Shown here: piece by piece, positions 1 through 64,000 of the stretch
How the letters are laid out: each line of letters begins with the position of its first letter
Position numbering within the stretch: position 1 is the stretch's first letter
DNA from: Candidatus Magasanikiibacteriota bacterium
GTDB taxonomy: Bacteria > Patescibacteriota > Patescibacteriia > Magasanikbacterales > UBA922
Reading direction: 5' to 3'
DNA length: 64,000 nucleotides
Assembly: GCA_043809645.1 (NCBI GenBank)
Contig: JBDROX010000036.1
Location: 1,713 to 65,712, forward strand
Program-made: the position numbers and the translations under genes
The notes under the pieces: generated by a model
Told to the model about the DNA's origin: nothing
Seen by the model: the letters and a program-made list of their open reading frames with translations, nothing else
Databases searched by the model: none

Positions 1-1472
1 AGCAGTTCTGTGAGTGTATCCTGAAAGAGTTTATGATATTCCTTTTCAGTAAGTTTGTCTCTGTGGAAATCAAAATCTACGCATATGGTGATTGTATTCC
101 CTTCAACTTTTAGTAACTTCGACATTTTCAGGATGAATGTTACGGAAGTACTCTGCTTCTCTATAGTCGATAGGAATTCTTGCCAGATGTTCTGAACTTC
201 TTCTAGAGTAAATTTGGCATCTTTTGTAACAATTTGTTTTACCTTTTCCTTAATACCGCCTCTTCTTTTCAGAGGTTCCGGTGTTTCTTCTTTTGGTTCC
301 TTAGTTGTCTCAATATTTGCTAGAGGTTGGTTTGAGCCGTTATCATCAGAGTCATCGTGTGCTTTCGTTTCTTTTGAGACAGATTGTTGACACCAACCAA
401 CGACAGCGATCTCCAGAGGAAGGGAATCTATTGGAGATGACTTTATTTCTGTTCTTCTCTTCATGACAAGATCAATAAGTCTAGAGATTTCATGAGCGTT
501 GTGATTTTGTAATAGACCCTCTAGCTCTTTTTGGACATCCTTACTAATATCAGCGCCTATCCCACCTCCAACTTCAGATCCGAATGACATGATAAGCATG
601 AATCTGAGCAGTTCAATAACTTCATATGAGAAATCAAACATCTGTACGCCAGCTTCTCCAAGTCCTGATAGGAGTTCTATGGCATCCTTTGCTTTTTTCT
701 CTAGTAGGAAAGTAACGAACTGAACAGTTTGTTCAGCGTTGGTGTTTGGAAGGACAATAGAAGCCTTCTCTGCAGTGATATGTTTCTCTCCACTGGCAAG
801 GAGCTGATCGAGGAGGCTAATAGCATCACGGGCGCAGCCATCACTTTTGTTTATAATTCTATCAATGACATCTTGATCTACTTTTACAGACTGATCCTTT
901 ATAATTTTCTTGAGGTGCTCATTCATATCATCATACGGAATTCGCTTGAAAGAGAAGACCTGACAGCGTGAAACAATGGTATCTAGTAACTTGTGTTTTT
1001 CAGTAGTAGCCAATACAAAGACCACATATGAAGGTGGCTCCTCCAGAATTTTGAGAAGTGCATTGAATGCACTCACAGAGAGCATGTGCACCTCGTCTAT
1101 GATGAAGATTTTCTTTTTGGACTTGGTTGGCTGGAACTGAGCATTCTCGATAATATTCTCACGAACATTGTCTACGCCGGTATGACTCGCAGCATCTATC
1201 TCTATCACATCTATTGATCGTGTCTCAGTAATTTCATTGCATGAGCCGCAGTTGTTACATGGTTCAGCCTTCCCATCCTCACGATTTGTGCAGTTCAGTG
1301 CCTTGGCAATGAGTCTGGCACTTGTAGTCTTTCCAACCCCTCGTGGACCACAAAAAAGGTATGCATGTGTTACCTTATCCTTGGAAATTTGATTCGTAAG
1401 TGTTTGTTTGATGTGTTCTTGTCCAACAATATCCTCAAAAGTCTGTGGTCTATAGGTGTGATACAGTGCCAT
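1..1472 (-). CDS. dnaX: DNA polymerase III subunit gamma/tau, 3' part of gene (runs off window start)
   Basis: My own translation of the minus strand from the ATG at 1470-1472 gives MALYHTYRPQTFEDIVGQEHI...GPRGVGKTTSARLIAKALNC...IFIIDEVHMLS (Walker A/B, clamp-loader family); not in the ORF track because it is open to the window edge. Confidence 0.85.
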   Translation of the reverse strand, partial: MALYHTYRPQTFEDIVGQEHIKQTLTNQISKDKVTHAYLFCGPRGVGKTTSARLIAKALNCTNREDGKAEPCNNCGSCNEITETRSIDVIEIDAASHTGVDNVRENIIENAQFQPTKSKKKIFIIDEVHMLSVSAFNALLKILEEPPSYVVFVLATTEKHKLLDTIVSRCQVFSFKRIPYDDMNEHLKKIIKDQSVKVDQDVIDRIINKSDGCARDAISLLDQLLASGEKHITAEKASIVLPNTNAEQTVQFVTFLLEKKAKDAIELLSGLGEAGVQMFDFSYEVIELLRFMLIMSFGSEVGGGIGADISKDVQKELEGLLQNHNAHEISRLIDLVMKRRTEIKSSPIDSLPLEIAVVGWCQQSVSKETKAHDDSDDNGSNQPLANIETTKEPKEETPEPLKRRGGIKEKVKQIVTKDAKFTLEEVQNIWQEFLSTIEKQSTSVTFILKMSKLLKVEGNTITICVDFDFHRDKLTEKEYHKLFQDTLTEL

Positions 1473-1563
1473 AGGAAGATTTTCAGTCGAAAAATTTATT
1501 ATGATTTGAACCAATTATAGCGTACATTTTCCCTAAAGTAAATTGACTTTCCTGGTGCTACTA

Positions 1564-1592
1564 TTGCTTTTCCCCTCTAAGGGTGCTATACT
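1564..1592 (+). promoter_or_regulatory. sigma70-like promoter (TTGCTT-17-TGcTATACT) upstream of the SWIB gene
   Basis: -35 ttgctt 1564-1569, 17-nt spacer, extended -10 tgctatact ending 1592. Confidence 0.4.
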
Positions 1593-1692
1593 GTGGATAG
1601 TTTAAAGGTCAGTCAATTCTATAGGAACATTCTTATTTACTACTTCTGCCCACATACCCAACGGGTAACGGGCGGATAAAACTTAATTTGCT

Positions 1693-1956
1693 ATGCCTAG
1701 AAAAGCAAATCCAGCGCTCATGAAGCCCCTAAAGCTCTCTGCAGAGCTTGAGGAAGTAGTTGGAAAAGGACCATTGCCACGTGGACAAGTTGTCAAGAAA
1801 CTTTGGGAGTACATCAAGAAATATGATCTCCAGAACCCAAAGAACAAGCGAAATATTCTCGCTGATGAGAAGCTAAAAGTTCTCTTTGGTGGAAAGAAAG
1901 AAGTCACTATGTTCGAGATGACGAAGCTCGTCTCTCCACATATGACCAATGAATAG
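1693..1956 (+). CDS. SWIB/MDM2 domain protein
   Basis: 87 aa; PLKLSAELEEVVGKGPLPRGQVVKKLWEYIKKYDLQNP...EMTKLV is typical of the bacterial SWIB domain. Confidence 0.7.
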   Translation: MPRKANPALMKPLKLSAELEEVVGKGPLPRGQVVKKLWEYIKKYDLQNPKNKRNILADEKLKVLFGGKKEVTMFEMTKLVSPHMTNE

Positions 1957-2003
1957 AAAAGAACAGAAATAAAAAAAACACCTCCATTTGGGATGTGTTT
2001 TTT

Positions 2004-3611
2004 TTATTTCACGCGAATAATGATATATCCATCATTTTCAAAAACTATTTCAAAGTCATTGGGCCTATGGGAGACAAAGTTTCTGAAATTTTCTGAAAGT
2101 GGACTAGTCTTCGAACTGAAGATATAGTCTGATTCAAAAATATTGTGCACAGCATGCTGTACAGCGTTAATCTGGTGCATTGTGCTTAGATCCATGCAAG
2201 CCTCTCTCTGGGGGCAATATAGGCCTCTGAGGATCAGATTATACCAGGTCCAGTAGAGATGCTGGTCATAGTTGTACATGAATACAGGATCAAATCCAGC
2301 AATATATTGAATGTCACTATTTTCAAAGAATAGGGGAGCAAAGGAACTCCAGTTCGTAAGGAAAACAGTCTTTCCTTTTGATACAATACTACTCAGCTCA
2401 TCAGTGGCCTCATAAAACTCCTTTTTCTTTTCTAGATCACCAACGGCAATGTTGTTATAAAATATGACAAGGTTTTTACTACAGAAAAAAGTAAGAATCG
2501 CCAAAATGAGAAGAGTAGGTATATTTTTTCTTCTCTTGCTTTGATTATTGATAACCTTAAATACATCATATTTTGATGCCTGCACAAACACATATACAGA
2601 AAGAAGAAATGTCATTGGTACCCAATATTCCACCATACGAGGAACTAACACTGTGGCTACAAGTGATAAAGAGCAGAACGTGAGTAAAACAAATGAATCC
2701 CCATCCAATTTTTTTTCTGAATGAAGGTAAAGAGCCAGAGAGGAGAAAAAAAGGAAAAGAGTAACTGTAATAATATTTCCAAGCATGATAGTAGAGAAGC
2801 TCATGGTTGCCAGTTCAGATCCACTGGGGAGAGTTATGCCGGCAAGTTTCAAATAGAAGATCTCGAATGTATGGACGAGGATAACGTGAGTATATCCAAT
2901 AGTTTGTGGATGCAGAATGAGTCCAAGGAGAACGCCACCAAATACTGATATGATGGGTCTCAGATCAACTATCTTCTTTTCATAATATATCGATATGCTA
3001 AAGAGAAGTGAAAGAAGGAGAAATGGCGCAATGAAGTTGTACATGAGGATGTAGAGCACCGAGAAGAAGAATGCCCAAACATACCTTTTCTTTGAAAGCA
3101 AGTAGAATCCTGCAATCATGAGAGCTATAGATATGACAAATGGTCTACCCAGAAGAATACGGAATGAGAAGATTGTGGATGATAGAAAAAAAAGAAGAGT
3201 TAAAAGAAAATTATGCTCCTTTAGTTTTTTCCACGCTATGAGATAGAAGAAAAGGAAAATAAGAGTAGCCTGAAGTGCACTTACAAGCTTGAGTGAGTTA
3301 ACTGGCCCTAGAAATCTATTTACTTGTCCTGTGATGAAGTGGTGGAGTACATACGGGTCTGCTGGTAGAGTGCTAAAGAAGTGGAATGCAATCCATGGTT
3401 TCACTACAGAAAACTTTCCACTCTCATACACTATTTGGCTATGTTTCGCATGATAGTATGCGTCCGAGCCATAGAGGCCCTCGTGAGCAAACTGTGCATA
3501 CCCAAAGATAGTGCAAAAAAAGAAAAACACCAATAGTGCTCGTACCAATGGTGATTTAAAGACTTTTTTAATTTTGACAGGCAGAAATATAGTGAAGAAT
3601 TGCCTAATCAT
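2004..3611 (-). CDS. large polytopic integral membrane protein (about 12 TM helices plus C-terminal soluble domain); GT-C-like or VirB6-like candidate
   Basis: 535 aa, many hydrophobic helices, first loop motif SDAYYHAK, about 150-aa C-terminal soluble domain; overlaps the next gene by 4 nt (operon). Confidence 0.4.
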   Translation of the reverse strand: MIRQFFTIFLPVKIKKVFKSPLVRALLVFFFFCTIFGYAQFAHEGLYGSDAYYHAKHSQIVYESGKFSVVKPWIAFHFFSTLPADPYVLHHFITGQVNRFLGPVNSLKLVSALQATLIFLFFYLIAWKKLKEHNFLLTLLFFLSSTIFSFRILLGRPFVISIALMIAGFYLLSKKRYVWAFFFSVLYILMYNFIAPFLLLSLLFSISIYYEKKIVDLRPIISVFGGVLLGLILHPQTIGYTHVILVHTFEIFYLKLAGITLPSGSELATMSFSTIMLGNIITVTLFLFFSSLALYLHSEKKLDGDSFVLLTFCSLSLVATVLVPRMVEYWVPMTFLLSVYVFVQASKYDVFKVINNQSKRRKNIPTLLILAILTFFCSKNLVIFYNNIAVGDLEKKKEFYEATDELSSIVSKGKTVFLTNWSSFAPLFFENSDIQYIAGFDPVFMYNYDQHLYWTWYNLILRGLYCPQREACMDLSTMHQINAVQHAVHNIFESDYIFSSKTSPLSENFRNFVSHRPNDFEIVFENDGYIIIRVK

Positions 3612-4291
3612 GCTTTGTGGATAATATTTTCTACAGCACCCCAGCTGCTCTCGCCAGTTTCTGGAATGAGAATAACAACATCATCTCCAGCATTTCCTTT
3701 ATAAAATGTTGCAGATGCTGTCAGGATCTTGTATGGTCTTCCTCCAAAAATAACAGACCAATTTCCGTTCTCATCAGAGACGAGCTCTCCTGTTACACGT
3801 TTTCTGTTTACCTGTTGGATTTGTTTATAGATAAATGAACCTCTATTTGTAATAGTGAGCTTCATGATGTCTCCCTCAACCAGCTTTGATTTACTTGCGT
3901 AGTTCGGTGGAACACTGTATTCCTCTCCATCTTGACCGATCATCTTCTCTCCGGTGAAGACGCCTTCGACAATACGTTCACCACTATCAAAAACTGAGGT
4001 TTCGGGTTGGTCACCAACCATCTTTCTCACTTTCTCACCACCTACAATTCGAAGGAGAGAATCTAGTTGATCCTTGATGCACAGAATACTTTTCTTCACT
4101 TCATCGAGGTCTACATCTTTTTCACTTACTTTTTCTTCTATTGATTCTCGTGTGTTGCCAAGGGTCAGAGGGTTCAGATTTAGACTGTCTTCGTCTAATT
4201 CTGAATTTTGAGTTGGTGGAAAAGTTGGAATATGTTTTCCTTTGAATAGGTCTTTTGCTTTGTCGTCAAGTACGCTATTGATATTGTCCAT
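3608..4291 (-). CDS. hypothetical soluble protein, acidic N-terminus, in operon with the VirB4-like ATPase
   Basis: 227 aa ORF, no TM helix, translationally coupled to the downstream membrane protein gene. Confidence 0.4.
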   Translation of the reverse strand: MDNINSVLDDKAKDLFKGKHIPTFPPTQNSELDEDSLNLNPLTLGNTRESIEEKVSEKDVDLDEVKKSILCIKDQLDSLLRIVGGEKVRKMVGDQPETSVFDSGERIVEGVFTGEKMIGQDGEEYSVPPNYASKSKLVEGDIMKLTITNRGSFIYKQIQQVNRKRVTGELVSDENGNWSVIFGGRPYKILTASATFYKGNAGDDVVILIPETGESSWGAVENIIHKA

Positions 4292-4331
4292 ACACTTTTC
4301 TGTTTATATTTGTTATTTGTTTGTATATTCC

Positions 4332-6899
4332 CTAAAGACTTGCTTCTATAGAGTCAGTATCTGCTTGTCCTTCTGACTCACCAAGCTTTGTCCTTTCCAT
4401 AATCTCTGACTCTACGATCATTTGGTCACGCCCATACTTGAGTCTGGAGAGCTGCTTAATGGCATTTCCAAGTTCTTTATTTCCTTGCATTGGTGGAAAT
4501 GTCTGCATGAGGAATGGTTTTGAAGCAGTATTATCAATTAGGAGTTTTGTATACCAGGAGAACATTGGGGCATTGAGTAGGTCGTACGCACCAAATGTTG
4601 GTGCAAACTCCTTTGCAAGAACCTCTGAATCATCTGGTCCAATGCGGGCAGAGAACATAGTACCAGCATTACCGAGGACTGCGTCACGGATACCAGACCT
4701 TCCTTTGTCGTCTGTCAGCTGACCCATGTATTGATGGGCAATGATAAGGTCTAGCTTATATTTTCGAGCCTCAGATAGGATAGTTGAGATAGAGTCAGTA
4801 ACAAAGTTCTGGAACTCATCTATATAGAGATAAAAATCTTTTCTATCTTCTTCTTCCTGATCAGCCCTAGCAAGGGCCGCCATCTGAAGCTTGGAAACAA
4901 TAATGAGTCCGAGTAGTTTGGCATTTACCTCACCTGTTTTTCCTTTTGCAAGATTCACGAGAAGTATCTTTTGATTATCCATAATATCACGGAAATCAAA
5001 ACCTGACTTTTGCTGACCCATGATGTTTCTCATCATTTCATTCTCTACGAAACGACCAACCTTGGAAATAAGGTAGCCAAGCATTTCTGATTTATGAAAG
5101 TCACTTGTTTTTGCCATTTCCTTCTCCCAGAATGCTCGGACGACTGGGTCTTTTAATTTTTTCAAATAGACTTTTACATAGTCATCATCTGTGAACATGC
5201 GTGGAATATCAATGATAGTCCCTGGGTTATCCAGGTCGGCCATGAGTGTGAGCATCACATTACGCATATTGTGCTCGAACATTGGTCCGATCATTTCCGG
5301 TGGAAAGAGTTTGTAGAAAATTGAGATCATCTCCTGAACCGCGAAGTCTTTCTGATCCTCACTCTTCGCCTCTAACATATTGAGACCAATAGGACGTTCT
5401 GTATCAGACGGATCGAAGATCACAACATCGTCAGCACGTTCTTTTGGTATATGACTGAGGATATACTCAACGAGGTCTCCGTGTGGGTCGATAACACAAA
5501 CTCCTTTTCCTTCATGAATATCCTGGATAGCCATTCTAGATACGAAGACAGACTTACCACCACCAGACTTACCAATAATGTACATGTGTCGCCTCCTGTC
5601 TCCTTCCTTCATGAAAACATTTGTTTTTGAACCCCTATAATCAACATATCCGAGGAGGAGGCCTTCTTTTGGAAGGTTTGATGGGGGTGGGGCTTTTCTT
5701 CCTGTGAGCCATTTGACGTTTGGTGCTTCTGTAGAATGGAGCGGAAGGTGCCAGAATGAGGCCATTTCATCTGTTGTCAGTAGGATCTTTCTCTTCTCAT
5801 CAAAACTCCTGTAGATGAAGTGGCGGATAAGACCAGTTTGCTTTTTTGGAACAATGGCTTGAAAACTATTTCCATATCGATACAGATTGTACTGCCCGAA
5901 GGAGCCTATGAGGTCATCTAGATGGAGCCTGGCAGCCTCTTCCTGATCAGCAACACTCAGAAGTCTAATAGTCACATCCATGCCACCACGACTCAGCTTT
6001 TCCTCAAATCCCTTTAGCATTTCTTCTTCCATACCCGAGAGCTGGTATGGTGTGCCATCTTTTCTTTTCTCAGGATTTTGGAGCGTTTCAGTGAATTCTT
6101 TTGATCCTTTTTGGAAAGCTCTCCCAAATGCACTTCTCTTTGCAATTTGCTCGAACTTCTCACCTTTTTTTATATCACGAACCATCGTTACACCCTGCTT
6201 TCTCCAAGTCTTCACTGCACTTCTGATCACGAACTGTATTGCCATGGAGCTGTTATTGTCCTGATATTTTGATAAGACATTTAGAATGGAAGCTAATGGG
6301 TCTGATTCCATTATTTTGTATGATTTGAAAGGGAAGACACCTTTTTGCTGGGTAGTAAGGTAGGCGCCAACAATTTTACTTTTTTCAGAAAAAATATTGT
6401 AATCCTGAATCTGGTCGATCTGTGCGTGTGGATGCTGTGCATTGATCTGCTGTTCCATGAACGATCGCATCTTATTCGGGATGTCTATGTAGAAATAGAT
6501 CAGACCACCTGTAGCAACTATTTCAAAAGACATGTGGTCATTTCTACCACCAAACCATCTTGAAAATCCTTTTTGTGCTCGGAGGGCTGCTACTGCAGAG
6601 AACAGCGTCTCTGTCATTCCTATTTCCTCCTTTATCTGCTCGAGTCTGTCATCTGTGCTTGCCTGTCCACCGGCTCCTTCTGACTTTCTCTCCTTTGGAA
6701 CGAGGATTTGGAGTACAGACCTGCCAAAGGCTTTGTTTGCTTTTCCACGGTTCTGAATGAGTGTTCGAACCAGGAGGAGTATCGCAAAAACAGTAAAGAC
6801 AATGATGAGAACAATGACAATCCAAAAAAGAAGATTCCCAATTCCAGAGGAATTTAAAAGGTTTGTTTGATTGAAACCAACAAAGAATTGGAAAAACAT
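4332..6899 (-). CDS. VirB4/TrbE/TraC-family type IV secretion-type P-loop ATPase with N-terminal TM helix (VirB3-VirB4-fusion-like layout)
   Basis: 855 aa; N-terminal TM; Walker A YIIGKSGGGKS near residue 445; IDPHGD; Walker B LYIDEFQNF; ARKYKLDLIIAHQYMGQL (the RK...Q motif of T4SS ATPases, AAA_10 / CagE_TrbE_VirB type). Confidence 0.55.
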   Translation of the reverse strand: MFFQFFVGFNQTNLLNSSGIGNLLFWIVIVLIIVFTVFAILLLVRTLIQNRGKANKAFGRSVLQILVPKERKSEGAGGQASTDDRLEQIKEEIGMTETLFSAVAALRAQKGFSRWFGGRNDHMSFEIVATGGLIYFYIDIPNKMRSFMEQQINAQHPHAQIDQIQDYNIFSEKSKIVGAYLTTQQKGVFPFKSYKIMESDPLASILNVLSKYQDNNSSMAIQFVIRSAVKTWRKQGVTMVRDIKKGEKFEQIAKRSAFGRAFQKGSKEFTETLQNPEKRKDGTPYQLSGMEEEMLKGFEEKLSRGGMDVTIRLLSVADQEEAARLHLDDLIGSFGQYNLYRYGNSFQAIVPKKQTGLIRHFIYRSFDEKRKILLTTDEMASFWHLPLHSTEAPNVKWLTGRKAPPPSNLPKEGLLLGYVDYRGSKTNVFMKEGDRRRHMYIIGKSGGGKSVFVSRMAIQDIHEGKGVCVIDPHGDLVEYILSHIPKERADDVVIFDPSDTERPIGLNMLEAKSEDQKDFAVQEMISIFYKLFPPEMIGPMFEHNMRNVMLTLMADLDNPGTIIDIPRMFTDDDYVKVYLKKLKDPVVRAFWEKEMAKTSDFHKSEMLGYLISKVGRFVENEMMRNIMGQQKSGFDFRDIMDNQKILLVNLAKGKTGEVNAKLLGLIIVSKLQMAALARADQEEEDRKDFYLYIDEFQNFVTDSISTILSEARKYKLDLIIAHQYMGQLTDDKGRSGIRDAVLGNAGTMFSARIGPDDSEVLAKEFAPTFGAYDLLNAPMFSWYTKLLIDNTASKPFLMQTFPPMQGNKELGNAIKQLSRLKYGRDQMIVESEIMERTKLGESEGQADTDSIEASL

Positions 6900-6914
6900 A
6901 TGTAAAAAAATCAG

Positions 6915-7502
6915 TTACTTCTTTGGGAAGTACTGATTTTTGAGTGACATAATCTTGTCTGCACGTATCTTCGCTTCTTGTTCTAAGAAAAATATATTAA
7001 TACCTGGCAAAATTTTCAGCCATTCCAGGAGGAGTTTAAAAATACTTTTTACCTTACCCTTCGCAGAACTCAAAATGGCTCGAATTTTGAAAGCCGTTTC
7101 TTCACCTTTTATCTTGAATTCTTGTTGCTGCACTGGTGTGAGTTCCTTGAATGCATCAGCGAGACCATCTTCCATAATTTTCTCAACTTTCATTGTGATC
7201 TCATCTCTAACCTGAGGAACAGCTGTAAGTTTTTTCTTTTTTGTCCGTCTCAATTTCTTTCTCAGAGAATCAATTCCTTGGTCTATAGTTTCAACTTTTT
7301 GTACAGAAGGATCTATTTCTGGGGAGACTTCTGGAACTCTTTGTACTTCTGGTCGTGAAATTTCTGGTATTGTTTCTGAAAGTGGCAGGGTAGTTTCTGA
7401 TATTGGAGATATTAGAGGAGGAACAGCTTCTACTGGGGCTGCCTGAGATGTGTTAAAGTCAAGAACCGGAATCTCTTTTGGGTTTGGGTTTGTTGTAGCC
7501 AT
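6915..7502 (-). CDS. hypothetical protein, Pro/Glu-rich N-terminus, coiled-coil, C-terminal hydrophobic segment
   Basis: 195 aa ORF immediately upstream of the ATPase gene (16-nt gap). Confidence 0.4.
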   Translation of the reverse strand: MATTNPNPKEIPVLDFNTSQAAPVEAVPPLISPISETTLPLSETIPEISRPEVQRVPEVSPEIDPSVQKVETIDQGIDSLRKKLRRTKKKKLTAVPQVRDEITMKVEKIMEDGLADAFKELTPVQQQEFKIKGEETAFKIRAILSSAKGKVKSIFKLLLEWLKILPGINIFFLEQEAKIRADKIMSLKNQYFPKK

Positions 7503-7693
7503 AAGTCACGATGTACAAATCACAAGACACATATCAAAATTAATACAGCATATTGGAGGCATATATTTGATATGTGGAGTGTATTACGTGTTATATAGAA
7601 TAGTATACCAGAAGCAAAGAAAATTGACTATAAGTTTAGTAGAAGTAGTGAAAAATTAAACAGCATTGTGAAACGTACACATGCAATATAATG

Positions 7694-8548
7694 TTACTTT
7701 TCAAAAAAGATGGGAATTTCCAGTGCATCATCATATTTTGGAAGGTCAGATGGATTATCTTTCTGTAGAATAAGTGTTCCACGGTCGTAGAGTGCTGGCA
7801 CCTCGAAATGAAGTTCCCCCTTGAACGGAACGAATTCTTCTGTCATCCATTCATCCTGCGCAGTAATATACCCTTCTGCAATGATTTTACCATCCCAGTC
7901 TGTGAGAATGACAGGTGCATCACCCTCGAAATACCATACTCCTCTGGCTTGTCCAGTGATCTGAAGAGGGCTCGAAATCCCAGTGTTTGGTCGTGGAGAA
8001 TCAATTCGTATACTATCAGCTTTTTCAAGCTCATTTCCAATATTTTCTGTAAATGTTTCCCTACCATGACTACAGCTTCTCGGATAGCTTTCCATGATTG
8101 GATTTTCAGCCTCAACGCAGTCAGAGAATGTTAAAATAGTGGAAGAATCATCTGAGTCAATACTACTTTGAATCAAGTTTTTTGAGAGAAAAAAGAAAAC
8201 AACAATTCCCAGAATAAATAGGCCGAGAAGTACTAGCATCATTTTTTTCTTCAAGTCAATCTCTTTTTTTGTCATCGACCTGAGGTCTTTCTCATGTTTT
8301 TTCTCCAGAGATGCTCCCAAAGCAACGCCGATCGGTAATCCAAGAGCTGGACCTAGGGCAATATTACCAATTGCAATGCCAAAAGGTATGCCAATTGCAA
8401 TGCCAATTGCAATGCCAAGGCTCATGTAGTGACCTTTTGGATGTTTTCCTGTCCTCTTAAATTCCTCCTGTTTTATTTTGAATGCTGGTATAGATACTAT
8501 TCCAATAATAATTATCATTGCGAGAATGAGTAACTGCGCTGTATACAT
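7694..8548 (-). CDS. membrane-anchored protein with Gly-rich TM region and C-terminal Gmad2-like immunoglobulin-like domain
   Basis: 284 aa; GIAIGIAIGIPFGIAIGN repeats; CVEAENPIMESYPRSC motif; SPRPNTGISSPLQITGQARGVWYFEGDAPVILTDWDGKIIAEG...WMTEEFVPFKG matches the Gmad2 Ig-like fold. Confidence 0.55.
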   Translation of the reverse strand: MYTAQLLILAMIIIIGIVSIPAFKIKQEEFKRTGKHPKGHYMSLGIAIGIAIGIPFGIAIGNIALGPALGLPIGVALGASLEKKHEKDLRSMTKKEIDLKKKMMLVLLGLFILGIVVFFFLSKNLIQSSIDSDDSSTILTFSDCVEAENPIMESYPRSCSHGRETFTENIGNELEKADSIRIDSPRPNTGISSPLQITGQARGVWYFEGDAPVILTDWDGKIIAEGYITAQDEWMTEEFVPFKGELHFEVPALYDRGTLILQKDNPSDLPKYDDALEIPIFFEK

Positions 8549-8557
8549 ACTGTTTAC

Positions 8558-9037
8558 TTATTGGATAATAATATTAGTGCTACCTGGAAGTCGCTCTCTA
8601 ATAATCTTGAGATCCTGCTCTGAATATGGATTGCCAGAGAGGCGAAGCCATTTCAATTTTTTTAGATTTCCGATCTCATGTGGAAGTCCTGTAATTCCGT
8701 TGTTTGAGAGGTCGAGGAGTTCGAGATCTTCTAGCTGTCCAACTTCTGCCGGGACGCCTGTCATAATATTGTCACTCAGATCAAGAACTTTTAGGTTTTT
8801 AAGCTTATTAATTTCTGCTGGGATGGCACCGCCAATTTCATTTCCAGAAAGGTCAAGCTCTTCAAGCTTTTTATTCTTGAAAACATCGGCAGGGATTTCT
8901 TTTAGTTCCTGATTGCTGAGATCAAGTTTGAGGCTATTTGCAATTTCGACATCTCCGTCTGTTTCAGCAGTATCATTCAGACTACAGCCAGTGAATAGGA
9001 CGGTGATAGCGATGAGAGGGAGGAGGTATTTTTTCAT
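8558..9037 (-). CDS. leucine-rich-repeat lipoprotein
   Basis: Start chosen at MKKYLLPLIAITVLFTGCS (lipobox LFTGC); at least five LxxLxLSxNxIxGxxP LRR units. Confidence 0.65.
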   Translation of the reverse strand: MKKYLLPLIAITVLFTGCSLNDTAETDGDVEIANSLKLDLSNQELKEIPADVFKNKKLEELDLSGNEIGGAIPAEINKLKNLKVLDLSDNIMTGVPAEVGQLEDLELLDLSNNGITGLPHEIGNLKKLKWLRLSGNPYSEQDLKIIRERLPGSTNIIIQ

Positions 9038-9047
9038 ATATTTTTTA

Positions 9048-9251
9048 TTACGATTTTGGTACGATGCGAGCGAAATACATGCCAAGGAGTACAAGTACCG
9101 TACCAATATACACAACATAATTTGACACTGTATATGATTTTGTTATTATCGAGCCAAGACGGTAAAGAAGGAGAGCAAGACCAATAATAAAAAGGGCAAT
9201 ACCAACTTTTTTAAATTTTACGGGTACGAAACCTGTCGGCTCATTTGGCAT
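9048..9251 (-). CDS. small two-TM membrane protein (VirB2/VirB3-like size class; function unknown)
   Basis: 67 aa, two hydrophobic helices. Confidence 0.35.
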   Translation of the reverse strand: MPNEPTGFVPVKFKKVGIALFIIGLALLLYRLGSIITKSYTVSNYVVYIGTVLVLLGMYFARIVPKS

Positions 9252-9262
9252 ATGAGAAGGTG

Positions 9263-9493
9263 TTACGAATCTTTTTTAAGCAATAAATAGACTCCATAGG
9301 GGAAGAGGGTGAATATGCCAAGAACACCAATAAGACCAACAAAGCCAAGGATAATATTTATCACATGACTAAATGTCGCTACCTCCGGCTCTCTTCCAGT
9401 GATAACATTTGAAATAGAGAATATAACAAGGGATCCAATAATAAGGATGAATGGAAGAGAGATAAAGAGTGGTCCTTTAGTTGTTTTTTTCAT
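9263..9493 (-). CDS. small two-TM membrane protein (VirB2/VirB3-like size class; function unknown)
   Basis: 76 aa, two hydrophobic helices, stop adjacent to the DUF2164 gene. Confidence 0.4.
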   Translation of the reverse strand: MKKTTKGPLFISLPFILIIGSLVIFSISNVITGREPEVATFSHVINIILGFVGLIGVLGIFTLFPYGVYLLLKKDS

Positions 9494-9748
9494 CTATTTT
9501 TGTTTCAAAAGATCTAAATCAATTTCAATATCATCGGAGTGCTGGCGGAGTGCGGCAGATGCATTATCTATACCTTCATTATAGATGTGCTCTCCAATAT
9601 TGTCTAGGAAAAAATCTAGAATTTCTTCAGCAGCGATCACACCGATCTGCTCATCTCGCTCATTATCAAAAAAACTAATAATTTTTTCTATAGAAGTTTC
9701 TCTTTTATCTTTTGGAAGAAAATCCCATTTTCGTTTGATTTCGTCCAT
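9494..9748 (-). CDS. DUF2164-family small protein
   Basis: 84 aa; FFDNERDEQIGVIAAEEILDFFLDNIGEHIYNEGIDNA resembles the DUF2164 consensus. Confidence 0.45.
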   Translation of the reverse strand: MDEIKRKWDFLPKDKRETSIEKIISFFDNERDEQIGVIAAEEILDFFLDNIGEHIYNEGIDNASAALRQHSDDIEIDLDLLKQK

Positions 9749-9764
9749 ATGTGTCGGAAGTTTT

Positions 9765-10823
9765 TTATTGGATAATCACAGGAATCTCGAGTGCATCGTC
9801 ATTTTCTCGCAGGTCAGATGGGTTGTCTTTCTGGAGTATCAGTGTTCCTTTGTCACTATAGCTTTCTTGTTTTTCAAACGTGAGTGTTCCTTTGAATGGG
9901 ACGAAGTCCTCTGTCATCCATTCTCCTTGTGCCACACCAAACCCTTCTGCAATAATGAGTCCGTCCCAGTTTGTAAGAATGATAGGGAAGTCTCCTTCAA
10001 AGAACCATGTGCCACGGGCTTCTCCTGTGATTTGGAGTGGGCTAGAGATGGTTGCGTTTGGGCGAGGGGAGTAGACACGGATGATATTCGTCAAAGCTCA
10101 TGATTCATAGTCAAAAAAGATACTTTCATTGCGTCCCATCTTTAGCAAAACTGAATGTTCAAATTTTTCTACTGTATCTACTACTTCATTATTGGACATC
10201 AGTCCTCTTACAATTTGTTCGTCCTGGATTTGCCAATCTGAAGGATATTGAAAAAAAATACCGAAATTTTCATTTGTATATGAAATCATCTTATCGCTCG
10301 TAGAAGTAATTTTTACCACAGACGAGCACTGACCATCCAGGCATTCGCATGGATACTTCCTATACTTATCACACTCAGAACAATCGCAATCACTTCCCAG
10401 CTTGCAACTAGATGAATAGCTGGCACTCTCTTCTGGGCCTGGAGAGTGGTTCCACATCGGGCAGACGACTACACATCCATTATTTCTGCAGGATGCACTG
10501 TACGGGCAGTTCGATTGGATCGCATATTCCATTGGTACACTACAATCCGAAGATACTTCGCAAGTACTTCCTACAGGTTTTTGAATACTTTCTGTATAGG
10601 CTCTATCTCCATGACGACATTGCCGAGGGTAGCTCTCCATGATCGGGTTTCCAGCGTTCACACATTCTTCGAAGGTGTTTACTACTCCAGAAGGCACCTG
10701 AGGAGCAGAATTATCTCTCCCTTCTCGGACTTTTGGCATGATGAGGAAGAATATAATAAAGACTATGAGAATTCCAGGGAGTATGACAACAATAAAGTTT
10801 TTTATTGTTGGTTTGGTATTCAT
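9765..10823 (-). pseudogene. paralog of the 7694-8548 Gmad2 protein, interrupted by one in-frame TGA (ORFs 10098-10823 and 9765-10094 are in the same frame)
   Basis: N-terminal ORF has TM plus NPIMESYPRQC plus a Cys-rich region; after the stop the frame continues ...DYES*ALTNIIRVYSPRPNATISSPLQITGEARGTWFFEGDFPIIL (Gmad2 domain) collinear with the intact paralog. Confidence 0.5.
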
Positions 10824-10828
10824 AGATT

Positions 10829-11029
10829 TTATTTTTTGCTAGTCCTCTCCACGATTAACAGAAAGTCTACTTTTGCCGTGGCTCCCATGAGTTGGAATGT
10901 TGGTTTTACATTTGGAATGACAGAAAGAACTTCTCCATCGAGATTATTGAGGAACTGCTCCAAATAATCTTGCATATTATCACTCTTGACATCTATACGA
11001 TGCACTTTATATTTCTTTTTTTCTTCCAT
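10829..11029 (-). CDS. hypothetical small protein (first gene of the minus-strand array)
   Basis: 66 aa ORF, 5 nt upstream of the next gene. Confidence 0.3.
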   Translation of the reverse strand: MEEKKKYKVHRIDVKSDNMQDYLEQFLNNLDGEVLSVIPNVKPTFQLMGATAKVDFLLIVERTSKK

Positions 11030-11323
11030 ATGTTTCTATTAAAAATAGTAAGTAGTCTATTTGCTGTTTAGTCTCATAAAAAACATCGACGAAAACATCA
11101 TAGCAGAAATAAGAAATATGGCTCCGTCAGAGGTGTTTCCTTCAAAAAAATAATTAATACTTGGGAGTAAGAATGCGAAAGCGGAGATGAGTCATGGATA
11201 TGGTCCATGAAACCAAGATTATTTTTCTCTGTTCATATGCATATATTAAGAAAAAAATTATGTTAATCCTATTCAGAGTAAATATGCTACGAAAATTCTT
11301 TTCATCTCTTACTACTAAGCTCT

Positions 11324-11554
11324 CTACAATTTTAATTCTTCAATACTTTTATCTAAAGCCTCTTCAATCTCACCCAATGGATCATCAGGTTTTGTGTAAT
11401 CAGGAGGATATACTTTTTCAATGATTTCCTCCAAATCTTTTATAGGATCAGCAGGTTTAGTGTCCTCAACTAATTCATCAATGAAATCCTTCTTTTTTTC
11501 TTTAATTTCTGCATCGGGTGTTTGGGATTTTATCTCTCCCTTCTGTTTTTTCAT
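11324..11554 (-). CDS. hypothetical small acidic protein
   Basis: 76 aa, Glu/Asp/Lys-rich, 4-nt overlap with the cysS start. Confidence 0.3.
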   Translation of the reverse strand: MKKQKGEIKSQTPDAEIKEKKKDFIDELVEDTKPADPIKDLEEIIEKVYPPDYTKPDDPLGEIEEALDKSIEELKL

Positions 11555-12918
11555 AGAACTATATTTTTTATTATTTGCTTTCCTTGATGGTCTTCAATAC
11601 TATACCCAAGCTTTTCAAGCTTATCACGCAATCTATCAGACTCCTCAAAATTCTTCTCATCTCTTGCCTTCTGTCTCTGATCCAGAAGTCCCTGCACTTC
11701 TTCAGGAATAGCAACGTCTCCTTCATGAGAAATGAGGCCGAGGCCGAGGATTTTGTCGAACTTGGTGATCATCTCTTGATTTATGGCTTTCTCCTTCAGT
11801 CCTTTTGACAGAGCAGCAAGTGCCTCTGCAGTATTCAGATTATCTGATAGTGCATCGAAGAATGCCTTCTCCACAAGTGGATCTCCTGGCGCATCTTCTG
11901 GAAGGTCTTTTATTTTTCTTCTGAGATTCTTCAGCCCTTGCTCAGCAGCCTCTATAGCTTCCCAAGAGAACGTGAGCTGCTTACGATAGTGCACCTGCAG
12001 GAGGAAGAATCGATAGGCTAGGGGAGTGAGCCCTTTTTCTTCGAGAGTTGCTAGTGTGAGGAAATTATTTTCTGACTTTGACATTTTATCCTTTTCTGTC
12101 AGGAGGAACTCACCATGCATCCAAACATTCACCCATGGTTTTTTCCCAGTTGCAGCCTCGCTCTGCGCGATTTCATTACTGTGATGCACTGGAATATGGT
12201 CGATGCCACCACAGTGAATATCGAACTGCTCGCCAAGATATTTCGTAGCCATAGCAGAGCACTCTATATGCCAGCCTGGAAATCCTTTTTTCCCAAAAGC
12301 ATCCCATTCCATTTGGCGCGCTCTACCATCCTTAGAAAATTTCCAAAGAGCAAAGTCATGTGCATTTTTCTTTTCACCAATACCCACTCGAGCACCTGCC
12401 TCCAGATGTTGCTTGTCGAGCTGTGCGAGCGCACCATAGTCGTCTATAGTTGTCGTATCAAAATAGATACCGTCAGATGTTTCATAGGTGTGTCCGCCAT
12501 CAATAAGTTTTTGTACGAGATTAATCTGTTCCTGAATATTGTCTGTAGCTTTGCACCAGATGGTTGGCTCTAGAATATTGAGCGCTGCAATGTCATTTTT
12601 AAAGGCCTCTGTGTAGAACTCTGCAATCTCCCATGCTGTCTTTCCTTCACGCTTCGCACCCTTCTCCATTTTATCTTCTCCACTGTCAGCATCATCTGTC
12701 AGATGACCAACATCTGTGATATTCATCACATGATTGACGTCATATCCTTTGTATTTGAGCATTCGACGCAGAATATCTTCGAACACATATGTCCTCAGAT
12801 TTCCCAGATGGGCATAGTGATACACAGTTGGGCCGCAGGTATAGAGGCCGACCTGTTTTCCCTGAATAGGTACAAATTCTTCTTTCTCCCTTGTTCTGGT
12901 ATTGTAAAAATTGAGCAT
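11551..12918 (-). CDS. cysS: cysteinyl-tRNA synthetase
   Basis: 455 aa; CGPTVYHYAHLGN (HIGH region), KMSKS, CysRS-specific zinc-binding cysteines. Confidence 0.9.
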   Translation of the reverse strand: MLNFYNTRTREKEEFVPIQGKQVGLYTCGPTVYHYAHLGNLRTYVFEDILRRMLKYKGYDVNHVMNITDVGHLTDDADSGEDKMEKGAKREGKTAWEIAEFYTEAFKNDIAALNILEPTIWCKATDNIQEQINLVQKLIDGGHTYETSDGIYFDTTTIDDYGALAQLDKQHLEAGARVGIGEKKNAHDFALWKFSKDGRARQMEWDAFGKKGFPGWHIECSAMATKYLGEQFDIHCGGIDHIPVHHSNEIAQSEAATGKKPWVNVWMHGEFLLTEKDKMSKSENNFLTLATLEEKGLTPLAYRFFLLQVHYRKQLTFSWEAIEAAEQGLKNLRRKIKDLPEDAPGDPLVEKAFFDALSDNLNTAEALAALSKGLKEKAINQEMITKFDKILGLGLISHEGDVAIPEEVQGLLDQRQKARDEKNFEESDRLRDKLEKLGYSIEDHQGKQIIKNIVL

Positions 12919-13069
12919 AAAAATTTTTAAAATGATTGGGTTTATTATAGTGTGAATAGGGGAGAGTGTAAAGCATACGGATAATATGGTATAATCGAAT
13001 TAATCAAAATTCTTTGGGGGTTATAAAATATTTTGAATTTATAATTTGGAATTTTGAATTTATTTTATT

Positions 13070-14200
13070 ATGTCATTATTTTCTCACAATCAAGACGCAT
13101 ATCTCGGTATAGACATTGGTGCACATGGAATGAAGTGTGTCGAATTGCACAAGACCAAGGGTCGTCCACAGCTCTGGACGTATGGTATTGCATCAGAACC
13201 ATTGGATATTCATCCCCCTGTGCCTGTTGAGAAGACCCCAGAGCAGCTCATGAAAGAAACAAAGTCTGATGTCCTGGGAGAAGGGCAACAAACTGGTGTG
13301 GCAGTGCCACAGCCGGATGATCCACGTGTAAAGAAGTATGCAGCCATGCTCAAGAACCTTATAGAACAATCAAAGGTTACAACCAGGCAGGCTACAGCAA
13401 GCCTTCCGATTTCAGAAGTTTTTCATACTATGCTTACACTTCCTGTGGTTGAAAAGAAAGATGTGGAAGGAATCATCCAGGCAGAGATTCAGAAGTTTCT
13501 ACATAGGCCTGTGGATGAGATGCAGATCATGCACCAGATGGTGCCAACGGAAAATAAGAATCACATGAGAGTGCTCGTCACTGCTGCCACGAAGAGTATT
13601 ATCTCTTTTTATACAGCCATTTTTCAAAAGGCTGGACTAGAGCTTCGAGAACTCGAGACAGAAGCATTTGCACTAGAGAGATCACTTGTTGGTAGGGACA
13701 CATCAAATGTTTTTATTGTAGACATTGGATCAGAACGCACAAATTTTTTTGTGATTTCAGAAAGTCTCCCAATTATTCATAGAAGTATCAATATTGGAGG
13801 GGACAGACTGACAGCGCATCTCCAAGAAATTCTTGGAGTTGACGCCATAATAGTGGATGAACTCAAGCGAGACATGTCTCGGCTTGGTTCCAGTGATATT
13901 ACATCAGATATCATGGAGCGTATTATCAACCCGATTACAAAAGAAGTAAAGTACAGTCTTGATGTATTTCTAAGACAGAACGGGGAATCAAAGCGTCCTG
14001 AGAAAATTGTTCTCACAGGAGGGTCAAGTGTTATTCCTTATATTGCAAAACGACTCACTGATGAGTTCCAAATAAAGGCGTTTGTCGGAGATCCGTGGGC
14101 ACGTGTTGTACACCAGCAGGGACTCAAGCCTGTCCTAGATGCAATTGGACCAAGGATGGCAGTTAGCATTGGTTTAGCGCTACGCAATATTGTAGAATAG
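13070..14200 (+). CDS. pilM: type IV pilus assembly ATPase-like protein PilM (actin-like)
   Basis: 376 aa; LGIDIGAHGMKCV, VDIGSERTNFFV, INIGGDRLT actin-fold motifs. Confidence 0.75.
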   Translation: MSLFSHNQDAYLGIDIGAHGMKCVELHKTKGRPQLWTYGIASEPLDIHPPVPVEKTPEQLMKETKSDVLGEGQQTGVAVPQPDDPRVKKYAAMLKNLIEQSKVTTRQATASLPISEVFHTMLTLPVVEKKDVEGIIQAEIQKFLHRPVDEMQIMHQMVPTENKNHMRVLVTAATKSIISFYTAIFQKAGLELRELETEAFALERSLVGRDTSNVFIVDIGSERTNFFVISESLPIIHRSINIGGDRLTAHLQEILGVDAIIVDELKRDMSRLGSSDITSDIMERIINPITKEVKYSLDVFLRQNGESKRPEKIVLTGGSSVIPYIAKRLTDEFQIKAFVGDPWARVVHQQGLKPVLDAIGPRMAVSIGLALRNIVE

Positions 14201-14262
14201 TCACAATATTGAATATTTATTTATATTCATGATATACTTTCAGAAGTTAATAAATTATACAT

Positions 14263-14646
14263 ATGGCAAAAAATAAAATACAAGTCCATATCATCGAAGA
14301 TGACACGTTTCTAGTGAATATTTATAAAACAAAGTTTGAGATGGAAGGATTTAGTGTTTCAGTTTCAGAAAATGGAGAGGCAGGTCTTGCTGCTGTAAAG
14401 AAAAAACAGCCAGATATCATTCTTTTGGATATTCTCATGCCAAAGATGGATGGATTCACTGTACTAAAGAAACTAAAGGCAGATAAGAATTTGAAAGACG
14501 TTCCCGTAATACTCCTCACAAATCTTGGGCAGAAGAATGATGTAGAGAAAGGGATTGATTTGGGAGCGGTTGACTACCTCATTAAAGCACATTTTAAGCC
14601 ATCGGAAACTGTGGCAAAAGTCAAAAAAGTTTTAAAACTGAAATAA
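14263..14646 (+). CDS. stand-alone response regulator receiver domain (CheY-like)
   Basis: 127 aa; phospho-acceptor context DIILLDILMP, conserved K near the C-terminus. Confidence 0.8.
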   Translation: MAKNKIQVHIIEDDTFLVNIYKTKFEMEGFSVSVSENGEAGLAAVKKKQPDIILLDILMPKMDGFTVLKKLKADKNLKDVPVILLTNLGQKNDVEKGIDLGAVDYLIKAHFKPSETVAKVKKVLKLK

Positions 14647-14649
14647 TCT

Positions 14650-15105
14650 ATGTTCAAGCTTACTATGAGAAATACAAAGAGTGGATTTACACTCATCGAG
14701 CTCCTTGTTGTTATTGCAATCATTGGATTGCTCTCAACCCTTGCGGTAGTTGCTCTTGGTTCTGCCAGACAGAAAGCCAGAGACTCACTCAGGCTCTCTG
14801 ACCTAAAGGAAATGCAAGTGGCACTCGAGTTGCATTATACTGACAAGAGTTCATACCCTGTACAAGCTGAAGTAGTCACACTAGGAAGTGGAAATTTTGC
14901 ATGTTTAAATATCGATGGTTTTAGTGCTTCTGGTTGTGCCAATCCATACAAAGGAAATATTCCTCAAGATCCAGGTGAGTCAGTCTATCAATATATTTCA
15001 AGTGATGGTTCTTCCTATGCAATATCTGCAATCCTAGAGGGTGAGATCGGCGGCTTGAATGATGGAACAGTGCAGGCATCTCCATCAGGAATATCAAATC
15101 AATAG
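14650..15105 (+). CDS. type IV pilin / pseudopilin (N-methylation prepilin motif)
   Basis: KSG|FTLIELLVVIAIIGLL class III leader peptide. Confidence 0.8.
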   Translation: MFKLTMRNTKSGFTLIELLVVIAIIGLLSTLAVVALGSARQKARDSLRLSDLKEMQVALELHYTDKSSYPVQAEVVTLGSGNFACLNIDGFSASGCANPYKGNIPQDPGESVYQYISSDGSSYAISAILEGEIGGLNDGTVQASPSGISNQ

Positions 15106-15170
15106 CTGTAGTTGAATAGGTGAAACACTCTCCCCTGGAGGGTGTTTTTTTTGATGTAGCATGATATACT

Positions 15171-15938
15171 GTGAACACTATGGAAATACTATTTTCATCT
15201 TTTTTGTTTCTCATCGGGCTCATTCTTGGCAGTTTTTTGAATGCCTGGATCTATAGTCTAAGAGAAGAAATCAGTATCCGGGGCAGGAGATCTATGTGCC
15301 CAGAGTGCAAGAAAGATATTGCTTGGTATGATAATATTCCGGTGCTCAGCTTTTTTCTGTTGCGTGGAACATGTCGACCATGTAAGAATAGTATTTCTTG
15401 GCAATACCCAATCGTAGAGCTCTTCATGGGAATTGTATTTGTCTTTTTAGGCAGCTTTCATCAGCTAGACGTCTTACTCATCGCCAAGGATGGATTTATC
15501 ATCTTCTTCCTTACACTCATATTTGTATACGATCTGCGATATCAGCAGATTCCAGATATTGCTACTATTGCTCCTGCCACTGCAGTATTCATAGTTACAC
15601 TCCTCATGTCACCACTCAGCTGGGCGAGTATGTTGATTGGAGTCGGTGTAGGGGCAAGCTTTTTTCTTCTCCAATTCTTCATTTCAAAAGGGCGTTGGAT
15701 TGGGGCAGGAGACATTAGTCTTGGGGCATTCATGGGTGTGATTCTCGGTTGGCCACTCACTTTTTTTGCTCTCGTCCTCGCGTATATTGGAGGGGCGGTC
15801 CTTAGTGTGGTATTGATTGCACTCAAGAAAACTACAAGAAAAAGTAAAGTACCATTTGGAACATATCTAGCAATAGCAACATGTATCTGTATGTTTTGGG
15901 GTGCGGAAATTGTGAGTTGGTATATTGGACTGATGTAA
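15171..15938 (+). CDS. pilD: prepilin peptidase (A24 family)
   Basis: 255 aa; N-terminal CPEC...CRPC zinc motif and polytopic peptidase domain. Confidence 0.8.
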   Translation: MNTMEILFSSFLFLIGLILGSFLNAWIYSLREEISIRGRRSMCPECKKDIAWYDNIPVLSFFLLRGTCRPCKNSISWQYPIVELFMGIVFVFLGSFHQLDVLLIAKDGFIIFFLTLIFVYDLRYQQIPDIATIAPATAVFIVTLLMSPLSWASMLIGVGVGASFFLLQFFISKGRWIGAGDISLGAFMGVILGWPLTFFALVLAYIGGAVLSVVLIALKKTTRKSKVPFGTYLAIATCICMFWGAEIVSWYIGLM

Positions 15939-15942
15939 TACT

Positions 15943-16539
15943 ATGAATTCAAAGGTAATTGTCTGTGACCTGGATGGAATGATTAATAATAATATCCCGT
16001 TCAGCAAAAAATATTCAAAAAAATTTGGTATTGAGGAATCTATCATGCTTGATTTTTTTTATAATGAATTTCAGGATTGTATTCTTGACCGGGCAGACCT
16101 GAAGGAGGTACTGGGGAAGTATCTCAAAATATGGAAATGGCCAGGAACAGTAGAAGAATTGATTACCTATTGGTTTGAGGATGAGGTAAATCCAGACAAG
16201 GAGACGGTTGAAATAATTTCCACTCTCCGTGGGGATGGATTGATGACGTGTCTTCTCACAAATAATGAACGATACAGAATGAAATTTATGTCAGAGAAAC
16301 TTAACTTTGACAGTATGTTTGAAAAAGTATTTAGCTCTTATGAGATTGGATTCAAAAAACCTGAGCAGGAAGCCTTTTCATATGTATATGAGCATGTGAA
16401 TACAGTTGATTCTCTAGAGAAGAATGACTTTCTTTTCTGGGATGATGATCTAGATAATGTAAAGGGCGCACAAGAATTTGGATTTCAGGCATTTCAATTT
16501 ACAAATGCAAAAGAGTTTGAAGAAATATGCAGAAAGTAG
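15943..16539 (+). CDS. HAD-superfamily hydrolase
   Basis: VIVCDLDGMI motif I (DxD). Confidence 0.55.
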   Translation: MNSKVIVCDLDGMINNNIPFSKKYSKKFGIEESIMLDFFYNEFQDCILDRADLKEVLGKYLKIWKWPGTVEELITYWFEDEVNPDKETVEIISTLRGDGLMTCLLTNNERYRMKFMSEKLNFDSMFEKVFSSYEIGFKKPEQEAFSYVYEHVNTVDSLEKNDFLFWDDDLDNVKGAQEFGFQAFQFTNAKEFEEICRK

Positions 16540-18545
16540 AACAGCACATTAGTAAGCTTCGTGCCCAAATAGATGATCTCAGATACAAGTATCATGTCCT
16601 TAATGATCCTGAAGTAACGGATAAGATGTATGAAGGTCTCGTGGATGAACTTCGAAAGATAGAGTCAGCTCATCCTGAATTCATTACACCAGACTCCCCA
16701 ACGCAGCGTGTCGCCACAGAGCCAAGCAAGAAGTTTCAAAAAGTAGAGCACGTTGCCAAACAGTGGTCTTTGAAAGACGCTTTTTCCAAAGATGACCTAG
16801 AGAAGTGGGAAGAAAGGGTAAAAAAGTTGCTAGAGAAGAAACTTGGTAGTATTCCAAAAGATTTAGATTATACCTGTGAGCTCAAAATTGATGGGCTACA
16901 CATCGTTCTCACATATGAGAAGGGAATTCTCAAAACTGCAGCCACTCGTGGTGATGGAAAGATTGGAGAAGATGTGACTCAGAATATTCGAACCATTGGA
17001 AGCGTTCCGCTCAAACTTAAGAAAGATATTGACCTCATTGCAGAGGGTGAAGTCTGGATGGCTAGCTCTATGCTGGAGAGGATTAATAAGAAGAGAGAAA
17101 AAACAGATGAGCAACCTTTCGCTAATCCAAGAAATGCTGCTGCTGGTACTATTCGTCAGCTAGATCCATCTATTGTGGCGAAAAGAAGACTCTCTCTCAC
17201 TGTCTACGATATTTCTGGTGGAGAGATACCCGAGTCTCAGGAAAAAGAGTTGAAAGATCTCAAGGGTCTTGGATTCCTTACAGACTCTCATTGGAAAGTT
17301 TGCAGGAATATGGATTATGTCATGAAAATGTACGATGCCTGGAAGGGCAAGCTCAAGTCAAATCCATACTGGGTAGACGGACTGGTTATCAAAGTAAATA
17401 AGAGAGAGTACCAGGATATTCTCGGCTACACAGGAAAAGATCCTCGATGGGCAATAGCAATGAAATTCCCAGCAGAGCAGGGGATAACCAAGGTAAAGGA
17501 TATTTATGTGCAAGTAGGCCGAACTGGTGCACTCACACCAGTGGCACTGATGGAGCCTGTACATCTAGCAGGCACTACTGTGACGCATGCAACACTTCAC
17601 AATTTTGATGAGATTGATAGACTGGGGGTGCGAGTAGGAGATACCGTTGTAGTAGAAAAAGCAGGAGACATCATTCCAAAAGTTGTAAGAGTTCTAGAGA
17701 AGATGAGGGTGGGGAAAGAAAAAAAGTACAGAGCACCGAAGAAATGTCCAATCTGTCACAGTGACGTTGTAAAAAAGAAAATTCTTGATAAGAAGCAAGA
17801 AGATTCTGCTGCGCTTTTTTGTGAAAATAAAAAATGTTATGCACAAGAGCTCAGAAGAATAGGACATTTTGTTTCAAAAAAAGCTTTTAATATTGACGGG
17901 ATGGGCAAGAAAATTGTTGAGCAGCTTGTACAGGAAGGGTTAGTTAAAAATGTTGTAGATATCTTCTCGCTCACAAAAGGAGATCTGGAGCCATTGGAAA
18001 GATTTGCAGAAAAGTCTGCAGAGAATCTTGTTGATTCAATCGAGTCTGCTAAGGATGTTACACTTGCTCGCTTTATTTTTGGCCTTGGCGTTCGACATGT
18101 TGGTGAGGAGACAGCCATTGCCCTTGCAAATGTGTTTGGGAGTCTTGAAAAGATTATGTCAGCTAGTCTCGGGGAGCTCACTTCTGTTGAAGATGTTGGT
18201 CCACGGGTTGCGGAATCTCTTAGAGAATATTTTGATCGAAAAGAAAATCAACTACTTGTTTCTGATTTACAGAAAAATGGAGTAAAAATAAAGAGATTAG
18301 AACACAAAGTGAAAGGTAAAAAATTATCTGGAAAAACATTTGTAATCACGGGAACCTTGCAGTTATTCACGCGTGATGAAGCAAAGGATGAGATTCGAGA
18401 GTTCGGTGGAAGTGTTTCTGATAGCGTTAGTAAGAAAACTGACTATGTGGTGGTAGGTGAGAATCCTGGAAGCAAGGCAACAAAAGCAAGGGATCTAGGA
18501 GTGAAATTGCTTAATGAGTCTGAATTTAAGAAGTTGATTAAATAA
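16527..18545 (+). CDS. ligA: NAD-dependent DNA ligase
   Basis: 672 aa; adenylation motif ELKIDGLHI (KxDG), Zn-finger cysteines, HhH region and C-terminal BRCT. Confidence 0.9.
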   Translation: MQKVEQHISKLRAQIDDLRYKYHVLNDPEVTDKMYEGLVDELRKIESAHPEFITPDSPTQRVATEPSKKFQKVEHVAKQWSLKDAFSKDDLEKWEERVKKLLEKKLGSIPKDLDYTCELKIDGLHIVLTYEKGILKTAATRGDGKIGEDVTQNIRTIGSVPLKLKKDIDLIAEGEVWMASSMLERINKKREKTDEQPFANPRNAAAGTIRQLDPSIVAKRRLSLTVYDISGGEIPESQEKELKDLKGLGFLTDSHWKVCRNMDYVMKMYDAWKGKLKSNPYWVDGLVIKVNKREYQDILGYTGKDPRWAIAMKFPAEQGITKVKDIYVQVGRTGALTPVALMEPVHLAGTTVTHATLHNFDEIDRLGVRVGDTVVVEKAGDIIPKVVRVLEKMRVGKEKKYRAPKKCPICHSDVVKKKILDKKQEDSAALFCENKKCYAQELRRIGHFVSKKAFNIDGMGKKIVEQLVQEGLVKNVVDIFSLTKGDLEPLERFAEKSAENLVDSIESAKDVTLARFIFGLGVRHVGEETAIALANVFGSLEKIMSASLGELTSVEDVGPRVAESLREYFDRKENQLLVSDLQKNGVKIKRLEHKVKGKKLSGKTFVITGTLQLFTRDEAKDEIREFGGSVSDSVSKKTDYVVVGENPGSKATKARDLGVKLLNESEFKKLIK

Positions 18546-18567
18546 CCCTTTGTGATAGAATACCTTC

Positions 18568-18861
18568 ATGAAATTGGATAAAGAAGCAATTGAAAACATT
18601 GCATCATTAACACGCCTAGAGCTCTCAGAGCCAGAAAAAGCCATGTATGCCGAGCAGCTCTCGGCTATTTTGGATTACATAGAAAGATTGTCTGAAGTCA
18701 ATACTGACTCCACTAGAGAAACATCTCAGGTTACAGGGCTTGAAGATATTGTACGCGAAGACAAAGCCAAAGATTGTCCTGCAGAGGTGAAAAAGAGAAT
18801 ACTCAATCAATTTCCAGAAAAAGAGAATAATCTCTTGAAAGTTAAGGCAGTGTTTGGATAG
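18568..18861 (+). CDS. gatC: Asp-tRNA(Asn)/Glu-tRNA(Gln) amidotransferase subunit C
   Basis: 97 aa; matches the GatC family; overlaps the gatA start. Confidence 0.85.
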   Translation: MKLDKEAIENIASLTRLELSEPEKAMYAEQLSAILDYIERLSEVNTDSTRETSQVTGLEDIVREDKAKDCPAEVKKRILNQFPEKENNLLKVKAVFG

Positions 18862-20284
18862 TATGAGAGAATTACATACGCTCACAATCAGAAAAGCCCA
18901 TGATGGTCTTAAGAACGGAGACTTCACATCATTGGAGCTCACGAAGGCATGTCTCGGACAAATAAAAAAGCGCAATAAGAATATTAATGCGTTTATTTCT
19001 GTATTTGATAAAGATGCTCTAGAGGAAGCAAGCAAAGCAGATGAGCTTATTTCAAAAGGAAGACAGAAAGTACTAACCGGCATTCCTTTTTCAGTAAAAG
19101 ATGCTATATGTACTCTGGACTCACGATCTACTGGTGCGGCAAAGATATTGGATAATTACAGAGCACCGTATGAGGCTACTGTGATTACAAAAATACGGGA
19201 GCAGAGTGCTGTACTCCTCGGAAAGACGAATTGTGACTCATTCGGGCATGGTGCAAGTAATGAGAATTCCATGTATGGACCTGTGAGGAATCCTCACGAT
19301 GAAAAACGTGTAGCAGGGGGGTCTTCTGGTGGTGCCGCAGCAGCTGTTGCGGACAATCAATGTATATTTTCTATTGCAGAGGATACTGGTGGCTCTATTC
19401 GTCAGCCAGCGAGCTTCTGTGGTGTAGTAGGTCTCAGGCCATCCTATGGAAGAAATTCACGCTATGGAATCATGCCGATGGCAAGCTCCCTCGACACTGT
19501 TGGGCCAATCACCAAGACAGTCGAAGACACTGCGATACTTATGGAGATTATGGCAGGAAAAGATGAAAAAGATGCAACAACATATAGTGACACTGCCCCG
19601 ATGTATACAAAGGAAATCAATAAAAAGGCAAAAAAACTAAACATTGGCATTCCAAAAGAATACTTTGAGGTGGATGGTTTTGATGAAGAAGTGAAGAAAT
19701 CAGTCTTGGCGCAAATCGATACTCTCAGAGAAGCTGGTCATGAGATAACTGAGATCAATCTCCCAATGACAGAGTACGCTATAGCAGTGTATTATATTCT
19801 CGTCCCAAGTGAGGATAGCTCAAACCTAGGGAGATTGGATGGCATTCGGTATGGTGTAAGGGAAAAAGGAAAGAATCTTGGGGGTGTGTATGCGGCGTCG
19901 AGAGCAAAGGGGTTTCCAGATGAAGTGAAGAGGAGGATCATGACAGGGACATTTGCGCTTTCATATGGGTATTACGATGCATATTACAAGAAAGCACAGA
20001 AAGTCAGAACACTCATCAGTCAGGATTTTGAAAAGGCTTTTGAGAATGTTGATCTTATTCTGACTCCAACCGCACCAACAACAGCATTTAAACTTGGTGA
20101 AAAGAAAAATGACGTCATTGCAATGTACCTTGCAGATGTTTTCGTCTGTCCAGCCGCGATAGCTGGACTTCCTGCGATTTCAATTCCAGTAGGAAAGGAC
20201 AACAATGGTCTTCCAATCGGTATGCAGATTATTGGACCAAGACTTGGGGAAATAGAAGTTCTTTCACTTGCAGCTAGAATATAA
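18854..20284 (+). CDS. gatA: Asp-tRNA(Asn)/Glu-tRNA(Gln) amidotransferase subunit A (amidase signature)
   Basis: 476 aa; GGSSGGAAAAVA amidase signature. Confidence 0.9.
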   Translation: MDSMRELHTLTIRKAHDGLKNGDFTSLELTKACLGQIKKRNKNINAFISVFDKDALEEASKADELISKGRQKVLTGIPFSVKDAICTLDSRSTGAAKILDNYRAPYEATVITKIREQSAVLLGKTNCDSFGHGASNENSMYGPVRNPHDEKRVAGGSSGGAAAAVADNQCIFSIAEDTGGSIRQPASFCGVVGLRPSYGRNSRYGIMPMASSLDTVGPITKTVEDTAILMEIMAGKDEKDATTYSDTAPMYTKEINKKAKKLNIGIPKEYFEVDGFDEEVKKSVLAQIDTLREAGHEITEINLPMTEYAIAVYYILVPSEDSSNLGRLDGIRYGVREKGKNLGGVYAASRAKGFPDEVKRRIMTGTFALSYGYYDAYYKKAQKVRTLISQDFEKAFENVDLILTPTAPTTAFKLGEKKNDVIAMYLADVFVCPAAIAGLPAISIPVGKDNNGLPIGMQIIGPRLGEIEVLSLAARI

Positions 20285-20316
20285 ATCTTAATCCTAGATT
20301 TTTAAATATAAATTTC

Positions 20317-21684
20317 ATGAAAAAGGAGACCATCGAAAAATCAAAAAAAGATGCAGAAAAGGATTTTAACTATCTGATAAATGAAACAGGGGAGTATCGT
20401 GATACATGGAGAATATTTCGAATCATGGCAGAGTTCATAGAAGGATATCAATTCCTCTCTAGCCTAGACAAAGAGGTAACTATTCTCGGTTCTGCCAGGC
20501 TTGCAGAAGACCACAAGTATGCGAAGAAGGCTACCGACCTTGGTTTCCTACTTGCAAAAAAGGGATATACGACGATTACAGGTGGTGGTCCTGGTATTAT
20601 GCAGGCAGCGAACAAAGGAGCATTCGAGGCTGGTGGCCAATCTATTGGACTAAATATTCAGCTTCCGTTTGAACAGCGTATCAATCCATATGTAACCAAG
20701 TCGACAGCATTTTACTATTTTTTTACTCGCAAGGTGATGTTGACAAGTCCAGCGCATGCTTTGGTATTCTTTCCTGGTGGATTTGGGACTATGGATGAAT
20801 TCTTCGAGGTTGTTGATCATATTGAGCTTGGAAAAATGTGTGGGGTACCTGTGATCCTCTTTGGGTCTGATTTTTGGAAACCTCTCGTAGAATTTTTGAA
20901 GAAAGACTGTTGTAAAGTCGGTTCTATTCATGTGGAAAAAGTCTCAGAGTGGTTGATAGTCGATAGTGAAGAAGAAGTCTTGGAAGTTATTGAAAATTTT
21001 GATAGATCAAATTATGATAAATGCGAGCTTGCTCCAATGAACTTTCACAAGAACACAAAGGATATTGACTGGAGAATATTTCGAATCATGGCAGAGCTTG
21101 TAGAGGGGTTTGAACTCCTTACCGGTCTTGTCGAGGGTGTCACTGTGTTGGGAACCAAGAGTATGGAAGATGGAAATCCATACTATGATGCTGCATACAC
21201 ACTTGGTAGAGAGCTCGGGAACCATGGCTATGCTGTAGTCACTGGTGGAGCTTCGGGAATTGCAGAAGCTGCTAACAAAGGTGCTATGGAGGTTGGTGCG
21301 GAGTCATATGGTATTGGAATGGAAGTATTTGGGAAGAGTAGGATGAATCAGTATGTGACAAAATCAATATCATTCCGATATCCATTTACCAGAAAGCTGA
21401 TTGTGACAGCCCCATCAAAGGCATTTGTCTTCTTTCCTGGTGGTCTTGGAACTATGCATCAGTTCTTCGAAGTGTTGACCCTCATACAAACAGGAAAGAT
21501 GCAGCAGATTCCTATTATTCTCTTTGATTCATCCTTTTGGGGTGATTTAGATAACTATATTTCAGAAACACTTGCAAAGAATTTTAAGACAATCTCAAAA
21601 AAAGATTGTGAATACTATACAATCGTAGATGATATTGGGGTTGCTATGGATATTATTAAAAAATTTCGAGGAAAAGAGGATTAG
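20317..21684 (+). CDS. tandem-duplicated LOG-family (TIGR00730 / lysine-decarboxylase-like) protein
   Basis: Two collinear modules, each with WRIFRIMAE...GGGPGIM or GGASGIA...RK...PGGFGTMDEF or PGGLGTMHQF. Confidence 0.7.
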   Translation: MKKETIEKSKKDAEKDFNYLINETGEYRDTWRIFRIMAEFIEGYQFLSSLDKEVTILGSARLAEDHKYAKKATDLGFLLAKKGYTTITGGGPGIMQAANKGAFEAGGQSIGLNIQLPFEQRINPYVTKSTAFYYFFTRKVMLTSPAHALVFFPGGFGTMDEFFEVVDHIELGKMCGVPVILFGSDFWKPLVEFLKKDCCKVGSIHVEKVSEWLIVDSEEEVLEVIENFDRSNYDKCELAPMNFHKNTKDIDWRIFRIMAELVEGFELLTGLVEGVTVLGTKSMEDGNPYYDAAYTLGRELGNHGYAVVTGGASGIAEAANKGAMEVGAESYGIGMEVFGKSRMNQYVTKSISFRYPFTRKLIVTAPSKAFVFFPGGLGTMHQFFEVLTLIQTGKMQQIPIILFDSSFWGDLDNYISETLAKNFKTISKKDCEYYTIVDDIGVAMDIIKKFRGKED

Positions 21685-21685
21685 T

Positions 21686-22453
21686 ATGATTCCTTGGTTT
21701 CAGTTCACAGTAGTACATATTGGACCCATACCTATCCAGGTGTGGGGCTTTTTTGTAGCACTTGGAATGCTCGTTTCGATGATGATCATAGCAAAGAGAT
21801 CAAAACAGTATGACCTTAACAAAGAAGTGATGATGGATCTCGGTCTTTGGATGCTTGTCTGTGGGGTTGTCTTTGCAAGACTCTTCCATATTTTCTTTTA
21901 TGAACTAGGCTTCTATATTTCAAATCCTGTCGAGATGTTAAAAATCTGGCATGGGGGCCTTTCATCTTTCGGAGGTTTGTTTGGCGCTCTTATTGTCATA
22001 CCTTTCTATCTCAAGAAAAAAAAGATTAGAAAAAGTGAAATATTGAAAATAGCTGACCTTCTCAGTTTTTCTGCACTGTTTGGGTGGATTATTGGAAGGG
22101 TCGGCTGTTTCATAATTCATGATCATATCGGAAGGAAATCTGGGTTTTTCCTTGCAATTGGGAGTCCTGATGGGTCTAGACTAGAGATGGCACTGTTGGA
22201 AATCATTGCATTGATTCCTTTGGCCTATTTTTTCTTTCTTATGGACAAAAAAAAGAAGTCATATGGTTTCATAACCAGTATGTTGTTCATGTATTATGGT
22301 ATTGTTCGTTTTTTTCTTGATTTTTTTCGTGCCACAGACATCACAGCTGCCGATGTCAGATATCTAGGATTGACCCCAGGGCAATACTTTGCTATTGTGC
22401 TTCTAATCTTTGGGGGGTATCTATACACACGGAGAGTTCGCATAGTGGTCTAG
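21686..22453 (+). CDS. lgt: prolipoprotein diacylglyceryl transferase
   Basis: Start taken at MIPWFQF just after the previous stop; Lgt signature WHGGLSSFGG; 3' end overlaps tRNA-Ser by 23 nt. Confidence 0.75.
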   Translation: MIPWFQFTVVHIGPIPIQVWGFFVALGMLVSMMIIAKRSKQYDLNKEVMMDLGLWMLVCGVVFARLFHIFFYELGFYISNPVEMLKIWHGGLSSFGGLFGALIVIPFYLKKKKIRKSEILKIADLLSFSALFGWIIGRVGCFIIHDHIGRKSGFFLAIGSPDGSRLEMALLEIIALIPLAYFFFLMDKKKKSYGFITSMLFMYYGIVRFFLDFFRATDITAADVRYLGLTPGQYFAIVLLIFGGYLYTRRVRIVV

Positions 22454-22517
22454 TGCACTACCTTGGAAAGGTAGCATACCTGAAAGGGTATCGAGGGTTC
22501 GAATCCCTCACTCTCCG
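22431..22517 (+). tRNA. tRNA-Ser(GGA), class II with long variable arm, no encoded CCA
   Basis: Hand-folded: acceptor GGAGAGT/ACTCTCC, 3-bp D stem GCA/TGC, anticodon stem CTACC/GGTAG with loop TTGGAAA, variable-arm hairpin ATACC/GGTAT, T stem GAGGG/CCCTC. Confidence 0.8.
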
Positions 22518-22569
22518 CTATTTATTTTTTTATTTTACTTAAAGTTTTTGACATAAGCAATTCTGTTCT

Positions 22570-22737
22570 ATGAGTAGAAAAACAGCAGTTCTTCTCATTC
22601 GGATGATAGCGGTTGTCTCTATTGTGAATGCAGTTTCCAACATCTTCGAAGAAGGAAAGATGATGATTTATGATTTAAATGGTATACTACTTGGCGTTGG
22701 TCTTCTCATTGTACCTCTCATGATGGGAAGAAAATAA
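22570..22737 (+). CDS. possible small membrane peptide (55 aa), not in the ORF track
   Basis: ATG ORF MSRKTAVLLIRMIAVVSIVNAVS...LGVGLLIVPLMMGRK with two hydrophobic stretches. Confidence 0.2.
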   Translation: MSRKTAVLLIRMIAVVSIVNAVSNIFEEGKMMIYDLNGILLGVGLLIVPLMMGRK

Positions 22738-22747
22738 CCCAAAGAAT

Positions 22748-23089
22748 ATGCAACCAAAAGTTCTTCTATTGACTTTATTAACATTGGGAGCTATTGGATC
22801 ACTGGGCTATTGGATGTTCACCAGTGGTCAGTACACTATACGTGGCTGGTTTGAAGAGGATGAGTTAGTTCTCGAGCTATATTCTGATGAGGCATATAAT
22901 ATTGCATTTTTGAGTGCTTGTTCTGAAGAGGGGCAAGTAACTCCAGACTTTGAAATAAATGAGGGGACCAGGACATGGTGGTTTGATATGGTTGCTGATA
23001 AACCAGGATGTAATCCAGCGTGTGTTGTTGACGACGTAACAAAAGAAGCTGAAATTAACTGGAGGTGTACAGGGCTCACCCCTCAGTAA
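22748..23089 (+). CDS. hypothetical secreted or membrane-anchored protein
   Basis: 113 aa, N-terminal hydrophobic signal or anchor, followed by a terminator. Confidence 0.35.
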   Translation: MQPKVLLLTLLTLGAIGSLGYWMFTSGQYTIRGWFEEDELVLELYSDEAYNIAFLSACSEEGQVTPDFEINEGTRTWWFDMVADKPGCNPACVVDDVTKEAEINWRCTGLTPQ

Positions 23090-23095
23090 TACAAA

Positions 23096-23131
23096 TAAAA
23101 AAAACAGAACTGATTGCTCTGTTTTTTTATT
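23096..23131 (+). terminator. rho-independent terminator (hairpin plus T-run), usable from both strands
   Basis: acaga-actgattgc-tctgt followed by ttttttt; lies between convergent genes. Confidence 0.5.
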
Positions 23132-23930
23132 TTTTCTTTCTAAATGGAAAAAGAATAATGCTCGCTATCAGAAAATGCAGGACAGAGACAAAAGTAGCAT
23201 ATAAAAAAATGGCAGTGAGAAATCGTAGGTATTGGCTGAGCCCTAGTACCGAAGATGTAATGTTTGATTGTGCAAAAAGAGCAATAGTATTGATGATGAT
23301 AATAATGCACACAATCCAGATAAAACCACTCCACATACCTTTTTGATCCTGTTTGCTCGGTGCTAGGTGAGATGAGACTGCGAAGGAGAGGTATAGGAAT
23401 AACCACCATTTCCATGAACTAGCGTCAAATGCAGAAAGAAATATGCTCCCAACTTGACGTACTGATATCCATATAGAATTGAACGAAGTAAGGTCAGTGC
23501 TTCTCAGTAGGTCAAACATTGCACTAGATCCGGACAAAAAAAATCTAAAGAGAAGGTAGAGTACTCCGGAGCCAAAGATAAGTGGCGCAGCTCCAATAAA
23601 GAAATTGCCAATATTTTGAAAGATACTTTTTTTGTGATAGGAGTGGTTCACGTGTCCCAGTCCACCAGTTTCTTTATTTGGCTTGAAGAGCGACACTTTT
23701 TCAATTCTGTGTAAAAATAACTTCGCAAAAATATAGTGTCCAATTTCATGGATTGGAGTGCCTATGATACCAGTCCACAGAATCCCTTTCCAGCCAACAG
23801 ATTGCATATATTGTTTATGTATATAGCGCTGCAGCTGTGATAAAACATACCCAAAAACAAAAAAAACACCAAATATGCCGAGGATCTGTGTAAGTGAGAT
23901 TTTGAAAAGTATAAAAAGCTGATTTTCCAT
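23127..23930 (-). CDS. polytopic membrane protein with HEIGH zinc-metalloprotease motif
   Basis: 267 aa; GTPIHEIGHYIFAK (HExxH) within a TM region. Confidence 0.4.
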   Translation of the reverse strand: MENQLFILFKISLTQILGIFGVFFVFGYVLSQLQRYIHKQYMQSVGWKGILWTGIIGTPIHEIGHYIFAKLFLHRIEKVSLFKPNKETGGLGHVNHSYHKKSIFQNIGNFFIGAAPLIFGSGVLYLLFRFFLSGSSAMFDLLRSTDLTSFNSIWISVRQVGSIFLSAFDASSWKWWLFLYLSFAVSSHLAPSKQDQKGMWSGFIWIVCIIIIINTIALFAQSNITSSVLGLSQYLRFLTAIFLYATFVSVLHFLIASIILFPFRKKK

Positions 23931-23996
23931 AAGTACTAGAGCAAGTATATCATGAGAATGTATTTAAAAAAACCTGCTTTATAGCAGGTTTTTTCT

Positions 23997-24278
23997 TTAT
24001 TTATTTGGGATAATATTCGCGAACTTTTTTCTCTTCAGAGCACCGTCAAAACGTCTGCGCTGCTTGGTAGTGAATTTCACAACTCCAGCAATCTTTGCAT
24101 ACAGTGTGTCATCCTTACCCTTGCTCACATTCTTGCCTGGATAAATCTTTGTTCCACGTTGTCTCACGAGAACATTTCCAGCTTTCACTGTTTGACCGTC
24201 TCCAACCTTCGTGCCAAGATATTGAGGTTGGGAATCTCTACCAAGCCTGGTGGAACCACCAGCTTTTTTATGTGCCAT
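23997..24278 (-). CDS. rpmA: 50S ribosomal protein L27
   Basis: [16 protein letters not shown]...[14 protein letters not shown]. Confidence 0.85.
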
Positions 24279-24367
24279 ACGTATGTATTGTCACTTCACA
24301 CCCTACAGTGTACTGACAAAGTAGTGTAGAGTGAGCCGCCTCCTGGCGCGGGCCGGGATCGCTAACC

Positions 24368-24826
24368 ATGTCATTGAATTACGAGAAGAGTATAGTAGAT
24401 ATGTGCTCACTTGTCAAGAGTAACATTTTTCTGTATAATTGCTTTGATTATCATCTGAGTATAGCGAAATTTTCCATGTACCCAATCAAATTATATATCA
24501 AAAATTTACCCATTATTATCATGTTTGGGATTTCTGTACTTGTCAATCTTGCAAGCTGGTTTTGGTTGCTTTGGAATATACGTTTTGTAGATGAGCAGAT
24601 ATTTCTTCATTACAATATTCTTTTCGGGGTTGATCTTGTGGGCAATGCACAGAAGATCTTCTATCTTCCACTGCTTGGGCTTTGTATTCTCATTTTTAAT
24701 ACCCTTCTTGGTTGGGTGCTCTTTAGCAAAGATAAATTTGCGGCCCAAGCACTTCACACAGTCTCAGTGTTCTGTCAAATTGCTATTTTTATTTCAAGCT
24801 CAATACTCGTTTTTCTGAATGTCTAA
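24368..24826 (+). CDS. hypothetical membrane protein upstream of ftsW
   Basis: 152 aa (start uncertain), about 4 TM helices. Confidence 0.3.
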   Translation: MSLNYEKSIVDMCSLVKSNIFLYNCFDYHLSIAKFSMYPIKLYIKNLPIIIMFGISVLVNLASWFWLLWNIRFVDEQIFLHYNILFGVDLVGNAQKIFYLPLLGLCILIFNTLLGWVLFSKDKFAAQALHTVSVFCQIAIFISSSILVFLNV

Positions 24827-25928
24827 TATGAGCACTAGAACTATGCAGTCAGACAAGGTACTCCTTATTCTTTTTGGTGTACTTGTTGCATTCGGCATCG
24901 TCATGCTCACGTCAGCAGGCTCGGCTATTGGTTTGGAAAGATTTGATGATAGTTATTTTTTTGTAAAGAGACAGCTTCTCTACGGGCTTCTTCCTGGAAC
25001 ATTTATTTTCTTTCTATGTGTCAGAGTGAGTCTGGACTTTGTGAAGAGAAATGCTTTCTTTATCTTTGTTGTTTGTATATCTTTACTTCTCCTCGTCTTC
25101 ATTCCTGGCATTGGATCTTCTTACAATACTGGCGCAAATAGCTGGCTTCAAATTTGGAATTATTCATTTCAACCTTCAGAATTTGCAAAGTTAGCACTCA
25201 TTATTTTCTTTGCAGCATATCTTGGAAAAAAGAGTGAAGAACTTTTAAATTTTCAACAAGGATTTCTGATGGCTCTAGCTCTTGCTGGGATTCCAATTGT
25301 TTTGGTTGCACTGCAACCAGATATTGGAACTGTTGCGATTCTCTTCGCAATTGTCATAGGAATGCTCTTCGTTGCAGAAGCGAAAATTTTACATATTTCT
25401 CTTCTAGCAGGTGCTGGAATATTTGTTTTTTTCCTTATGACGATCATTGCGCCATACAGGGCTGAGCGACTTACAACTTTTTTGCACCCAGAACTCGATC
25501 CACAGGGAATTGGGTATCAAATTAACCAGTCTTTTATTGCAATAGGCTCTGGTGGTATATTTGGTCACGGACTTGGGCACTCGCGTCAAAAGTATCAGTA
25601 TCTTCCAGAAGTCCATGCCGATAGTATTTTCGCAATTATTGCAGAAGAAATGGGTTTTGTAGTAACTATTGGATTCATTTTACTTCTCGTTTTTATTACT
25701 ATCCGTGGCCTGAAGATTTCGAGGACCGCTCCAGACATGTTTTCAAGGCTTTTGGTAGCTGGTATTATTATTTGGATTGTTGCACAGTCATTTCTTAATA
25801 TTGGTGCAATTGTAGGACTTCTACCTCTGACAGGAGTCCCACTTCCATTCGTGAGTCACGGTGGTACTGCACTAATGATTGCCATGGCCGGCATGGGCTT
25901 TGTCATCAATGTGAGTAGACATACATAA
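24819..25928 (+). CDS. ftsW: SEDS-family peptidoglycan glycosyltransferase FtsW/RodA
   Basis: 369 aa polytopic; FIAIGSGGIFGHGLG and EEMGFV motifs. Confidence 0.85.
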   Translation: MSNMSTRTMQSDKVLLILFGVLVAFGIVMLTSAGSAIGLERFDDSYFFVKRQLLYGLLPGTFIFFLCVRVSLDFVKRNAFFIFVVCISLLLLVFIPGIGSSYNTGANSWLQIWNYSFQPSEFAKLALIIFFAAYLGKKSEELLNFQQGFLMALALAGIPIVLVALQPDIGTVAILFAIVIGMLFVAEAKILHISLLAGAGIFVFFLMTIIAPYRAERLTTFLHPELDPQGIGYQINQSFIAIGSGGIFGHGLGHSRQKYQYLPEVHADSIFAIIAEEMGFVVTIGFILLLVFITIRGLKISRTAPDMFSRLLVAGIIIWIVAQSFLNIGAIVGLLPLTGVPLPFVSHGGTALMIAMAGMGFVINVSRHT

Positions 25929-25929
25929 T

Positions 25930-27000
25930 ATGAAAATTATTCTTTCAGGCGGAGGTACGCTTGGTCCAGTAACGCCACTTCTTGCAATTTATGAAGCGTT
26001 AACAAGAGAATATAAAGACGCTACTTTTATTTGGATTGGAACAAAGGGTGGTCCAGAAAAAGAGATTGTTGAGAAAGCTGGCATACCCTTCATTGCTATT
26101 ACATCTGGAAAGTTGAGAAGGTATATTTCTTTTTGGAACGTCATAGATATTTTTAGAATCGTTATTGGTTTTTTTCGATCTATCGGCATTATGTTTCGCT
26201 ATAGTCCAGATGCCTGTATCTCTGCTGGTGGATATGTTTCAGTGCCATTACACTGGGCAGCCTGGCTCTTTGGCGTTCCTTCTTGGATTCATCAGCAAGA
26301 TGTGCAAGTAGGTCTTTCGAACAGGTTCATGGCACCTTTCGCACGTATAATCACGACTTCTCTAGAGAGTCAGATGAAACTATTTCCAAAAAGAAAAGTA
26401 AAGTGGATTGGAAATCCTGTTAGAAATGAAATTTTGAGTGGATCAAAAGATAGAGCAATGGAGTTGTTTGACCTAAAAGAGGATCTACCTATTATTTTTG
26501 CAACAGGTGGGGGAACTGGGTCGCTACGTGTTAATCAGATGATAGTGGAGGCTGTTGGACATCTCAAGGGCCATGCACAAATTATTCACCTCACTGGAAA
26601 GGAAAGACCTCAAGAACTTGCAGAAAAAGCGCAAAAACATTTTGATTACTATCAGGTTCATCAATTTTTTTCCGAGGAGATGAAACATGCATATGCTGCT
26701 GCTGATATTGTGATATCGCGTGGCGGGTTTGGAACACTGAGTGAACTGGCAGCACTCTCGAAGCCAGCCATTCTTATTCCAAAACATGGTCACCAAGTTC
26801 AGAACGTTTCATTTCTTGCTGAGGCCGGTGCCGTAGAGGTAGTTGATGAAACAACGAAGGATGGAAATTATCTTGCAAGACTTGTAAAGGATTTGATTTC
26901 AGATAAAAATAGAATGATAACGCTCGGAAGTACACTGAACAAGACAATGCCTCTGGCAACAGAGACAAAAATAGTTGGTATATTAAAAAGCATTTTGTAA
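25930..27000 (+). CDS. murG: undecaprenyldiphospho-muramoylpentapeptide beta-N-acetylglucosaminyltransferase
   Basis: MKIILSGGGTLGPVTPLLAI, GT28 fold; 2-nt gap after ftsW. Confidence 0.85.
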   Translation: MKIILSGGGTLGPVTPLLAIYEALTREYKDATFIWIGTKGGPEKEIVEKAGIPFIAITSGKLRRYISFWNVIDIFRIVIGFFRSIGIMFRYSPDACISAGGYVSVPLHWAAWLFGVPSWIHQQDVQVGLSNRFMAPFARIITTSLESQMKLFPKRKVKWIGNPVRNEILSGSKDRAMELFDLKEDLPIIFATGGGTGSLRVNQMIVEAVGHLKGHAQIIHLTGKERPQELAEKAQKHFDYYQVHQFFSEEMKHAYAAADIVISRGGFGTLSELAALSKPAILIPKHGHQVQNVSFLAEAGAVEVVDETTKDGNYLARLVKDLISDKNRMITLGSTLNKTMPLATETKIVGILKSIL

Positions 27001-27153
27001 TCAGAGTGGGAAAAACTAACTATGATAATCCTTATTCTGTCTATAATTATTATCACCACTATTGCTTTGGTCGGCTTCTTTGTTGTTCGGAGCGTCGAAG
27101 ATGATGATTTGAGCGGAAGTTAATCTCATTTTTTTCCTCAACAATAGTAAAAA

Positions 27154-27178
27154 AACCTTGACTATCAAGGTTTTTTTA
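27154..27178 (+). terminator. rho-independent terminator
   Basis: aaccttga-cta-tcaaggtt followed by ttttttt. Confidence 0.55.
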
Positions 27179-27333
27179 CTATATATTAAGCGAAACCATG
27201 GAGGGAGAGATGCAGAATGATCTCATCGCTATGTTTGTAGTCTCCGCATGTCTATTGCTGGTCAGCTGGCTTATCGGCCGATATGCGGCACCATTGGGAG
27301 ATCGGCCATTCCAGTGGGGGCTGAGAGGGTCCT

Positions 27334-27528
27334 ATGAACCTAACACTTGCTATTCTGCTAGCACTACTCCTGGTAGTACTAGTCTGGTGGCAGATCAAGA
27401 CAAGTAGACCGTGGAATCTAATCGTCAGCGGGACGTCGACGATTCTCACGTTCTTTCTCATCACGATCGTTGTTTTTATCATACTCATTGTGAGTGCTGT
27501 TGATAAACAGCACTCACAGGGGTGGTGA
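27334..27528 (+). CDS. possible small two-TM peptide inside a GC-anomalous islet
   Basis: 64 aa MNLTLAILLALLLVVLVWWQ...ILTFFLITIVVFIILIV; overlaps another small ORF (27198-27407). Confidence 0.2.
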   Translation: MNLTLAILLALLLVVLVWWQIKTSRPWNLIVSGTSTILTFFLITIVVFIILIVSAVDKQHSQGW

Positions 27529-27609
27529 GGCACGACAAGGGGGATCCGGATGAAGTGGAGGCGTCTGGATCAAACAAAAAAACATCAGACTATGGTGTTT
27601 TTTTATATT

Positions 27610-29022
27610 CTAGAAAAATCTATCCCATATTGTAACAACGGAGAAGATTCCGAAGAAGATAAAGGAAAATATGATAATGATTCTACGCCAGATCTTTGGT
27701 TGAATTTCTTTTGGAAGCTCGCGGTAGTTTAGCCAATTGACAAGGCCAATGTGAACAAACATACACACAGCATTGATAACAGCACTAAGTATAAGGAGCG
27801 AAAGAGGTTCTGTGAAGCCGAGTGAGAAGACTAAAATACCAAATGCAATCTGTGCCCAGAGGAATGCAAAATAAATCTTCGAAAGATTTATCCTTCTCTC
27901 TTCATGTGATCGAATCGCAGCATAGTTCTCTGACATGATCCTACTTGTAGAATCCATAACTGAGAACTGTGTTGAGAAGAGCATAATTCCCATCAAAATA
28001 AGGAAGATTGATCCAAGTGCTGGAAATGTTTTACTTGCAATGATTCTTCCTTCATTGATAACAAAGTTTATACCTTCTGCATTCCCAGCCAATCCAAACG
28101 TTGTGGAGTAGGAGAGTAAGAGGAGAAAAGACATGGTGATGAGGCCTGTCAGAAAAAACACAAAAAAGTGTTCCTTGTTCACACTCTTCCACCATGATTC
28201 GAATCTACTCAAGTTTTCTTTTGTAGGATGAAACTCAAAACCATTGAGATCAATCTTCTGTTTTGTTCCACCAAAAAGGCCTTTTATTTTTTCTGTGAAA
28301 GCACCCATGCCGTATCCTTTTTCTCGAATATAACTTGATTGTGTAAGATTTAGATTTCCTCCAGCACCACTAAAGGCAAAGGCAGCCAGAAACACTGCTA
28401 TTGGAATTCCAGCTGGGAGGAACCAATATTCGCCTCCTTTTCCAATCAGACCTTGTCCGAGTGCTGCCCAGTCAGCTCCCTTTGCAAAGTATATAGTAAG
28501 AATAAAAACTGAAGGTATGCCGATCAATATAATCAACTTAGCAAATCGCTCGACAGTATTATAGATATATTTTCCAAAACTGAGGATGAGGCCGATCAAA
28601 AGTAAAAACACAATAGCGATGACAGTGCCTGTACCACCAAAGACTGAAGCAAAAAGTGCTCCAGACGAAGCAATAATACCTGGCCACCCAAACCCAATCA
28701 TTGTAGAGAAGATGAGCCAGAATGGGACCCATTTCCACCTCCTTGCAAGACCAATGAAAACACTCTCACCTCTGGCAAGTGAATATCGCTCTATCTCCAT
28801 ATTGATAAAGAACTGGAAAAAAATGCCAACAAGTGCTCCCCATGCAATGCCAAGTCCCCAGTTTGAGGAGAGATACGGCCAGAGAATAACTTCGCCAGAC
28901 CCGAGGCCAAGACCGAGCAGAATGAAGCTTGGGCCGAGGAGCTTGCGAAACGGAGGGGGCTTTGGAATTGATTTTGATTGTTTTTTGAGCATAAAAGCGG
29001 GATTATCTTGACTTTCTAACAA
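27610..29022 (-). CDS. NRAMP/MntH-like divalent metal transporter (distant)
   Basis: 470 aa, about 11 TM; GPSFILLGLGLGSGEVILWPYL...MEIERYSLARGESV parallels the NRAMP GPGFL...DPGN...LLW...LQELSARLG signature. Confidence 0.45.
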   Translation of the reverse strand: MLESQDNPAFMLKKQSKSIPKPPPFRKLLGPSFILLGLGLGSGEVILWPYLSSNWGLGIAWGALVGIFFQFFINMEIERYSLARGESVFIGLARRWKWVPFWLIFSTMIGFGWPGIIASSGALFASVFGGTGTVIAIVFLLLIGLILSFGKYIYNTVERFAKLIILIGIPSVFILTIYFAKGADWAALGQGLIGKGGEYWFLPAGIPIAVFLAAFAFSGAGGNLNLTQSSYIREKGYGMGAFTEKIKGLFGGTKQKIDLNGFEFHPTKENLSRFESWWKSVNKEHFFVFFLTGLITMSFLLLLSYSTTFGLAGNAEGINFVINEGRIIASKTFPALGSIFLILMGIMLFSTQFSVMDSTSRIMSENYAAIRSHEERRINLSKIYFAFLWAQIAFGILVFSLGFTEPLSLLILSAVINAVCMFVHIGLVNWLNYRELPKEIQPKIWRRIIIIFSFIFFGIFSVVTIWDRFF

Positions 29023-29059
29023 AAACAGTATATCATATTCATGTTCATTTCATTCATAT

Positions 29060-29136
29060 GGCCTGGTAGCTCAGCCTGGTAGAGCAGTTGCCTTTTAAGC
29101 AAACGGTCCTGGGTTCGAATCCCAGCCAGGTCACCA
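29060..29136 (+). tRNA. tRNA-Lys(TTT) with encoded CCA
   Basis: Hand-folded cloverleaf; anticodon loop CTTTTAA; T arm CTGGG-TTCGAAT-CCCAG; ends ACCA. Confidence 0.85.
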
Positions 29137-29330
29137 ATTTGATAAGAAAACAAAACCACCTATCTCCTATGTAGGGATTTCTATTCTAGAAATCTACGCG
29201 AGAATTGGGTGGTTTTGTTTTCTACCTTGGAAACCAGCGCTGATGGTGATAGTGGACCAACCAAACACACTGAGAAGAGTATGTAGAGTCAATTGCTGGT
29301 GTGCAATAAATGTGATAAAATAGAATAAAT

Positions 29331-32003
29331 TTGAGGCGTCTTATGAACTTCTACCAACAGACAATAGAAGCAGTTTTTGATCATTTTAAGGTTGATGAAA
29401 AACAAGGTTTGAGTGGTTTAAAAGTGAAGAAAGCGCTGAAGATACATGGCAAGAACGAGCTTCCAAGAGCACGAAAGAAAACAACAAACTTGAAAATCTT
29501 TTTGAATCAATGGAAAAGTCCATTGCTTTTTATTTTGTTGGTTGCTGGCTTCATTAGCGGGCTTCTAGGTGAGTACACTGACATGACAGTTATCCTGCTC
29601 ACTGCAGGGATCAATGCTGCCATTGGATACATTCAGGAGAATAAAGCAAATAGTGCACTAGAAAAACTTCAAGAAATGGTTGCATATCAGGCCACAGTGA
29701 TGAGAGATGGAAAAAAGCTTCAGATAGAAAGTAGTAATCTTGTGCCTGGTGATATTCTTTTCCTAGAGGCTGGAGATAAAATTCAGGCAGATGCAAGAAT
29801 CATCTCCACGGTTGATTTCGAAGTACACGAGGCAGCTCTCACAGGAGAGTCACAGGAAGTGAAGAAGAGCCGAGGCGTGATCAAAGATGAAATCGGCGTT
29901 GCTGATAGATACAACACTGTATTCCGAGGGACTACTGCAGTGAATGGACACGCTGTCGTTGTTGTCATTAATACTGGTGAGGAAACAGAGATAGGGAAGA
30001 TTGCCACAATGGTCAAAGATATTAAAGATGAGGAAACACCTCTTCAGAATCAGCTCAAAAAATTAAGTCAAAAGCTTGGTGCGATCGTCCTTGTCATATC
30101 TTTTCTCATTTTCTTGCTTGGAATTTTTGTCAGCAAGGATACAACAATATTTGAAATGTTTGAGACGGCAGTCGCTATTTCAGTTGCTGCCATTCCTGAA
30201 GGACTCATCATATCCCTGACAGTCATACTTGCAATTGGTATGCAGTTTATCCTGAAACGGAACGCACTTGTTCGACGACTTGTGTCTGCAGAGACACTAG
30301 GGAGTGTCAGTGTTATTTGTACAGACAAGACAGGAACTGTCACAGAAGGAAAAATGAGTGTCACAGAACTTGTTACGAAATCAGAACATCTGGATGTTGA
30401 TGAGCTGAGAGTACTGAATTCAAAAAAGGAGGATAGGCATGCTGAAGCATTATTGGCACTTCGCATTGGCACGCTCTGCAACAACGCAAGTCAGAACAGT
30501 GAGAATATATTTGTTGGTGATACTACAGAGACGGCTCTGGCAGAAATAGGATTCTCTGCTGGCATAAATAAAGTGGATTTGGAGAAAACAGTGAGGCGTA
30601 TTGACGAAATTCCTTTTAGTAGTAGAGAGAAGTACATGGTGACGCTTCATCATGCATCAGACGCTGCTTTCATATATGCGAAAGGTGCTCCAGAAGTCAT
30701 TCTTTCAAAGTGCAGTTACTTGAGTACAGCAGGAGGGAATATAAAACTTGAAAAAAAAGAAAAAGATTGGCTTGAGGATGAAATCAGAAAACTTACTGCA
30801 AAAGGATTGCGAGTACTTGCACTTGCGTACAAGGGTACAGATTTATCTTTGGTAGATCTGGGTTCAGAAGATGAAGAAAATCTAACTTTTGCAGGTATAG
30901 TTGGCCTTTCTGATCCAGTTCGTACAGATGTTAAACAAACAATTGAGGTTGCCCGGCAAGCGGGTATTCGAGTTATAATGGTAACAGGTGACCATGCAAT
31001 GACAGCGCGTGCGATTGCAAGCCAAATTGGACTGCCTTCAGATGATCAGAATGTTGTACGTGGTGATGAGCTGCAAAAGATGAGTGAGAAGAAACTCCTG
31101 CAAGTAGTAACACATGCAAGTGTCTTCGCACGCGTAGATCCAAGGGATAAAATTCGGATTGTGAATGCTCTAAAGAAGAATGGGGAGGTTGTTGCTATGA
31201 CAGGGGATGGCGTGAATGATGCTCCAGCGCTCAAAGGAGCAGACATTGGTGTTGCAGTCGGATCTGGCACTGATGTTGCAAAGGAAGTTGCTGAGCTTGT
31301 GATTCTTGATGATAAATTCCCAACTATTGTTGCAGCTGTAGAGGAGGGGAGAACAATTTATCAAAATATCAAGAAAGTTGTTCTCAAATTACTTTCTGAC
31401 AGTTTTACAGAAGTTATTCTTATCTCAGGCAGTCTCATTGCTGGACTTCCTCTTGCACTCCTTCCTGTTCAGATACTCTGGGTGAATCTCATTGAAGATT
31501 CTTTTCCAAATATGGCGCTTGCATTTGATAAGGGTGACAAGGAAAATATGAAAGATCCTCCACGCAAGAAAGGGGTCTCACTAATTGACAAGGAAATGAA
31601 GGTAATGATTGCTATTGTGACTATTGTTCACGATATTGGGCTCCTTACCGCCTATATCATTCTTTCTAAGATTGGTATGGATATTGCTCTTGTCCGTACT
31701 ATTATATTTGCAGCGCTCGCCACGGATTCACTGATTATTATTTATCCAATACGTAGCATGCGGCACATGCTCTGGCAGATCAATCCTTTTGATAACAGGT
31801 ATCTTACAATGAGTGTACTCCTTGGATTGGGATTGTTAATCCTTAGCATTTATGCACAACCTCTTCAATACTTACTTAAAACAATCCCACTGACGGCAGA
31901 GCATTGGCTCCTAGTGATACTTCTTGGTATAATCGACATTATACTTATCGAAGCCATTAAGGGAATTTTTCTTGTTAAAAATCATCATAAATTAAGTGAA
32001 TAA
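29331..32003 (+). CDS. P-type cation-transporting ATPase (P2-type, Ca2+/Mg2+-ATPase-like)
   Basis: 890 aa; ICTDKTGTVT phosphorylation site, TGES, MVTGD, GDGVNDAPAL, 10 TM. Confidence 0.9.
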   Translation: MRRLMNFYQQTIEAVFDHFKVDEKQGLSGLKVKKALKIHGKNELPRARKKTTNLKIFLNQWKSPLLFILLVAGFISGLLGEYTDMTVILLTAGINAAIGYIQENKANSALEKLQEMVAYQATVMRDGKKLQIESSNLVPGDILFLEAGDKIQADARIISTVDFEVHEAALTGESQEVKKSRGVIKDEIGVADRYNTVFRGTTAVNGHAVVVVINTGEETEIGKIATMVKDIKDEETPLQNQLKKLSQKLGAIVLVISFLIFLLGIFVSKDTTIFEMFETAVAISVAAIPEGLIISLTVILAIGMQFILKRNALVRRLVSAETLGSVSVICTDKTGTVTEGKMSVTELVTKSEHLDVDELRVLNSKKEDRHAEALLALRIGTLCNNASQNSENIFVGDTTETALAEIGFSAGINKVDLEKTVRRIDEIPFSSREKYMVTLHHASDAAFIYAKGAPEVILSKCSYLSTAGGNIKLEKKEKDWLEDEIRKLTAKGLRVLALAYKGTDLSLVDLGSEDEENLTFAGIVGLSDPVRTDVKQTIEVARQAGIRVIMVTGDHAMTARAIASQIGLPSDDQNVVRGDELQKMSEKKLLQVVTHASVFARVDPRDKIRIVNALKKNGEVVAMTGDGVNDAPALKGADIGVAVGSGTDVAKEVAELVILDDKFPTIVAAVEEGRTIYQNIKKVVLKLLSDSFTEVILISGSLIAGLPLALLPVQILWVNLIEDSFPNMALAFDKGDKENMKDPPRKKGVSLIDKEMKVMIAIVTIVHDIGLLTAYIILSKIGMDIALVRTIIFAALATDSLIIIYPIRSMRHMLWQINPFDNRYLTMSVLLGLGLLILSIYAQPLQYLLKTIPLTAEHWLLVILLGIIDIILIEAIKGIFLVKNHHKLSE

Positions 32004-32577
32004 TATGTTGAACAAACCCTATACAGCCAAACTTAGAAAACATATGCTTGGATTTGCGACGAAACGTCGTGATGTGATCAAAATGTCTGGTGATGCACTC
32101 CACCATGCCAAGAGGGCTATTTTTGCTATGCACAAGGATGATCTAAAGGAAGCAGAGGCCAAATTGAAACAGAGCGAGGCACTTTTCAGTGGGCTTCATA
32201 AGAAATTCTCAAAAGATTCAGAAATTACAAATGAAGGATCATACAAAGCAGGCCTAGAAGAGTACGTTGAAGCAAGTCTTTTCTACCAGTTCCTTACAAC
32301 TGGTAGAATGGGAGAGCTGAGGGGTCTAGATATAGTACCACATGTCTATATTGCAGGTATCTGTGATGTTCCTGGTGAACTCTTGCGCTATGCCACTAAA
32401 GCTGCTACAAATAAGGATGAAAAAACAGTAAAAAAATGCGCTGAGATGGCCAAGGAAATAGTAGGAGAACTTATTGAGTTCAACCTGACGAGTTACCTCA
32501 GAACCAAGTTTGATCAAGCAAAACGAGCTGTTCAAAAAATTGAATATATTCAGTACGAACTAAGTCTTCGGAAATAG
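31996..32577 (+). CDS. hypothetical helical protein
   Basis: 193 aa, overlaps the stop of the ATPase gene. Confidence 0.35.
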   Translation: MNNMLNKPYTAKLRKHMLGFATKRRDVIKMSGDALHHAKRAIFAMHKDDLKEAEAKLKQSEALFSGLHKKFSKDSEITNEGSYKAGLEEYVEASLFYQFLTTGRMGELRGLDIVPHVYIAGICDVPGELLRYATKAATNKDEKTVKKCAEMAKEIVGELIEFNLTSYLRTKFDQAKRAVQKIEYIQYELSLRK

Positions 32578-32604
32578 AATCTTAAAAGGAGTGAGTGCCT
32601 CAAT

Positions 32605-33957
32605 ATGATCAAGAAGTTTTTTAAAAAAATTCTTCCAAGACAAGTGTGGAATCTACGTCACCTTTTTTTTGCATGGTACGGTGCTTTTAAGTACAAGCAC
32701 CCCTCGGAAGAACTGGTGGTCATTGGAGTGACTGGTACGAGTGGAAAATCGACAACGACTCACTTTTTAAGACAGATTCTTGAAGAGGCTGGATACACTG
32801 TTGGCTCTCTATCAACAATTGATTTTTATATTGCTGGTGAGTCAACATTGAACGATAGAAAGATGACCATGCTCGGAAAGATGGAAATTCAAAAGTACCT
32901 TCGAAAGATGGTGGACGCTGGATGCAACATTGCAATCATAGAAACAACATCTGAAGGAAGGTTACAGCATCGTCACCGATTTATTAATTATGATCTTATT
33001 GGCCTTACGAATCTCTATCCAGAGCATATTGAATCACACGGAAGTTTTGAAAAATACAAACAAGCAAAGAAAGACATTTTTAACTATGTCTCATCGCGCA
33101 AACACAAGGTTGTGCATGGAAATGACGTTCCAAAAGCATGTGTTGTGAATGCTGCGAGTGAATATGCAGAAGAGTTTTTGGAAACCCACTTTGAAAAAAA
33201 GTGTCTTTTTGCGAGGAATGATGTTGAACTCTTTGCTGAAAAAAAAGATTTTGATAAGAGTCTTGAGTTTGTCATTGGAAGGAATATCGAAGTAAATAGA
33301 GATGGGCTCCACTTTGATACAGATCATACACATATTGATGCACAGCTCTATGGAGAGCATAATATAGAGAACCTCCTTGCAGCATTTACTATTGCCAGGT
33401 GTTTGAATATTGACTGGAAGAAAATTGCAAAGGCTGCCACAAAAGTACGAAATGTCCCTGGAAGAATCGAGTTTATTCATGAAGCAGAAGAAAAGGGATT
33501 TTCTGTCATTGTTGATTATGCTTTTGAACCAGGTGCTATGGAGGCGCTCTATAGTGTAACAAAATTTCTTGATTTCAAAAAAATTATACATGTATTCGGA
33601 TCTACAGGCGGTGGACGTGATAAAGCGAGGAGATTTTCCGTAGGCACATATGTTGGAGAGCAGGCGGATATCTGTATTATTACAGACGAGGATCCATATG
33701 ATGACGACCCAATGCAGATTATAGATGATGTTGCTTCTGCTGTAGAAAATACAGGAAAAAAACTGGATGAAAATCTTTTCAAGATACTATCTAGAAAAAA
33801 AGCAATTCAAAAAGCCATTGATATGGCAAACAGGGATGATCTCATACTCATTACAGGAAAGGGAAGCGAGCAGGCAATGGTGATAACAGGAGGAAAGCTC
33901 ATACCCTGGGATGATAGAGAAGAAGTTCGAAGTGCACTTTTGAGTAAGAATGATTAA
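32605..33957 (+). CDS. Mur ligase family protein, MurE-like, with unusually short N-terminal region
   Basis: VIGVTGTSGKSTT P-loop at residue 38; ETTSEGRLQHRHRF...LTNLYPEHIESHGSFEKYKQAK parallels the MurE EVSSHGL..HR...FTNLSRDHLDYHG...Y..AK block. Confidence 0.6.
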   Translation: MIKKFFKKILPRQVWNLRHLFFAWYGAFKYKHPSEELVVIGVTGTSGKSTTTHFLRQILEEAGYTVGSLSTIDFYIAGESTLNDRKMTMLGKMEIQKYLRKMVDAGCNIAIIETTSEGRLQHRHRFINYDLIGLTNLYPEHIESHGSFEKYKQAKKDIFNYVSSRKHKVVHGNDVPKACVVNAASEYAEEFLETHFEKKCLFARNDVELFAEKKDFDKSLEFVIGRNIEVNRDGLHFDTDHTHIDAQLYGEHNIENLLAAFTIARCLNIDWKKIAKAATKVRNVPGRIEFIHEAEEKGFSVIVDYAFEPGAMEALYSVTKFLDFKKIIHVFGSTGGGRDKARRFSVGTYVGEQADICIITDEDPYDDDPMQIIDDVASAVENTGKKLDENLFKILSRKKAIQKAIDMANRDDLILITGKGSEQAMVITGGKLIPWDDREEVRSALLSKND

Positions 33958-34378
33958 CACATGTATGGAAAGAAGGAGTAAGGAGAAAACGACAAGGAAA
34001 TTCTACAAAACAAAAGTTTTTCTTCTTGTGGTGTTTCTTGGTGCGATTTTTGTGGCAATTAGTTATATACGAGGTTACTATCAGGATTACAAAATAAAGC
34101 AAGAAATCAAGTATCTGAAAGAGGAAGTAAGGACACTGGAGAGTAAGAAAATTGAATCACTCGCAATTCTAGAATATGTCATGAGTGACACCTTCATAGA
34201 AGAGAAGGCGAGGACAGAATTGAACCTAAAGAAACCAGGAGAGCATGTCGCTTTCATATCTAGTGATGGAGACAATGTTTCGAGGGTTGATAGTAATTTC
34301 TACCAAGAGAAAAAAGAGGACTTGAATAATCCAACAAAATGGTGGTATTATTTCTTTGTTAATAAAGAAATAAATTAA
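33950..34378 (+). CDS. ftsB: septum formation initiator (FtsB/DivIC family)
   Basis: 142 aa, single N-terminal TM followed by coiled coil (IKYLKEEVRTLESKKIESL). Confidence 0.55.
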   Translation: MINTCMERRSKEKTTRKFYKTKVFLLVVFLGAIFVAISYIRGYYQDYKIKQEIKYLKEEVRTLESKKIESLAILEYVMSDTFIEEKARTELNLKKPGEHVAFISSDGDNVSRVDSNFYQEKKEDLNNPTKWWYYFFVNKEIN

Positions 34379-34402
34379 TATATTTCATAAATATTCGAAC
34401 CT

Positions 34403-35407
34403 ATGTCAAAAAATGAAGAAAAGAAGAAAAATAATGCCAAGGCACTTGGTCTTGGTTTTATCCTCATTATACTCCTGGCTATTGTCGGAGTGTATATGTT
34501 CTCCTATTCTGGAGTAAAGAAAGCTTCAAGATCAAATTTTGTAGTGAAGAGTGCAACAATATTTGGTATTCCTGCAGCAAAAATTAATGGACAGAAGATT
34601 ACATACAAGGATTATCTCCTCGATGTACAGAGTCTTGAGAGTTTTTATAGCATTAATCCAGAGCAATTCAGCGGTATTACTGATGAAGATCTCTCAAATC
34701 AGGCGCTTTCTAGACTGCTCGCAAACAAAATTATTGGTAGTTGGGCAAAAAAGCTTGATATCTCTGTTACAGATGAGGAGGTAAATAAGGCTGTAGAGGA
34801 AATAGTCGGCGAGTTTGGTTCTCGCGAAGCTACTGAGCAGGAAATTGTTACACAGTTTGGATGGACTCTCGACATGTATATTGAGAGAATACTCAGGCCA
34901 ATTTTACTAGAGCAGAAGATGGATGAGAAGTTTGCAGAGATTGAAAATTTTGAAGAAGGCAACAGCTTCCTCCAGCCAGAAGTGAAAGCAAGCCACATTC
35001 TCTTTCCAGCTGAGACAGAGGCAGGGGAAGATCTTGAAAGGATTCGAGTTGACGCAGAAAAAGTGTTGGAACGTGCTAAGAGTGGAGAAGACTTTGCGGC
35101 TCTTGCAAAAGAATTTGGATCTGACTCTACAAAGGATGTTGGTGGCGACCTCGGTTGGTTTGGATCAGGAATCATGGTTCCAGAGTTTGAGGAGGCAGCA
35201 TTTAATACAGAAGTTGGGGCTGTTGCAGCAGAGCTCGTGGAAACACAGTTCGGACTCCATATCATCAAGGTTGATGATAAGAGAGAGGCAAGAGATTTCT
35301 CTGCGTTCATGAATTCACAACTAAAAGATGCTGATATTAAGATGGTAGCAGATATACCAAACCCGTTTGAGGGACTTTTTGACGATGAAGAAGGTTCAGA
35401 AGAATAA
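34403..35407 (+). CDS. parvulin-type peptidyl-prolyl cis-trans isomerase (PrsA/SurA-like), membrane anchored
   Basis: C-terminal PpiC domain HILF...DLGWFGSGIMVPEFEEAAF...GLHIIKV. Confidence 0.75.
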   Translation: MSKNEEKKKNNAKALGLGFILIILLAIVGVYMFSYSGVKKASRSNFVVKSATIFGIPAAKINGQKITYKDYLLDVQSLESFYSINPEQFSGITDEDLSNQALSRLLANKIIGSWAKKLDISVTDEEVNKAVEEIVGEFGSREATEQEIVTQFGWTLDMYIERILRPILLEQKMDEKFAEIENFEEGNSFLQPEVKASHILFPAETEAGEDLERIRVDAEKVLERAKSGEDFAALAKEFGSDSTKDVGGDLGWFGSGIMVPEFEEAAFNTEVGAVAAELVETQFGLHIIKVDDKREARDFSAFMNSQLKDADIKMVADIPNPFEGLFDDEEGSEE

Positions 35408-35412
35408 ACAAA

Positions 35413-35440
35413 AAAACAACCCGTGAAAGCGGGTTGTTTT
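35413..35440 (+). terminator. rho-independent terminator
   Basis: aacaacccg-tgaaa-gcgggttgtt followed by tt. Confidence 0.55.
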
Positions 35441-35442
35441 AT

Positions 35443-35513
35443 GCGGGATTAGTACAATGGTAGTATATCTGCTTCCCAAGCAGGAGACGCGAGTTCGATT
35501 CTCGTATCCCGCT
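35443..35513 (+). tRNA. tRNA-Gly(CCC)
   Basis: Hand-folded: acceptor GCGGGAT/ATCCCGC, anticodon loop TTCCCAA, T arm GCGAG-TTCGATT-CTCGT. Confidence 0.8.
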
Positions 35514-35535
35514 CACGGTCAAAAAACCTTTGGGT

Positions 35536-35608
35536 GCCACCTTAGCTCAGTTGGTAGAGCAATTCCTTCGTAAGGAAGAGGTCCGGAGTTCGAATCTCCG
35601 AGGTGGCT
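35536..35608 (+). tRNA. tRNA-Thr(CGT)
   Basis: Hand-folded: acceptor GCCACCT/AGGTGGC, anticodon loop TTCGTAA, T arm CGGAG-TTCGAAT-CTCCG. Confidence 0.8.
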
Positions 35609-35612
35609 CAAA

Positions 35613-35650
35613 AAAACAGCCCACCAATAAGAGGTGAGCTGTTTTTAATT
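35613..35650 (+). terminator. rho-independent terminator after the tRNA pair
   Basis: acagcccacc-aataaga-ggtgagctgt followed by ttttt. Confidence 0.55.
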
Positions 35651-35715
35651 TAGAATAATGCAGTGACTCACTGGACATTTTGTAATTTTGTCAACAGTGT
35701 TAGCAGAAGGCTCTC

Positions 35716-35744
35716 TTCAAGCAGGTATTCTGATGTGCTATAAT
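35716..35744 (+). promoter_or_regulatory. candidate promoter for ftsEX (weak -35 TTCAAG, extended -10 TGcTATAAT)
   Basis: 17-nt spacing; -10 at 35739-35744 preceded by TG. Confidence 0.35.
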
Positions 35745-35755
35745 GTCCGTACATT

Positions 35756-36436
35756 ATGATCAGACTCAAGGGAGTAACAAAAAAATATAATCGGCACAGT
35801 ACTGGAGTCGAGAATATTGACCTGCATATAGAGCCAGGTGAGTTTGTGTCGATTGTTGGGCAAAGTGGCACTGGGAAAACAACCATAGTGAAGCTTATTA
35901 TTGCCGAAGAAAAACCATCTCATGGAAAGATTGAAATCGGAGGTTGGGACATATCTAGAATTAAAAATAGGGATATTCCTTTTCTCAGGCGACAGATAGG
36001 TGTTATTTTTCAGGATTTCAAACTATTGGAAAAAAAGACTGTAGAGGAGAACGTCTCTTTTGCTCTGCAGGTTGCTGGGGAGAAGAGTCACCGAATTAGA
36101 CATGTGGTGCCAAAACTCCTGGAAATTGTTGGGTTGAAGAACAAGCAAAGGAGCTATCCACATCAACTATCTGGTGGAGAGCAACAGCGTGTTGTAATTG
36201 CAAGATCACTGGTTCATAGACCGAAAATTCTTGTGGCAGATGAGCCCACAGGAAATCTGGATTCAATCAATACACACGAAATTATCCAGATTTTGAAAAA
36301 GATAAATGAGTTTGGAACTACTATTTTACTTGTTACCCATAATAGGGAAGTTGTGAATCATCTGAGGAAGAGGGTTATTACACTGGATGAAGGAAAAGTA
36401 ATTTCAGATGTAAAAAGAGGAAAATATAGACTCTAA
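35756..36436 (+). CDS. ftsE: cell division ATP-binding protein FtsE
   Basis: GQSGTGKTT Walker A, LSGGEQQRVVIARS ABC signature, Walker B ILVADEPTGNLD. Confidence 0.9.
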   Translation: MIRLKGVTKKYNRHSTGVENIDLHIEPGEFVSIVGQSGTGKTTIVKLIIAEEKPSHGKIEIGGWDISRIKNRDIPFLRRQIGVIFQDFKLLEKKTVEENVSFALQVAGEKSHRIRHVVPKLLEIVGLKNKQRSYPHQLSGGEQQRVVIARSLVHRPKILVADEPTGNLDSINTHEIIQILKKINEFGTTILLVTHNREVVNHLRKRVITLDEGKVISDVKRGKYRL

Positions 36437-36445
36437 AATACGTAT

Positions 36446-37354
36446 ATGGCATCAATTTTTAGAATTATAAAATTTGCTTTTCAGGACATTGTCAGAAATG
36501 CAAGTCTTTCTCTGATGACAATATTAATACTTGTATTGATGTTACTCTCTATTAACACTCTTTTTATTGTAGACGTGCTTACAAAACAAGCAACAGCCTC
36601 TATCAAAGAGCAAATTGATGTAAGTATCTACTTTGACCACGAGGCATCGGACGAGAATATTACTGAAATACGAGATTATGTTTCTGCTTTCCCAGAGGTT
36701 GTAGAAATGAATTTATATACGAAAGATCAGGTGTTGGAAAAATTTAAGGAAGAGCATGCACAGAGTCCAGAAATTTTAAAATCACTCGAAGAGCTGAAGG
36801 AAAATCCACTTGGGGCCACTATGGTAGTAAAAATGAAAAATCCAGGGGACTACAAGAAGATTATCGATGCACTGAGCGTACCAGAATATGAATATATAAT
36901 AGAAGCAAAAACATTTGGAGATACAGAACGTGCTATAAATAAAATTGACACCATTACTACACAAGTAGAAAGATTTAGTCTTGCACTGAGTGCATTCTTT
37001 GCAATTATTGCATTCCTGATCATCTTCAACACTATACGAGTATCTATATTCACACAGAGAATTGAAATAAGTATCAAGAAGCTTGTTGGTGCGACGAACT
37101 GGTTCATTAGAGGTCCTTATATCCTTGTTTCACTTATTTTCAGTATTATTAGTACTGCAATTGCCTACACACTAGTTGTCTTTGGTGCACAATTCCTGGA
37201 TCCATATATTGCTATCGTATTTCAGACTGACCCATTCTTGACAAATTACTTCAAAAGCAATATAATCATGCTGGCTGGTCTACAACTCATTTCAGTTTTT
37301 CTCCTAACACTTGTGTCCAGTATGCTCGCAATGAGGAGACATCTAAGAGTCTAG
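36446..37354 (+). CDS. ftsX: cell division permease FtsX
   Basis: 302 aa, N-terminal TM plus periplasmic domain plus three C-terminal TM helices, directly after ftsE. Confidence 0.85.
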   Translation: MASIFRIIKFAFQDIVRNASLSLMTILILVLMLLSINTLFIVDVLTKQATASIKEQIDVSIYFDHEASDENITEIRDYVSAFPEVVEMNLYTKDQVLEKFKEEHAQSPEILKSLEELKENPLGATMVVKMKNPGDYKKIIDALSVPEYEYIIEAKTFGDTERAINKIDTITTQVERFSLALSAFFAIIAFLIIFNTIRVSIFTQRIEISIKKLVGATNWFIRGPYILVSLIFSIISTAIAYTLVVFGAQFLDPYIAIVFQTDPFLTNYFKSNIIMLAGLQLISVFLLTLVSSMLAMRRHLRV

Positions 37355-37409
37355 AAACGTTTGAAAAGGCAAACTTCTGAGTTTTCTCAGTTGTTTTTTT
37401 GAAAAATAT

Positions 37410-37480
37410 TCCGGGGTCGTCTAATGGTAGGACTCCAGGTTTTGGTCCTGGCTATCGGGGTTCGAATCCCTGCCCCGGAG
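37410..37480 (+). tRNA. tRNA-Gln(TTG)
   Basis: Hand-folded: acceptor TCCGGGG/CCCCGGA, anticodon stem CCAGG/CCTGG with loop TTTTGGT, T loop TTCGAAT. Confidence 0.8.
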
Positions 37481-37566
37481 CTACGTAAAGTTCGCTACGT
37501 TCACAATGTGGCCAGCTCATATAAAAATGATCTTGCTGCGTGGTGACCGAAGGTCACTTTATGCGA

Positions 37567-37965
37567 TCGGCGGTAGCTCAGTGGTAGAGCAGTTGGCTGT
37601 AAAATTGTTTGCAGCCTTCAATGGAAACATTGGAGTGAAAACAAGGTGAATTGCTGGGAGCCCTCTCTCCTGAATTATCAGGTCTGGGTAATCAGCAGCC
37701 AATCCTTTGCGGAGACGCATTCAGGCAACAGGTGTAGAAATATACAGGTCTGCATGCGGCAAGATTTGCGAAGGCAGGTTCAGAGACTATCCTTAATTGG
37801 AGTAGTTCAAAGGTGGTGCACCTTTGAACGAAGCGCCTTGCACCCAAACGCTCTCGACAAGATCGAGTTATTACGTGGGTGATGATATATAGTCCATCCT
37901 TTGGTGAAAGCCAGAGACAAGATGTAACCAATTGGTCGCCGGTTCGAATCCGGCCCGCCGAGCCA
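37567..37965 (+). tRNA. tRNA-Asn(GTT) gene interrupted by a group I intron in the anticodon loop (exons 37567-37600 and 37925-37965, encoded CCA)
   Basis: Exons alone fold as a canonical tRNA: acceptor TCGGCGG/CCGCCGA, D arm GCTC-AGTGGTA-GAGC, anticodon stem GTTGG/CCAAT, spliced loop CTGT|TAA, T arm GCCGG-TTCGAAT-CCGGC, G73, CCA. Confidence 0.8.
37601..37924 (+). ncRNA. group I self-splicing intron (324 nt, ORF-less)
   Basis: P1: exon GGCTGT pairs with internal guide gcagcc (37611-37616), U.G at the splice site; P element aattgctggga (37649-37659); Q taatcagcagcc (37689-37700); R gttcagagactatcc (37779-37792); S gatgatatatagtcc (37881-37895); P7 GACTAT/ATAGTC; terminal G at 37924. Confidence 0.85.
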
Positions 37966-37974
37966 TGAATTTTC

Positions 37975-38020
37975 AAAAAAACATCGCTAACTTTAGATAA
38001 GTTTAGCGGTGTTTTTTTAT
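37975..38020 (+). terminator. rho-independent terminator after tRNA-Asn
   Basis: catcgctaactt-tagat-aagtttagcggtg followed by ttttttt. Confidence 0.45.
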
Positions 38021-38120
38021 GGAGGGAAATCGGATTCGAACTTTATGATTATTTTTTTGAAATTCATGTTATAATATAACCAATAATGAAATTAAAACTA
38101 TTTTATGTCTAAAAAAAATA

Positions 38121-38915
38121 TTGTTTCTTGATTTTTTTAATCCAGGAATGGATTTAATAAGATATTATCATCAGCAACAAGATGCTAAAGTGAAATATGG
38201 TAGTCTTTTCCATGGTGGATCGTTTTTGGAAAATGATTTATACTCATTTGACTGGTTAAATAGATTTGAAAACGCGTGGTTTGGTTTGTATGATGTTATA
38301 TATACATCATCAAAATATACACTCAAATCATGTCCTAAGTCTATACGAAGCAAGTTTAAAGTGTTTCCATGGGGTATGGACGGTATAAAATTTTATGCAA
38401 ATTCTTCTACAAAAGAATGGGGTGTTGTTTTCCCGCATAGATTAAATTCTGATAAAGGTGTGGAGGATTTATTGATAATTATAAAATCAATTCCATATGC
38501 ATCTTTTGCTATTACCGTACCACAAGATTTGAATACACTTACGGAAAATAAATTTTATAAAAAAATTGCTAAGCACAAAAATGTTACTTTTGTCATTAAT
38601 GAGTCAAGAGATCAGCATTTAAAAACACTTTCTAAATCTCGTATTATTTTGAGCTGTGCAAAACAAGAATTGTTTGGTTATTCAGTAATGAAAGGTGTAT
38701 TATCTGGATGCATACCTGTTCTACCAAACCAACTTTGTTATCCAGAATTTTTTGATAAAAAATTTATGTACAAAGATGTTGACGAGGCAATTAATATGAT
38801 AAAAGAATTCATTAAGCAAGATGTGGACGGTGTGGGTGTTAAAAAACTTGATGAGGTAAGAAGGTGTGTATCTTCAATGACTTTTGGAAAGATATTATCC
38901 GATTTTTTTAAGTAA
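38121..38915 (+). CDS. glycosyltransferase-like protein (GT-B C-terminal domain, GT1/GT4-like), N-terminal domain apparently truncated; very AT-rich
   Basis: ELFGYSVMKGVLSGCIPVLPN matches the E-x-FG...EA...G-PV nucleotide-sugar-binding block; only about 100 aa precede it; TTG start in the ORF track, alternative ATG at 38148. Confidence 0.4.
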   Translation: MFLDFFNPGMDLIRYYHQQQDAKVKYGSLFHGGSFLENDLYSFDWLNRFENAWFGLYDVIYTSSKYTLKSCPKSIRSKFKVFPWGMDGIKFYANSSTKEWGVVFPHRLNSDKGVEDLLIIIKSIPYASFAITVPQDLNTLTENKFYKKIAKHKNVTFVINESRDQHLKTLSKSRIILSCAKQELFGYSVMKGVLSGCIPVLPNQLCYPEFFDKKFMYKDVDEAINMIKEFIKQDVDGVGVKKLDEVRRCVSSMTFGKILSDFFK

Positions 38916-38942
38916 TATTTGAAATTAAAAAGTGCACACTCG

Positions 38943-39380
38943 CTAAAAGCATACACTTGACCTCCAAACGCAGACTCCGTCTACAGGATCAATTTTTTGA
39001 ATATGAGGCATAGAATATATATCTATGTCTTTTTTTGCTACAAAGATCAATCCCTTTCGTTTTGTGTAAATTGAATCATGAAAGTGAACTTCAACTTGTT
39101 CGTAGAGTGACCCCTCAAATTCTGTCAGTTTATCTTGTATGTTGTTGAACTCCTTTTCTGATGTATCAAATGTGTTGAACGTTGCCGAAATGAGATGTCC
39201 AGATTCGCAGAGTACTGCGAGTGGGTAAGAATATACACCATTTGGTTCTGTATAGTCTGTAACCCTGTACAGCCAACCTCTGATGAATCCACATATCACA
39301 TGGATAGGCAATGTTCCGCATATTTCACGAAGCAACTCGCTGTTTATCAGTGTTCCATAAAATATGAACGAATTCTGCAT
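38943..39380 (-). CDS. gamma-glutamyl cyclotransferase / AIG2-like family protein
   Basis: N-terminal FIFYGTLINSELL (the GGCT family YGTL motif), 145 aa. Confidence 0.55.
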   Translation of the reverse strand: MQNSFIFYGTLINSELLREICGTLPIHVICGFIRGWLYRVTDYTEPNGVYSYPLAVLCESGHLISATFNTFDTSEKEFNNIQDKLTEFEGSLYEQVEVHFHDSIYTKRKGLIFVAKKDIDIYSMPHIQKIDPVDGVCVWRSSVCF

Positions 39381-39967
39381 TGTAGACTCCTTTTTGTGTT
39401 ATCCGAATAGAGTGCTAACATGTTTTTAGGGTTTTGTCAAGACCCAAGTGGACAAAAACCGTATTGGCCAATACGCTTTTATAAAAAATTTACCGCCAAA
39501 GAAAAACTTGAAATCGCCAAGAAACACCCGACCTCCCCGCAAAAGCGGGGGTGATTGGTTAGGTGCGGCCGCCCCCCTCCGGCCGCACTCATTGTTGGAA
39601 ATGTTTTCGAACTTTCGCGTATTCGCGGAGCCCAGTATAAAAGAAGTTCACTAGGAACTTCTTTTTAATTTCGTATATTGACTTTAATGAAATTTTATGA
39701 TATCTTTGCAAAATCTTTATAGAAAAAGACTATATGTTAAATAAAGTACTAAAAAAATTAAAAGAGTCTGAAATGAAGAATCAGATACGTAGTAGCACTT
39801 CCTCAACGTATGCAGACTACGCCCATACGCTCAATACAAAAAGCTCTGGTTTTCATGCAAAGAAAACAAGTCAGCTAGGTGCTGAAAGGCAACGGAGTAT
39901 AGGCAATAGACAGGGGAAACCAACAAAGAAAACTACATAAAGCTGAATTAGTACTTTTTTTACTTTT

Positions 39968-41011
39968 ATGAATCGAGAGAAAATAATTCAGGAATTTGTC
40001 CCAGGAATACAAAAGTTTCGTTTTGACCAGATAAATAAGGCTCTTTTTGATACTATCTACTCATCTTGGGACGACGTGACGACACTTCCAAAAGAAATGA
40101 AGGCTATTCTTGGTGATAATATCCCTTGGCTTTCATTTCAAGAAAAAGGTTTACATGAAAGTGCCTCACAAGACACATTCAAGGGAATATTTGAAACAGA
40201 TGATGGATTGCTTTTTGAATCAGTACTGATGAAAAATAGAAAGGAGCAGTGGACAATATGTATTTCCAGTCAAGTGGGGTGTGCAATGCGATGTGCTTTT
40301 TGTGCAACCGGTGCAATGGGATTGAAGAGAGGGCTTGAGAGTTGTGAAATTGTTGATCAGTATAGATTCTGGCAAAACTTTCTGAGTGAGCACCCAAACT
40401 TTTCTCAGAGAATTTCTAATGTAGTATTCATGGGAATGGGAGAACCTCTCGCCAATTATGAAAATGTAAAAGCGTCCATTAACACATGGCTGAAATACAC
40501 TGACCTTGGCCCGTCAAAAATTTTGGTTTCAACAGTTGGTATTCTTCCTCAGATGAAAAAATTGCTCACTGATCCAGACTGGCCTGCCACTCGCATTGCA
40601 ATTTCCTTGCACAGCGCAAATCAGCAGAAGCGAGAGGAAATAGTTCCAACAACAACACCAAATTTTCTGAAAGATATAGCAGTCTGGTCTCATGAATATG
40701 AGAAGTTCCGTGGAAATAGAAATCATAAACTTACTTTTGAATATACGCTTATTTCTCATGTCAACGATACACCAGAGCTTGCAGAGGAGCTGGCAAGCTA
40801 TATCGTTAAAACAGCAGTAAGTAAGGTAAATGTGATTCCGTACAATCCAGTGAAAGAAAAAGAATTTTCAAGAGCTGAGAGGGAAAGAATTGATGCATTC
40901 AAGGATATTCTCCGAAATCACGATATTAATGTAACAGAAAGAAAAACAATGGGAGATGACATCGATGCTGCCTGCGGTCAGCTCGTGACACAGAACTCGT
41001 TCTGCACTTGA
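39968..41011 (+). CDS. rlmN: 23S rRNA/tRNA adenine C2-methyltransferase, radical SAM (RlmN/Cfr family)
   Basis: CISSQVGCAMRCAFCATG radical-SAM CxxxCxxC, conserved C-terminal Cys in DIDAACGQL. Confidence 0.85.
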   Translation: MNREKIIQEFVPGIQKFRFDQINKALFDTIYSSWDDVTTLPKEMKAILGDNIPWLSFQEKGLHESASQDTFKGIFETDDGLLFESVLMKNRKEQWTICISSQVGCAMRCAFCATGAMGLKRGLESCEIVDQYRFWQNFLSEHPNFSQRISNVVFMGMGEPLANYENVKASINTWLKYTDLGPSKILVSTVGILPQMKKLLTDPDWPATRIAISLHSANQQKREEIVPTTTPNFLKDIAVWSHEYEKFRGNRNHKLTFEYTLISHVNDTPELAEELASYIVKTAVSKVNVIPYNPVKEKEFSRAERERIDAFKDILRNHDINVTERKTMGDDIDAACGQLVTQNSFCT

Positions 41012-41036
41012 CAAACGTATACTTATCTGCTATACT
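41008..41036 (+). promoter_or_regulatory. sigma70-like promoter TTGACA-17-TATACT for the DEAD-box helicase gene (overlaps the rlmN stop)
   Basis: ttgaca 41008-41013, 17-nt spacer, tatact 41031-41036. Confidence 0.5.
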
Positions 41037-41190
41037 ACTACATTCAATAAAGCCTAGAACTATCTAGGCGGCTCGAATCCTATTGTGTCATTGTGACCTG
41101 CCTGCCGGCAGGTAGGCCTCTACGAACATCGGGTCACAGAGTACCGTTTGGTACTGTGCTCCGCTCATATAGTGGGGTTAGAATATATAT

Positions 41191-42609
41191 ATGACACAAG
41201 ACAAAAACATAGGTAATTTTGATTACCTTGGGATTGGAGAAAAACTTCTGACAATTCTAAAAAACAAGGGTTTTGAAACCCCAACCCCGATTCAACATCA
41301 GGTTATTCCTGCTGCCCTAGAAGGAAAAGATGTGGTAGGCATTGCACAAACTGGGACTGGAAAGACCCTGGCTTTCGGCATTCCGATCCTTGAGAAAATA
41401 CTAAAAGGGAGCGGGCAGGCACTCATTATGGTGCCAACACGTGAGCTTGCACTCCAAGTAGAGGCATCTCTGAAGCAAATCGGAAGTACACTCGGACTCC
41501 GAACAGCTGTCATAATCGGGGGCGTAGCACAGGGAAGACAGGTGCAAAATATTCGAAATAATCCACATGTCATCATTGCAACACCTGGACGTCTAGACGA
41601 CCTCATGAAGCAGGGTCAGTATAAACTAAACAAAGTTGAGATTATTACACTCGACGAGGCAGACAGAATGCTCGATGTTGGATTCCTTCCACAAATCAAG
41701 CATATTTTACAAACTGCACCGCAGAAGAGACAAACCATGCTCTTCTCTGCTACTATGCCGAAGTCTATCTCTTCTCTTGCGAGCCAATTCATGAAGATTC
41801 CTCTCAGAATTGAAATTGCACCCCAAGGAACTTCTGCAGAGCACGTTGAACAGGAAGTATTTGTCATTAGAAAAAATGACAAGATGCGCCTCCTTGACTC
41901 AGTGCTCGAAGAGTATAAGAGTGACAAGACACTCATCTTCTCTCGAACCAAGCACGGTGCAAAGCGTATTGCACGCGAGATCAGAAACATGGGCCACACA
42001 TGTACAGAAATTCATGGAAATCGATCACAGCCACAGAGAGAGAAGGCACTCGAGGGCTTCTCTGGTAGGCGATTCCGTATCATGGTTGCGACAGACATTG
42101 CAGCACGTGGTATTGATGTCAGAGATATTGGTCTGGTACTGAATTTTGACCTTCCAGACAATTCAGAGGACTATGTTCACAGAATTGGAAGGACCGGACG
42201 AGCAGGGCGATCTGGAAAAGCAATCTCATTCATCGACCCATCACAGAAGGCTGATGTGAGTAGAATAGAGAGACTCATCAGAAAATCTCTAAAAGTCCTT
42301 TCTCTTCCACAGCTACCACCACCAAGACCCAAGGCTCCAAAAGAGAATAAACCATTCTCTGGATGGCAACCAAGGCGACAGGGTGGAGGATATGGTGGGC
42401 CAAGAAAACGTCCTGCTGGACACAGCAAGCAAAAACCGTCGTCTAACTACAACAGACGAAATTCTTCGTCTAACGAAACCAAGTCAGAATTTACTCCAAA
42501 AAGAGAAGATAAAAACTGGGATGGCGAAAAACAGAGGGGTAGAGCTCCTTCGAAGAATAAACAAAAACCACAGAGAAGTCGAAATAGCGGGAAGAGGAGA
42601 ACAAGATAA
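41191..42609 (+). CDS. DEAD-box ATP-dependent RNA helicase with Arg/Gly/Lys-rich C-terminal tail
   Basis: Q motif, AQTGTGKT, PTRELA, DEAD in LDEADRML, SAT, HRIGRTGRAGRSG. Confidence 0.9.
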   Translation: MTQDKNIGNFDYLGIGEKLLTILKNKGFETPTPIQHQVIPAALEGKDVVGIAQTGTGKTLAFGIPILEKILKGSGQALIMVPTRELALQVEASLKQIGSTLGLRTAVIIGGVAQGRQVQNIRNNPHVIIATPGRLDDLMKQGQYKLNKVEIITLDEADRMLDVGFLPQIKHILQTAPQKRQTMLFSATMPKSISSLASQFMKIPLRIEIAPQGTSAEHVEQEVFVIRKNDKMRLLDSVLEEYKSDKTLIFSRTKHGAKRIAREIRNMGHTCTEIHGNRSQPQREKALEGFSGRRFRIMVATDIAARGIDVRDIGLVLNFDLPDNSEDYVHRIGRTGRAGRSGKAISFIDPSQKADVSRIERLIRKSLKVLSLPQLPPPRPKAPKENKPFSGWQPRRQGGGYGGPRKRPAGHSKQKPSSNYNRRNSSSNETKSEFTPKREDKNWDGEKQRGRAPSKNKQKPQRSRNSGKRRTR

Positions 42610-42684
42610 AATTAAAAAACAGTCCATGGGGGCTGTTTTTGATTCTATATAGTGTTATACTGAAATCTATAAACAAAAAGTTGT

Positions 42685-43170
42685 ATGCAGATATTTGAAC
42701 TAGATCCGAGTCAGGTAATAACATTAAATGATTATCCTGTGAATAGCGATGATATGCTCATCAAATATTTTCGAATGTGTGAACTTGGGGAGAAGTTGGC
42801 CTTTGTTCCACTCATAAAGAAGAATGCTGTAAAGCCATATTTGAGCGATAATCTAAGAAAAATATTTGAAGTCTTTGAAAAAAAACATGGCAAAGCAGAA
42901 TACTTTATGCTTGATGGGAGCCACAGAACAACAGCATTATCCCTGAGAGGGTCAAAGATACCAGCAATAGTGTATGAAAAAGATAGAGATATTATTGAAG
43001 CAAAGAAACTAGTTGCATCTGGTCAAATTCTTGAAAATGGAACGCTTTATCACACAATGGAGGAGAACTGTAAAATCTTGAATAAACACTTCAACTCAAA
43101 ACCCTATTTTATGACTGTACGGCAAAAAACAAAAAAAATGTTGAATGAAAAGGTTCTGCCAAAGATGTAA
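42685..43170 (+). CDS. ParB/sulfiredoxin-like domain protein
   Basis: FMLDGSHRTTALSLRGSKIPAIVY resembles the ParB-fold DGxHR...IPA motif. Confidence 0.4.
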   Translation: MQIFELDPSQVITLNDYPVNSDDMLIKYFRMCELGEKLAFVPLIKKNAVKPYLSDNLRKIFEVFEKKHGKAEYFMLDGSHRTTALSLRGSKIPAIVYEKDRDIIEAKKLVASGQILENGTLYHTMEENCKILNKHFNSKPYFMTVRQKTKKMLNEKVLPKM

Positions 43171-43177
43171 ACTCCAT

Positions 43178-43678
43178 CTATTTCACTCCATCTATTTCAC
43201 ACCTTCCAACCTTCTTTACCTCTACAACATCACCCTTTTTCAGACCAATCAAAGCTGACCCAAGTGGAGACTGATGTGATATCACGCCTTTCTCAGGATC
43301 TGCCTCAGAAGCTCCCAATATGGTGTAAACTCTCTCACCTTTGGGAATTTTTATTGTTACAGTGCTCCCGAGCTGTACAGTATCACCACCAGTAGGCTCT
43401 ATAACCTCTGCATGATTAATGAGATAATCCACTTTTAGAATTCCGCTGAGTATTCCTCGGAGTTTTCTCTTTGCCTGCTGATATTCTACATTTTCAGAGA
43501 AGTCACCAAGCTCAGCGAGCCTTGCTACTTCACGCGCTGCACCCGGCTTTTTCTTCTTGAGACGAATCAAATCACGCTCCATTTGCTCAAATTTATCCAT
43601 ACTCATGGCATGATCTGTAGGAATTTGGCTGTATTTACCTGGTTTTCTCTTCGGAAGTTGCATAATAGTGCTTGACAA
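43178..43678 (-). CDS. greA: transcription elongation factor GreA
   Basis: N-terminal coiled-coil with ...GDFSENVEYQQAK and C-terminal FKBP-like domain; start probably at an internal Met (MQLP... or MSMDKF). Confidence 0.85.
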   Translation of the reverse strand: MSSTIMQLPKRKPGKYSQIPTDHAMSMDKFEQMERDLIRLKKKKPGAAREVARLAELGDFSENVEYQQAKRKLRGILSGILKVDYLINHAEVIEPTGGDTVQLGSTVTIKIPKGERVYTILGASEADPEKGVISHQSPLGSALIGLKKGDVVEVKKVGRCEIDGVK

Positions 43679-43807
43679 ATAAGTCTAACTAGTATATAGT
43701 TTCATATTCATTGTTACAAGGGATATTTGGTAGGCTCCATCCTATTGATATTAAACCGAAAAAAAGGTAGACTTGAACAAAGGAGTAATCACTAATTTTA
43801 CTAAAAT

Positions 43808-44488
43808 ATGGGACATTTTGATAGAAACAACAGAGGTGCTGGTGGATTCAACAATAGAAATTCTGGTGGAGGAAGCTTCAATAGAGGTGGGGATAGACCT
43901 CAGATGCATGATGCCACTTGCAAGAAGTGTGGAAATTACTGCCAGGTACCATTTCGACCAACAGGAAGTAAACCAGTATTTTGTAGCGACTGTTTTGGTA
44001 AACAAAATGACGGCGGAAGAGGAAGCTTTGGTGGTAGAGGTGACAGAAAATTTGGAAATAAAAAATCTTTTGGCGGTTCTCAAAATATGCACCCAGCAGT
44101 CTGTGATACATGTGGAAATGACTGTGAGGTACCATTTCGACCAACAGGAGACAAGCCAATCTATTGCAGCAACTGTTTTGGAAAAGATTCCAAAAGTGGT
44201 GGCAGTAGTAAAGGTGGCTCATGCAATTGTTCTCCAGAAATTAAAAAACTTGAGGGCAAGATTGATAGCATCCTCAAAACACTTGGTATTCCAGAACCAA
44301 AGAAGTATGTAGCTCCAATAAAGCCAGAAAAGAAAAAAGAAGAATCGAAGAAAGCTGTACCTGCAAAGACAGAGAAGAAAGAGGTAGATACAGATCCTAA
44401 GCCAAAAAAAGTAAAGAAAACAAAAGTAGCACCAAAAAAAGTAAAGAAAGCTGTAAAAAAGAAAGCTGCAACTAAGAAGAAGAAATAG
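43808..44488 (+). CDS. Gly/Arg-rich protein with two tandem CxxC...C zinc-ribbon modules and a histone H1-like Lys/Ala/Pro-rich C-terminal tail
   Basis: CKKCGNYCQVPFRPTGSKPVFCSDCF and CDTCGNDCEVPFRPTGDKPIYCSNCF repeats; tail KKVKKTKVAPKKVKKAVKKKAATKKKK; the overlapping track ORFs (43773-44312, 43751-44092, 43878-44222) are shadows. Confidence 0.55.
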   Translation: MGHFDRNNRGAGGFNNRNSGGGSFNRGGDRPQMHDATCKKCGNYCQVPFRPTGSKPVFCSDCFGKQNDGGRGSFGGRGDRKFGNKKSFGGSQNMHPAVCDTCGNDCEVPFRPTGDKPIYCSNCFGKDSKSGGSSKGGSCNCSPEIKKLEGKIDSILKTLGIPEPKKYVAPIKPEKKKEESKKAVPAKTEKKEVDTDPKPKKVKKTKVAPKKVKKAVKKKAATKKKK

Positions 44489-44554
44489 ACAGAAAAAACA
44501 ACATGAAAAAAACTGTCTCAATGGCAGTTTTTTTCAGTAAGAATTTAAAAGATT

Positions 44555-46342
44555 ATGGAAATTAGAAATATCGCAATTATCGCACACGTCGATCATGGCA
44601 AGACACGCCTAACTGATGCGCTCATGCGCCAGACTGGGATGGTCACAGACGAGAGTGCGAGTATGGACTCGAACGATCTTGAAAAAGAACGCGGTATTAC
44701 TATTTATTCAAAAAATACATCGGTCTTCTATGGGAATACAAAAATCAATATTGTGGACACACCTGGCCATGCTGACTTTGGGTCAGAGGTCGAGCGAGTG
44801 CTCCGCTCTATTGATTCAGTGCTCCTCGTTGTTGACGCACAGGAAGGTCCAATGCCACAGACCAAGTTTGTTCTGAAGAAATCTCTGGAGCTTGGACTCA
44901 AACCTATTGTTGTCCTCAATAAGATCGATAAGCCGGCTGCTAGGCCAGATTGGGCACATGATAAGGTTCTGGAGCTCTTCATGGATCTGGGTGCCACAGA
45001 TGAGCAGCTTGACTTCCACACAGTATATGCAAACGCAAAAGAGGGAATAGCTATGAAGCATCTTGGTGATGAATCAAAGGACCTCGTCCCACTGCTCGAC
45101 ACAATTCTCAAGAACGTCCCGCCTGCAGCAGGTGATGCCAAAAAGCCATTCTCCTTTCAATCATTCAACCTTGCATATGACAGTTATCTGGGTCGTATGG
45201 GTATTGGCAGAGTACACGAAGGAACACTGAAGGTGGGGGAGAAAGTGTTCGTAAAAAAACATTCTGGAGAGATCCTTACTGGCACCGTTGGTAAACTATT
45301 TACATTCGAAGGAATCAGCAGGAAAGAAGTTACAGAAGTTTCCGCAGGGGACATCACCATGATGGCTGGACTTCCGGACATATATATCGGAGACACTATT
45401 TGTGTAGAAAAGGATCAAGAACTTCTTCCGGAAATTAAAATTGATGAACCTACAATTTCTTTAAATTTCCTATTCAACAATTCACCATTTGCAGGAAAGG
45501 AAGGAAAATTTGTAACTAGCAGGCAAATTATAGAGAGATTAAAAAAAGAACTCGAAGTAAATGTTGGTTTGAAGATAGATTTCTCAGAAGTAGACCATAG
45601 CAAAGTCTTTGGAAGAGGAGAGCTCCATATTGCTGTGCTCCTCGAGAATATGAGAAGAGAAGGATTTGAGCTTCAAGTATCACAACCACAGGTTATTATC
45701 AAGGATGTTGATGGAGTAAAGTCAGAACCTTTTGAGGAAGTAACAGTGGATGTACCGAAAAAATTTGAAGGTATTGTGATTGAGAAGCTAGCAAAGAGAA
45801 AAGGGGAAATGCTGAGCATGGCTCCAGAGCAGAGCCAGACTCGCATGATTTACAAAATGCCAACACGTGGACTCCTAGGATACAAAAGTGAATTTGTGGT
45901 AGACACACATGGCGAAGGCATTCTCTGCAGCGAAGTTATTGGATTCCTCCCGCATGTAGGTGAAATCTCAAAACGAGATGTTGGATCCATGATTTCTGGT
46001 GAAACAGGGAAGGTCCTTTCATATGCCCTTGATAATCTCCAAAACAGAGGCGTTCTCTATGTCGCCCCAAATGCAGAAGTCTATGAAGGTCAAGTCATTG
46101 GAAATGCTTCCAAAGGACAAGATATGACAGTCAATCCTATCAAAGGAAAGCATCTGACAAACATGAGGTCATCTGGTGCTGATGCTGCTATTCAACTCAT
46201 ACCACCACTAGAAGTAACACTCGAGCGCGGTATGGAAATCATGGCAGAGGATGAATATCTAGAAATTACCCCAAAAAATATCCGTCTTCGAAAACAAGTA
46301 TTAAAAGAAGTGAGTCGAGTGAAAGCGGGCAGAAAAAAGTAA
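44555..46342 (+). CDS. typA: translational GTPase TypA/BipA
   Basis: AHVDHGKT, DTPGHADF, NKID GTPase motifs; EF-G-like domains. Confidence 0.9.
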   Translation: MEIRNIAIIAHVDHGKTRLTDALMRQTGMVTDESASMDSNDLEKERGITIYSKNTSVFYGNTKINIVDTPGHADFGSEVERVLRSIDSVLLVVDAQEGPMPQTKFVLKKSLELGLKPIVVLNKIDKPAARPDWAHDKVLELFMDLGATDEQLDFHTVYANAKEGIAMKHLGDESKDLVPLLDTILKNVPPAAGDAKKPFSFQSFNLAYDSYLGRMGIGRVHEGTLKVGEKVFVKKHSGEILTGTVGKLFTFEGISRKEVTEVSAGDITMMAGLPDIYIGDTICVEKDQELLPEIKIDEPTISLNFLFNNSPFAGKEGKFVTSRQIIERLKKELEVNVGLKIDFSEVDHSKVFGRGELHIAVLLENMRREGFELQVSQPQVIIKDVDGVKSEPFEEVTVDVPKKFEGIVIEKLAKRKGEMLSMAPEQSQTRMIYKMPTRGLLGYKSEFVVDTHGEGILCSEVIGFLPHVGEISKRDVGSMISGETGKVLSYALDNLQNRGVLYVAPNAEVYEGQVIGNASKGQDMTVNPIKGKHLTNMRSSGADAAIQLIPPLEVTLERGMEIMAEDEYLEITPKNIRLRKQVLKEVSRVKAGRKK

Positions 46343-46384
46343 CATTTTTCAAACATATAAAAATTACCATGATGGGTATTTTTA

Positions 46385-46413
46385 TTGACTATGTATCTTT
46401 TACCGTGTACAAT
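46385..46413 (+). promoter_or_regulatory. sigma70-like promoter TTGACT-17-TACAAT for the RRM-protein gene, followed by an about 130-nt leader
   Basis: ttgact 46385-46390, 17-nt spacer, tacaat 46408-46413. Confidence 0.45.
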
Positions 46414-46544
46414 AGCATTTGTAAGTTTCTTAGATAGAATTGATCACTTTGGTGCGCTCGCGTGGCCACATGTTAGCAGTCAACCGCTATCGACAAGATA
46501 GGTCGCCCTTACACCTAACTTAAACAATATAATCATAGACAACT

Positions 46545-46802
46545 ATGGCTACAAAATTGTACGTTGGTGGTCTTCCATACGAATCTACAGAGGAAGATAT
46601 CAAAGAAGCGTTTGGTGCTGCTGGTACTGTTGTTTCTACTGCTATCGTCATGGACAAGATGACAAATCGTTCACGAGGCTTTGGCTTTGTGGAGATGAGC
46701 TCACCAGAAGAAGCACAGGCAGCTATTGAGATGTGGGATGGAAAAGAATTCCAAGGCCGCACGCTCAAGGTCAACGAAGCAAGACCAAGAGAAGAGCAAT
46801 AG
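46545..46802 (+). CDS. RRM-type RNA-binding protein
   Basis: RNP-2 LYVGGL, RNP-1 RGFGFVEM. Confidence 0.85.
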   Translation: MATKLYVGGLPYESTEEDIKEAFGAAGTVVSTAIVMDKMTNRSRGFGFVEMSSPEEAQAAIEMWDGKEFQGRTLKVNEARPREEQ

Positions 46803-46813
46803 AATTCAAAAAA

Positions 46814-46840
46814 ACAGAGACACGCGAACTCTGTTTTTTT
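46814..46840 (+). terminator. rho-independent terminator
   Basis: acagag-acacgcgaa-ctctgt followed by ttttttt. Confidence 0.55.
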
Positions 46841-46897
46841 ATCCCCAACTGTACCTCTAGAAGATGCTGTGTTATAATCTTCTCATAATAAAAAACT

Positions 46898-47251
46898 ATG
46901 CAAGATATCCAAGAAGTTTTTAGTAGGGTAGAGAAGGCGAAGATGGAAATGAAAGATCTCAAAGTGGCATACAAAGATGCGCTTGAGACATCCCTGGAAT
47001 ACAAGGAAATATCAGACAAGCTTAAGGACCTAAGAGAGAAGAAAAAACAAATAGAAACAACAATCAAAGAGCAGTTTTCAAGTGAGCTTACAAAGATAGA
47101 TGACTTAAAGATCGATATTGCAAGTGATATGGAACTCATCTCTGACATTGCAATGACCAAGATTATGAAAGGAGAGACTGTCGAGGTTTCTGACAAGTAT
47201 GAGAATCAATATGAGCCAATATTTAGTGTGAAATTTAAAAAAGCTAGTTAA
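46898..47251 (+). CDS. hypothetical coiled-coil protein
   Basis: 117 aa, Lys/Glu-rich heptads. Confidence 0.35.
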   Translation: MQDIQEVFSRVEKAKMEMKDLKVAYKDALETSLEYKEISDKLKDLREKKKQIETTIKEQFSSELTKIDDLKIDIASDMELISDIAMTKIMKGETVEVSDKYENQYEPIFSVKFKKAS

Positions 47252-47266
47252 TTAGTGTGAATACCT

Positions 47267-47506
47267 ATGGCAAAAGCAATTGTGTACTCAACACCCACAT
47301 GCCCATACTGCGTACAGGCAAAAGAATATTTCAAGGAAAAAGGAGTTGAATATGAGGATGTAGATGTCTCTACAGACGAAACAAAACAAAAGGAAATGAT
47401 TGATAAATCTGGTCAGATGGGCGTTCCTGTTATTGATCTCAACGGAACAATCATCGTTGGATTTGATAGAGCAAAAATCGAAGAAGTTCTCGGTCAAGAA
47501 AAGTAA
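47267..47506 (+). CDS. glutaredoxin-like / NrdH-like redoxin
   Basis: 79 aa; CPYC active site; thioredoxin fold. Confidence 0.8.
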   Translation: MAKAIVYSTPTCPYCVQAKEYFKEKGVEYEDVDVSTDETKQKEMIDKSGQMGVPVIDLNGTIIVGFDRAKIEEVLGQEK

Positions 47507-47599
47507 AACTACTCGAAAAACAAAGAAAGTGTCTTTTGGCACTTTCTTTGTTTTCTAAGCTATGATAAGATGCTTCTGTTATCTATAACTTTTTAAGGT

Positions 47600-48178
47600 A
47601 TGTCCCGTGAAATTGTATTTGATATAGAAACTATTGGCGATATAAGAAAGCAAGAGACCATGAAAGTCACAGTGGTCTCGATTTATGAATATGAGACAAA
47701 TACCTATACTTCTTTCGAAGAACATGAGTTAGGAAATCTCTGGCCAATTTTGGAAAAAACAGAGCGACTGATTGGCTACAACAGCGAACACTTCGATATT
47801 CCAATTTTGAATAAATATTATACTGGCGACCTCGCCGTACTCCCTCATCTGGATTTACTAAAGGTCATCAAAGAGTCTTGTGGAAAAAGATATAAGCTTG
47901 ATGATGTTGCAAAAGCAACACTACAGATCGGAAAAAGTGCAGACGGACTCAAAGCTATGGAGTGGTTCAAAGAGGGGAAGATCGATAAAGTGAAAGAGTA
48001 TTGTGAGATGGATGTAAAGGTAACGAAAGAGATTTATGATTTTGGTAGGAAAAACAGAATGATATATTACCCAACACTTACAGGTGCAGTCATGCCTATA
48101 GAAGTAAACTTCGAACCAAAAGCTGAATCTCAAGCAGAGGAAGCTCAAAGCGGTATCAACATGACATTACCATTCTAG
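47600..48178 (+). CDS. DEDD-family 3'-5' exonuclease (DnaQ-like, DEDDy)
   Basis: Exo I FDIETIG, Exo II YNSEHFDIPIL, Exo III YCEMDVKVT. Confidence 0.6.
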   Translation: MSREIVFDIETIGDIRKQETMKVTVVSIYEYETNTYTSFEEHELGNLWPILEKTERLIGYNSEHFDIPILNKYYTGDLAVLPHLDLLKVIKESCGKRYKLDDVAKATLQIGKSADGLKAMEWFKEGKIDKVKEYCEMDVKVTKEIYDFGRKNRMIYYPTLTGAVMPIEVNFEPKAESQAEEAQSGINMTLPF

Positions 48179-48873
48179 AACATTTCAAAATAAAGGTTTT
48201 CTTTAGGAACTCCTTTGGCTAAGAGGAGTTTTCTTGTATCTTGGACCATTTGGGGACTTCCACATATATAATACTGTGATTCAGTCATAGCGTCTTCTAG
48301 ATGATCTGTGACTCTACCAGAATGGCATTCTGGATCAGAATTGTCCCCAGATAGACAAAAAGCATATTCAAAATTTTCATACGCACACCTGAGCTGATCC
48401 AATTCTTTTTTCCAAAAAATTTCCCTACTATTTCGAACTCCAAAGAAAAGTTTGAGATTATTCTTTGTTTTTTCATTCTCAATAATATTTCGGATCATCC
48501 CAAAAATTGGTGTTATACCAACACCGGCTCCAATAAACACAAGGTTAGATTCCTCCTCACTGCAAGTGAATCTCCCAAGTGGCTCAGATATCTTGGCCGC
48601 ATTGCCTGCAGACATATTTGAAAAATACTCAGAAGCACTACCGCCTTCCTCTATTTTTATACAAAAGTGAAGTGCATCATCAGTATTGATGGAGCACAAT
48701 GAGTATGATCGCTTAATAAAGCCACCGTCTCTTAAAATAAAGAACTGGACAAATTGACCAGCCTCAAATTCAAAGCCATCAGGCTTTGAAAAGTGCAGTT
48801 CAATGACATTGTGTGTTAGCTGCCTTTTTTCCAAAAGTGTAATAGTATGTGTTTTCATCTTGATTATTGACAA
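48175..48873 (-). CDS. FNR-family FAD/NAD(P)-binding oxidoreductase (ferredoxin reductase-like)
   Basis: RSYSLCS (RxYS FAD motif), FIGAGVGITP NAD(P) glycine-rich loop. Confidence 0.6.
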   Translation of the reverse strand: MSIIKMKTHTITLLEKRQLTHNVIELHFSKPDGFEFEAGQFVQFFILRDGGFIKRSYSLCSINTDDALHFCIKIEEGGSASEYFSNMSAGNAAKISEPLGRFTCSEEESNLVFIGAGVGITPIFGMIRNIIENEKTKNNLKLFFGVRNSREIFWKKELDQLRCAYENFEYAFCLSGDNSDPECHSGRVTDHLEDAMTESQYYICGSPQMVQDTRKLLLAKGVPKENLYFEMF

Positions 48874-48961
48874 TAGAATAAAAAAAGGATAGACTAATAT
48901 AATCTCTTTTTTGCTAAATATAGCGAAAAGTGCATAAAGATCATATCACACACCTGTATAT

Positions 48962-50215
48962 TTGAAAAGTATGAATCCAAAGAAAGAAGTTTACCTCGAC
49001 TATGCTGCAACTTCCCCAGTAGCAGATGAAGTACTTGGGGCGATGGAGCCATATTTTTCTGTTCATTTTGGTAACCCATCGTCTATCTATAGTCGCGGAC
49101 TGGAAGCCAGAACTGCAGTGGGTGAATCAAGAAAAACAATTGCCTCATTTCTTGGAACTACAGCAGACACCATATTCTTCATGAGTGGTGGAACTGAGTC
49201 AATTAATACTGCAATTTTTGGAGCCGCAAGGAAACATAAGGAATATGGAAATCATATCATTACTACCGCGATAGAACATAAAGCTGTACTGAATTCATTA
49301 AAGGCTTTAGAAAAAGAAGGCTTTGAAGTTACTTATCTCCCTGTTGATAAACACGGCCTCGTGACTGCACAGCAAATTATGGGTGCCATAACAAATAAAA
49401 CATTACTTATCAGCATCATGTATGCAAATAATGAAATTGGTTCTATAGAACCAATTGCTGACATAGGAAAAGAAATACTAAAATTTAAAAAACATAATGA
49501 ATCAATATATCCACTCTTTCATACAGATGCATGCCAGGCCACAAACTATCTCGATATGCATGTAGAAAAATTACACGCAGACCTTCTCTCATTCAACGGA
49601 TCCAAAATGAATGGTCCAAAAGGCTGCGGTGTACTCTATATGAGAAGGGGAGTAAAAATAGAACAGATGATATATGGTGGTTCTCAGGAATTTGGCTTTC
49701 GTGCTGGAACAGAGGATGTGCCAAGTATAGTGGGAATGGCCAAAGCAGTTGAGCTCATCATGCAAAATGGAGAAAAAAATGCAAATAAAGTAAGGAAACT
49801 CCGAGATTATTTTTGGGAAGAAACTCAGAGAGCAGTACCAAAAATCATGCTCAACGGGCCTGCGCTAGAAGACACAGACAAAAGGTTGCCAAATAATCTC
49901 CATATATCTATCCTTGATATTGAAGGAGAAGCACTACTCCTATATCTAGATGAAAAAGGAATTATGTGTTCCACAGGGAGCGCCTGTAATTCCAGTTCAC
50001 TCGAACCTTCCCATGTGCTCACAGAGTGTGGGCTTCCATATGAATATGCTCATGGAACACTTCGATTTACTCTGGGGGCATCAACAACCAAAGAAGAAAT
50101 CGACTATGTTATTGATCATCTCCCTGGAGTTGTTGAAAAACTTAGAAAGATGTCACCTGTTAATCTAGAAATTGACCATACAGACAATACGCATGCACAG
50201 TATCATCAGAAATAA
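48962..50215 (+). CDS. cysteine desulfurase (class V aminotransferase, IscS/NifS-like)
   Basis: PLP-lysine region SFNGSKMNGPKG, active-site Cys loop STGSACNS. Confidence 0.9.
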   Translation: MKSMNPKKEVYLDYAATSPVADEVLGAMEPYFSVHFGNPSSIYSRGLEARTAVGESRKTIASFLGTTADTIFFMSGGTESINTAIFGAARKHKEYGNHIITTAIEHKAVLNSLKALEKEGFEVTYLPVDKHGLVTAQQIMGAITNKTLLISIMYANNEIGSIEPIADIGKEILKFKKHNESIYPLFHTDACQATNYLDMHVEKLHADLLSFNGSKMNGPKGCGVLYMRRGVKIEQMIYGGSQEFGFRAGTEDVPSIVGMAKAVELIMQNGEKNANKVRKLRDYFWEETQRAVPKIMLNGPALEDTDKRLPNNLHISILDIEGEALLLYLDEKGIMCSTGSACNSSSLEPSHVLTECGLPYEYAHGTLRFTLGASTTKEEIDYVIDHLPGVVEKLRKMSPVNLEIDHTDNTHAQYHQK

Positions 50216-50216
50216 T

Positions 50217-50879
50217 ATGGAAAAAGAGAAAAAAAACCAAGAAGCAAAAATACTAGACCTTCAGGGCAATGAATGGCTTTATTCTGATATTGTGAAAGAT
50301 CATTTTTTCCATCCTAGAAATATTCTTTTCCCAGGAGAAGAAGATAGTTTTGATGCCGATGCTGTTGGGAGAGTAGGTTCTCCAGCTTGTGGTGATGAGA
50401 TGGTACTATGGATTAAGATAGACAAAGAGTCAGAGAAAATTACTGACTGCAAATGGCAAACGTTTGGTTGTGGCAGTGCCATTGCATCTACATCCATGCT
50501 TTCTGAGATAGTAAAGAAAGATGGAGGCATGACAGTGGATGATGCTATGAAGCTCAAGCCCCAGGATATTATTGTTGAGCTCGGTGGACTCCCTAACAGA
50601 AAAATTCATTGTAGTGTCCTCGGAGACAAGGCCCTCCATAGTGCAGTCAATGATTGGTTTCGTAAGACTGGTCAGCATGTTAGAGTTGTGAGAACAGGCG
50701 CAAAAATAATTGACAAAGATCTCAATATTACAGACAAAGATATTGAAGAGGCAGTTCTCGAAGGTGCAACAACTGTAGAGGAAGTCCAAAGAAAATTAAA
50801 AGTCGGAGTTGCAAAACCAGAGTCTATTCCAGAAATTGAACAATTGATTAGATTTTATTCAGAAAAATACTATGGTTAA
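50217..50879 (+). CDS. NifU/IscU-like Fe-S cluster scaffold with C-terminal extension
   Basis: IscU cysteines GSPACGDEM, FGCGSAIAS, HCSVLGD; start taken at MEKEKK after the desulfurase stop. Confidence 0.75.
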   Translation: MEKEKKNQEAKILDLQGNEWLYSDIVKDHFFHPRNILFPGEEDSFDADAVGRVGSPACGDEMVLWIKIDKESEKITDCKWQTFGCGSAIASTSMLSEIVKKDGGMTVDDAMKLKPQDIIVELGGLPNRKIHCSVLGDKALHSAVNDWFRKTGQHVRVVRTGAKIIDKDLNITDKDIEEAVLEGATTVEEVQRKLKVGVAKPESIPEIEQLIRFYSEKYYG

Positions 50880-51171
50880 AAAAGTACGAGTTTGTAGAAG
50901 CAGAACATGTGATGTGTTTGATTCAGAAAAAATTCTTAAAAAAATTGAAAAAGAAACAAACTTGAAAGCTGGAGAAAGCAATGATACAATTGATCTGGAT
51001 ACATGTGGATGTCTTGGGTACTGCCATAGATCACCAAACGTTGCTATTGATGATAATAATATTATATATGAAGCAGGTATTAAGACAGTCATGGAAGAGA
51101 TAGAGAGCGGTGGTGAGGCCATGGATATTCAAGACAAAGATGTGGATAACATACTTCAACAATATTCATAA
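50872..51171 (+). CDS. thioredoxin-like [2Fe-2S] ferredoxin
   Basis: VCRSRTC ... CGCLGYC cysteine pattern. Confidence 0.55.
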   Translation: MVKKVRVCRSRTCDVFDSEKILKKIEKETNLKAGESNDTIDLDTCGCLGYCHRSPNVAIDDNNIIYEAGIKTVMEEIESGGEAMDIQDKDVDNILQQYS

Positions 51172-51174
51172 TAT

Positions 51175-51462
51175 ATGGAAAAAGTAGAAGATCAATTTTC
51201 AGACGATATTTCCGTAGGAAAGCGTAACAAAGGAAAAATTAGAAAGATTATTGTTGACAGAGAAGCGTGTATTGGCGCCAGAAGCTGCACTATTGTTGCA
51301 GAGAATCTCTTTGCTATGGATGATGAGAATCTGGCCTATGTTGTGGATGGAGATTTGAATGAGGTTGACGAAGAAACTATCAAGCTTGCTGCGCAGGCAT
51401 GTCCTGTTCTTGCTATTCACCTTTTTGGTGAGGATGGTAAGAAACTCTTTCCAGAAGAATAA
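51175..51462 (+). CDS. small single-cluster ferredoxin
   Basis: DREACIGARSC ... AQACPV. Confidence 0.55.
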   Translation: MEKVEDQFSDDISVGKRNKGKIRKIIVDREACIGARSCTIVAENLFAMDDENLAYVVDGDLNEVDEETIKLAAQACPVLAIHLFGEDGKKLFPEE

Positions 51463-51523
51463 TAGTTTTCAAATAAAATAGGGAGGCCGTGGTATCACGG
51501 TTTTTTTCATTTAGTAAAGCAGT

Positions 51524-52537
51524 ATGCATAAATTTATTGCAGAATACATCTGGATAGATGGTCAGAAACCAACGGCAAAGCTAAGATCGAAAACAAAAAT
51601 ACTAGATCATCCAATAGATAGTCTAGACGATATTCCACAGTGGGGTTTTGATGGATCGAGCACAGAACAGACCACTGATGCGAATAGCGACTGCCTTCTC
51701 GACCCGGTGAAATTTTTCAAAGATCCAGTACGTAGAGATGGGCATGTTCTCGTCCTCTGCGAGGTTATGAACCCAGATGGTTCGCCACATAGTAGCAACA
51801 CTCGAGCAAGACTCAGAGAATTGGCAAGGAAACATGAGAAGGAAGAGGCGCTTTTTGGTATAGAACAGGAATATACACTTTTTGATGGAGTATCACCTCT
51901 TGGGTGGCCAGATAGAGGTTTCCCAGCGCCACAGGGTGGATATTACTGTGGTGTGGGTGCTGATGAAGTGTATGGAAGAGAAATAGTAGAGGAACATCTT
52001 CAGGCATGCCTAGATGCTAATATCCGCATATCAGGAATCAATGCAGAGGTGATGCCCGCACAGTGGGAATATCAGGTCGGGGCTATTGGACCGCTAGAGG
52101 TAGCCGATCAGCTCTGGATTTCTCGTTGGTTACTGTATAGAATTGCAGAAAATCACAAGGTGAGTGCAACACTATACCCAAAACCAATCAAAGGTGATTG
52201 GAATGGTGCAGGAGCACACACGAACTTTAGTACGAAGAAAATGAGAGAGACTGGAGGGATTGAAGTGATCAATGAAGCATGTAGAAAACTAGAACAGAGA
52301 CACAAAGAACATATAAAAATCTACGGTGCACATAACAGAGAACGTCTCACTGGACTCCATGAGACATGCTCGATAGATGAATTCCGCTATGGCGTGAGTG
52401 ACAGGGGGGCGTCCATTAGAATCCCGTTGATGACGCAGAATAATGGATATGGATATCTCGAAGACAGAAGACCTGCGGCGAATATGGATCCATATCAAGT
52501 TTGCAGGGTGATGCTTGAAACAATTTGTGGAGAATAA
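51524..52537 (+). CDS. glnII: glutamine synthetase type II (eukaryote-like GSII)
   Basis: EYIWIDG, GIEQEYTLF, YYCGVGAD, NAEVMPAQWEYQVG, NGAGAHTNFS, DRGASIRIP; near-collinear with eukaryotic GS over about 340 aa. Confidence 0.85.
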   Translation: MHKFIAEYIWIDGQKPTAKLRSKTKILDHPIDSLDDIPQWGFDGSSTEQTTDANSDCLLDPVKFFKDPVRRDGHVLVLCEVMNPDGSPHSSNTRARLRELARKHEKEEALFGIEQEYTLFDGVSPLGWPDRGFPAPQGGYYCGVGADEVYGREIVEEHLQACLDANIRISGINAEVMPAQWEYQVGAIGPLEVADQLWISRWLLYRIAENHKVSATLYPKPIKGDWNGAGAHTNFSTKKMRETGGIEVINEACRKLEQRHKEHIKIYGAHNRERLTGLHETCSIDEFRYGVSDRGASIRIPLMTQNNGYGYLEDRRPAANMDPYQVCRVMLETICGE

Positions 52538-52539
52538 AA

Positions 52540-52568
52540 ATAACCCGCCAATTAGGTGGGCTATTTAA
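52540..52568. terminator. bidirectional hairpin terminator between the convergent GSII and clpB genes
   Basis: cccgcc-aatta-ggtggg flanked by A/T runs; the clpB stop abuts the hairpin. Confidence 0.5.
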
Positions 52569-55203
52569 TTGCAATTTTTCCTTTCTCAATATCCACAGTT
52601 AGTTTCTTTCCCTCTGGAATCTTCTTCTGAAGTATTTCCATAGCTATTCTGTCGAGGAGTTCAGTCTGGATAATGCGCTTGAGCGGCCTTGCACCAAGAT
52701 TTGGATCAAAGCCTTTCTTTCCAAGCCAATCTCTAACTTTTTTTGATACCTCGAGCTCAATATGTTTATCTGTAAGTCTTGCAAATACATACTCGAGCTG
52801 CAAGTCAACAATTTCTCGTATTTGAATCTTATCGAGTGGATGAAACGTAATAATTTCATCAATTCTATTCAAAAACTCAGGTTTGAAATGTCCCCGAAGT
52901 CCGTCCGTGATTTTCTCTTTCATCTTCTCTTGCTTCTCTTGCTTCTCTGATTTTCCATTCATCTTGGAGCCAAAACCAAACTCACCAGAGCTACCCATCT
53001 GCATAATGACGTCACTGGCAATGTTACTCGTCATGATGATAACAGTATTTTTGAAGTTTACCTTTCGACCCTTGGCGTCTGTGAGTTGTCCATCTTCTAG
53101 GATCTGGAGCATCATATTGAACACATCTGGATGTGCTTTTTCTATTTCGTCAAACAGCACAACGCTGTATGGTCTGCGCCTGACAGTTTCTGTGAGCTGA
53201 CCACCTTCGTCATATCCAACATATCCAGGAGGAGACCCAATCATCTTGCTAGTTGCATGTCGCTCCATATATTCACTCATATCAACTCGAACCAGTGCTT
53301 CTTCGTCGTTGAACATGAACTCAGCAAGAGCACGTGCCATCTCTGTTTTACCAACCCCAGTCGGACCCATGAATAGAAAAGATCCAATAGGACGCTTCTC
53401 TTCGCTTACACCTGCACGAGAACGCCTGATTGCATTAGAAACAGCTGAAATCGCCTCTTTTTGACCTATAACACGCTTTCCAAGATCATCCTCCATGTGA
53501 ATGAGCTTCTTAAGATCATCCTCAAGCATCTTTGTCACAGGAATACCAGTCCATCTGGACACAACACCAGCAATATCTTCTTCTGAGACTTCTTCTTTTA
53601 GAATTGCTTTGTCTTGTTGTAAATTTAAGAGCTTATTCTCAAGTTTCTTAATTTTCTCTTCAATCTTAGGGACATCCCCATAACGGATCTCTGCGACTTT
53701 TTGGAGATCACCCTTTCTTTCCATGATTTCAGCTTTTTGCTTCAACTCATCTATCTCTTTTCTATGTTTTCTGATAGCAGTAATGATCTCTTTTTCATTT
53801 CTCCACCTGAGCTCAAGTTCATCGCTCTGTTCCTTTAAATTTGCAAGTTCTTTTTTGAGATCAGCCTCACGAGCTTTTGATTCTTTATCTTTTTCTTTTG
53901 TAAGCGCTCGGAGTTCAATCTCTATCTTCATGATTTTTCGTTTTAGCTTGTCCAGATCATCTGGCATAGATTCGATCTCCATACGAAGAGCAGACGTTGC
54001 CTCGTCAATGAGATCGATTGCCTTGTCTGGGAGAAAACGGTCAGAAATATATCTACTCGAAAGTTTTACTGCGGAAACAATTGCTGGATCAGTGATACGA
54101 ACACCATGATGAATCTCATATTTTTCCTTGATCCCACGCAGGATTGCAATAGCATCTTCTTCACTCGGTTCTCTTACTAATACGGGTTGAAATCTGCGCT
54201 CAAAAGCAGCATCTTTTTCAATATGTTTCTGGTATTCCTTCAGCGTCGTCGCTCCTACGGTATGAAGCTCACCGCGAGCAAGAGCTGGCTTCAGCATATT
54301 AGACGCATCCACGGCACCTTCTGAGCTCCCTGCACCAACAATACCGTGAAGCTCATCGATGAAAAGAATTATTTTTCCAGCAGAATCTGTTACTTCTTTT
54401 AGCACTGCCTTAAATCGCTCTTCAAATTCTCCACGGAACTTGGTCCCTGCGATGAGAGAACCAATGTCTAGAGCAATAAGTTCTTTATCTTTCAGACTTT
54501 CCGGGACATCACCGTTCACAATTCTCTGTGCAAGGCCCTCAGCAATGGCAGTTTTTCCTACACCAGGTTCACCAATCAGAACTGGATTATTTTTTGTTCT
54601 ACGTGTGAGCACTTGCATTACTCTTCGGATCTCATCATCACGCCCAATCACAGGATCCATTTTTTCCTGTCTTGCGAGCTCTGTAAAATTCTTTCCATAT
54701 TTCTCTAGTGCCTGGTACTTAGATTCTGGAGTAGGGGAGTCAACCTTTTGCGAACCACGAACTTTTGCCAAGACTTTGAGAACTTCTCTGTGTTGCACTC
54801 CCTGGCGTGAAAGTGCATCACTCACCGGATTCTTATTTGTAAGAAAAGCAAGCAGGAGATGCTCAACGCTAATATAGTCATCTCCCATTTTCTGAGATTC
54901 CTGACTTGCAGTGTTGAGTATGAATAGCATGGCCTGCCCCATCATAATCTGGCTCATATCACCACCGCCTGAAGCATTATCTTGCTTTGGAAGGGAATCA
55001 ACCATCTTTTGAACATCCCCAGATAGCTGCTCTATATTTACCTCAAGTTTTTTAAGAACAGAGAGAACAAGACCATCAACTTGCTGAATAAGAGATAAAA
55101 AGAGGTGTGGAGGTTCTACTTGCTGCTGTCTATTGGCATTCGCGAGAAGAGCAGCATCCTGAAGTGCTTCTTGTGATTTTTGTGTAAAATTTTGTGGAGG
55201 CAT
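52561..55203 (-). CDS. clpB: ATP-dependent chaperone ClpB
   Basis: 880 aa; two AAA+ modules (GEPGVGKT and GPTGVGKT) with a middle coiled-coil domain. Confidence 0.9.
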
Positions 55204-55346
55204 AAAAAAGGTTTACAATACTATGAAGGCTAACCAGGCTTGAAAGGCTAGAATTAGCAGTCATAAGGACTGAGTGCTAGGTACTATAACACACTAGCCA
55301 AAGATGTCAATCTGTGTTAGGATTATACCATAATTAGCAGTCAACT

Positions 55347-55913
55347 ATGCCAAAAAAATACAGAATTTTCATAGCATTTCCAGTGTCAGATGAAGTAAGG
55401 GAAGAGCTTCTGTCCGCACAAAATAAGCTTGTAGAACTCAATAAAAAATCTCATATCAAGTGGACAAAAAGAGACCTCTTTCATATAACGCTTGAGTTCA
55501 TTGGTGATGCAGAAGCCTATCAAGTGGAAGGGATTATGGATGCTCTTAGTAAAATTTCAAAAAACTTTCATGCATTTGACTATTGGCTCGATCGCTTAGA
55601 TGAATTTCCAAATAAATCTCAACCAAATATTTTGGTTGCAAAGGTCAAAGGAGAAAAGAGAGCCAACCATGCGATACATGATAAACTCAGTGAATCTCTG
55701 CAAGAGCTTGGTCTTCTGGATGTCTTGCATGACTGGACACCACACGTAACCATTGGAAGAAATAGAAATCAAGAGGATATTGTAGGACTGGGAGATGTAG
55801 AGCTAAAAAAGGTAATATGGAATGTTAATAGTATCCAGCTGATTGAAAGTAGGCTTACTTCCAGCGGACCAATATACGATGTTATTGAGACATACAATTT
55901 AATTGGAAATTGA
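55347..55913 (+). CDS. thpR: RNA 2',3'-cyclic phosphodiesterase / 2'-5' RNA ligase family (2H phosphoesterase)
   Basis: Two H-x-T/S-x motifs: FHITLEF and PHVTIGR. Confidence 0.7.
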   Translation: MPKKYRIFIAFPVSDEVREELLSAQNKLVELNKKSHIKWTKRDLFHITLEFIGDAEAYQVEGIMDALSKISKNFHAFDYWLDRLDEFPNKSQPNILVAKVKGEKRANHAIHDKLSESLQELGLLDVLHDWTPHVTIGRNRNQEDIVGLGDVELKKVIWNVNSIQLIESRLTSSGPIYDVIETYNLIGN

Positions 55914-55942
55914 TTTTTTTACCCTCCACTTTAGTTTTCCAT

Positions 55943-56695
55943 ATGACTGAGATTCTCGGAGTACGAATTGATAATATAGATAAAGATCAAGCACTCAAAC
56001 AAGTGAATGATTTTTTGGATTCAACAGATCAACACAAAATCTTCACCCCAAATCCAGAGATGCTTGTAGATGCTGATAAAAATGAAAAATTTAGATATAT
56101 ACTCAACTCAAGTTCACTTAATATCTGCGATGGAATGGGAATTCAGCTTTTTTCAAAAGAAAAAGTACAGCGTATCCCTGGAGTAGATTTCATGCTTGAG
56201 ATTTGCAAGACTGCTGAAGAGAGAGAAAAAAGTGTTTATCTACTCGGAGGTGGCAAAAGTGATGGAACTACTGGGACAGAAAAAGAGCTTAAAAAACGTT
56301 TTTCAAAGCTAGATATTGTAGGCTCTTGCCAAGGTCCAGATATATCAAGCTCTCTTGAAGTGGACGAGAGAGAAAACAGCTCTGCAATTACAGACATCTC
56401 CCATGCATCACCTGATATACTTTTTGTTGCCTTCGGTCACAGGAAGCAGGAATGGTGGATCAATACCTTTCTAAAAGACCTCCCTTCTGTTACAATAGCC
56501 ATGGGAGTCGGGGGTGCTTTTGATTACATCGGCGGGTCTGTAAAGAGAGCCCCAAAATGGATACAAAAAGTAGGATTTGAGTGGTTTTTTCGCTTGATAA
56601 ATCAGCCAAAAAGAATAAAAAGAATTTTTAAAGCTGTTTTTATATTTCCATATTTAGTATTGAAAGAACGCTATGCTTCCAAAAGAAGTAAGTAA
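55943..56695 (+). CDS. WecB/TagA/CpsF-family glycosyltransferase (GT26)
   Basis: Start at MTEILGVRI; conserved C-terminal EWFFRLINQPKRIKR. Confidence 0.7.
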   Translation: MTEILGVRIDNIDKDQALKQVNDFLDSTDQHKIFTPNPEMLVDADKNEKFRYILNSSSLNICDGMGIQLFSKEKVQRIPGVDFMLEICKTAEEREKSVYLLGGGKSDGTTGTEKELKKRFSKLDIVGSCQGPDISSSLEVDERENSSAITDISHASPDILFVAFGHRKQEWWINTFLKDLPSVTIAMGVGGAFDYIGGSVKRAPKWIQKVGFEWFFRLINQPKRIKRIFKAVFIFPYLVLKERYASKRSK

Positions 56696-57434
56696 ACACA
56701 TAAAGAAACTCCATCAAAAAAAATTCCGACATGAGTTTCAGGAATTTCTTGTTGAAGGTGTGAAGGGGGTATATGAAAGTCTTATTGCGGACACCGAGGT
56801 AATGGCTATCATTGTAGAAGAAAAGAGGAAGGATGAGCTTGATTTTTCAGATATTATTAGCAAGGCAAAAAAACAGGATGTTGACGTCTTCTTCTGTGCA
56901 CATGGAGACATTGGAGAGATCAAAACAACCGACACATATCCCGGTGTTCAGGCAATAGTAACAACACCAGACACATACCTGGCTGGTATTCAAAATTCTA
57001 GCCCAATACTCTGTCTCGATGGGATCCAGGATCCAGGAAATCTCGGAACAATGATTCGAACCGCTGACTGGTTTGGTATTCCAAATATTCTTCTTTCAGA
57101 AAACTCAGTGGACCCGTACAATCCAAAAACTGTCAGAAGTACTATGGGTTCGCTTTTCCATGTCAGTATTGTAGAGAGTAAAGATATTATTATTGACCTT
57201 GAAAAACTAAAAGAAAAGAATTACTCAGTGTTTTCCTTGTCCACAGAAGGCCGGCCATTAGATAAGGAAAAGCTAGTAAAACATGAATCAGTGTACATTT
57301 TCGGAAGTGAATCTCACGGAGTAAGAAAGGATCTTGTAGACATGTCTGACGAGCTCTATAGCATTCCAGGAAAAGGGAGGGCTGAGTCACTCAATGTTGG
57401 CGTTGCTGCCGGTATTATACTATCCTATTTGTAA
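56673..57434 (+). CDS. SpoU/TrmH-family RNA 2'-O-methyltransferase
   Basis: ILCLDGIQDPGNLGTMIRTADWFG and SLNVGVAAGIIL SPOUT motifs. Confidence 0.8.
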   Translation: MLPKEVSKHIKKLHQKKFRHEFQEFLVEGVKGVYESLIADTEVMAIIVEEKRKDELDFSDIISKAKKQDVDVFFCAHGDIGEIKTTDTYPGVQAIVTTPDTYLAGIQNSSPILCLDGIQDPGNLGTMIRTADWFGIPNILLSENSVDPYNPKTVRSTMGSLFHVSIVESKDIIIDLEKLKEKNYSVFSLSTEGRPLDKEKLVKHESVYIFGSESHGVRKDLVDMSDELYSIPGKGRAESLNVGVAAGIILSYL

Positions 57435-57447
57435 ATAGAAAAGATTT

Positions 57448-58901
57448 ATGACAAAGACTAGATTTGCTCCAAGTCCAACAGGATTCCTGCATATAGGAGG
57501 TCTTAGGACTGCACTCTTTGCGTACCTCCATGCAAAGAAATCTGGAGGAATATTTTTACTTCGAATAGAGGATACTGACAGAGAAAGGTTCGTAGAGGGT
57601 GGTATGGAAAATATTCTCAATTCACTCTCCTGGGCTGGCATCACACCTGATGAGGGGGTTGTGCAGAACAAAAATGGCAACATTGTACAAAAGGGTGAAC
57701 ACGGGCCATATATTCAGTCAGAGAGAAACGATATTTATAATGAACATATCCAAAAACTTCTGGATAGTGGGCACGCATACCATTGTTTTTGTAGTAGGGA
57801 AAGGCTTGGCGAGGTGAGAGAAGAGCAACAAAAAAACAAACAGCCTACACTCTATGATGGACACTGTAGAAACATGTCTGAAAATGAAGTCAAGGAAAGA
57901 TTAGAAGAACAAGATGTACAGCATGTTATCCGTCTAAGAATCCCGGAAGAGGGTACAACGTCTTTTGAAGACAGCATTAGAGGCACAGTTAAATTCAAAA
58001 ATAGTCTAATCGATGATCAAGTGCTCCAGAAGTCTGATGGATTCCCAACCTACCATCTCGCAAATGTTGTTGATGATCATCTCATGGAAATTACACACGT
58101 CATCAGAGGAGAGGAGTGGCTTTCTTCAACTCCAAAGCATATTCTTCTGTATCAATTTTTTGGATGGAAAGTGCCAACCTTTGCACATCTTCCACTTCTG
58201 ATCAATGAACAGAAGCAGAAGTTGAGTAAACGTCATGGTGACGTCTCTGTAGAAGACTTCAAAGAAGCCGGCTATCTTCCAGAGGCACTTGTAAATTTCG
58301 TTGCGTTTCTCGGTTGGAACCCTGGTGACGAGAGAGAAATATTTACTCTCAGCGAACTCACAGATGAGTTTGATCTTTCAAAAGTCCAAAAAGCAGCAGC
58401 TGTTTTCAACAGAGAGAAGTTAAATTGGGTAAATAAACACTATATTTGTCAGATGGAACCAGATTTCCTTCTTGAGGCAACGAAACCTTTCTTTCAAAAT
58501 GCAAATCTCGACCTGTCCGTCGTCCGTCGTCCGTCGTCGAACTGGAGCAGGGAAGAGCGGAAACTTTAAAAGCTCTCGTTGAAGAAACAGCTTTTATCTT
58601 TGCAAAAAATCTAGAGTATCAGTCAGAGCTCCTTGTCTGGAAGAAGAGTACAACAAAAGATGCCAAAGAAAAGTTAGAAGAGCTTATGGATTTCTTTGAG
58701 ACCATTGAAAAGTGGGAGGAGGTAGAACTAAAAACAATGAAATGGATCCAAGACAATGGCTACGGAAATGGTGACGTCCTCTGGCCAATGCGAGTTGCTC
58801 TTTCTGGAAAGAAGAATTCCCCAAGTCCATTTGAGATAGCACAAGTACTTGGGAAAGGCGTGTCACTAAAAAGAATCTCAGCCGCAATTGAGGTATTATA
58901 G
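57448..58901 (+). pseudogene. gltX: glutamyl-tRNA synthetase split by a frameshift at a gtccgtc x3 heptanucleotide tandem repeat (58515-58535)
   Basis: N-terminal ORF (57448-58569) has HIGH-like PTGFLHIGG and KLSKRHG; the frame then switches and the +0 frame continues ...ELEQGRAETLKALVEE...WPMRVALSGKKNSPSPFEI (anticodon-binding domain, ORF 58686-58901); removing two repeat copies (14 bp) restores ...NANLDLSVVELEQGRAE... Confidence 0.7.
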
Positions 58902-58923
58902 AGGATTGTGATATACTATTCTC

Positions 58924-60177
58924 ATGATTAAAAAGATACTCTTCACAAGTATTCTCTTTTGCGGACTGCTGTCAGTTCCTTTTTTTGTATCTGCTGATGA
59001 ACAAGAGACTAACTATACAGGAGGGAATACTCCTGAGATTAATACTCTCAACCAAGAAATTGAAAAGAAGAGAGAAAAAGTAAAACAACTTGAAGAAAGT
59101 ATTGCTGAGTATAAAGAAAAAATTAAGGAAAAGAAAACAGAGGCTGTGTCTCTTTCAAACCAGATGGCAATTCTCGATAACCATATTGCTCAGGTTGAAC
59201 TAGACATAGAGGCAACTACAGAAAAGGTTGAAACAATCAAACTTGAAATAGAATCCCTGCAGTTAGCGATCGAAGACAAAGAATCTGATATAGCCAGACA
59301 GAAAGCAATTCTTGCTGAATTTATTAGAACCTTGCACCAAAATGAGGATAGAAATATTATTGAAATCATGGCAGCCTATGATGATTTCTCTGAATTTTAT
59401 GATCAGATACAGTATCTGGAAACAATAGAGCGTGATATTACTCAGAGTCATAGATCTCTAAACGTTGCAAAAACAGAGCTCGAAGACAAGAAAGAGGCTG
59501 GAGAGGAAAGACATGTTGCCTATGCTGATATTAAGGATAAACTGGAGAATAAAAAGCAGGATCTTGAAGAACAAGTAAAATATAAGGAAGACCTCATGAT
59601 ACAGACACACGCATCAGAACTCACATTCAAAGTACTTTTGTCGAACCTAAAGAAACAGTATGAAGGTGTTGAGCGAGAAATAGTTGGTATTGAACAGGAA
59701 GTTCGTAGAAGATTAGAGGATCAGAACAAGCTCGACCAACCAGAAGTTAACTTTGATGGAAAACTCAGCTGGCCTACACCAAGCCACTACGTTACTGCGT
59801 ATTTTCATGATCCAGACTACCCATACCGACACATCTTTGAACATAACGCAATCGATCTTAGGGCAGGGCATGGAACCCCAATACGAGCAGCTGCATCAGG
59901 ATATGTTGGAAGGGCAAAATTCTGTTCTACCGCATCATGCTATTCTTATATTATGTTAATCCACTCCGGCGGTCTTTCTACTGTCTACGGACATATCAAT
60001 AACATCACAGTGAGTGCCGACCAGTTTGTGACAAGAGGGGATATTATAGGATATTCTGGAGGAACCCCCGGGACTGTTGGGGCTGGACCATTTGTCACAG
60101 GACCCCACCTTCACTTTGAGGTGAGAAAGAATGGTATTCCTATCAATCCATTGAGCCACCTTGTGAAGGACTACTAG
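58924..60177 (+). CDS. M23-family peptidase with N-terminal signal peptide and long coiled-coil (EnvC/LytM-like)
   Basis: GHGTPIRAAASGYV...YGHINNI...GPHLHFEVRKNGIPINP M23 motifs. Confidence 0.8.
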   Translation: MIKKILFTSILFCGLLSVPFFVSADEQETNYTGGNTPEINTLNQEIEKKREKVKQLEESIAEYKEKIKEKKTEAVSLSNQMAILDNHIAQVELDIEATTEKVETIKLEIESLQLAIEDKESDIARQKAILAEFIRTLHQNEDRNIIEIMAAYDDFSEFYDQIQYLETIERDITQSHRSLNVAKTELEDKKEAGEERHVAYADIKDKLENKKQDLEEQVKYKEDLMIQTHASELTFKVLLSNLKKQYEGVEREIVGIEQEVRRRLEDQNKLDQPEVNFDGKLSWPTPSHYVTAYFHDPDYPYRHIFEHNAIDLRAGHGTPIRAAASGYVGRAKFCSTASCYSYIMLIHSGGLSTVYGHINNITVSADQFVTRGDIIGYSGGTPGTVGAGPFVTGPHLHFEVRKNGIPINPLSHLVKDY

Positions 60178-60791
60178 TAGGGGATTGGGGAGCTCTAGAT
60201 CTTTAGTGTCGCACAATATAGTGCGTCTTTTTATTTCATTTTTTAAATATGCCACTAAACCATAAAACGATAAGGAGAGCAAGTGTCACCACGTTAATAA
60301 AGTATTGGTAAATAGTTTCAAGATTTAATTTTTTAAAAATTGAATTTTGTTTTATTTCAGAAATTATATTATCTTAAGTGCAATTTCTCTATGCAAAATG
60401 AATATTTTTAAGGGGGTACCGTATGGGAGCAAGACCTCTGCTACACATGCTAGAATATTCATAAAGAATATTTATGAAAGGGAGCAGTATGACTTTACCT
60501 AGGTGATTTTAGTAGACTTTCTGTGGTGTCGCAAAATGTAGTTATTCTTACCATGTTTTGTAGGTCGCAGAAAACTTAGAATATACAATTAAAAAGATTG
60601 CACAACTATGATAATATGAAGAAAGTTAATACATATTAAAGGCAGTAAACTACGGGGGTCGTAAACAAACAAAGTGACAGGATAGAATTAAGTAAACATT
60701 TGAGATTTTATACTACATGTCGCATAAGGTACATTGTGCGACAACAGATATTTAGCTGCGTTATGAGCTTTTTTAACCACTTCCCCACCAG

Positions 60792-61802
60792 CTACATCCA
60801 ATATACTTTATCTAGAAATCTAAGATCAATATACTGCAAACTATCTCGAGAAATATCTTGATCTAATACAGATTCAAGATTAAGTATTTGTTCGTCCATT
60901 GGATTTGAGAGACGAACCCTGAGACTCCACCCCTCCCCCGTTTTGATACTTGCATCTCCCAAAGAATTTTCAAGTATGAGATATACATAACTAATATCGG
61001 AATCAAATTTTAAATAGTGATGCCACTGGAGTATTTGATTGACAGACTCAGTAGAAAGAACCATCTCGTTAATAATACTTTCCTCCCCTCTCATATCATA
61101 TACTACTGGGTACTCACCAAATTCTTTTTGTAACATACTCGCGCTCGGAATATGTTCTCTGCTCACAATTTCTTCACTTGTTATTTCATCACCAAATTCA
61201 TCTGTAGAGGTCACAATTTTCTTCTCAATAATCCACTCACTTTCTTCAACAAGCTTCAAAACTTCTGTTACCTTTCCATCAGAACCAACATATGTATACT
61301 TTTTACCATTATCATAGATGAGTGTAGAAATTTTCTCTTCTACTGCAATAGAGACTGTATTGGGAAATTCTTTTTTTACAATCACTTCTCTGAGGGCATA
61401 CCTTTCAGACAAAATTTGTTCTACTTCTATCTCATGAAAACCAAAGTAGGTTCCTCTCGATAAAAAAATGAAAAAATGTGAATCTGTAATGCCACGAATA
61501 GCTGCCAGGATATCGTCTTCTTGAATCCTCTGTAGCCCTTCGATATGGATATGTTTCAGTTGAAAAAAGGGATGATAAAAAATCGTCCCTATAATACCAA
61601 TAACACATACAAGTACTACAGACAATTGAAACTTAACTTTTCGGTACCAGGAAATTCCCTTTTCAAAATGAGGATTAGTTTTTCTAAATTTATAGGCAAA
61701 ATCACGCTCACTACGAAATACTCTTTTCTCAGAAGACAGATGTTTTTTTGTTTTCTTAATACGTTTTCCGAGCTTTCTCTTGATTTTATGTCTATTAAAC
61801 AT
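60792..61802 (-). CDS. ftsQ: cell division protein FtsQ/DivIB
   Basis: Basic N-terminus, single TM, POTRA-like IHIEGLQRIQEDDILAAI. Confidence 0.65.
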   Translation of the reverse strand: MFNRHKIKRKLGKRIKKTKKHLSSEKRVFRSERDFAYKFRKTNPHFEKGISWYRKVKFQLSVVLVCVIGIIGTIFYHPFFQLKHIHIEGLQRIQEDDILAAIRGITDSHFFIFLSRGTYFGFHEIEVEQILSERYALREVIVKKEFPNTVSIAVEEKISTLIYDNGKKYTYVGSDGKVTEVLKLVEESEWIIEKKIVTSTDEFGDEITSEEIVSREHIPSASMLQKEFGEYPVVYDMRGEESIINEMVLSTESVNQILQWHHYLKFDSDISYVYLILENSLGDASIKTGEGWSLRVRLSNPMDEQILNLESVLDQDISRDSLQYIDLRFLDKVYWM

Positions 61803-61804
61803 AG

Positions 61805-62854
61805 TTAGAAACCGCGTTTTATTCTCCTAAGTGTTTCTATTCCCCAAGTAAGCCAGTAAAATTTTGAAAGTGGTAGATCCTGACATGGGACGAGGTTCTT
61901 CTGATTTCCCCCAAACCCTTTCTTGAAGTGAGTAATACCGTGAAAAGGATGGTCTTTTGGTGCACCAGATGGTGCAATGCCCCATAGGTTATACTTCGAC
62001 ATTGGCCTCTTCATAGACTCTTTTATGACTTCCCACTGCACGGCGTAGGAAGTCGGAAGCCTCTTATCCAAACCAAGGGAGGCACTATGACGATAGTTGG
62101 CCATTGATCCGAAAAACATAACAATTGCAGAAGAGTCAAGTCTTCCATCAGGGAGGTAGGCTTCGAATATTACTACCTCTCCTTCCTGTACGAACGCATG
62201 GAACTCATCAGAAATATACTTGGCAGAAAAACGTTGAAAATTATGTCTCTTGGCAACAACTGTATGCATGCCATTGAGACGAGCAAGGGCCTCATCATCA
62301 GTATGCATTTCCACTCGTACACCTTCCCTACTACATCTTCGTATGAGATTTCTATGATTCTTGTTCATAGCAGACAGTAGACTATCTTGGTCTTTTTCAA
62401 GATCAAGTATCCACGTGACTTCTGCAAGGGTATGGATTGGAGCGTCTCTGAATCCTGCTTTGAGGAAGGCACCCCTGGTCTCAGCTGTATCTTCCAGAAA
62501 TGGACTCATTCGTATAAAGTGATATTTATTATCTTTTGCAAATCTTTTCAAAAAATCAACAAGGGTGGAAAATGCAGACTCAAAATCTTTTTTACCATGC
62601 ATCAGAGAATCATCAAAAACAGGACCGTATGGAACGTAAAGAAAATTTCCTCTGCGAGCATGTGTACTCAAAACAAGGAAACCTGCAATTAACTCATTAT
62701 TTTCATTATACAATCCAAAAATCCAACTGCCCTCCTTCATTTGATTATAAAAGTCTCCATAAGAAGGAGACTGAACAAAAAGAGTGTTCGATTGGTGAAG
62801 AACAAATTCTTTCCATTCTCCTTTGTGTTCAATTTCTTTAACGTACATAGTCAT
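61805..62854 (-). CDS. FemAB-family peptidoglycan interpeptide-bridge aminoacyltransferase
   Basis: 349 aa; FemAB (GNAT-like tandem) pattern; C-terminal HFKKGFGG. Confidence 0.7.
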   Translation of the reverse strand: MTMYVKEIEHKGEWKEFVLHQSNTLFVQSPSYGDFYNQMKEGSWIFGLYNENNELIAGFLVLSTHARRGNFLYVPYGPVFDDSLMHGKKDFESAFSTLVDFLKRFAKDNKYHFIRMSPFLEDTAETRGAFLKAGFRDAPIHTLAEVTWILDLEKDQDSLLSAMNKNHRNLIRRCSREGVRVEMHTDDEALARLNGMHTVVAKRHNFQRFSAKYISDEFHAFVQEGEVVIFEAYLPDGRLDSSAIVMFFGSMANYRHSASLGLDKRLPTSYAVQWEVIKESMKRPMSKYNLWGIAPSGAPKDHPFHGITHFKKGFGGNQKNLVPCQDLPLSKFYWLTWGIETLRRIKRGF

Positions 62855-64000
62855 TTACTATACGAGCAATATACTTCGCATCTTTTACTTCTATATATCT
62901 GTTTGTTGGTAGGTTTATTGATTGTTTAGAATATTTTTCTGCATTTGGGCATGAGCCTGCAGTGTATACTGTTGCATTCATATCAATGTCACATGGTGCA
63001 AGGACAGTATCATACCAAGAACCAAGGATTACACCCATTTCCTTTGCCTTCTGTAGCAACTCCTTTGGATTGTCTACAAAAAGTGTATATCGAAGCGTTG
63101 GGGTACCAATTGCCACTTTCTGTTTTTGTATATCACCCAATTCTTTATCGTAGACCTCTTTCATATCACTCCTATGTTTATTTACTTCATCGACCCCATC
63201 AATCTGATTGATGAGTATAGCACAAAGAGCATTCGGAAGCGAAGACGGATAGATATGTAGAGGGAGACCATTCTTTTCTTTTCTGTGAACAATTGTATTT
63301 AGAATATTGAGTTTCTTGAAAATCCAGAGAAGCCACTTCCCCACCCCCAAATGGTAGAACTTTTTTCCTATGTAAAAAAGTGGAAAATGTGCCAAGTGCT
63401 GAAATACTGAAAGCAAAGATGGTTTTTTTAGGGAAGAAAGCTCATTCTCTATTACTTTCGCAAGTTCTTGAGATTTTGTAGAAAGCGCACCTCCGCGAGC
63501 AGACGAGAGCGACTTATCAGCTCCAAAACTATACATTCCAATATCGCCAAATCTTCCAAGGAGAGCTCCCTTATGTGTAACACCGAAAGCATGTGCACAG
63601 TCTTCTATAGTCTTTATGCCACTATCTTTTACCACAGAAAGCAGTTCTTCCAACTTTGCAGGCTGCCCAAAGGTGTGCTGAATAATAACACAGGAGGTAT
63701 TGTTAGTAAGTTTAGACTTTAGGTCAGATGGATCCATATTTAAATCTGGGCCAATATCAATATACAACGGTGTTGCCCCAACCTGCTTTATTGCATTTAC
63801 CACAACAACACATGTATATGCTTGCACAGCTACGATATCTCCTTCTTTTACACCAAGAGATTTCAGTGCATAGTATAGTGCACTTCGACCACTATCAAAT
63901 GTATAACAGTACTCAACCCCAAGATAATTTTTCAGTTTCTTAGTAACTTTCTCCTCAAATACTCCATATCTCCATATATTCCATTTCAGTGGATTAAAGA
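62838..64000 (-). CDS. DegT/DnrJ/EryC1/StrS-family PLP-dependent sugar aminotransferase, 5' partial (reading frame stays open to the window end)
   Basis: Track ORF starts at an internal GTG; my manual upstream translation of the same frame gives FNPLKWNIWRYGVFEEKVTKKLKNYLGVEYCYTFDSGRSALYYALKSLGVKEGDIVAV (DegT N-terminus) with no stop before position 64000; PLP-lysine region YSFGADKSL. Confidence 0.75.
   Translation of the reverse strand, partial: FNPLKWNIWRYGVFEEKVTKKLKNYLGVEYCYTFDSGRSALYYALKSLGVKEGDIVAVQAYTCVVVVNAIKQVGATPLYIDIGPDLNMDPSDLKSKLTNNTSCVIIQHTFGQPAKLEELLSVVKDSGIKTIEDCAHAFGVTHKGALLGRFGDIGMYSFGADKSLSSARGGALSTKSQELAKVIENELSSLKKPSLLSVFQHLAHFPLFYIGKKFYHLGVGKWLLWIFKKLNILNTIVHRKEKNGLPLHIYPSSLPNALCAILINQIDGVDEVNKHRSDMKEVYDKELGDIQKQKVAIGTPTLRYTLFVDNPKELLQKAKEMGVILGSWYDTVLAPCDIDMNATVYTAGSCPNAEKYSKQSINLPTNRYIEVKDAKYIARIVNDYVR

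Follow-up and report, generated by a model that had tools for sequence, protein, structure and literature searches.

An ATPase gene and its conserved partners

At positions 4332 to 6899 of the window, by which we mean the whole 64-kb stretch of DNA that was analyzed, lies a gene for an ATPase with a single membrane anchor. It is flanked by two small genes, UP and DN, that are conserved as its partners. The genes and the features of the ATPase are as follows; residue numbers refer to the ATPase.

2004 to 3611, minus strand: polytopic membrane protein, 535 aa; its start codon and the stop codon of DN overlap as ATGA
3608 to 4291, minus strand: DN, 227 aa, conserved downstream partner gene; it begins 40 nt beyond the stop codon of the ATPase gene
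4332 to 6899, minus strand: ATPase gene, complete 855-aa ORF with an ATG start, comprising a transmembrane (TM) anchor, a DUF8128 N-domain and a T4CP-type ATPase
4440 to 5624, minus strand: C-terminal T4CP-type nucleotide-binding domain, residues ~426–820
4716 to 4769, minus strand: ARKYKLDLIIAHQYMGQL, the R-K...Q...QL motif after Walker B, residues 711–728
4803 to 4835, minus strand: Walker B, FYLYIDEFQNF, residues 689–699
4977 to 5372, minus strand: all-alpha segment inserted between the two Walker motifs, residues ~510–641
5475 to 5492, minus strand: IDPHGD, residues 470–475
5550 to 5582, minus strand: Walker A, YIIGKSGGGKS, residues 440–450
5664 to 6728, minus strand: N-terminal domain, predicted to be cytoplasmic, Pfam DUF8128 (PF26449), residues ~58–412; predicted fold like that of the VirB4 N-domain
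6756 to 6845, minus strand: single N-terminal TM anchor, residues ~19–48
6915 to 7502, minus strand: UP, 195 aa, conserved upstream partner gene; it ends 15 nt short of the start codon of the ATPase gene

The initial annotation had placed an ATPase at exactly these coordinates. The ORF is indeed intact, and it is read from the minus strand; a plus-strand reading was rejected, its frame being full of stops. The ORF is not a chance frame, since its product is 100% identical to the NCBI protein P0001 of Candidatus Magasanikbacteria, annotated as a 'type IV secretory system conjugative DNA transfer family protein', and has 3,738 homologues at E ≤ 1e-5. The motifs ascribed to it earlier (Walker A, IDPHGD, Walker B and an R/K plus Q motif after Walker B) were all located in the translated ORF. 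Across 37 diverse relatives of 32–67% identity, G443, G446, G448 and K449 in Walker A, D694 and E695 in Walker B, and R712, K713, Q723 and Q727 after Walker B are invariant.

A hydrophobic helix had been proposed at residues ~20–45, and the segment at ~19–48 bears this out. It is the sole hydrophobic segment of the protein (Kyte–Doolittle 19-residue mean up to 3.39, with values above 1.6 nowhere else), it falls within an AlphaFold helix that runs across residues 18–58, and a TM-like segment is kept at the N-terminus of 35 of the 37 relatives. Residues 1–18 are free of charged residues and residues 45–65 hold five K/R and zero D/E, a distribution for which the positive-inside rule predicts that the N-terminus is outside and the remainder of the protein cytoplasmic. 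An N-terminal domain of about 430 aa had also been proposed; that length holds only when the TM segment is counted, and the domain that follows the helix is ~380 aa long (residues ~58–425).

By tblastn, 32 related loci encode the C-terminal ~95 aa of UP immediately upstream of their ATPase gene (28 loci by ORF clustering), and the corresponding protein of a complete 1.23-Mb genome is 56% identical to UP. In 28 related loci, the C-terminal ~120 aa of DN recur on the downstream side of the ATPase gene, in some of them with one gene in between. Next among the conserved neighbors is a dnaX-like gene, present in 23 loci. In Patescibacteria, the ATPase gene would often share a small operon with a pair of conserved genes, represented here by UP and DN. 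Neither UP nor DN matched a family in Pfam, NCBIfam or the PDB sequences; matches to FliH (E 0.005) and RTX (E 0.02) were discarded as compositional. Small genes found upstream in other Patescibacteria classes (c5 and c27) were considered as remote homologues of UP and set aside: their hhalign probabilities were ≤0.3%, and therefore positional analogy alone can be claimed for them. The gene for the 535-aa membrane protein is probably co-transcribed; its product matches no family, and a counterpart is missing from all 82 related loci.

The ATPase had been described as the only large one in an array of genes and as the likely motor of the apparatus around it. There is no such array. No T4SS component or relaxase turned up in the 64-kb window when every ORF of 150 aa or more was scanned along with the small ORFs nearby. 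The flanking genes and the others in the window are housekeeping, type IV pilus, unannotated or unrelated genes, and the window encodes ClpB and a P-type ATPase elsewhere. Genes for PilM, a pilin and a prepilin peptidase lie 6–9 kb from the ATPase gene. A replication origin at the switch of coding strand at ~13 kb was considered as well and dropped, DnaA-box matches being at chance level and unclustered there.

The motor domain: coupling protein or VirB4

That the protein is a P-loop ATPase of the T4SS superfamily (VirB4/VirD4/FtsK/HerA) with its motor in the C-terminal half, as first described, is upheld. Its placement among the VirB4/TraC/TrbE ATPases was not, for the best profiles are those of coupling proteins (T4CPs): PF02534 over residues 426–763 (E 1.9e-12, 47.3 bits against a cut-off of 20.1) and PF10412 over residues 430–773 (E 3.4e-10, 39.8 bits against 20.5), with PF12696 at residues 689–773 (25.1 bits against 22). 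At E ≤ 1, in contrast, none of the VirB4 models (TIGR00929 VirB4_CagE, PF03135 CagE_TrbE_VirB and PF12846 AAA_10) matched the protein at all. At the level of sequence, this is the outcome that the initial annotation had itself named as refuting its VirB4 reading. Its best NCBIfam matches are TraD/VirD4-like models, but it misses all equivalog and subfamily cut-offs widely and hence belongs to the broad T4CP family and to no named subfamily. A profile search of the PDB returned TrwB (1.8e-8) and DotL (1.8e-6), and no VirB4 chain was among its matches. The 37 relatives behave similarly: TrwB_AAD_bind was matched in 36 and AAA_10 in one, and TraD models were matched in all 37, as against weak matches to TIGR00929 in eight.

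Elements that carry both ATPases offer a paralogue test. On plasmid R388, a profile of the C-terminal domain scored 40.0 bits with TrwB and 0.3 bits with TrwK. On an Embleya plasmid, the protein in the T4CP position scored 290 bits and the VirB4-like protein 26.8; on a Bacillus subtilis plasmid the corresponding values were 172 and 0.5. Judged by profile scores, these tests decisively favor a T4CP over a VirB4. Indeed, hhalign aligned the C-terminal domain with TrwB residues 115–480 over 325 columns (97% probability, E 1.2e-10), and Foldseek superimposed the model on TrwB with a TM score of 0.62 on the target.

The details of the domain fit this placement. AlphaFold secondary structure puts helices at residues 514–641, flanked by strands at 492–495 and 645–649, and this insertion, which falls inside the PF10412 match, is the probable counterpart of the all-alpha domain of TrwB and other T4CPs. 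The segment ARKYKLDLIIAHQYMGQL aligns with GRKAGLRVVAGLQSTSQL of TrwB. Like TrwB, VirD4, TraD and TraG, the window protein thus combines an N-terminal membrane anchor with a RecA-like domain bearing an all-alpha insertion, a DEF-type Walker B and the R-K...Q...QL motif. The T4CP signature is a C-terminal RecA-like domain into which an all-alpha domain is inserted and whose Walker A, Walker B and R/Q motifs are intact. The gene product, which already carried an annotation of this kind, belongs to the very large coupling-protein family and not to VirB4. It differs from VirD4-type T4CPs, which have at least two TM helices (PMC7434980), in having a single one, and from TrwB, VirD4, TraD and TraG in the ~350 aa of DUF8128 between anchor and motor.

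A third branch of the superfamily was weighed as well, in which the protein would be an HerA/FtsK-like helicase or a defense-system NTPase with a superficial likeness to T4SS ATPases. All belong to the same P-loop superfamily, and there are matches of this kind: DUF87, the HerA central domain, gave a partial match (2.1e-8, the 85 residues 436–520), HerA structures appeared among the Foldseek and PDB-profile matches, and some relatives matched nSTAND or AAA_22 P-loop models weakly. These matches are, however, confined to the P-loop region and fall below the T4CP models, which span ~340 residues, outscore FtsK- and HerA-type models and cover more of the protein. FtsK_SpoIIIE (PF01580) gave no match at E ≤ 1, and the NCBIfam HerA model NF040819 reached E 0.014 (its cut-off is 970 bits). 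Unlike FtsK/SpoIIIE and HerA, the protein lacks a multi-TM N-terminus with linker, a gamma domain and an HAS barrel. Nor is a nuclease or other defense partner present beside the gene, which is conserved throughout the phylum as a core gene at a single locus and is not a patchy island gene. We consider this the least probable of the readings, with hardly any weight left to it.

The DUF8128 domain and homologues on conjugative plasmids

The N-terminal domain corresponds to PF26449 (DUF8128), a precomputed database match for the identical protein P0001 and for 120 of 120 listed relatives. An N-domain profile that we built scores relatives at 310–420 bits, and the domain alone matches 1,696 clusters at 50% identity. 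A literature search found no papers that mention DUF8128, and no domain of its type is present in any of the five T4CP architectures described (PMC7434980).

In predicted structure the domain resembles VirB4. The best Foldseek matches of the full-length model are TrwK/VirB4 (E 2.7e-14, ~900–945 aligned columns), and the predicted fold of the N-domain matches the VirB4 N-domain only. The two-domain plan is also shared: as in TrwK/VirB4 of R388 (PDB 7o42, 8rtd), an N-domain of ~400 aa (here of predicted VirB4 fold) precedes a RecA-like ATPase of ~400 aa, and Walker A stands at ~445 of ~850 aa in the window protein and at ~455 of 823 in TrwK. The layout and the best structural matches expected of a VirB4 were found, whereas support at the level of sequence was not. 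A sequence link between DUF8128 and the VirB4 N-domain was not detected by HMM (−2.8 bits) or hhalign (0.2%), and the N-domain profile scored below 0 bits on every VirB4-like protein tested. The relation to the VirB4 N-domain is thus a predicted, structural one, read from AlphaFold models that were built on an alignment of 66–79% identical sequences.

These structural matches, with the weak TIGR00929 matches in eight relatives, are what speaks for a genuine VirB4/TraC/TrbE assembly ATPase whose helix stands in for VirB3 and which drives a locally encoded apparatus. We judge this very improbable, and the sequence comparisons above already largely refute it. In neither domain does the protein show detectable sequence similarity to TrwK/VirB4. 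It brings a TM helix of its own in place of VirB3 as a separate protein, its gene does not accompany genes for VirB3, VirB6 or VirB8, and a cluster of VirB6, VirB8 and pilin genes is absent from the window. The suggestion that the N-terminus mimics a VirB3–VirB4 fusion was dropped: there is a lone anchor helix, and no VirB3 or PrgI Pfam signature was matched in the protein. Patescibacteria have, moreover, a separate, monophyletic clade of VirB4 within their T4SS clusters, and VirB3–VirB4 fusions were found in none of 3,035 surveyed genomes of the phylum (PMC12102498).

Outside Patescibacteria, the nearest relatives found here are encoded on plasmids of Embleya, B. subtilis and a haloarchaeon, on which there are apparently no experimental studies. 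The 812-aa homologue of Embleya (NZ_CP108778; BLASTP 2e-71, hhalign 3e-69 spanning both domains) is encoded in the order PrgI, Mom-like gene, VirB4-like ATPase, 812-aa homologue, Replic_Relax relaxase and NlpC/P60. On the 27.5-kb B. subtilis plasmid (NZ_CP154917), the gene for an 885-aa homologue ('DUF87 domain-containing protein', hhalign 1.1e-54) is followed by Replic_Relax, conjugal transfer genes and a VirB4-like ATPase. On the haloarchaeal plasmid (NZ_CP135526), a gene of its own encodes the N-domain, immediately upstream of the gene for the T4CP. The proteins in the T4CP position resemble the window protein in having the same domains in the same order, at 25–28% identity over ~700 residues. 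Unlike the window gene, their genes are plasmid-borne and adjoin those for a Replic_Relax relaxase and a VirB4-like ATPase. Every inspected full-length homologue from outside Patescibacteria lies in such a conjugation-type cluster.

A core gene of Patescibacteria and its likely role

We found at least 600 loci of the ATPase family in species-representative genomes, and the 80 retained loci (39–75% identity over the full length) cover all major Patescibacteria lineages sampled. Related loci labeled as Saccharibacteria have short and long paralogues. In a published survey, 5,713 T4CP homologues were counted in 2,918 of 3,035 Patescibacteria genomes, as against VirB4 in 2,417; the T4SS is near-universal across the phylum, but only 148 of the T4CP homologues lie near virB4, and relaxase companions are absent (PMC12102498). 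Unlike the genes for TrwB, VirD4, TraD and TraG, the window gene is chromosomal, phylum-wide and probably vertically inherited, with no relaxase or T4SS gene adjoining it. In Patescibacteria generally, it would be a vertically inherited core gene of the chromosome, located away from the cluster that holds virB4 and lacking a relaxase companion.

The patescibacterial T4SS is essential for epibiotic growth and yet was described as having no recognizable coupling protein. Genetic evidence comes from Southlakia epibionticum. Two of its proteins, SEML1_0142 and SEML1_0293, are likened to the window protein by layout, and one or other of them may be its orthologue: both are patescibacterial and T4CP-like, with the P-loop/T4CP domain beginning at ~380–400. 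Both are longer (1,019 and 921 aa), and their genes sit at a distance from the T4SS locus SEML1_0006–0019, just as the window gene has no T4SS gene around it. Transposon sequencing scored SEML1_0142 as essential, together with the small gene just upstream and the T4SS, whereas the paralogue SEML1_0293 was non-essential (Wang et al. 2023, PMC10633639).

Taken together, the evidence leads us to regard the gene as probably that of a T4CP (VirD4/TraG/TrwB) of the subtype that conjugative elements of monoderms and archaea carry, whose likeliest role in Patescibacteria would be that of ATPase and receptor for substrates, DNA or protein, of the T4SS. The lone N-terminal helix tethers the protein to the cytoplasmic membrane. 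By analogy with TrwB, the protein would be expected to assemble into a hexamer at the membrane and to spend ATP on passing substrates to the T4SS channel or pushing them through it. In the R388 inner-membrane complex (7o41, 8rtb), the VirB4 N-domain docks the VirB4 ATPase on VirB3 and VirB8. By analogy with that domain, DUF8128 would be a docking module for membrane partners.

Several observations count against the coupling-protein role: the window has no T4SS or relaxase gene, few homologues lie near virB4, SEML1_0293 is dispensable and the protein has a single TM helix. Also counted against it are the narrow alignment behind the AlphaFold models with a VirB4-like fold and the fact that we infer the hexamer, the ATPase activity, the partners and the substrate. 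Some of the same observations would be accounted for if the protein were an exapted descendant of a T4CP that works independently of a T4SS, as a membrane-anchored DNA or protein pump in DNA uptake (type IV pilus/competence), in the handling of chromosomal or other DNA, or with UP and DN alone. The gene is orphaned among housekeeping genes, its conserved neighbors (UP, DN and the dnaX-like gene) are not T4SS genes, pilus genes lie nearby, one S. epibionticum paralogue is dispensable although the T4SS is essential there, and the authors of the survey keep exaptation as a possibility for the T4CP homologues, which outnumber VirB4 by genome, seldom lie near it and lack a relaxase (PMC12102498). 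In addition, VirD4-like T4CPs of some elements are known to cooperate with type IV pili or with partners of other kinds (PMC12857230). No alternative partner is positively supported, however, and outside Patescibacteria the inspected full-length homologues all keep conjugational company. Because the T4SS is near-universal in the phylum, a partnership with a T4SS encoded in trans is the simpler reading. Furthermore, deletion of comEC in S. epibionticum abolishes competence but not viability, and so DNA uptake alone is insufficient to explain the essential paralogue. We therefore hold exaptation to be a minority view, a good deal less likely than the coupling-protein role.

More speculatively, and with about as much doubt as we attach to exaptation, the DUF8128-containing T4CPs may have kept the N-domain of a full-length VirB4-like ancestor and so be a living intermediate between the two T4SS ATPase families. 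They would occur, with the domain fused or adjacent, on conjugative elements of Firmicutes, Actinomycetes and archaea and would have become fixed as one or two chromosomal core genes of Patescibacteria, in which at least one paralogue, with its small upstream partner, would be an essential epibiotic motor docked on the T4SS through the VirB4-like domain.

For the 64-kb window itself, the result is mainly corrective: the gene belongs to the coupling-protein family and not to VirB4, and no secretion apparatus surrounds it. More widely, DUF8128 is an uncharacterized domain of ~1,700 clusters at 50% identity that accompanies T4CP motors in Patescibacteria, Bacilli, Actinomycetes and haloarchaea. 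Its predicted VirB4-like fold bears on the divergence of VirB4 and T4CPs and suggests a concrete, testable role in docking. The contrast between the essential SEML1_0142 and the non-essential SEML1_0293 gives an experimental handle on whether orphan ATPases of this kind drive the T4SS. If the proposed descent from a VirB4-like ancestor is correct, then the essential T4SS of Patescibacteria would have its 'missing coupling protein' after all, encoded elsewhere.

The ATPase gene and its assignment to the coupling proteins

The gene at 4332-6899, on the minus strand, is an intact open reading frame for an 855-aa protein (the window protein). The initial annotation had described it as a VirB4-like ATPase; its coordinates proved exact, and the hydrophobic helix and motifs that it listed are all present in the translation.

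Residues ~19-48: hydrophobic segment, the sole one in the protein
Residues 440-450: Walker A, YIIGKSGGGKS
Residues 470-475: IDPHGD
Residues 689-699: Walker B, FYLYIDEFQNF
Residues 711-728: ARKYKLDLIIAHQYMGQL

No charged residue precedes the helix and five K/R residues lie just after it, a pattern that, by the positive-inside rule, points to an N-out/C-in anchor and places the remainder of the protein in the cytoplasm. The catalytic residues K449, D694, E695, R712, Q723 and Q727 show no variation in 37 relatives (32-67% identity), which makes the window protein very probably an active ATPase. As a member of a huge family the gene is unexceptional, and it had been annotated before: its product is 100% identical to an NCBI entry from a Candidatus Magasanikbacteria MAG that bears the name 'type IV secretory system conjugative DNA transfer family protein'.

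Judged by sequence profiles, the C-terminal half belongs to the type IV coupling proteins (T4CPs), not to VirB4. The Pfam models above gathering score were T4SS-DNA_transf (1.9e-12, residues 426-763), TrwB_AAD_bind (3.4e-10), TraG-D_C and, over the P-loop region only, DUF87; CagE_TrbE_VirB and AAA_10 were absent from the scan. NCBIfam returned TraD, VirD4-like CD1115, TrbC and CedD, with TIGR00929 not among the matches, and since every one scored far under its equivalog cut-off, the protein falls in no named subfamily. TraD models matched all 37 of the diverse relatives and TrwB_AAD_bind 36 of them, with AAA_10 found in 1/37 and VirB4_CagE in 8/37. Against PDB sequences the family profile found TrwB (1.8e-8), DotL (1.8e-6) and then HerA, and did not find VirB4. 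A HerA-like or defence NTPase, to which the HerA and DUF87 matches could point, is very unlikely beside the higher-ranking match to TrwB. Within single conjugation systems the C-domain profile (residues ~426-820) gave the following scores.

Bit scores of the C-domain profile against T4CP and VirB4 proteins
R388: TrwB (T4CP) 40.0 bits (hhalign 97%, 325 columns); TrwK (VirB4) 0.3 bits
Embleya plasmid: T4CP-position protein 290 bits; VirB4-like protein 26.8 bits
B. subtilis plasmid: T4CP-position protein 172 bits; VirB4-like protein 0.5 bits

Put to the profile comparison that the initial annotation had itself suggested as a check, the VirB4 identity gave way to that of a coupling protein: coupling-protein profiles matched best, and no VirB4 model matched in Pfam, NCBIfam or the PDB profile search. 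We regard a true VirB4 as very unlikely, the likeness to VirB4 lying in the predicted structure.

The DUF8128 domain and its relatives on conjugative plasmids

The N-domain (residues ~58-412) is assigned to DUF8128 (PF26449) in precomputed annotation; a literature search for that name found no mention. As a query of its own against 1.84 billion representatives, it matched 1,696 clusters at E<=1e-3, without exception at the N-terminus, in proteins that when complete are mostly ~800-870 aa. AlphaFold models were confident both for the full-length protein (pLDDT 78) and for the N-domain alone (pLDDT 81.5, pTM 0.80). With the full-length model, Foldseek placed TrwK/VirB4 of R388 on top (E 2.7e-14, ~900-945 columns, covering both domains, with poor global superposition), followed by TrwB, Cagbeta, HerA and DotL over the C-domain only. 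With the N-domain model, the top 14 matches were all TrwK chains, the next E-value being 1.3e-2. Because the full-length alignment is collinear and the N-domain query has no P-loop, the match should be one of N-domain to N-domain. No sequence link to the VirB4 N-domain was detected (HMM -2.8 bits, hhalign 0.2%). DUF8128 is thus predicted, from the models, to share the VirB4 N-domain fold, which would make the window protein VirB4-like in layout; that much of the initial annotation is retained, and the family identity, which by sequence profiles is that of a T4CP, is not.

Searched against plasmids by tblastn, the C-domain matched 547 records from Bacillus, Streptomyces, haloarchaea, Sulfolobus and other hosts, whose annotations are those of T4SS DNA-binding or TraM-recognition proteins, and the N-domain matched Bacillus and haloarchaeal plasmids. 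We examined three plasmid contexts.

Embleya (Streptomycetaceae) plasmid: PrgI (VirB3-like), Mom-like gene, VirB4-like ATPase (AAA_10, TraC_F_IV), 812-aa protein, Replic_Relax relaxase, NlpC/P60 hydrolase
B. subtilis plasmid, 27.5 kb: 885-aa 'DUF87' protein, Replic_Relax, conjugal transfer genes, VirB4-like ATPase
Haloarchaeal plasmid NZ_CP135526 (locus L086), 8887-13132: separate 391-aa N-domain gene overlapping the start of a 1,026-aa T4CP gene

Both domains of the window protein align with the Embleya 812-aa protein (28% identity over residues 90-802, 2e-71; hhalign 3e-69) and with the B. subtilis 885-aa protein (hhalign 1.1e-54). The haloarchaeal gene pair lies just 3' of a gene for a 1,105-aa conjugal transfer protein; on such plasmids DUF8128 is a gene of its own, whereas in the window protein it is fused to the T4CP motor. 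These contexts show that, in the conjugation systems of monoderms and archaea, DUF8128 plus T4CP fills the place of the coupling protein, in agreement with the published derivation of patescibacterial T4SSs from the MPF-FATA class (PMC12102498).

Conservation and surroundings of the gene in Patescibacteria

Scanning a single genome for each species gave at least 600 loci, of which the best 80 (39-75% identity across full length) came from Magasanik-, Uhr-, Falkow-, Komeili-, Buchanan-, Doudna-, Staskawicz-, Portnoy-, Berkel-, Moran-, Peregrini-, Peri-, Woese- and Levybacteria and Saccharibacteria. Several public MAGs with a Patescibacteria-type ATPase gene (L005, L006, L008, L019, L050, L071 and others) are labelled 'uncultured Gammaproteobacteria', 'Bdellovibrionales', 'Methylomirabilota' or 'Bathyarchaeia', labels that look wrong because the genes surrounding the locus are those of Patescibacteria. 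Saccharibacteria-labelled loci hold short and long paralogues, each with both domains. Long forms of the protein have a C-terminal extension of ~240-290 aa. In some Patescibacteria two full-length paralogues stand in tandem (L051) or are separated by a few genes (L046).

In ABY1-type genomes the ATPase gene lies in a conserved string, CysS - UP - ATPase - DN - dnaX-like, with CysS nearby in 17 loci, UP (~190 aa) directly 5' in 28-32, DN (~210 aa) 3' in 28 and the dnaX-like gene after DN in 23. The flanking genes in the window are as follows.

6915-7502 (-): UP, 195 aa; Pro/Glu-rich N-terminus, conserved helical C-terminal ~95 aa
3608-4291 (-): DN, 227 aa; acidic N-terminus, conserved C-terminal ~120 aa

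Neither has a match in Pfam, NCBIfam or PDB, and both are candidate partners of the ATPase. Only 15 nt separate UP from the ATPase start and 40 nt the ATPase stop from DN, whose own stop overlaps (ATGA) the start of a gene for a 535-aa membrane protein; because of these short junctions, and of the absence of terminator-like sites between the genes, we infer that all four are co-transcribed. In other classes the position directly 5' of the ATPase gene is taken by small genes of two further clusters, c5 (15 loci) and c27 (4 loci), for which no homology to UP could be detected.

The window as a whole is unremarkable patescibacterial chromosome.

Identified genes: CysS, PilM, pilin, prepilin peptidase, LigA, GatA, Lgt, FtsW, MurG, Nramp, P-type ATPase, MurC-like ligase, DEAD helicase, BipA, IscS/NifU, ClpB, GltX, FtsQ-like and FemAB-like proteins, five tRNAs

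Among the ORFs of 150 aa or more in the 64 kb and the small ORFs near the ATPase gene, none encodes VirB4, VirB3/PrgI, VirB6, VirB8, VirB2 or a relaxase. There is thus no local secretion apparatus, and the 'array' of which the ATPase had been proposed as motor does not exist in the window. A type IV pilus gene group (13070-15938, plus strand) begins 150 nt from the divergent cysS.

13070-14200 (+): PilM
14263-14646 (+): stand-alone response-regulator receiver
14650-15105 (+): GspG/PilA-like pilin
15171-15938 (+): prepilin peptidase

Genes from 2004 to 12918 are all on the minus strand and those from 13070 to ~22450 on the plus strand. This switch (~12918-13070) coincides with the cumulative GC skew minimum; DnaA-box matches are at chance level and not clustered there, which gives no evidence for a replication origin. 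Two abutting ORFs in different frames, of 109 aa (9765-10094) and 241 aa (10098-10823), both minus, jointly resemble an enlarged paralogue of the 284-aa protein with a Gmad2 domain at 7694-8548 (-). They share with it the motif 'NPIMESYPR.C.HG' and, at the C-terminus, a Gmad2 Ig-like domain, and a Cys-rich insert lies between the two. A frameshift in the gene, an error of assembly or a true split could each account for the pair. Between the Gmad2 genes, 8558-9118 (-) encodes a small leucine-rich-repeat protein (186 aa) with a lipoprotein-like N-terminus (…LFTGCSL…), a candidate for a surface or adhesion function. Directly 3' of the P-type cation ATPase gene, 31996-32577 (+) encodes a member (PF01997, 2.9e-21) of the Translin family, which is for the most part eukaryotic and archaeal. 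Finally, local GC falls to 0.34 at 38001-40000, against ~0.40 elsewhere; a 264-aa ORF there (38121-38915) had no match in a Pfam scan.

Proposed role

Quinonero-Coronel et al. surveyed 3,035 Patescibacteria genomes and found 5,713 VirD4-type T4CP homologues in 2,918 of them; just 148 of the homologues lie near virB4, relaxases are nearly missing, and the authors left exaptation possible (PMC12102498). According to Wang et al., the T4SS of Southlakia epibionticum is essential and lacks a recognisable coupling protein; their supplementary tables list two proteins of the present layout outside its T4SS locus (PMC10633639). SEML1_0293 (921 aa, PF10412 at 402-719) is non-essential, in line with what has been stated for the t4cp homologue of S. 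epibionticum (PMC12102498; PMC10633639 Table S1). In the same Tn-seq data SEML1_0142 (1,019 aa, P-loop at 381-800) scores essential at every time point, as does the small gene (139 aa) that precedes it (PMC10633639 Table S1).

Our direct results on the window protein concern its family, motifs, anchor, domain order, predicted folds, conservation and contexts. Beyond these, we suggest that it would be a TrwB-type ATPase, hexameric and tethered to the membrane, that docks through its VirB4-NTD-like module and serves as substrate receptor or motor for a patescibacterial T4SS encoded in trans. The main alternative is that, after exaptation, the protein works independently of a T4SS, perhaps together with type IV pili and the competence system, or with UP and DN as its only partners; the exaptation left possible in the published survey is in keeping with this alternative, the coupling-protein slot on conjugative plasmids speaks for the T4SS, and we consider the alternative possible but less likely.

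For the window protein, then, the VirB4 label is replaced by assignment to the coupling proteins. The architecture of DUF8128 plus T4CP motor is absent from, and so lies outside, the five described T4CP classes (PMC7434980). The analysis adds that a T4CP motor accompanied by a domain with a predicted VirB4 N-domain fold extends from monoderm and archaeal conjugative plasmids into the patescibacterial core genome.

Follow-up and report, generated by a model that had tools for sequence, protein, structure and literature searches.

Gene content of the locus

Two Gmad2-containing genes lie about 2 kb apart on the minus strand of the window (the whole 64-kb stretch of DNA that was analysed), one intact and one divided by a stop codon. 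The divided copy begins with ORF 10098-10823(-), which encodes a 241-aa protein (N241) and terminates at a TGA (10098-10100). Reading on along the minus strand, this TGA is followed by GCT (10095-10097) and then by TTG (10092-10094). The latter is the first codon of the 109-aa ORF 9765-10094(-), which shares the frame of N241 and lies 3 nt away from it, so that a single TGA breaks an otherwise open frame (9765-10823, minus strand). The original prediction had described the two ORFs as sharing one frame and separated by TGA plus one codon, and this description is correct. Across the whole window, it is also the only real pair of in-frame ORFs separated by a TGA; the three other candidates lie opposite ORFs of the plus strand, and it is these that look like the real genes.

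The intact paralog (P0018, 284 aa, 7694-8548, minus strand) contains a glycine-zipper membrane anchor, a second TM segment, an NPIMESYPRSC module (8063-8128) and a Gmad2 domain (7745-8011). Both copies scored above the gathering cut-off of Pfam Gmad2 (PF10648; 25.7 bits, 86-position profile), with 50.2 bits (E 3.1e-13, profile 2-84) for 7694-8548 and 52.2 bits (E 7.5e-14, profile 2-84) for 9765-10094. The two share 70% identity over 105 aa in the Gmad2 part and 39% over 74 aa in the TM and NPIMESYPR part, in agreement with the proposal that the two genes are Gmad2 paralogs; the family to which both belong has more than 1,500 relatives. Residues 140-284 of P0018 (NPIM plus Gmad2) were modelled by AF2 with a pLDDT >93 throughout. 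A fold search of this model against the PDB gave generic Ig-like matches only, without a functional lead, and NCBIfam returned no named family. For GMAD2, Rigden & Galperin (2008, PMC2732212) go no further than to propose a fold like that of Ig/FnIII domains and a possible connection with the cell wall or with carbohydrates.

Genomic context

Both genes are located in a genome-specific 4-kb stretch (7503-11550, minus strand) between CysRS (11551-12918) and a conserved cluster (3608-7502) composed of g195, a T4SS-coupling-protein-like ATPase and g231. Besides the two NPIM-family genes, this stretch encloses genes for an LRR protein, two small TM proteins and DUF2164, and two small ORFs. A promoter and terminator scan gave no signals.

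A synteny search through the ATPase returned 80 Magasanikbacteria loci (best ATPase match among the relatives, 75% amino acid identity). Both flanks are syntenic with Magasanikbacteria genomes and, once the bordering CysRS and g195 are set aside, no window gene of 7503-11550 was found in the 80 loci. The gap between CysRS and g195 varies widely in 51 related genomes: the shortest measures 39 bp, the longest 7.9 kb and the median about 400 bp. The comparison of orthologs in related genomes, which had been recommended as a check, revealed no Gmad2 gene in the gap between CysRS and the cluster at any of the 80 loci, and no homologue of the PsbP-like protein described below. Gmad2 or N241 homologues are likewise absent within 10 kb in all 80 ATPase loci, so that the suggested tie between these surface proteins and the adjoining secretion-type ATPase finds no support.

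Domain composition of the divided gene

The original prediction regarded the concatenated ORFs as collinear with the paralog. The module order is indeed common to both, but true collinearity is not found, as about 160 residues of different origin, namely a Cys-rich domain and half of a PsbP-like domain, intervene between the NPIM module and Gmad2. Three pieces are thus joined in 9765-10823, with breakpoints at about 10300 and at 10084 and a 1-nt frameshift. No orthologue of the whole mosaic was found in the databases searched, and the exact protein occurs on one contig only.

The first piece (N241 residues 1-170; 10314-10823, minus strand) is a complete unit of a TM-NPIM-Cys-rich subfamily, with a TM segment (10737-10799), an NPIMESYPRQC module (10608-10673) and a Cys-rich domain of about 90 aa (10314-10580). 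By blastp, it aligned end to end with three proteins (E 1e-51 to 1e-59): N241 residues 7-170 with residues 102-265 of 267 in P0084, 1-170 with 74-235 of 237 in P0121, and 48-171 with 34-157 of 161 in P0122. These homologues terminate right after the Cys-rich domain, 2-5 residues past a "…C.SVV" motif, whereas N241 has no stop there and runs 71 residues further. P0003, with a near-identical N-terminal anchor, was considered as a guide to a syntenic orthologue and discarded, its genomic context being unrelated.

The 71 additional residues (N241 171-241; 10101-10313, minus strand; GC about 31%) constitute the second piece and correspond to the N-terminal ~45% of a PsbP-like lipoprotein domain, in frame with the first piece. 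A word-indexed protein search with the middle region of N241 gave Cys-rich homologues only, and an exhaustive HMMER search (1.84e9 representatives) was needed to identify this fragment: residues 3-71 of the query matched residues 23-90 of 175 in P0123 (E 1.5e-14, 56% identity), with P0125 and P0164 as further homologues. These homologues are lipoproteins of 175-200 aa in which the PsbP_2 domain extends about 85 residues further. Against Pfam PsbP_2 (PF18933; domain of about 150 aa, 184-position profile, gathering cut-off 27 bits), the fragment scored 21.5 bits over profile positions 38-68 only, below the threshold, while the intact homologue P0125 reached 36 bits over positions 33-164 of 184, above it.

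The TGA that ends N241 (10098-10100) arises from a 1-nt deletion within this fragment. At the site where intact homologues have TCN-ATG (Ser-Met), the window sequence is TC-ATG-A; one base is missing between 10102 and 10101. A single gap column occurs at this site in the DNA alignment with the intact gene of another contig, L085 (7595-8197), and the tblastn HSPs on either side are contiguous in the query and overlap by one base (10101). Comparison with the homologues of the TGA-bearing piece therefore indicates a frameshift at the homologous position and not a substituted codon. Downstream, the PsbP-like homology continues in another frame over 10084-10101 (minus strand; ATG AGC TTT GAC GAA TAT, that is MSFDEY, with 6/6 residues identical to the L085 protein, …FFDYES-MSFDEY-ESYK…). 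DNA identity to the L085 gene collapses after GAATAT, so that the PsbP-like homology ends at 10084, where the Gmad2 homology starts. If the missing base is re-inserted, the ORF ends at a TAG 19 codons on, in another frame, and Gmad2 is still not joined. The TGA region also shares 8 nt (ATGAGCTT) with the "NEL" linker codons of the paralog; this was set aside as a sign of Gmad2 homology, since the PsbP-like match over the same bases is much stronger.

Finally, the third piece (9765-10083, minus strand; Pfam domain 9813-10082, stop TAA at 9765-9767) is a 5'-truncated Gmad2 remnant. TM anchor, NPIM module and TFTENIGNELEK linker are all missing, and translation could start only at the TTG at 10092-10094. 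The 109-aa ORF begins at Gmad2 and contains no hydrophobic segment, and all 119 listed Gmad2-family matches are at least 193 aa long. The remnant retains 51 of the 54 family columns conserved at >=85% (family median 52), and its 109 open codons show no sign of decay.

In all 98 scored members of the family, the NPxMESYPRQC module sits 25-27 residues upstream of the Gmad2 PRPN motif, and P0018 has this typical spacing. Read as a fusion, the divided gene would have an NPIM-to-PRPN spacing of 183, which is seen in none of the 98 relatives. On the basis of this family comparison and of the frameshift, the idea that a continuous Gmad2 gene had suffered a simple nonsense mutation was rejected. Among the three options first offered, the pseudogene comes closest, but the lesion that produced the TGA is a 1-nt deletion in a PsbP-like fragment and not a nonsense mutation in a Gmad2 gene that had once been continuous.

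Proposed origin

The stretch 9765-10823 most likely represents a decayed mosaic, put together from parts of three unrelated genes for secreted or surface proteins and located in a variable, non-syntenic spot of a Candidatus Magasanikbacteria (Patescibacteria) genome. Judging from the sequence, it probably originated by deletions across tandem genes. The ancestor would have carried three neighbours on the same strand: A (TM-NPIM-Cys-rich), B (a PsbP-like lipoprotein) and C (TM-NPIM-Gmad2). One deletion would have placed the mature start of B directly after the end of A. Another would have cut out B's C-terminal half together with the intergenic spacer and, from C, the anchor and the NPIM module, and a 1-nt deletion within the B remnant would have shifted the frame and produced the TGA. 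The events were probably recent, as the Gmad2 remnant still looks undecayed. From N241, a membrane-anchored protein of the NPIM-Cys-rich type could still be made, its last 71 residues being a non-native tail, while the Gmad2 remnant, devoid of anchor, signal peptide and NPIM partner, is most likely untranslated. That the remnant shares its frame with N241 is a one-in-three coincidence.

Several observations weigh against this reading. The Gmad2 remnant is undecayed, so that either the events are very recent or selection still acts on it. All pieces stand in one frame save for the 18-nt shifted segment, which could hint at a selected fusion. In addition, the three-gene ancestor is an inferred one, the best ATPase match has only 75% amino acid identity, and the sequence belongs to a metagenome-assembled genome.

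A membrane anchor and an NPxMESYPRQC module are paired with Gmad2, Cys-rich or other domains across an abundant surface-protein family of Patescibacteria. On another metagenome contig (L089), a Cys-rich NPIM gene is followed, after 9 nt, by a separate TM+Gmad2 gene in tandem, and module swapping at the conserved NPIM segment is seen between this genome and L089. The view of these genes as coding for fast-evolving, shuffled surface proteins is supported.

Alternative explanations

TGA reassignment does occur in some lineages of Patescibacteria (code 25, glycine, in Gracilibacteria/Absconditabacteria), and at this locus one TGA alone breaks an otherwise open frame. Genome-wide reassignment (code 25, or code 4 with tryptophan) or a selenocysteine at the site is nevertheless exceedingly improbable. 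TGA terminates 6 of the 48 ORFs of at least 150 aa in the window, and in CysRS and at least four other genes a TGA stands where the gene is expected to end, which rules out codes 25 and 4 in the window. Translation with table 11 gives a coding density of 88% and ORFs as long as 894 aa, with no further real gene interrupted by a TGA; the signature of reassignment (TGA unused as a stop, in-frame TGAs across conserved genes) does not appear there. Neither a suppressor, UCA-anticodon nor Sec tRNA was detected in the 64-kb window. Downstream of the TGA, no RNA structure was predicted (MFE -3.4 kcal/mol, z +1.14), and Rfam gave no significant match in the 1.3-kb stretch around the TGA and none at the TGA itself. 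Selenocysteine insertion or programmed read-through thus finds neither a stimulatory structure at the site nor a tRNA-Sec within the window, and the frameshift relative to intact homologues already accounts for the TGA. With TGA a normal stop in the window and these RNA elements lacking, the recoding or read-through option of the original prediction is without support. The Gmad2 piece might still be expressed, either by low-level read-through into a TM-NPIM-Cys-rich-(half PsbP)-Gmad2 fusion or by termination-reinitiation at the TTG 4 nt downstream into a free 109-aa Gmad2 protein. The common frame, the 3-nt distance and the full conservation of the piece would fit, and the absence of a Shine-Dalgarno motif before the TTG is uninformative since this genome rarely uses such motifs (4 of 54 genes). 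We consider such expression very unlikely, because the ordinary role of TGA and the missing RNA signals weigh on read-through, whose product would moreover combine half of a PsbP-like domain with a spacing found in 0/98 relatives, while a reinitiated product would have no export signal in a family that is membrane-anchored and extracytoplasmic.

An assembly or consensus artefact, in which the junctions or only the 1-nt deletion were made by assembling paralogous or strain-variant reads, is unlikely. The metagenomic source, the size of the paralogous family represented at the locus and the occurrence of the exact protein on a single contig are in its favour. However, no long repeats were found in 7400-11700 and the junctions do not lie at repeats of k-mer length, both flanks are syntenic with relatives, and the deleted base is outside any homopolymer. 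The rest of the window, 88% coding with long intact ORFs, indicates that indel errors are not common. Gmad2 remains out of frame once the base is restored, and a sequencing error at the TGA, if present, would leave the mosaic conclusion unchanged. It is also very improbable that the mosaic is not dead, being a nascent multi-domain surface protein or a conserved silent Gmad2 cassette whose Gmad2 is kept via read-through, TTG reinitiation or as a recombination donor for the paralog 2 kb away; the module swapping at the NPIM segment between this genome and L089 would fit such a role.

Significance and comparison with known systems

The decayed-mosaic reading eliminates a misleading candidate for stop-codon recoding in a phylum with real TGA reassignment, and illustrates that an arrangement of "same frame, one stop apart" can be produced by a frameshift where fragments of several genes have been patched together. 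It also provides a modest positive result, namely that the abundant NPxMESYPRQC surface-protein family of Patescibacteria swaps and loses modules in variable genome spots.

Compared with the patescibacterial Gmad2 Ig-like proteins (PF10648), both copies in the window have a complete Gmad2 domain and P0018 has the standard layout (TM anchor, FEECVxAGNPxMESYPRQC module, TFTENIGNELEKxDLIR linker, Gmad2), whereas the second copy has lost anchor, module and linker and is preceded by foreign sequence. N241 resembles the TM-NPIM-Cys-rich proteins (P0084, P0121 and P0122; unnamed, no Pfam) at 46-58% identity over the full mature length of these homologues, but differs by a 71-residue tail that is a lipoprotein fragment. 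Likewise, N241 171-241 plus MSFDEY corresponds to residues ~23-96 of the PsbP_2-like lipoproteins (PF18933; P0123, P0125, L085) with 50-56% identity, but the lipobox and signal peptide as well as the C-terminal half are missing and one nucleotide is deleted. Truncated domains, a stop made by a frameshift and a variable, non-syntenic location are shared with ordinary bacterial pseudogenes and gene remnants, and the type of event is ordinary gene decay. Unlike such pseudogenes, the remnants here are still open and conserved, and two domains are fused cleanly and in frame at the first junction; some of the mosaic may therefore still be expressed.

Domain architecture of the locus

According to the original prediction, two paralogous Gmad2 genes are present, one of which carries a TGA between two same-frame ORFs. 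This description is accurate, because the 241-aa ORF at 10098-10823 (minus strand; product N241) terminates with a TGA at 10098-10100, followed by GCT and then, in frame, by the TTG (10092-10094) that starts the 109-aa ORF 9765-10094; because the Pfam Gmad2 domain (PF10648) scores above threshold in both the short ORF and the intact gene 7694-8548 (52.2 and 50.2 bits, respectively); and because the corresponding parts match, at 70% identity over 105 aa for Gmad2 and 39% over 74 aa for the TM and NPIMESYPR parts of N241 and the intact paralog. In the window, no other in-frame pair separated by a TGA is genuine. Three other candidate pairs were rejected, as they run antisense to ORFs on the plus strand, which read as the real genes. 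N241 matches exactly a hypothetical protein encoded on a 75-kb contig of a Candidatus Magasanikbacteria MAG.

Matching Patescibacteria proteins number more than 1,500. The invariant core of this family comprises, in order, a TM anchor, FEECVxAGNPxMESYPRQC (the NPIM module), the linker TFTENIGNELEKxDLIR and Gmad2, with variable domains positioned before or after it. The NPIM cysteine precedes PRPN by 25-27 residues in all members with both motifs scorable (98/98); in the concatenated split pair this spacing would be 183. In the AF2 model of the intact paralog, pLDDT exceeds 93 over the whole NPIM and Gmad2 stretch (residues 140-284), and a PDB fold search with this model returned generic Ig-like domains only.

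As the sequence shows directly, 9765-10823 is a three-piece mosaic with breakpoints at about 10300 and at 10084, its TGA arising through a 1-nt frameshift. Residues 1-170 of N241 (10314-10823) show end-to-end alignment to each of three independent TM-NPIM-Cys-rich proteins, P0084 (102-265 of 267), P0121 (74-235 of 237) and P0122 (34-157 of 161), each of which stops 2-5 residues past a '…C.SVV' motif; the same Cys-rich domain forms the C-terminal end of P0002. Residues 171-241 (10101-10313, minus strand, GC about 31%) gave only a sub-threshold PsbP_2 match in Pfam. An exhaustive HMMER search against 1.84 billion representatives linked this piece to the lipoproteins P0123 (E 1.5e-14, 56% identity, query 3-71 on residues 23-90 of 175), P0125, itself above the Pfam PsbP_2 threshold (profile positions 33-164 of 184), and P0164. 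Because these homologues run about 85 residues beyond '…ESIFFDYES', the window keeps only the first 45% or so of the PsbP-like domain, without the lipoprotein signal peptide. The third piece is a complete Gmad2 domain but lacks anchor, NPIM module and linker; every one of the 119 Gmad2-family matches listed has at least 193 aa. It keeps 51 of the 54 columns of at least 85% conservation (family median 52, intact paralog 50), so that either its disruption is recent or selection persists.

Origin of the TGA

Homologues of the PsbP-like piece read FFDYES-[M/I]-SF[D/G]EYES, and shifting the window frame by one base gives ATG AGC TTT GAC GAA TAT, or MSFDEY. By tblastn, residues 2-32 of P0164 fall on 10193-10101 and residues 33-38, one frame over, on 10101-10084; these HSPs adjoin in the query without a gap and have base 10101 in common. 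A degenerate-pattern scan of metagenome contigs revealed an intact 200-aa homologue (L085 7595-8197), against which the window reads GAATC-ATGAGCTTTGACGAATAT and L085 GAATCTATGAGTTTTGACGAATAT; past this point DNA identity collapses. PsbP-like homology ends at 10084, where Gmad2 homology (IIRVYSPRPN…) starts. Because of the frame-shifted MSFDEY, the contiguous HSPs and the single-base gap, the TGA is the product of a 1-nt deletion within the PsbP-like remnant. Putting the missing base back would let the ORF run on for 19 codons to a TAG, and Gmad2 would remain out of frame. The proposed pseudogene thus holds as a gene remnant and fails as a single continuous Gmad2 gene with a nonsense TGA. On L085 (4105-8197), the intact homologue directly follows fusA (EF-G) and tuf (EF-Tu).

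The read-through or recoding also put forward for this stop is not supported, because TGA ends normal genes (6 of 48 ORFs of at least 150 aa, including CysRS at its expected C-terminus), coding density is 88% under table 11 with ORFs of up to 894 aa, neither a suppressor nor a Sec tRNA is among the five tRNAs of the window, an 81-nt stretch spanning the TGA and the bases after it shows no folding (MFE -3.4 kcal/mol, z +1.14), and the surrounding 1.3 kb has no significant Rfam match; reassignment or selenocysteine is extremely improbable. Expression of the Gmad2 piece by read-through or reinitiation, for which the common reading frame and the lack of decay in the domain could speak, is considered very unlikely, and we would give equally little credit to a Gmad2 cassette still in use or a nascent fusion protein. 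The lack of a Shine-Dalgarno motif before the TTG is uninformative because such motifs are rare here: among 54 long ORFs of the window, only 4 carry an SD-like 4-mer in the 20 nt before the start. Upstream regions are A/T-rich instead, suggesting mostly SD-independent initiation. An assembly artefact is slightly less improbable but still unlikely, given that the junctions carry no repeats, both flanks are syntenic and ORFs are clean elsewhere in the window. Most likely, the Gmad2 remnant is silent.

Genomic context

The order g195, T4SS-coupling-protein-like ATPase, g231 (window 3608-7502) is conserved in all 80 related Magasanikbacteria genomes retrieved (loci L005-L084), at 59-75% aa identity, and looks like a core, not mobile, lineage feature. 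The ATPase has 855 aa, an N-terminal TM and the Pfam domains T4SS-DNA_transf and TrwB_AAD_bind. CysRS lies upstream in 51 of the 80 loci, usually just upstream, and in these 51 genomes the CysRS-g195 gap can be as short as 39 bp or as long as 7.9 kb (median about 400 bp). Genes in it are of varied kinds, some housekeeping-looking and others coding for Cys-rich secreted proteins and lipoproteins (L078, L082); other gaps of note are those of L013, L039, L067, L068 and L077. Comparison with these relatives yielded no counterpart at the site, as none of the 80 loci carries Gmad2, N241 or PsbP-like homologues. The corresponding 4 kb of the window (7503-11550) therefore represents cargo specific to this genome, at a variable site, and no meaning attaches to the adjacency from which a link between the surface proteins and the putative secretion ATPase had been drawn.

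In the interval between the two NPIM-family genes, 8558-9118 (minus strand) encodes a leucine-rich-repeat protein of 186 aa whose N-terminus (…LFTGCS) resembles that of a lipoprotein. Its neighbours are two small proteins, each with two TM segments (9048-9251, 9263-9493), and one with DUF2164 (9494-9748). Elsewhere, 43808-44488 (plus strand), overlapped on both strands by long spurious ORFs, encodes a 226-aa protein with two CxxC…CxxC zinc-ribbon-like repeats, G/R-rich spacers and a long lysine-rich tail.

Module exchange and proposed history

On metagenome contig L089, P0084 resembles the window's paralog in its glycine-zipper anchor (54% identity) and N241 in its Cys-rich tail (52%), and a separate TM and Gmad2 gene begins 9 nt after it. 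Tandem Cys-rich/Gmad2 gene pairs therefore exist; modules also appear to have been swapped around the conserved NPIM segment, with C-terminal domains exchanged at NPxMESYPRQC. The anchor is joined to the Cys-rich tail in P0084 (L089 80-1194) and to Gmad2 in its window counterpart (7694-8548).

We suggest that the ancestor had three same-strand neighbours, a Cys-rich gene, a PsbP-like lipoprotein gene and a TM-NPIM-Gmad2 gene, and that deletions across them would yield the present layout. Such a layout would fit a small genome in which dispensable surface-protein genes decay by deletion. The cell may still produce N241 in the form of an anchored NPIM-Cys-rich protein carrying a junk tail. Within this known and annotated family, the locus represents a gene remnant of an ordinary kind.

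Follow-up and report, generated by a model that had tools for sequence, protein, structure and literature searches.

The GC-rich islet that lies between two hairpin terminators downstream of murG (27190-27545) is best explained as a stand-alone unit for one lineage-specific orphan membrane protein of 64 residues and two helices, a reading that we hold to be slightly better than an even bet. The window, i.e., the whole 64-kb stretch of DNA that was analysed, comes from a metagenome-assembled Candidatus Magasanikbacteria genome (CPR/Patescibacteria). A sigma-70-like promoter inside the terminator of murG and the small frame ORF0 would start the transcription of an mRNA ~410 nt long (~27194-27605), made up of a 140-nt GC-rich leader, the open reading frame ORF2 and a hairpin-rich 3′ end. 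This mRNA would finish at a terminator common to the convergent Nramp transporter gene, and translation of ORF2 would give a hairpin of two membrane helices with a short basic turn (K22, R25). Most likely, the islet is an ordinary orphan gene with odd composition and palindromes.

Upstream of the islet lie ftsW (24819-25928; TIGR02614, E 1e-111) and murG (25930-27000; Glyco_transf_28 N- and C-terminal domains), the latter encoding the MurG protein MFH1286832.1. A 152-aa multi-helix membrane ORF (24368-24826, plus strand) was also seen immediately 5′ of ftsW, with an 8-nt overlap, and has neither a Pfam nor an NCBIfam match. The preliminary description had placed the islet directly after a strong murG terminator. 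The strong hairpin could be identified at 27144-27182, but ORF0 (27022-27123, plus strand, 33 codons) separates it from murG. On both strands the hairpin consists of an A-run, a CCTTGA/TCAAGG stem and a T-run, with fully (100%) complementary 18-nt arms, a 3-nt loop and a folding energy of -21 kcal/mol on the plus and -25.5 kcal/mol on the minus strand (z -7.9 and -8.4, respectively). It is a predicted bidirectional intrinsic terminator, which would close the ftsW-murG-ORF0 transcript and form the left border of the islet unit.

ORF0 itself has the translation MIILILSIIIITTIALVGFFVVRSVEDDDLSGS and is unannotated. It is host-like in composition with a strong period-3 signal (4.36, p 0.001), and its position between the murG stop codon and the terminator means that it would share a transcript with murG. 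The protein collection does not contain ORF0, and none of 20 related loci has a counterpart at this position.

On the other side, the islet is closed by a hairpin and, as described beforehand, a T-run (27576-27604; both strands, with flanking A- and T-runs). Its 12-nt arms are 92% complementary and its energy is -10.5 kcal/mol on the plus strand (z -4.4) and -7.6 kcal/mol on the minus strand, so that it is a predicted weak bidirectional terminator common to the islet unit and the convergent gene. The latter, announced as a transporter, is indeed an Nramp transporter gene (27610-29022, minus strand; NF037982, E 2.5e-96, 323 bits). Despite this strong NCBIfam match it has no Pfam-A model at E ≤ 1, and a Pfam miss alone is therefore uninformative for this lineage. 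Further downstream are tRNA-Lys (29060-29136) and a P-type ATPase gene (29331-32003). The putative promoter of the islet unit is a sigma-70-like match on the plus strand, TTGACT-18 nt-TATATT (27158-27187; 10 of 12 consensus positions), which lies partly within the left terminator hairpin and has a predicted start at ~27194. It is a consensus match only, as six matches of this grade occur in the region where 2.5 are expected.

The G+C content of 27190-27545 is 0.503 compared to a window mean of 0.397 (sd 0.038, 356-nt windows), and the windowed GC check proposed for the islet thus finds it deviant. The maximum for 356-nt windows in the 64 kb is 0.508, starting at 27212. The islet had been called GC-richer than anything around it; this is true locally, where in 200-nt steps the G+C is 0.52 at 27200-27399 and 0.33 in the preceding 200 nt, but five other stretches of the 64-kb window reach 0.494-0.50, i.e., less than one point below. 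An unbiased maximal-segment scan delimited 27190-27568 (379 nt, 51.2% G+C), which is nearly identical to the borders given at the outset. Its score of 10.15 is the second highest in the window, while the best segment of shuffled sequences scores 7.85 ± 1.34 and single shuffles reach up to 13.97. The composition anomaly is genuine, well delimited and locally striking; taken as composition alone, its significance is borderline. The sources of the GC excess are the leader, the GC-ending codons of ORF2 and the 3′ hairpins. The first-ranked GC segment (37411-37964) corresponds to tRNA-Gln and a second tRNA that is interrupted by a group I intron.

Two small ORFs had been proposed in the islet. Both were found at the coordinates described, ORF1 at 27198-27407 (69 aa) and ORF2 at 27334-27528 (64 aa), as open frames on the plus strand that overlap by 74 nt, but a coding signal is present in ORF2 only. 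ORF2 is identical to the GenBank hypothetical protein ABII02_03720 and has already been called by NCBI's pipeline. As no homologue was found that could show conservation or selection of ORF2, the coding question was judged by signals intrinsic to the sequence.

The period-3 signal of ORF2 is 5.11 (p 5e-4 compared to shuffles) and exceeds that of 91% of the 192-nt chunks taken from nine long genes of the window. Each half of the frame is significant as well, with values of 3.48 (p 0.002) and 2.94 (p 0.007) and a common phase, and helix 2 alone reaches 5.67 (p 2e-4). The group I intron, used as a non-coding control, gave 1.06. T is found at codon position 2 in 33 of the 64 codons (p 2e-5), with fractions of 0.56 and 0.49 in the two halves and 0.67 in helix 2 alone (67% T and 0% A). 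Part of the periodicity could be supplied by a repeat, since helix 1 is encoded by a CTA/GTA-rich palindrome. The 19-residue hydropathy peak of ORF2 (3.11) is the highest among the 216 window ORFs of 50-100 aa. The frame is intact and its ATG is the first after an in-frame stop, a TGA 9 nt before the ATG. An ensemble fold of 27194-27606 gave unpaired probabilities of 0.64 for the SD-like motif and 0.75 for the ATG with a transcript mean of 0.32, and the start region is the most accessible part of the predicted transcript in this in silico fold. ORF2 looks like a real gene.

AlphaFold2 without an alignment predicted two helices for the ORF2 protein, 2-23 and 26-62, with a mean pLDDT of 77.8. 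Such a result is expected from a sequence of this kind and adds little. The turn between the helices is basic (K22, R25), and from the positive-inside rule we infer that the protein would be a membrane-inserted helical hairpin with this turn in the cytoplasm. ORF2 contains four K/R residues, and the predicted tryptic peptides include TSRPWNLIVSGTSTILTFFLITIVVFIILIVSAVDK and QHSQGW, of which the first is very hydrophobic. The description of the two frames as peptides with one or two transmembrane segments can be kept for ORF2, which behaves as a gene for a small two-helix membrane peptide, but probably not for ORF1, which has no coding signal.

ORF1 is probably an accidental open frame and not a gene. 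The interval that belongs to ORF1 only (27198-27332) has a period-3 signal of 0.98 (p 0.44), and the unpaired probability of its start codons is 0.31-0.45 in the ensemble fold. The frame is unannotated, is missing from the protein collection and found no homologue. As GC-rich sequence contains few stop codons, long open frames occur there by chance. ORF1 reads instead as part of the GC-rich 5′ leader (27194-27333, plus strand), which at 54.3% G+C is the GC-richest part of the islet and folds with no excess over shuffles (z -0.16 on the plus and +0.87 on the minus strand). The codon score of the 93-codon ORF on the antisense strand is the worst (-0.18), and a word-index protein search found no homologue of it.

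Codon use in the islet is unlike that of the host. GC3 is 0.54-0.60 in ORF2 and ORF1 and 0.50-0.60 over the islet, compared to 0.30-0.39 in the ftsW, murG, Nramp and ATPase genes. A codon log-odds score, for which 32 long ORFs served as the training set, is 0.073 for ORF2 and 0.022 for ORF1. With these values they are among the lowest-scoring 1.5% and 0.5% of real-gene chunks, respectively. Spurious window ORFs, included as a control, have low scores as expected; the scores of both frames fall within their range, and 16% of the spurious ORFs score higher than ORF2. CTA accounts for 5 of the 12 leucines of ORF2 (11% in the host) and ACG for 4 of its 6 threonines (9% in the host).

SD-like purine runs precede both ORF1 and ORF2, with GAGAGGG ahead of the latter. 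Only about 2 of the 32 long host ORFs have an SD motif at the first possible start codon, in agreement with published work in which the 16S rRNA of Parcubacteria often has no detectable anti-SD motif (PMC9297842). Since host genes are mostly without SD motifs, the GAGAGGG is of little weight and SD motifs were dropped as evidence of translation. Many of the 32 longest ORFs have a -10-like box (TATACT/TAGAAT-like) 4-8 nt 5′ of the start codon, which suggests mRNAs that are leaderless or have very short leaders.

The islet unit is thus unlike its host in G+C, in codon use and in the signals for initiation, which fits recent acquisition or a recent origin, and the ORF2 gene was possibly acquired from elsewhere. 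The foreign composition noted in the preliminary description is seen in GC3 and codon use, but no donor, flanking repeat or integrase was found in support of an acquisition. The only flanking repeats around the islet are AT-rich chance matches in coding sequence, no att-like repeat derived from tRNA-Lys and no integrase or mobility gene was found near the islet, and no donor could be identified in any of the protein, phage, plasmid or viral collections searched.

A word-index search of 5.8 billion clustered proteins matched ORF2 only to itself, and ORF1 to nothing. An exhaustive HMMER search with ORF1+ORF2 as the query against 1.84 billion representatives likewise gave ORF2 itself as the only real match. 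Two other HMMER matches were rejected as repeat proteins with summed weak stretches, one of them with an alignment that crosses the artificial ORF1/ORF2 junction. Pfam, NCBIfam, PHROGs and PADLOC returned nothing below E 0.01 for either ORF, in line with the earlier statement that neither has a recognisable family. No relative of the islet was found in phage, plasmid and viral-contig collections at the DNA or protein level, and no second copy or repeats within the 64-kb window.

We also investigated the murG loci of 28 relatives (15 genome and 13 metagenome loci; MurG identity 41-65%) with blastn, tblastn and nhmmer and found nothing similar to the islet, ORF0 or the Nramp gene. The search proposed beforehand for homologous islets at other loci or in other genomes thus found none in the window, the 28 murG loci and the collections searched. 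Gene order 3′ of murG varies from genome to genome. The interval from murG to tRNA-Lys/P-type ATPase differs in every relative examined and appears to be variable in this lineage. With MurG identities of no more than 65%, these collections contain no close relative. For this reason, and because the entire downstream region differs, an empty site for comparison cannot be delimited.

Unannotated hairpin-rich stretches also occur shortly after murG and between terminators in the two relatives whose MurG is nearest (62-65% identity; L001/L017 and L016), at 5150-5460 of L001 (2210-2520 of L017) and 5490-5670 of L016. These reach a G+C of 0.58-0.61 in genomes of 35-37% and have no gathering-level Rfam match. 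A common origin of these stretches and the islet was considered and rejected, as they share no sequence similarity.

An interval that is different in every relative examined, together with a lack of homologues for any frame, could mean that the islet is non-functional DNA, either a decaying foreign fragment in a variable region or an assembly chimera, with ORFs that are not expressed. Composition and codon use unlike the host and a GC-rich leader without coding or folding signal would agree with this. Yet the ORF2 frame is intact from the first ATG that follows an in-frame stop, its periodicity is strong and its start is open. The islet also fills precisely the space between two terminators, with a promoter-like site at the upstream end, and no flanking direct repeats, tRNA-derived att-like repeats or mobility genes were found. 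We therefore find non-functional DNA unlikely.

The folding of the islet was compared with 14 other window positions on both strands, which gave a background z of -0.59 ± 1.04 (minimum -2.17). The islet unit without terminators has z -3.75 on the plus and -3.19 on the minus strand, and with terminators -5.78. The body of ORF2 folds with z -4.75 (plus) and -5.32 (minus), which is unusual for coding sequence in this window. Its last codons contain a perfect 13-bp palindrome with a 4-nt loop (27489-27518, both strands), which is the core of a longer stem at ~27471-27530 (-28.3 kcal/mol, z -5.9), while the CTA/GTA-rich palindrome of helix 1 is a predicted hairpin (27349-27395). Folding that is strong on both strands, and slightly stronger on the minus strand, points to DNA palindromes rather than an RNA-specific fold. 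The only strand-specific part is the 47-nt 3′ untranslated region (27529-27575; z -3.06 on the plus compared to +0.33 on the minus strand). A GC-rich hairpin with a 10-bp stem, GGGGAUCCGGAU...GUCUGGAUC (27541-27572, plus strand), was found in both minimum-energy and ensemble folds of this region.

In AT-rich genomes, a GC-rich island is often the sign of an RNA gene. An example in this window is the top-ranked GC segment with its two tRNAs and group I intron, and the islet had likewise been suggested to be a structured RNA. It would then be a non-coding RNA of ~380-410 nt, bracketed by the promoter-like site and the terminator, and both ORFs would be accidental; its folding well beyond the background, the host-unlike codon use and the orphan state of the ORFs are all consistent with this. 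The excess folding is, however, on both strands in the ORF2 part and absent from the GC-richest 5′ 140 nt, and ORF2 has coding periodicity in both halves at a level not approached by the intron control. No Rfam 15 family was found at the islet when the whole window was searched in gathering mode. A search of 27000-27700 (701 nt) at E ≤ 10 with lax filters gave only sub-threshold matches on the terminator hairpins, including the sole "OrzO-P" match (22.8 bits with a threshold of 60). The lax mode recovered the group I intron that the default mode had missed, and its negative outcome at the islet is therefore meaningful. RNase P RNA and tmRNA were considered because of the size of ~400 nt and dropped when no match was obtained; ARAGORN found no tmRNA in the window. 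No related sequence that would allow a covariation test was found in the 28 murG loci or in the phage, plasmid and viral collections. A structured RNA is thus an improbable explanation of the islet.

The group I intron (RF00028; 82.1 bits, E 3e-21, 37591-37916) is inserted in the anticodon loop of a tRNA at 37567-37965 on the plus strand. This tRNA adjoins tRNA-Gln, has exons at ~37567-37597 and 37925-37965 and a short variable arm, and is possibly Thr-UGU. The split tRNA was missed by ARAGORN, and the intron by the default Rfam search of the whole window. Another GC-rich stretch, 39515-39635 (plus strand, 121 nt, 61% G+C), lies in a gene-poor interval and contains the GC hairpins ccccgcaaaagcgggg and gtgcggccgcccccctccggccgcac, followed by a terminator-like hairpin. 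It is Rfam negative at E ≤ 0.1 and a possible small RNA.

The preliminary description also suggested an acquired toxin-like or type I toxin-antitoxin-like module. In a hok/mok-like system, ORF2 would encode a membrane-damaging peptide, ORF1 would control the translation of ORF2, and an antisense RNA from the minus strand would repress it. A small hydrophobic peptide in its own ~410-nt promoter-terminator unit of atypical composition, with a predicted mRNA that is highly structured, would suit such a module. The mok frame overlaps hok, and by analogy the 74-nt overlap of ORF1 and ORF2 might have the same meaning. The minus strand carries a promoter-like match (27506-27478), and termination on both strands is predicted for the left hairpin; the antisense promoter, however, matches only 9 of 12 positions, and such matches are common in the region. 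ORF1 lacks coding periodicity, and the predicted start of ORF2 is open and not sequestered (0.64 and 0.75 compared to a mean of 0.32, in silico). Type I toxins are typically ~20-60 aa long with one membrane helix, a size that ORF2 with 64 aa and two helices exceeds. Type I toxin-antitoxin families are also usually multi-copy and mobile, whereas the islet is single-copy and without relatives. Finally, no toxin protein or antitoxin RNA family was matched in Pfam, NCBIfam, PADLOC or Rfam. The toxin-antitoxin reading was therefore not sustained and seems improbable to us. A further reading, in which a bifunctional or toxin-type RNA/peptide module in a CPR bacterium combines the folded ~410-nt mRNA with a membrane-active two-helix peptide restrained by antisense RNA or its own hairpins, is likewise improbable.

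ORF1 and ORF2 might also be two parts of one frameshifted gene for a three-helix protein of ~105 aa, split by a one-base indel or read by programmed frameshifting, as the frames differ by +1 and one G less in the GGG at 27327-27329 would join them (...GLRGPMNLTL...), and as the N-terminal part of ORF1 contains one hydrophobic stretch, in which 13 of 24 codons have T at position 2 (p 0.004); but this is very improbable, because the ORF1-only part is without period-3 signal (0.98, p 0.44), about one quarter of the 216 window ORFs of 50-100 aa, spurious ones included, have one such stretch, the joined protein does no better than ORF2 alone against PHROGs families, and there is a stop codon (TGA) in frame 9 nt ahead of the ATG of ORF2.

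With an orphan two-helix membrane protein as the preferred reading, the significance of the islet is small: ORF2 is a further small membrane protein without a family in a phylum rich in hypothetical genes, and the gene is already annotated. The islet also serves as a worked example of an island that is rich in GC and hairpins, lies in an AT-rich genome and is probably no structural RNA, unlike the top-ranked island of the same window. If an antisense partner or toxicity were real, the islet would open a way to the study of toxin-type small-peptide modules in CPR bacteria; no paper linking type I toxin-antitoxin systems with the Candidate Phyla Radiation was found in the literature searched.

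The islet shares several features with the hok/mok/sok loci, namely a predicted folded mRNA of ~400 nt, a hydrophobic peptide, an overlapping upstream frame and a stand-alone intergenic position. It differs from them in having no sequence or RNA-family match, two helices instead of one, an open start and a single copy, and its upstream frame has no coding signal and no demonstrable antisense gene accompanies it. GhoT-type (type V) toxins and class II holins/pinholins are ~57-70 aa long and have two membrane helices, and the ORF2 model resembles them in size and helix number. However, ORF2 has no Pfam, PHROG or PADLOC match, its C-terminal tail is not highly charged, and its neighbours are murG and the Nramp gene, with no GhoS-like or endolysin gene beside it.

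A structure search with the ORF2 model returned CrgA (2MMU), a two-helix cell division protein of Actinobacteria, as the sole PDB structure (E 9.9, probability 0.04, TM 0.30). Both are small helical hairpins and ORF2 adjoins the ftsW-murG division genes, but the match lacks significance, the sequences are not similar, and any two-helix hairpin would match; CrgA was therefore rejected as a candidate. The closest resemblance is to the orphan small membrane proteins of bacteria (<70 aa, one or two helices), with which ORF2 agrees in size, predicted helices, basic turn, a putative small transcription unit of its own and lack of a family. Compared to these, the ORF2 unit is unusually GC-rich and hairpin-rich for its genome and would carry a 140-nt leader.

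Follow-up and report, generated by a model that had tools for sequence, protein, structure and literature searches.

Introduction

[quoted passage not shown] These introns belong to subgroup IC3 and occupy position 34/35 of tRNA-Leu(UAA) in cyanobacteria and plastids, 33/34 of tRNA-fMet, and 36/37 of tRNA-Ile(CAU) and tRNA-Arg(CCU) in Azoarcus and Agrobacterium. Where four classes of bacterial tRNAs with introns had been listed, Williams (bioRxiv 2020, 10.1101/2020.01.27.920355) brought the number to 21 cases, among them an intron between positions 35 and 36 of tRNA-Asn, the ‘Asn.4Ug’ of that work (cited so in PMC13011429). Its abundance in Patescibacteria became apparent from the survey of Nakagawa et al. 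(mSystems 2026, PMC13011429; preprint 2025), where tRNA-Asn introns at 35/36 were found in 15 of 95 complete genomes and, accounting for 15 of 22 tRNA genes with introns in these genomes, represent the commonest tRNA intron of the group. According to the same study, 25 of 28 introns at 35/36 are of subgroup IA and four tRNA-Asn 35/36 introns harbor HNH genes. The tRNA-Asn intron of GCA_016700035.1, a member of Saccharimonadia, self-splices in vitro precisely at 35/36, and replacement of its omega-G by C blocks exon ligation (PMC13011429). It was also noticed there that standard tools overlook such introns or mislabel them, often as tRNA-Thr(UGU) interrupted at 33/34.

Here we analyse one member of this family in a stretch of 64,000 nt (hereafter the window), which covers positions 1,713–65,712 of the forward strand of contig JBDROX010000036.1 in the assembly GCA_043809645.1 of a Candidatus Magasanikiibacteriota bacterium. 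The window contains a tRNA-Asn(GUU) gene at 37567–37965 (+ strand), in which a group I intron of 324 nt separates positions 35 and 36 of the anticodon. The original prediction, made from the sequence of the window, had considered a tRNA-Asn intron at this position unusual, a judgement that is out of date given Asn.4Ug (10.1101/2020.01.27.920355) and the prevalence of the class in Patescibacteria (PMC13011429). The intron class itself is already published (2020–2026) and a close relative has been spliced in vitro; the window adds to this self-splicing family an example from Magasanikbacteria with extra peripheral helices. The name ‘Magasanik’ was not found in the accessible part of the supplementary text of the survey, which deals with complete genomes only (PMC13011429).

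Results

Gene boundaries and detection by standard tools

With introns allowed, ARAGORN reports tRNA-Asn(gtt) with i(35,324) at exactly 37567–37965. Exon 1 (37567–37600, + strand, 34 nt), delimited by ARAGORN in intron mode and by the sequence itself, comprises the 5′ strand of the acceptor stem, the D arm, the 5′ strand of the anticodon stem and C32 U33 G34 U35. It ends in ...GUUGGCUGU, and the last six nucleotides, GGCUGU (37595–37600), form the exon half of P1. Exon 2 (37925–37965, + strand, ARAGORN) begins with UAACCAAU and runs from U36 A37 A38 through the 3′ strand of the anticodon stem, the variable loop, the T arm and the 3′ strand of the acceptor to the discriminator G and an encoded CCA, the 3′ end being GCCA. 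Joined, the two exons make a 75-nt cloverleaf with 7 of 7 acceptor pairs (including U1-A72), 5 of 5 anticodon stem pairs and the loop CUGUUAA, which bears out the earlier reading of the exons as tRNA-Asn(GUU) with the split loop CUGU/UAA. Both identity-like features of the exons are common in the family: among the matches listed (see below), U1-A72 is present in 114 of 122 homologs and the discriminator G73 in 119 of 123.

The intron (37601–37924, + strand) starts with AAAAUUG and ends with AAGAUG. Its final nucleotide, G37924 (+ strand), directly precedes U36 of the tRNA and is the omega-G, so the terminal G expected before the 3′ exon is in place. A covariance-model search had been put forward along with the original prediction as a way to check it; performed as a local scan with Rfam Intron_gpI (RF00028), it gives 82.1 bits, above the gathering threshold of 50 (E = 2e–21), with the entire model (1–253 of 253) aligned to 37591–37916 of the window.

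It should be noted that neither tool calls the locus when applied in the ordinary way. Default ARAGORN does not report the tRNA-Asn gene at 37567–37965, and a scan of the whole window with Rfam at the gathering threshold does not report the intron at 37601–37924. These misses reflect filters and default behaviour of the programs and are no evidence against the feature. Since the gene escapes both, automatic annotation of this Magasanikbacteria MAG would list tRNA-Asn as missing and thereby underestimate the completeness of the genome. An annotation gap arising from overlooked intron-bearing tRNA genes has been described in PMC13011429.

Homologs and family membership

A first scan of a genome collection used the exon-2 pattern preceded by G. 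This pattern is loose and matched ordinary tRNAs as well: 3 of 120 loci among the matches listed are genuine introns. Two of them interrupt tRNA-Asn at 35/36, one in an unclassified MAG (L032) and one in a Hormoscilla cyanobacterium (L098); the third, from Sphingomonas (L024), lies at 35/36 of a gene that resembles tRNA-Lys(UUU). A single-sequence nhmmer search with the window intron gave no match among the loci of this loose scan, the primary sequence being too diverged to be detected from a single sequence without a profile. A tighter pattern, composed of the P7 3′ strand, a short gap, G and exon 2 of tRNA-Asn, proved specific on the loci of the loose scan and returned 42 IMG/VR contigs. When the pattern was given the window-type spacing between P7 and P7′, at least 120 metagenomic loci of the same architecture were recovered. 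In all, complete tRNA-Asn exons with CUGU/...G/UAA are found at at least 123 loci, at least 115 of them unique. The omega position is occupied by G in 123 of 123 resolved homologs among the matches listed, a figure that goes with a search pattern demanding G.

Comparative analysis was based on an alignment (A1) of 37 short non-redundant homologs, from which the window was excluded and on which the consensus structure was written. In A1, 94.8% of cells are paired versus 76.1% in shuffles and 32–45% with slid partners; 35 of the 55 pairs have changes on both sides, and the covariation score is 0.493 versus 0.146 in shuffles. None of 500 shuffles reaches any of these measures. Compensatory changes occur in P2, P3, P4, P6, P6a, P8 and P9, with most of the signal coming from P2, P3, P4, P6a, P8 and P9. 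The search patterns fix P7, the omega-G and the first nucleotides of exon 2, and the invariance of these elements therefore carries no covariation evidence.

Membership of the window intron was scored with a profile HMM of A1 (nhmmer) and by threading the window onto the consensus structure. The profile has a single match in the 64-kb window, at 37593–37932, which is full length and scores 130.3 bits (E = 1.2e–39); three published members score 148–182 bits, GCA_016700035.1 reaching 152.6 and the Paceibacteria GCA_016699245.1 reaching 182. Threaded onto A1, the window forms 54 of 55 consensus pairs, the exception being a U-U in P7.1, and agrees with A1 in 57 of 57 invariant and 26 of 30 near-invariant columns. 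Taken with the Rfam score, this confirms the 324-nt group I intron that had been proposed between positions 35 and 36.

Secondary structure of the intron

Secondary-structure modelling, likewise suggested beforehand, recovers the P1–P9 layout of a group I intron by energy minimisation alone, without comparative input; the pseudoknotted P7 lies outside the reach of such a fold. At –122.3 kcal/mol (z = –6.28), the minimum free energy (MFE) structure is matched in stability by none of 100 shuffled sequences in this energy-only comparison. All helices described below except P7 and the possible P10 are present in the MFE structure, all coordinates are on the + strand, and family statistics refer to the 37 homologs of A1.

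P1 (37595–37616) is built from 37595–37603 and 37608–37616 and has 9 bp, including 6 of 6 consensus pairs, and the loop AUUG. The guide GCAGCC (37611–37616) pairs with GGCUGU of the exon (37595–37600) and places the wobble U37600.G37611 at the 5′ splice site, just as had been predicted; the four inner pairs of this helix (U.G, G-C, U-A and C-G) are invariant across the family. Judging by complementarity, a P10 between AAC/AAU of exon 2 and UUG/GUU of the intron at 37604–37609 is possible. P2 (37617–37634) has 7 bp closed by a GAAA tetraloop (37624–37627) and contains 6 of 6 consensus pairs, and all six pairs covary on both sides in the family. P3 is a long-range helix of 7 bp between CAAGGUG (37642–37648) and CGCCUUG (37834–37840); 7 of 7 pairs form in the window, while in the family 98.8% of cells are paired and 5 of 7 pairs show double changes.

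P4 (37652–37657/37692–37697) keeps 6 of 6 consensus pairs in the window and encloses P5 (37660–37663/37686–37689) and P5a (37669–37673/37678–37682), with a further 2 of 2 consensus pairs kept in this enclosed part. In the family P4 is 100% paired although its sequence alternates between UGCUGG/UCAGCA and UCAGGG/UCCUGA, and three pairs switch G-C/C-G, C-G/A-U and U-A/G-C. P6 and its extension span 37698–37779: P6 proper (37698–37700/37777–37779) is followed by extension helices of 10, 5, 5 and 5 bp, capped by GAAA at 37737–37740. The consensus pairs of P6 and P6a are all kept (7 of 7), and the distal helices of the extension are predicted by the energy fold only.

The 5′ strand of the guanosine-binding helix P7 (37783–37789) consists of G37783, a bulged A37784 and GACUA (37785–37789), and is preceded by the conserved J6/7 GGUUCA. 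Its partner is UAGUCC (37890–37895), and all 6 pairs form in the window. This 3′ strand and the preceding J8/7, GAUGAUAU, make up the segment 37882–37895, which corresponds to the near-invariant family block GATGATATAGTCCA. The conserved elements P and Q named in the original prediction are the two strands of P4, and R and S are those of P7 (37783 and 37785–37789 with 37890–37895).

Between P7 and the 3′ strand of P3 there are two hairpins, P7.1 (37790–37792/37799–37801) and the 11-bp P7.2 (37805–37815/37819–37829). The family pairs of P7.1 covary, with 79.5% of cells paired, and hairpins of other sequence are found at the P7.1/P7.2 site in GCA_016699245.1 and in the IMG/VR contig L161. Two hairpins (37790–37801 and 37805–37829) at this place, after the 5′ strand of P7 and before P3′, constitute the signature of subgroup IA; the assignment of the window intron to IA follows from this architecture and from the classification of 35/36 introns in PMC13011429. 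P8 (37841–37846/37876–37881) carries an inner hairpin (37853–37857/37863–37867) and retains 5 of 5 consensus pairs, 4 of 5 having double changes in the family. P9 (37899–37916) has 7 bp with a GAAA tetraloop at 37906–37909 and 6 of 6 consensus pairs, and all six covary in the family.

Comparison with published introns

With the experimentally validated intron of GCA_016700035.1 the window intron shares the Patescibacteria host, the tRNA-Asn, the insertion site, the U35.G wobble, the guide GCAGCC, the omega-G and the lack of an endonuclease ORF. The exons of the two are identical at 69 of 75 positions (Table S3 in PMC13011429) and have the same anticodon arm, and the introns have the core blocks GAAAACARGGTGAATTGC, GGTAATCMGCAGCCAA, AGGTTCAGAGACTA and GATGAKATAGTCCA in common. 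The host lineages are different (Magasanikbacteria versus Saccharimonadia), and so are the peripheries: the window intron is 324 nt long rather than 234, its P6 extension is ∼60 nt longer and its P8 is longer, and the pair of hairpins P7.1 and 11-bp P7.2 corresponds in position to the one long-range hairpin of the Saccharimonadia intron. The ∼60-nt excess in the P6 extension and the longer P8 set the window apart from all three published introns compared.

A different set of features links the window to the Paceibacteria intron of GCA_016699245.1 and to L161, namely P4 of the UGCUGG type, P7.1 (UCC...GGA), ‘GUA’, the P7.2 hairpin and GAAGCGCCUUGCA. These two introns are shorter than that of the window (259 and 239 nt), with short P6 and P8, and their P1 loop holds an additional hairpin that is missing from the window intron; the exon stem reads GACUGU or GGCUGU. 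The classical bacterial tRNA introns resemble the window intron in all general traits mentioned in the Introduction, but they are of subgroup IC3 and occupy other positions of the loop, whereas the window intron has P7.1/P7.2 and falls in the IA group. The HNH-bearing tRNA-Asn 35/36 introns belong to the same ribozyme family and use the same insertion site; they differ by the HNH ORF in the P1 loop, absent from the window intron.

Endonuclease and coding potential

Intron lengths are bimodal among the matches listed, with one group at 183–402 nt and the other at 537–644 nt. In the long introns there is an ORF of ∼100–117 aa whose product has the HNH motif (PF01844 in Pfam); it is placed, within the P1 loop, downstream of the 5′ splice site and ahead of the guide. 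Among the matches listed this gene is present in 34 of 115 unique homologs (∼30%). At the same site the P1 loop of the window intron is 4 nt long, without an HNH gene, and the intron is thus not autonomously mobile; probably it is immobile and vertically inherited. In agreement with the expectation that it encodes no homing endonuclease, the intron contains no ORF with a family match, and its antisense 94-aa ORF has no Pfam match. In this it resembles most members of the Patescibacteria tRNA-Asn 35/36 family. An open stretch of 93 codons on the sense strand of the intron was rejected as a coding signal, as 1.7% of shuffles reach this length, homologs vary widely in it and it has no family match.

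Genomic context

The host had been supposed to be a bacterium with a reduced genome, and this holds: TypA encoded in the window is 100% identical to a protein from a Candidatus Magasanikbacteria MAG, and the next 100+ matches are from Magasanikbacteria or Patescibacteria. The tRNA gene is surrounded by ordinary chromosomal genes, with FtsE and FtsX upstream and RlmN, a DEAD-box helicase (41191–42609, 3 kb downstream of tRNA-Asn) and TypA downstream. A tRNA-Gln(UUG) gene (37410–37481, + strand; ARAGORN and Rfam) lies 85 nt upstream, and co-transcription of the two tRNAs is possible. Ten nucleotides past the 3′ end of tRNA-Asn there is a terminator-like hairpin with a U run (37975–38017, + strand; –19.6 kcal/mol, z = –6.8, 0 of 200 shuffles). 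A simple consensus terminator scan does not call this hairpin, the stem of which has a bulge.

Within the 64-kb window no second tRNA-Asn is found by ARAGORN in intron mode. In a relative with TypA 83% identical to that of the window (GCA_900089805.1) the order FtsX–tRNA-Gln is kept and no tRNA-Asn follows at that site; an intron-less tRNA-Asn is located at another locus, the flanking genes of which have no tblastn match in the 64-kb window. It is plausible that decoding of Asn codons depends on self-splicing of the window intron, as the original prediction suggested, with the window covering 64 kb of the MAG.

Discussion

The locus is best explained as a functional tRNA-Asn(GUU) gene of Candidatus Magasanikbacteria with a 324-nt ribozyme of subgroup IA inserted between U35 and U36, and we assign this reading a probability of about 0.9. 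The tRNA exons are there, the intron belongs to the 35/36 family and has its conserved and covarying structure, and every position of the catalytic core is present. The window intron is very probably functional. We infer its splicing, and the need of splicing for Asn decoding, from the validated homolog and the established chemistry of group I introns.

Under this explanation transcription would yield a precursor that may include the upstream tRNA-Gln and would end at the hairpin 37975–38017. The intron would fold into P1–P9, with the guide GCAGCC on GGCUGU setting the wobble of U35 with G where the 5′ cut is made. In the first step, a free guanosine held by P7 would attack after U35; in the second, P7 would be occupied by G37924, and the 3′-OH now free on U35 would attack after G37924, so that U35 and U36 would be joined and the anticodon loop CUGUUAA restored. 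The P6 extension, P7.1/P7.2 and the longer P8 are peripheral elements absent from the validated Saccharimonadia intron and may influence folding, an effect that is putative.

Boundaries shifted by 2 nt would turn the gene into a tRNA-Thr(UGU) with an intron at 33/34. Such calls are made by ARAGORN and tFind for several published homologs, an ambiguity that is documented (PMC13011429), and ARAGORN returns Thr(tgt) i(33) for the Hormoscilla locus L098. For the window, however, the same program gives Asn at 35/36. With the shifted boundaries the intron would end in A (...GACAAGA/UGUAACC) and have no omega-G, and in P1 an A would stand opposite U33 instead of the wobble G. The body of the tRNA speaks the same way, since U1-A72 and the discriminator G73 fit tRNA-Asn and nearly all homologs, and the exons are identical at 69 of 75 positions to the sequenced spliced tRNA-Asn of GCA_016700035.1 but only at 47 of 74 to the tRNA-Thr(CGU) of the window. 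The lost omega-G, the lost U.G pair and the Asn-like tRNA body rule the Thr boundary out, and we leave it practically no probability. A functional tRNA-Asn gene could be questioned in another way, if the copy were decaying or redundant, its ribozyme splicing poorly while an intron-less tRNA-Asn elsewhere does the decoding. The visible genome is 64 kb, in the relative L001 (GCA_900089805.1) a tRNA-Asn free of introns does occupy another locus, and the HNH gene found in 34 of 115 unique homologs among the matches listed has been lost from the window intron or was never present there. Yet a decaying copy would hardly be expected to keep 57 of 57 invariant core positions and 54 of 55 consensus pairs intact, together with a perfect cloverleaf with encoded CCA and a strong terminator-like hairpin after the gene, and the endonuclease is also absent from most published and metagenomic homologs. 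We regard decay or redundancy as very unlikely.

Many group I introns require protein cofactors in vivo. If a host chaperone or a maturase-like protein were needed here, maturation of tRNA-Asn would not be autonomous; the extra peripheral helices of the window copy may fold slowly, and a gene for a DEAD-box helicase is located nearby (41191–42609), though such genes are common. Against this, the tested homologs self-spliced in vitro with GTP alone (PMC13011429), and the three GAAA tetraloops seen in the sequence (L2, the L6 extension and L9) are of the kind that would stabilise autonomous folding. Dependence on a protein appears highly improbable to us, and self-splicing of a functional tRNA-Asn precursor is the reading that we retain.

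A further question is why the intron is kept. The standing questions are those already published, that is, why reduced genomes retain such introns and whether they exert any regulation; a regulatory role was raised by the authors of PMC13011429 as speculation. One can imagine that the intron, placed in the sole tRNA-Asn gene of a reduced genome with few regulators, is maintained as a checkpoint at the RNA level and is not merely hard to lose, which we consider unlikely. If it were true, the supply of decodable tRNA-Asn would be gated by folding of the ribozyme and by availability of guanosine nucleotide and Mg2+, and the lineage-specific elements of the window copy, the long GAAA-capped P6 extension and P7.2, would tune the response. 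The sub-lineage with this architecture is abundant in environmental metagenomes, where it is represented by at least 120 loci.

Results and Discussion

The split tRNA-Asn(GUU) gene at 37567-37965 and its group I intron were reported neither by ARAGORN with default settings across the 64-kb window nor by a scan of the whole window at the Rfam gathering threshold, and were detected only by ARAGORN -i and a local permissive scan. Under automated annotation tRNA-Asn would count as missing from the source MAG.

In a cyanobacterium, a Hormoscilla sp. MAG (L098:1281-1623), the tRNA-Asn gene is split at 35/36 by a group I intron of 268 nt (76.2 bits with Rfam) and is miscalled by ARAGORN as Thr(tgt) i(33), a 2-nt-shift error known from the literature. 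ARAGORN likewise calls Thr(tgt) for a tRNA of the alphaproteobacterium Sphingomonas cremea (NZ_JAKFGM010000001.1, L024:7134-7429), where the group I intron scores 36.6 bits with Rfam, below gathering, and the surrounding exons read ...CUUU|...G|UAAUC. Judged from these exons, the gene would be a tRNA-Lys(UUU) split at 35/36.

In IMG/VR, the pattern joining the P7 3' strand, omega-G and Asn exon 2 matches 42 viral-classed contigs, L125-L166 (for example L161:1217-1530, L129:7829-8086 and L154:911-1228), of which 14 resolve as tRNA-Asn genes with introns of 183-243 nt at 35/36. [quoted passage not shown]

Among the matches listed, 34 of the 115 unique metagenomic tRNA-Asn introns contain an HNH endonuclease ORF (PF01844, ∼100-117 aa). 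It is located in the P1 loop, starting 15-47 nt past the 5' splice site, and its 3' end reaches or overlaps the internal guide sequence; introns of this long class, such as those of the metagenomic loci L169, L176 and L276, measure 537-644 nt. The sense strand of the window intron holds 93 codons without a stop (37601-37879), a length reached by 1.7% of shuffles, and no family match or obvious coding signal was seen in this stretch. Some homologous introns are open from end to end; others are not.

The related Magasanikbacteria-like genome GCA_900089805.1 (L001:1849-1920 and L001:17173-17245) keeps the order FtsE-FtsX-tRNA-Gln, with no tRNA-Asn following it; its tRNA-Asn gene, which is intron-less, is found at an unrelated site at a distance of ∼15 kb. 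Close relatives thus differ in where the tRNA-Asn gene lies.

The ftsX 3' end contains a perfect sigma-70 consensus (37238-37266; TTGACA, 17 nt, TATAAT; 12/12), which precedes both a terminator-like hairpin (37377-37390) and the tRNA-Gln/tRNA-Asn pair, and a weak promoter-like site (37500-37528, 9/12) lies between the two tRNA genes. Directly downstream of the tRNA, GC falls to 0.34 (38001-40000); this segment adjoining the tRNA genes is possibly variable or acquired. Neither ORF there, at 38943-39380 (minus strand) and 38121-38915 (plus strand), has a significant family match; the latter gives a sub-threshold match to a glycosyltransferase.
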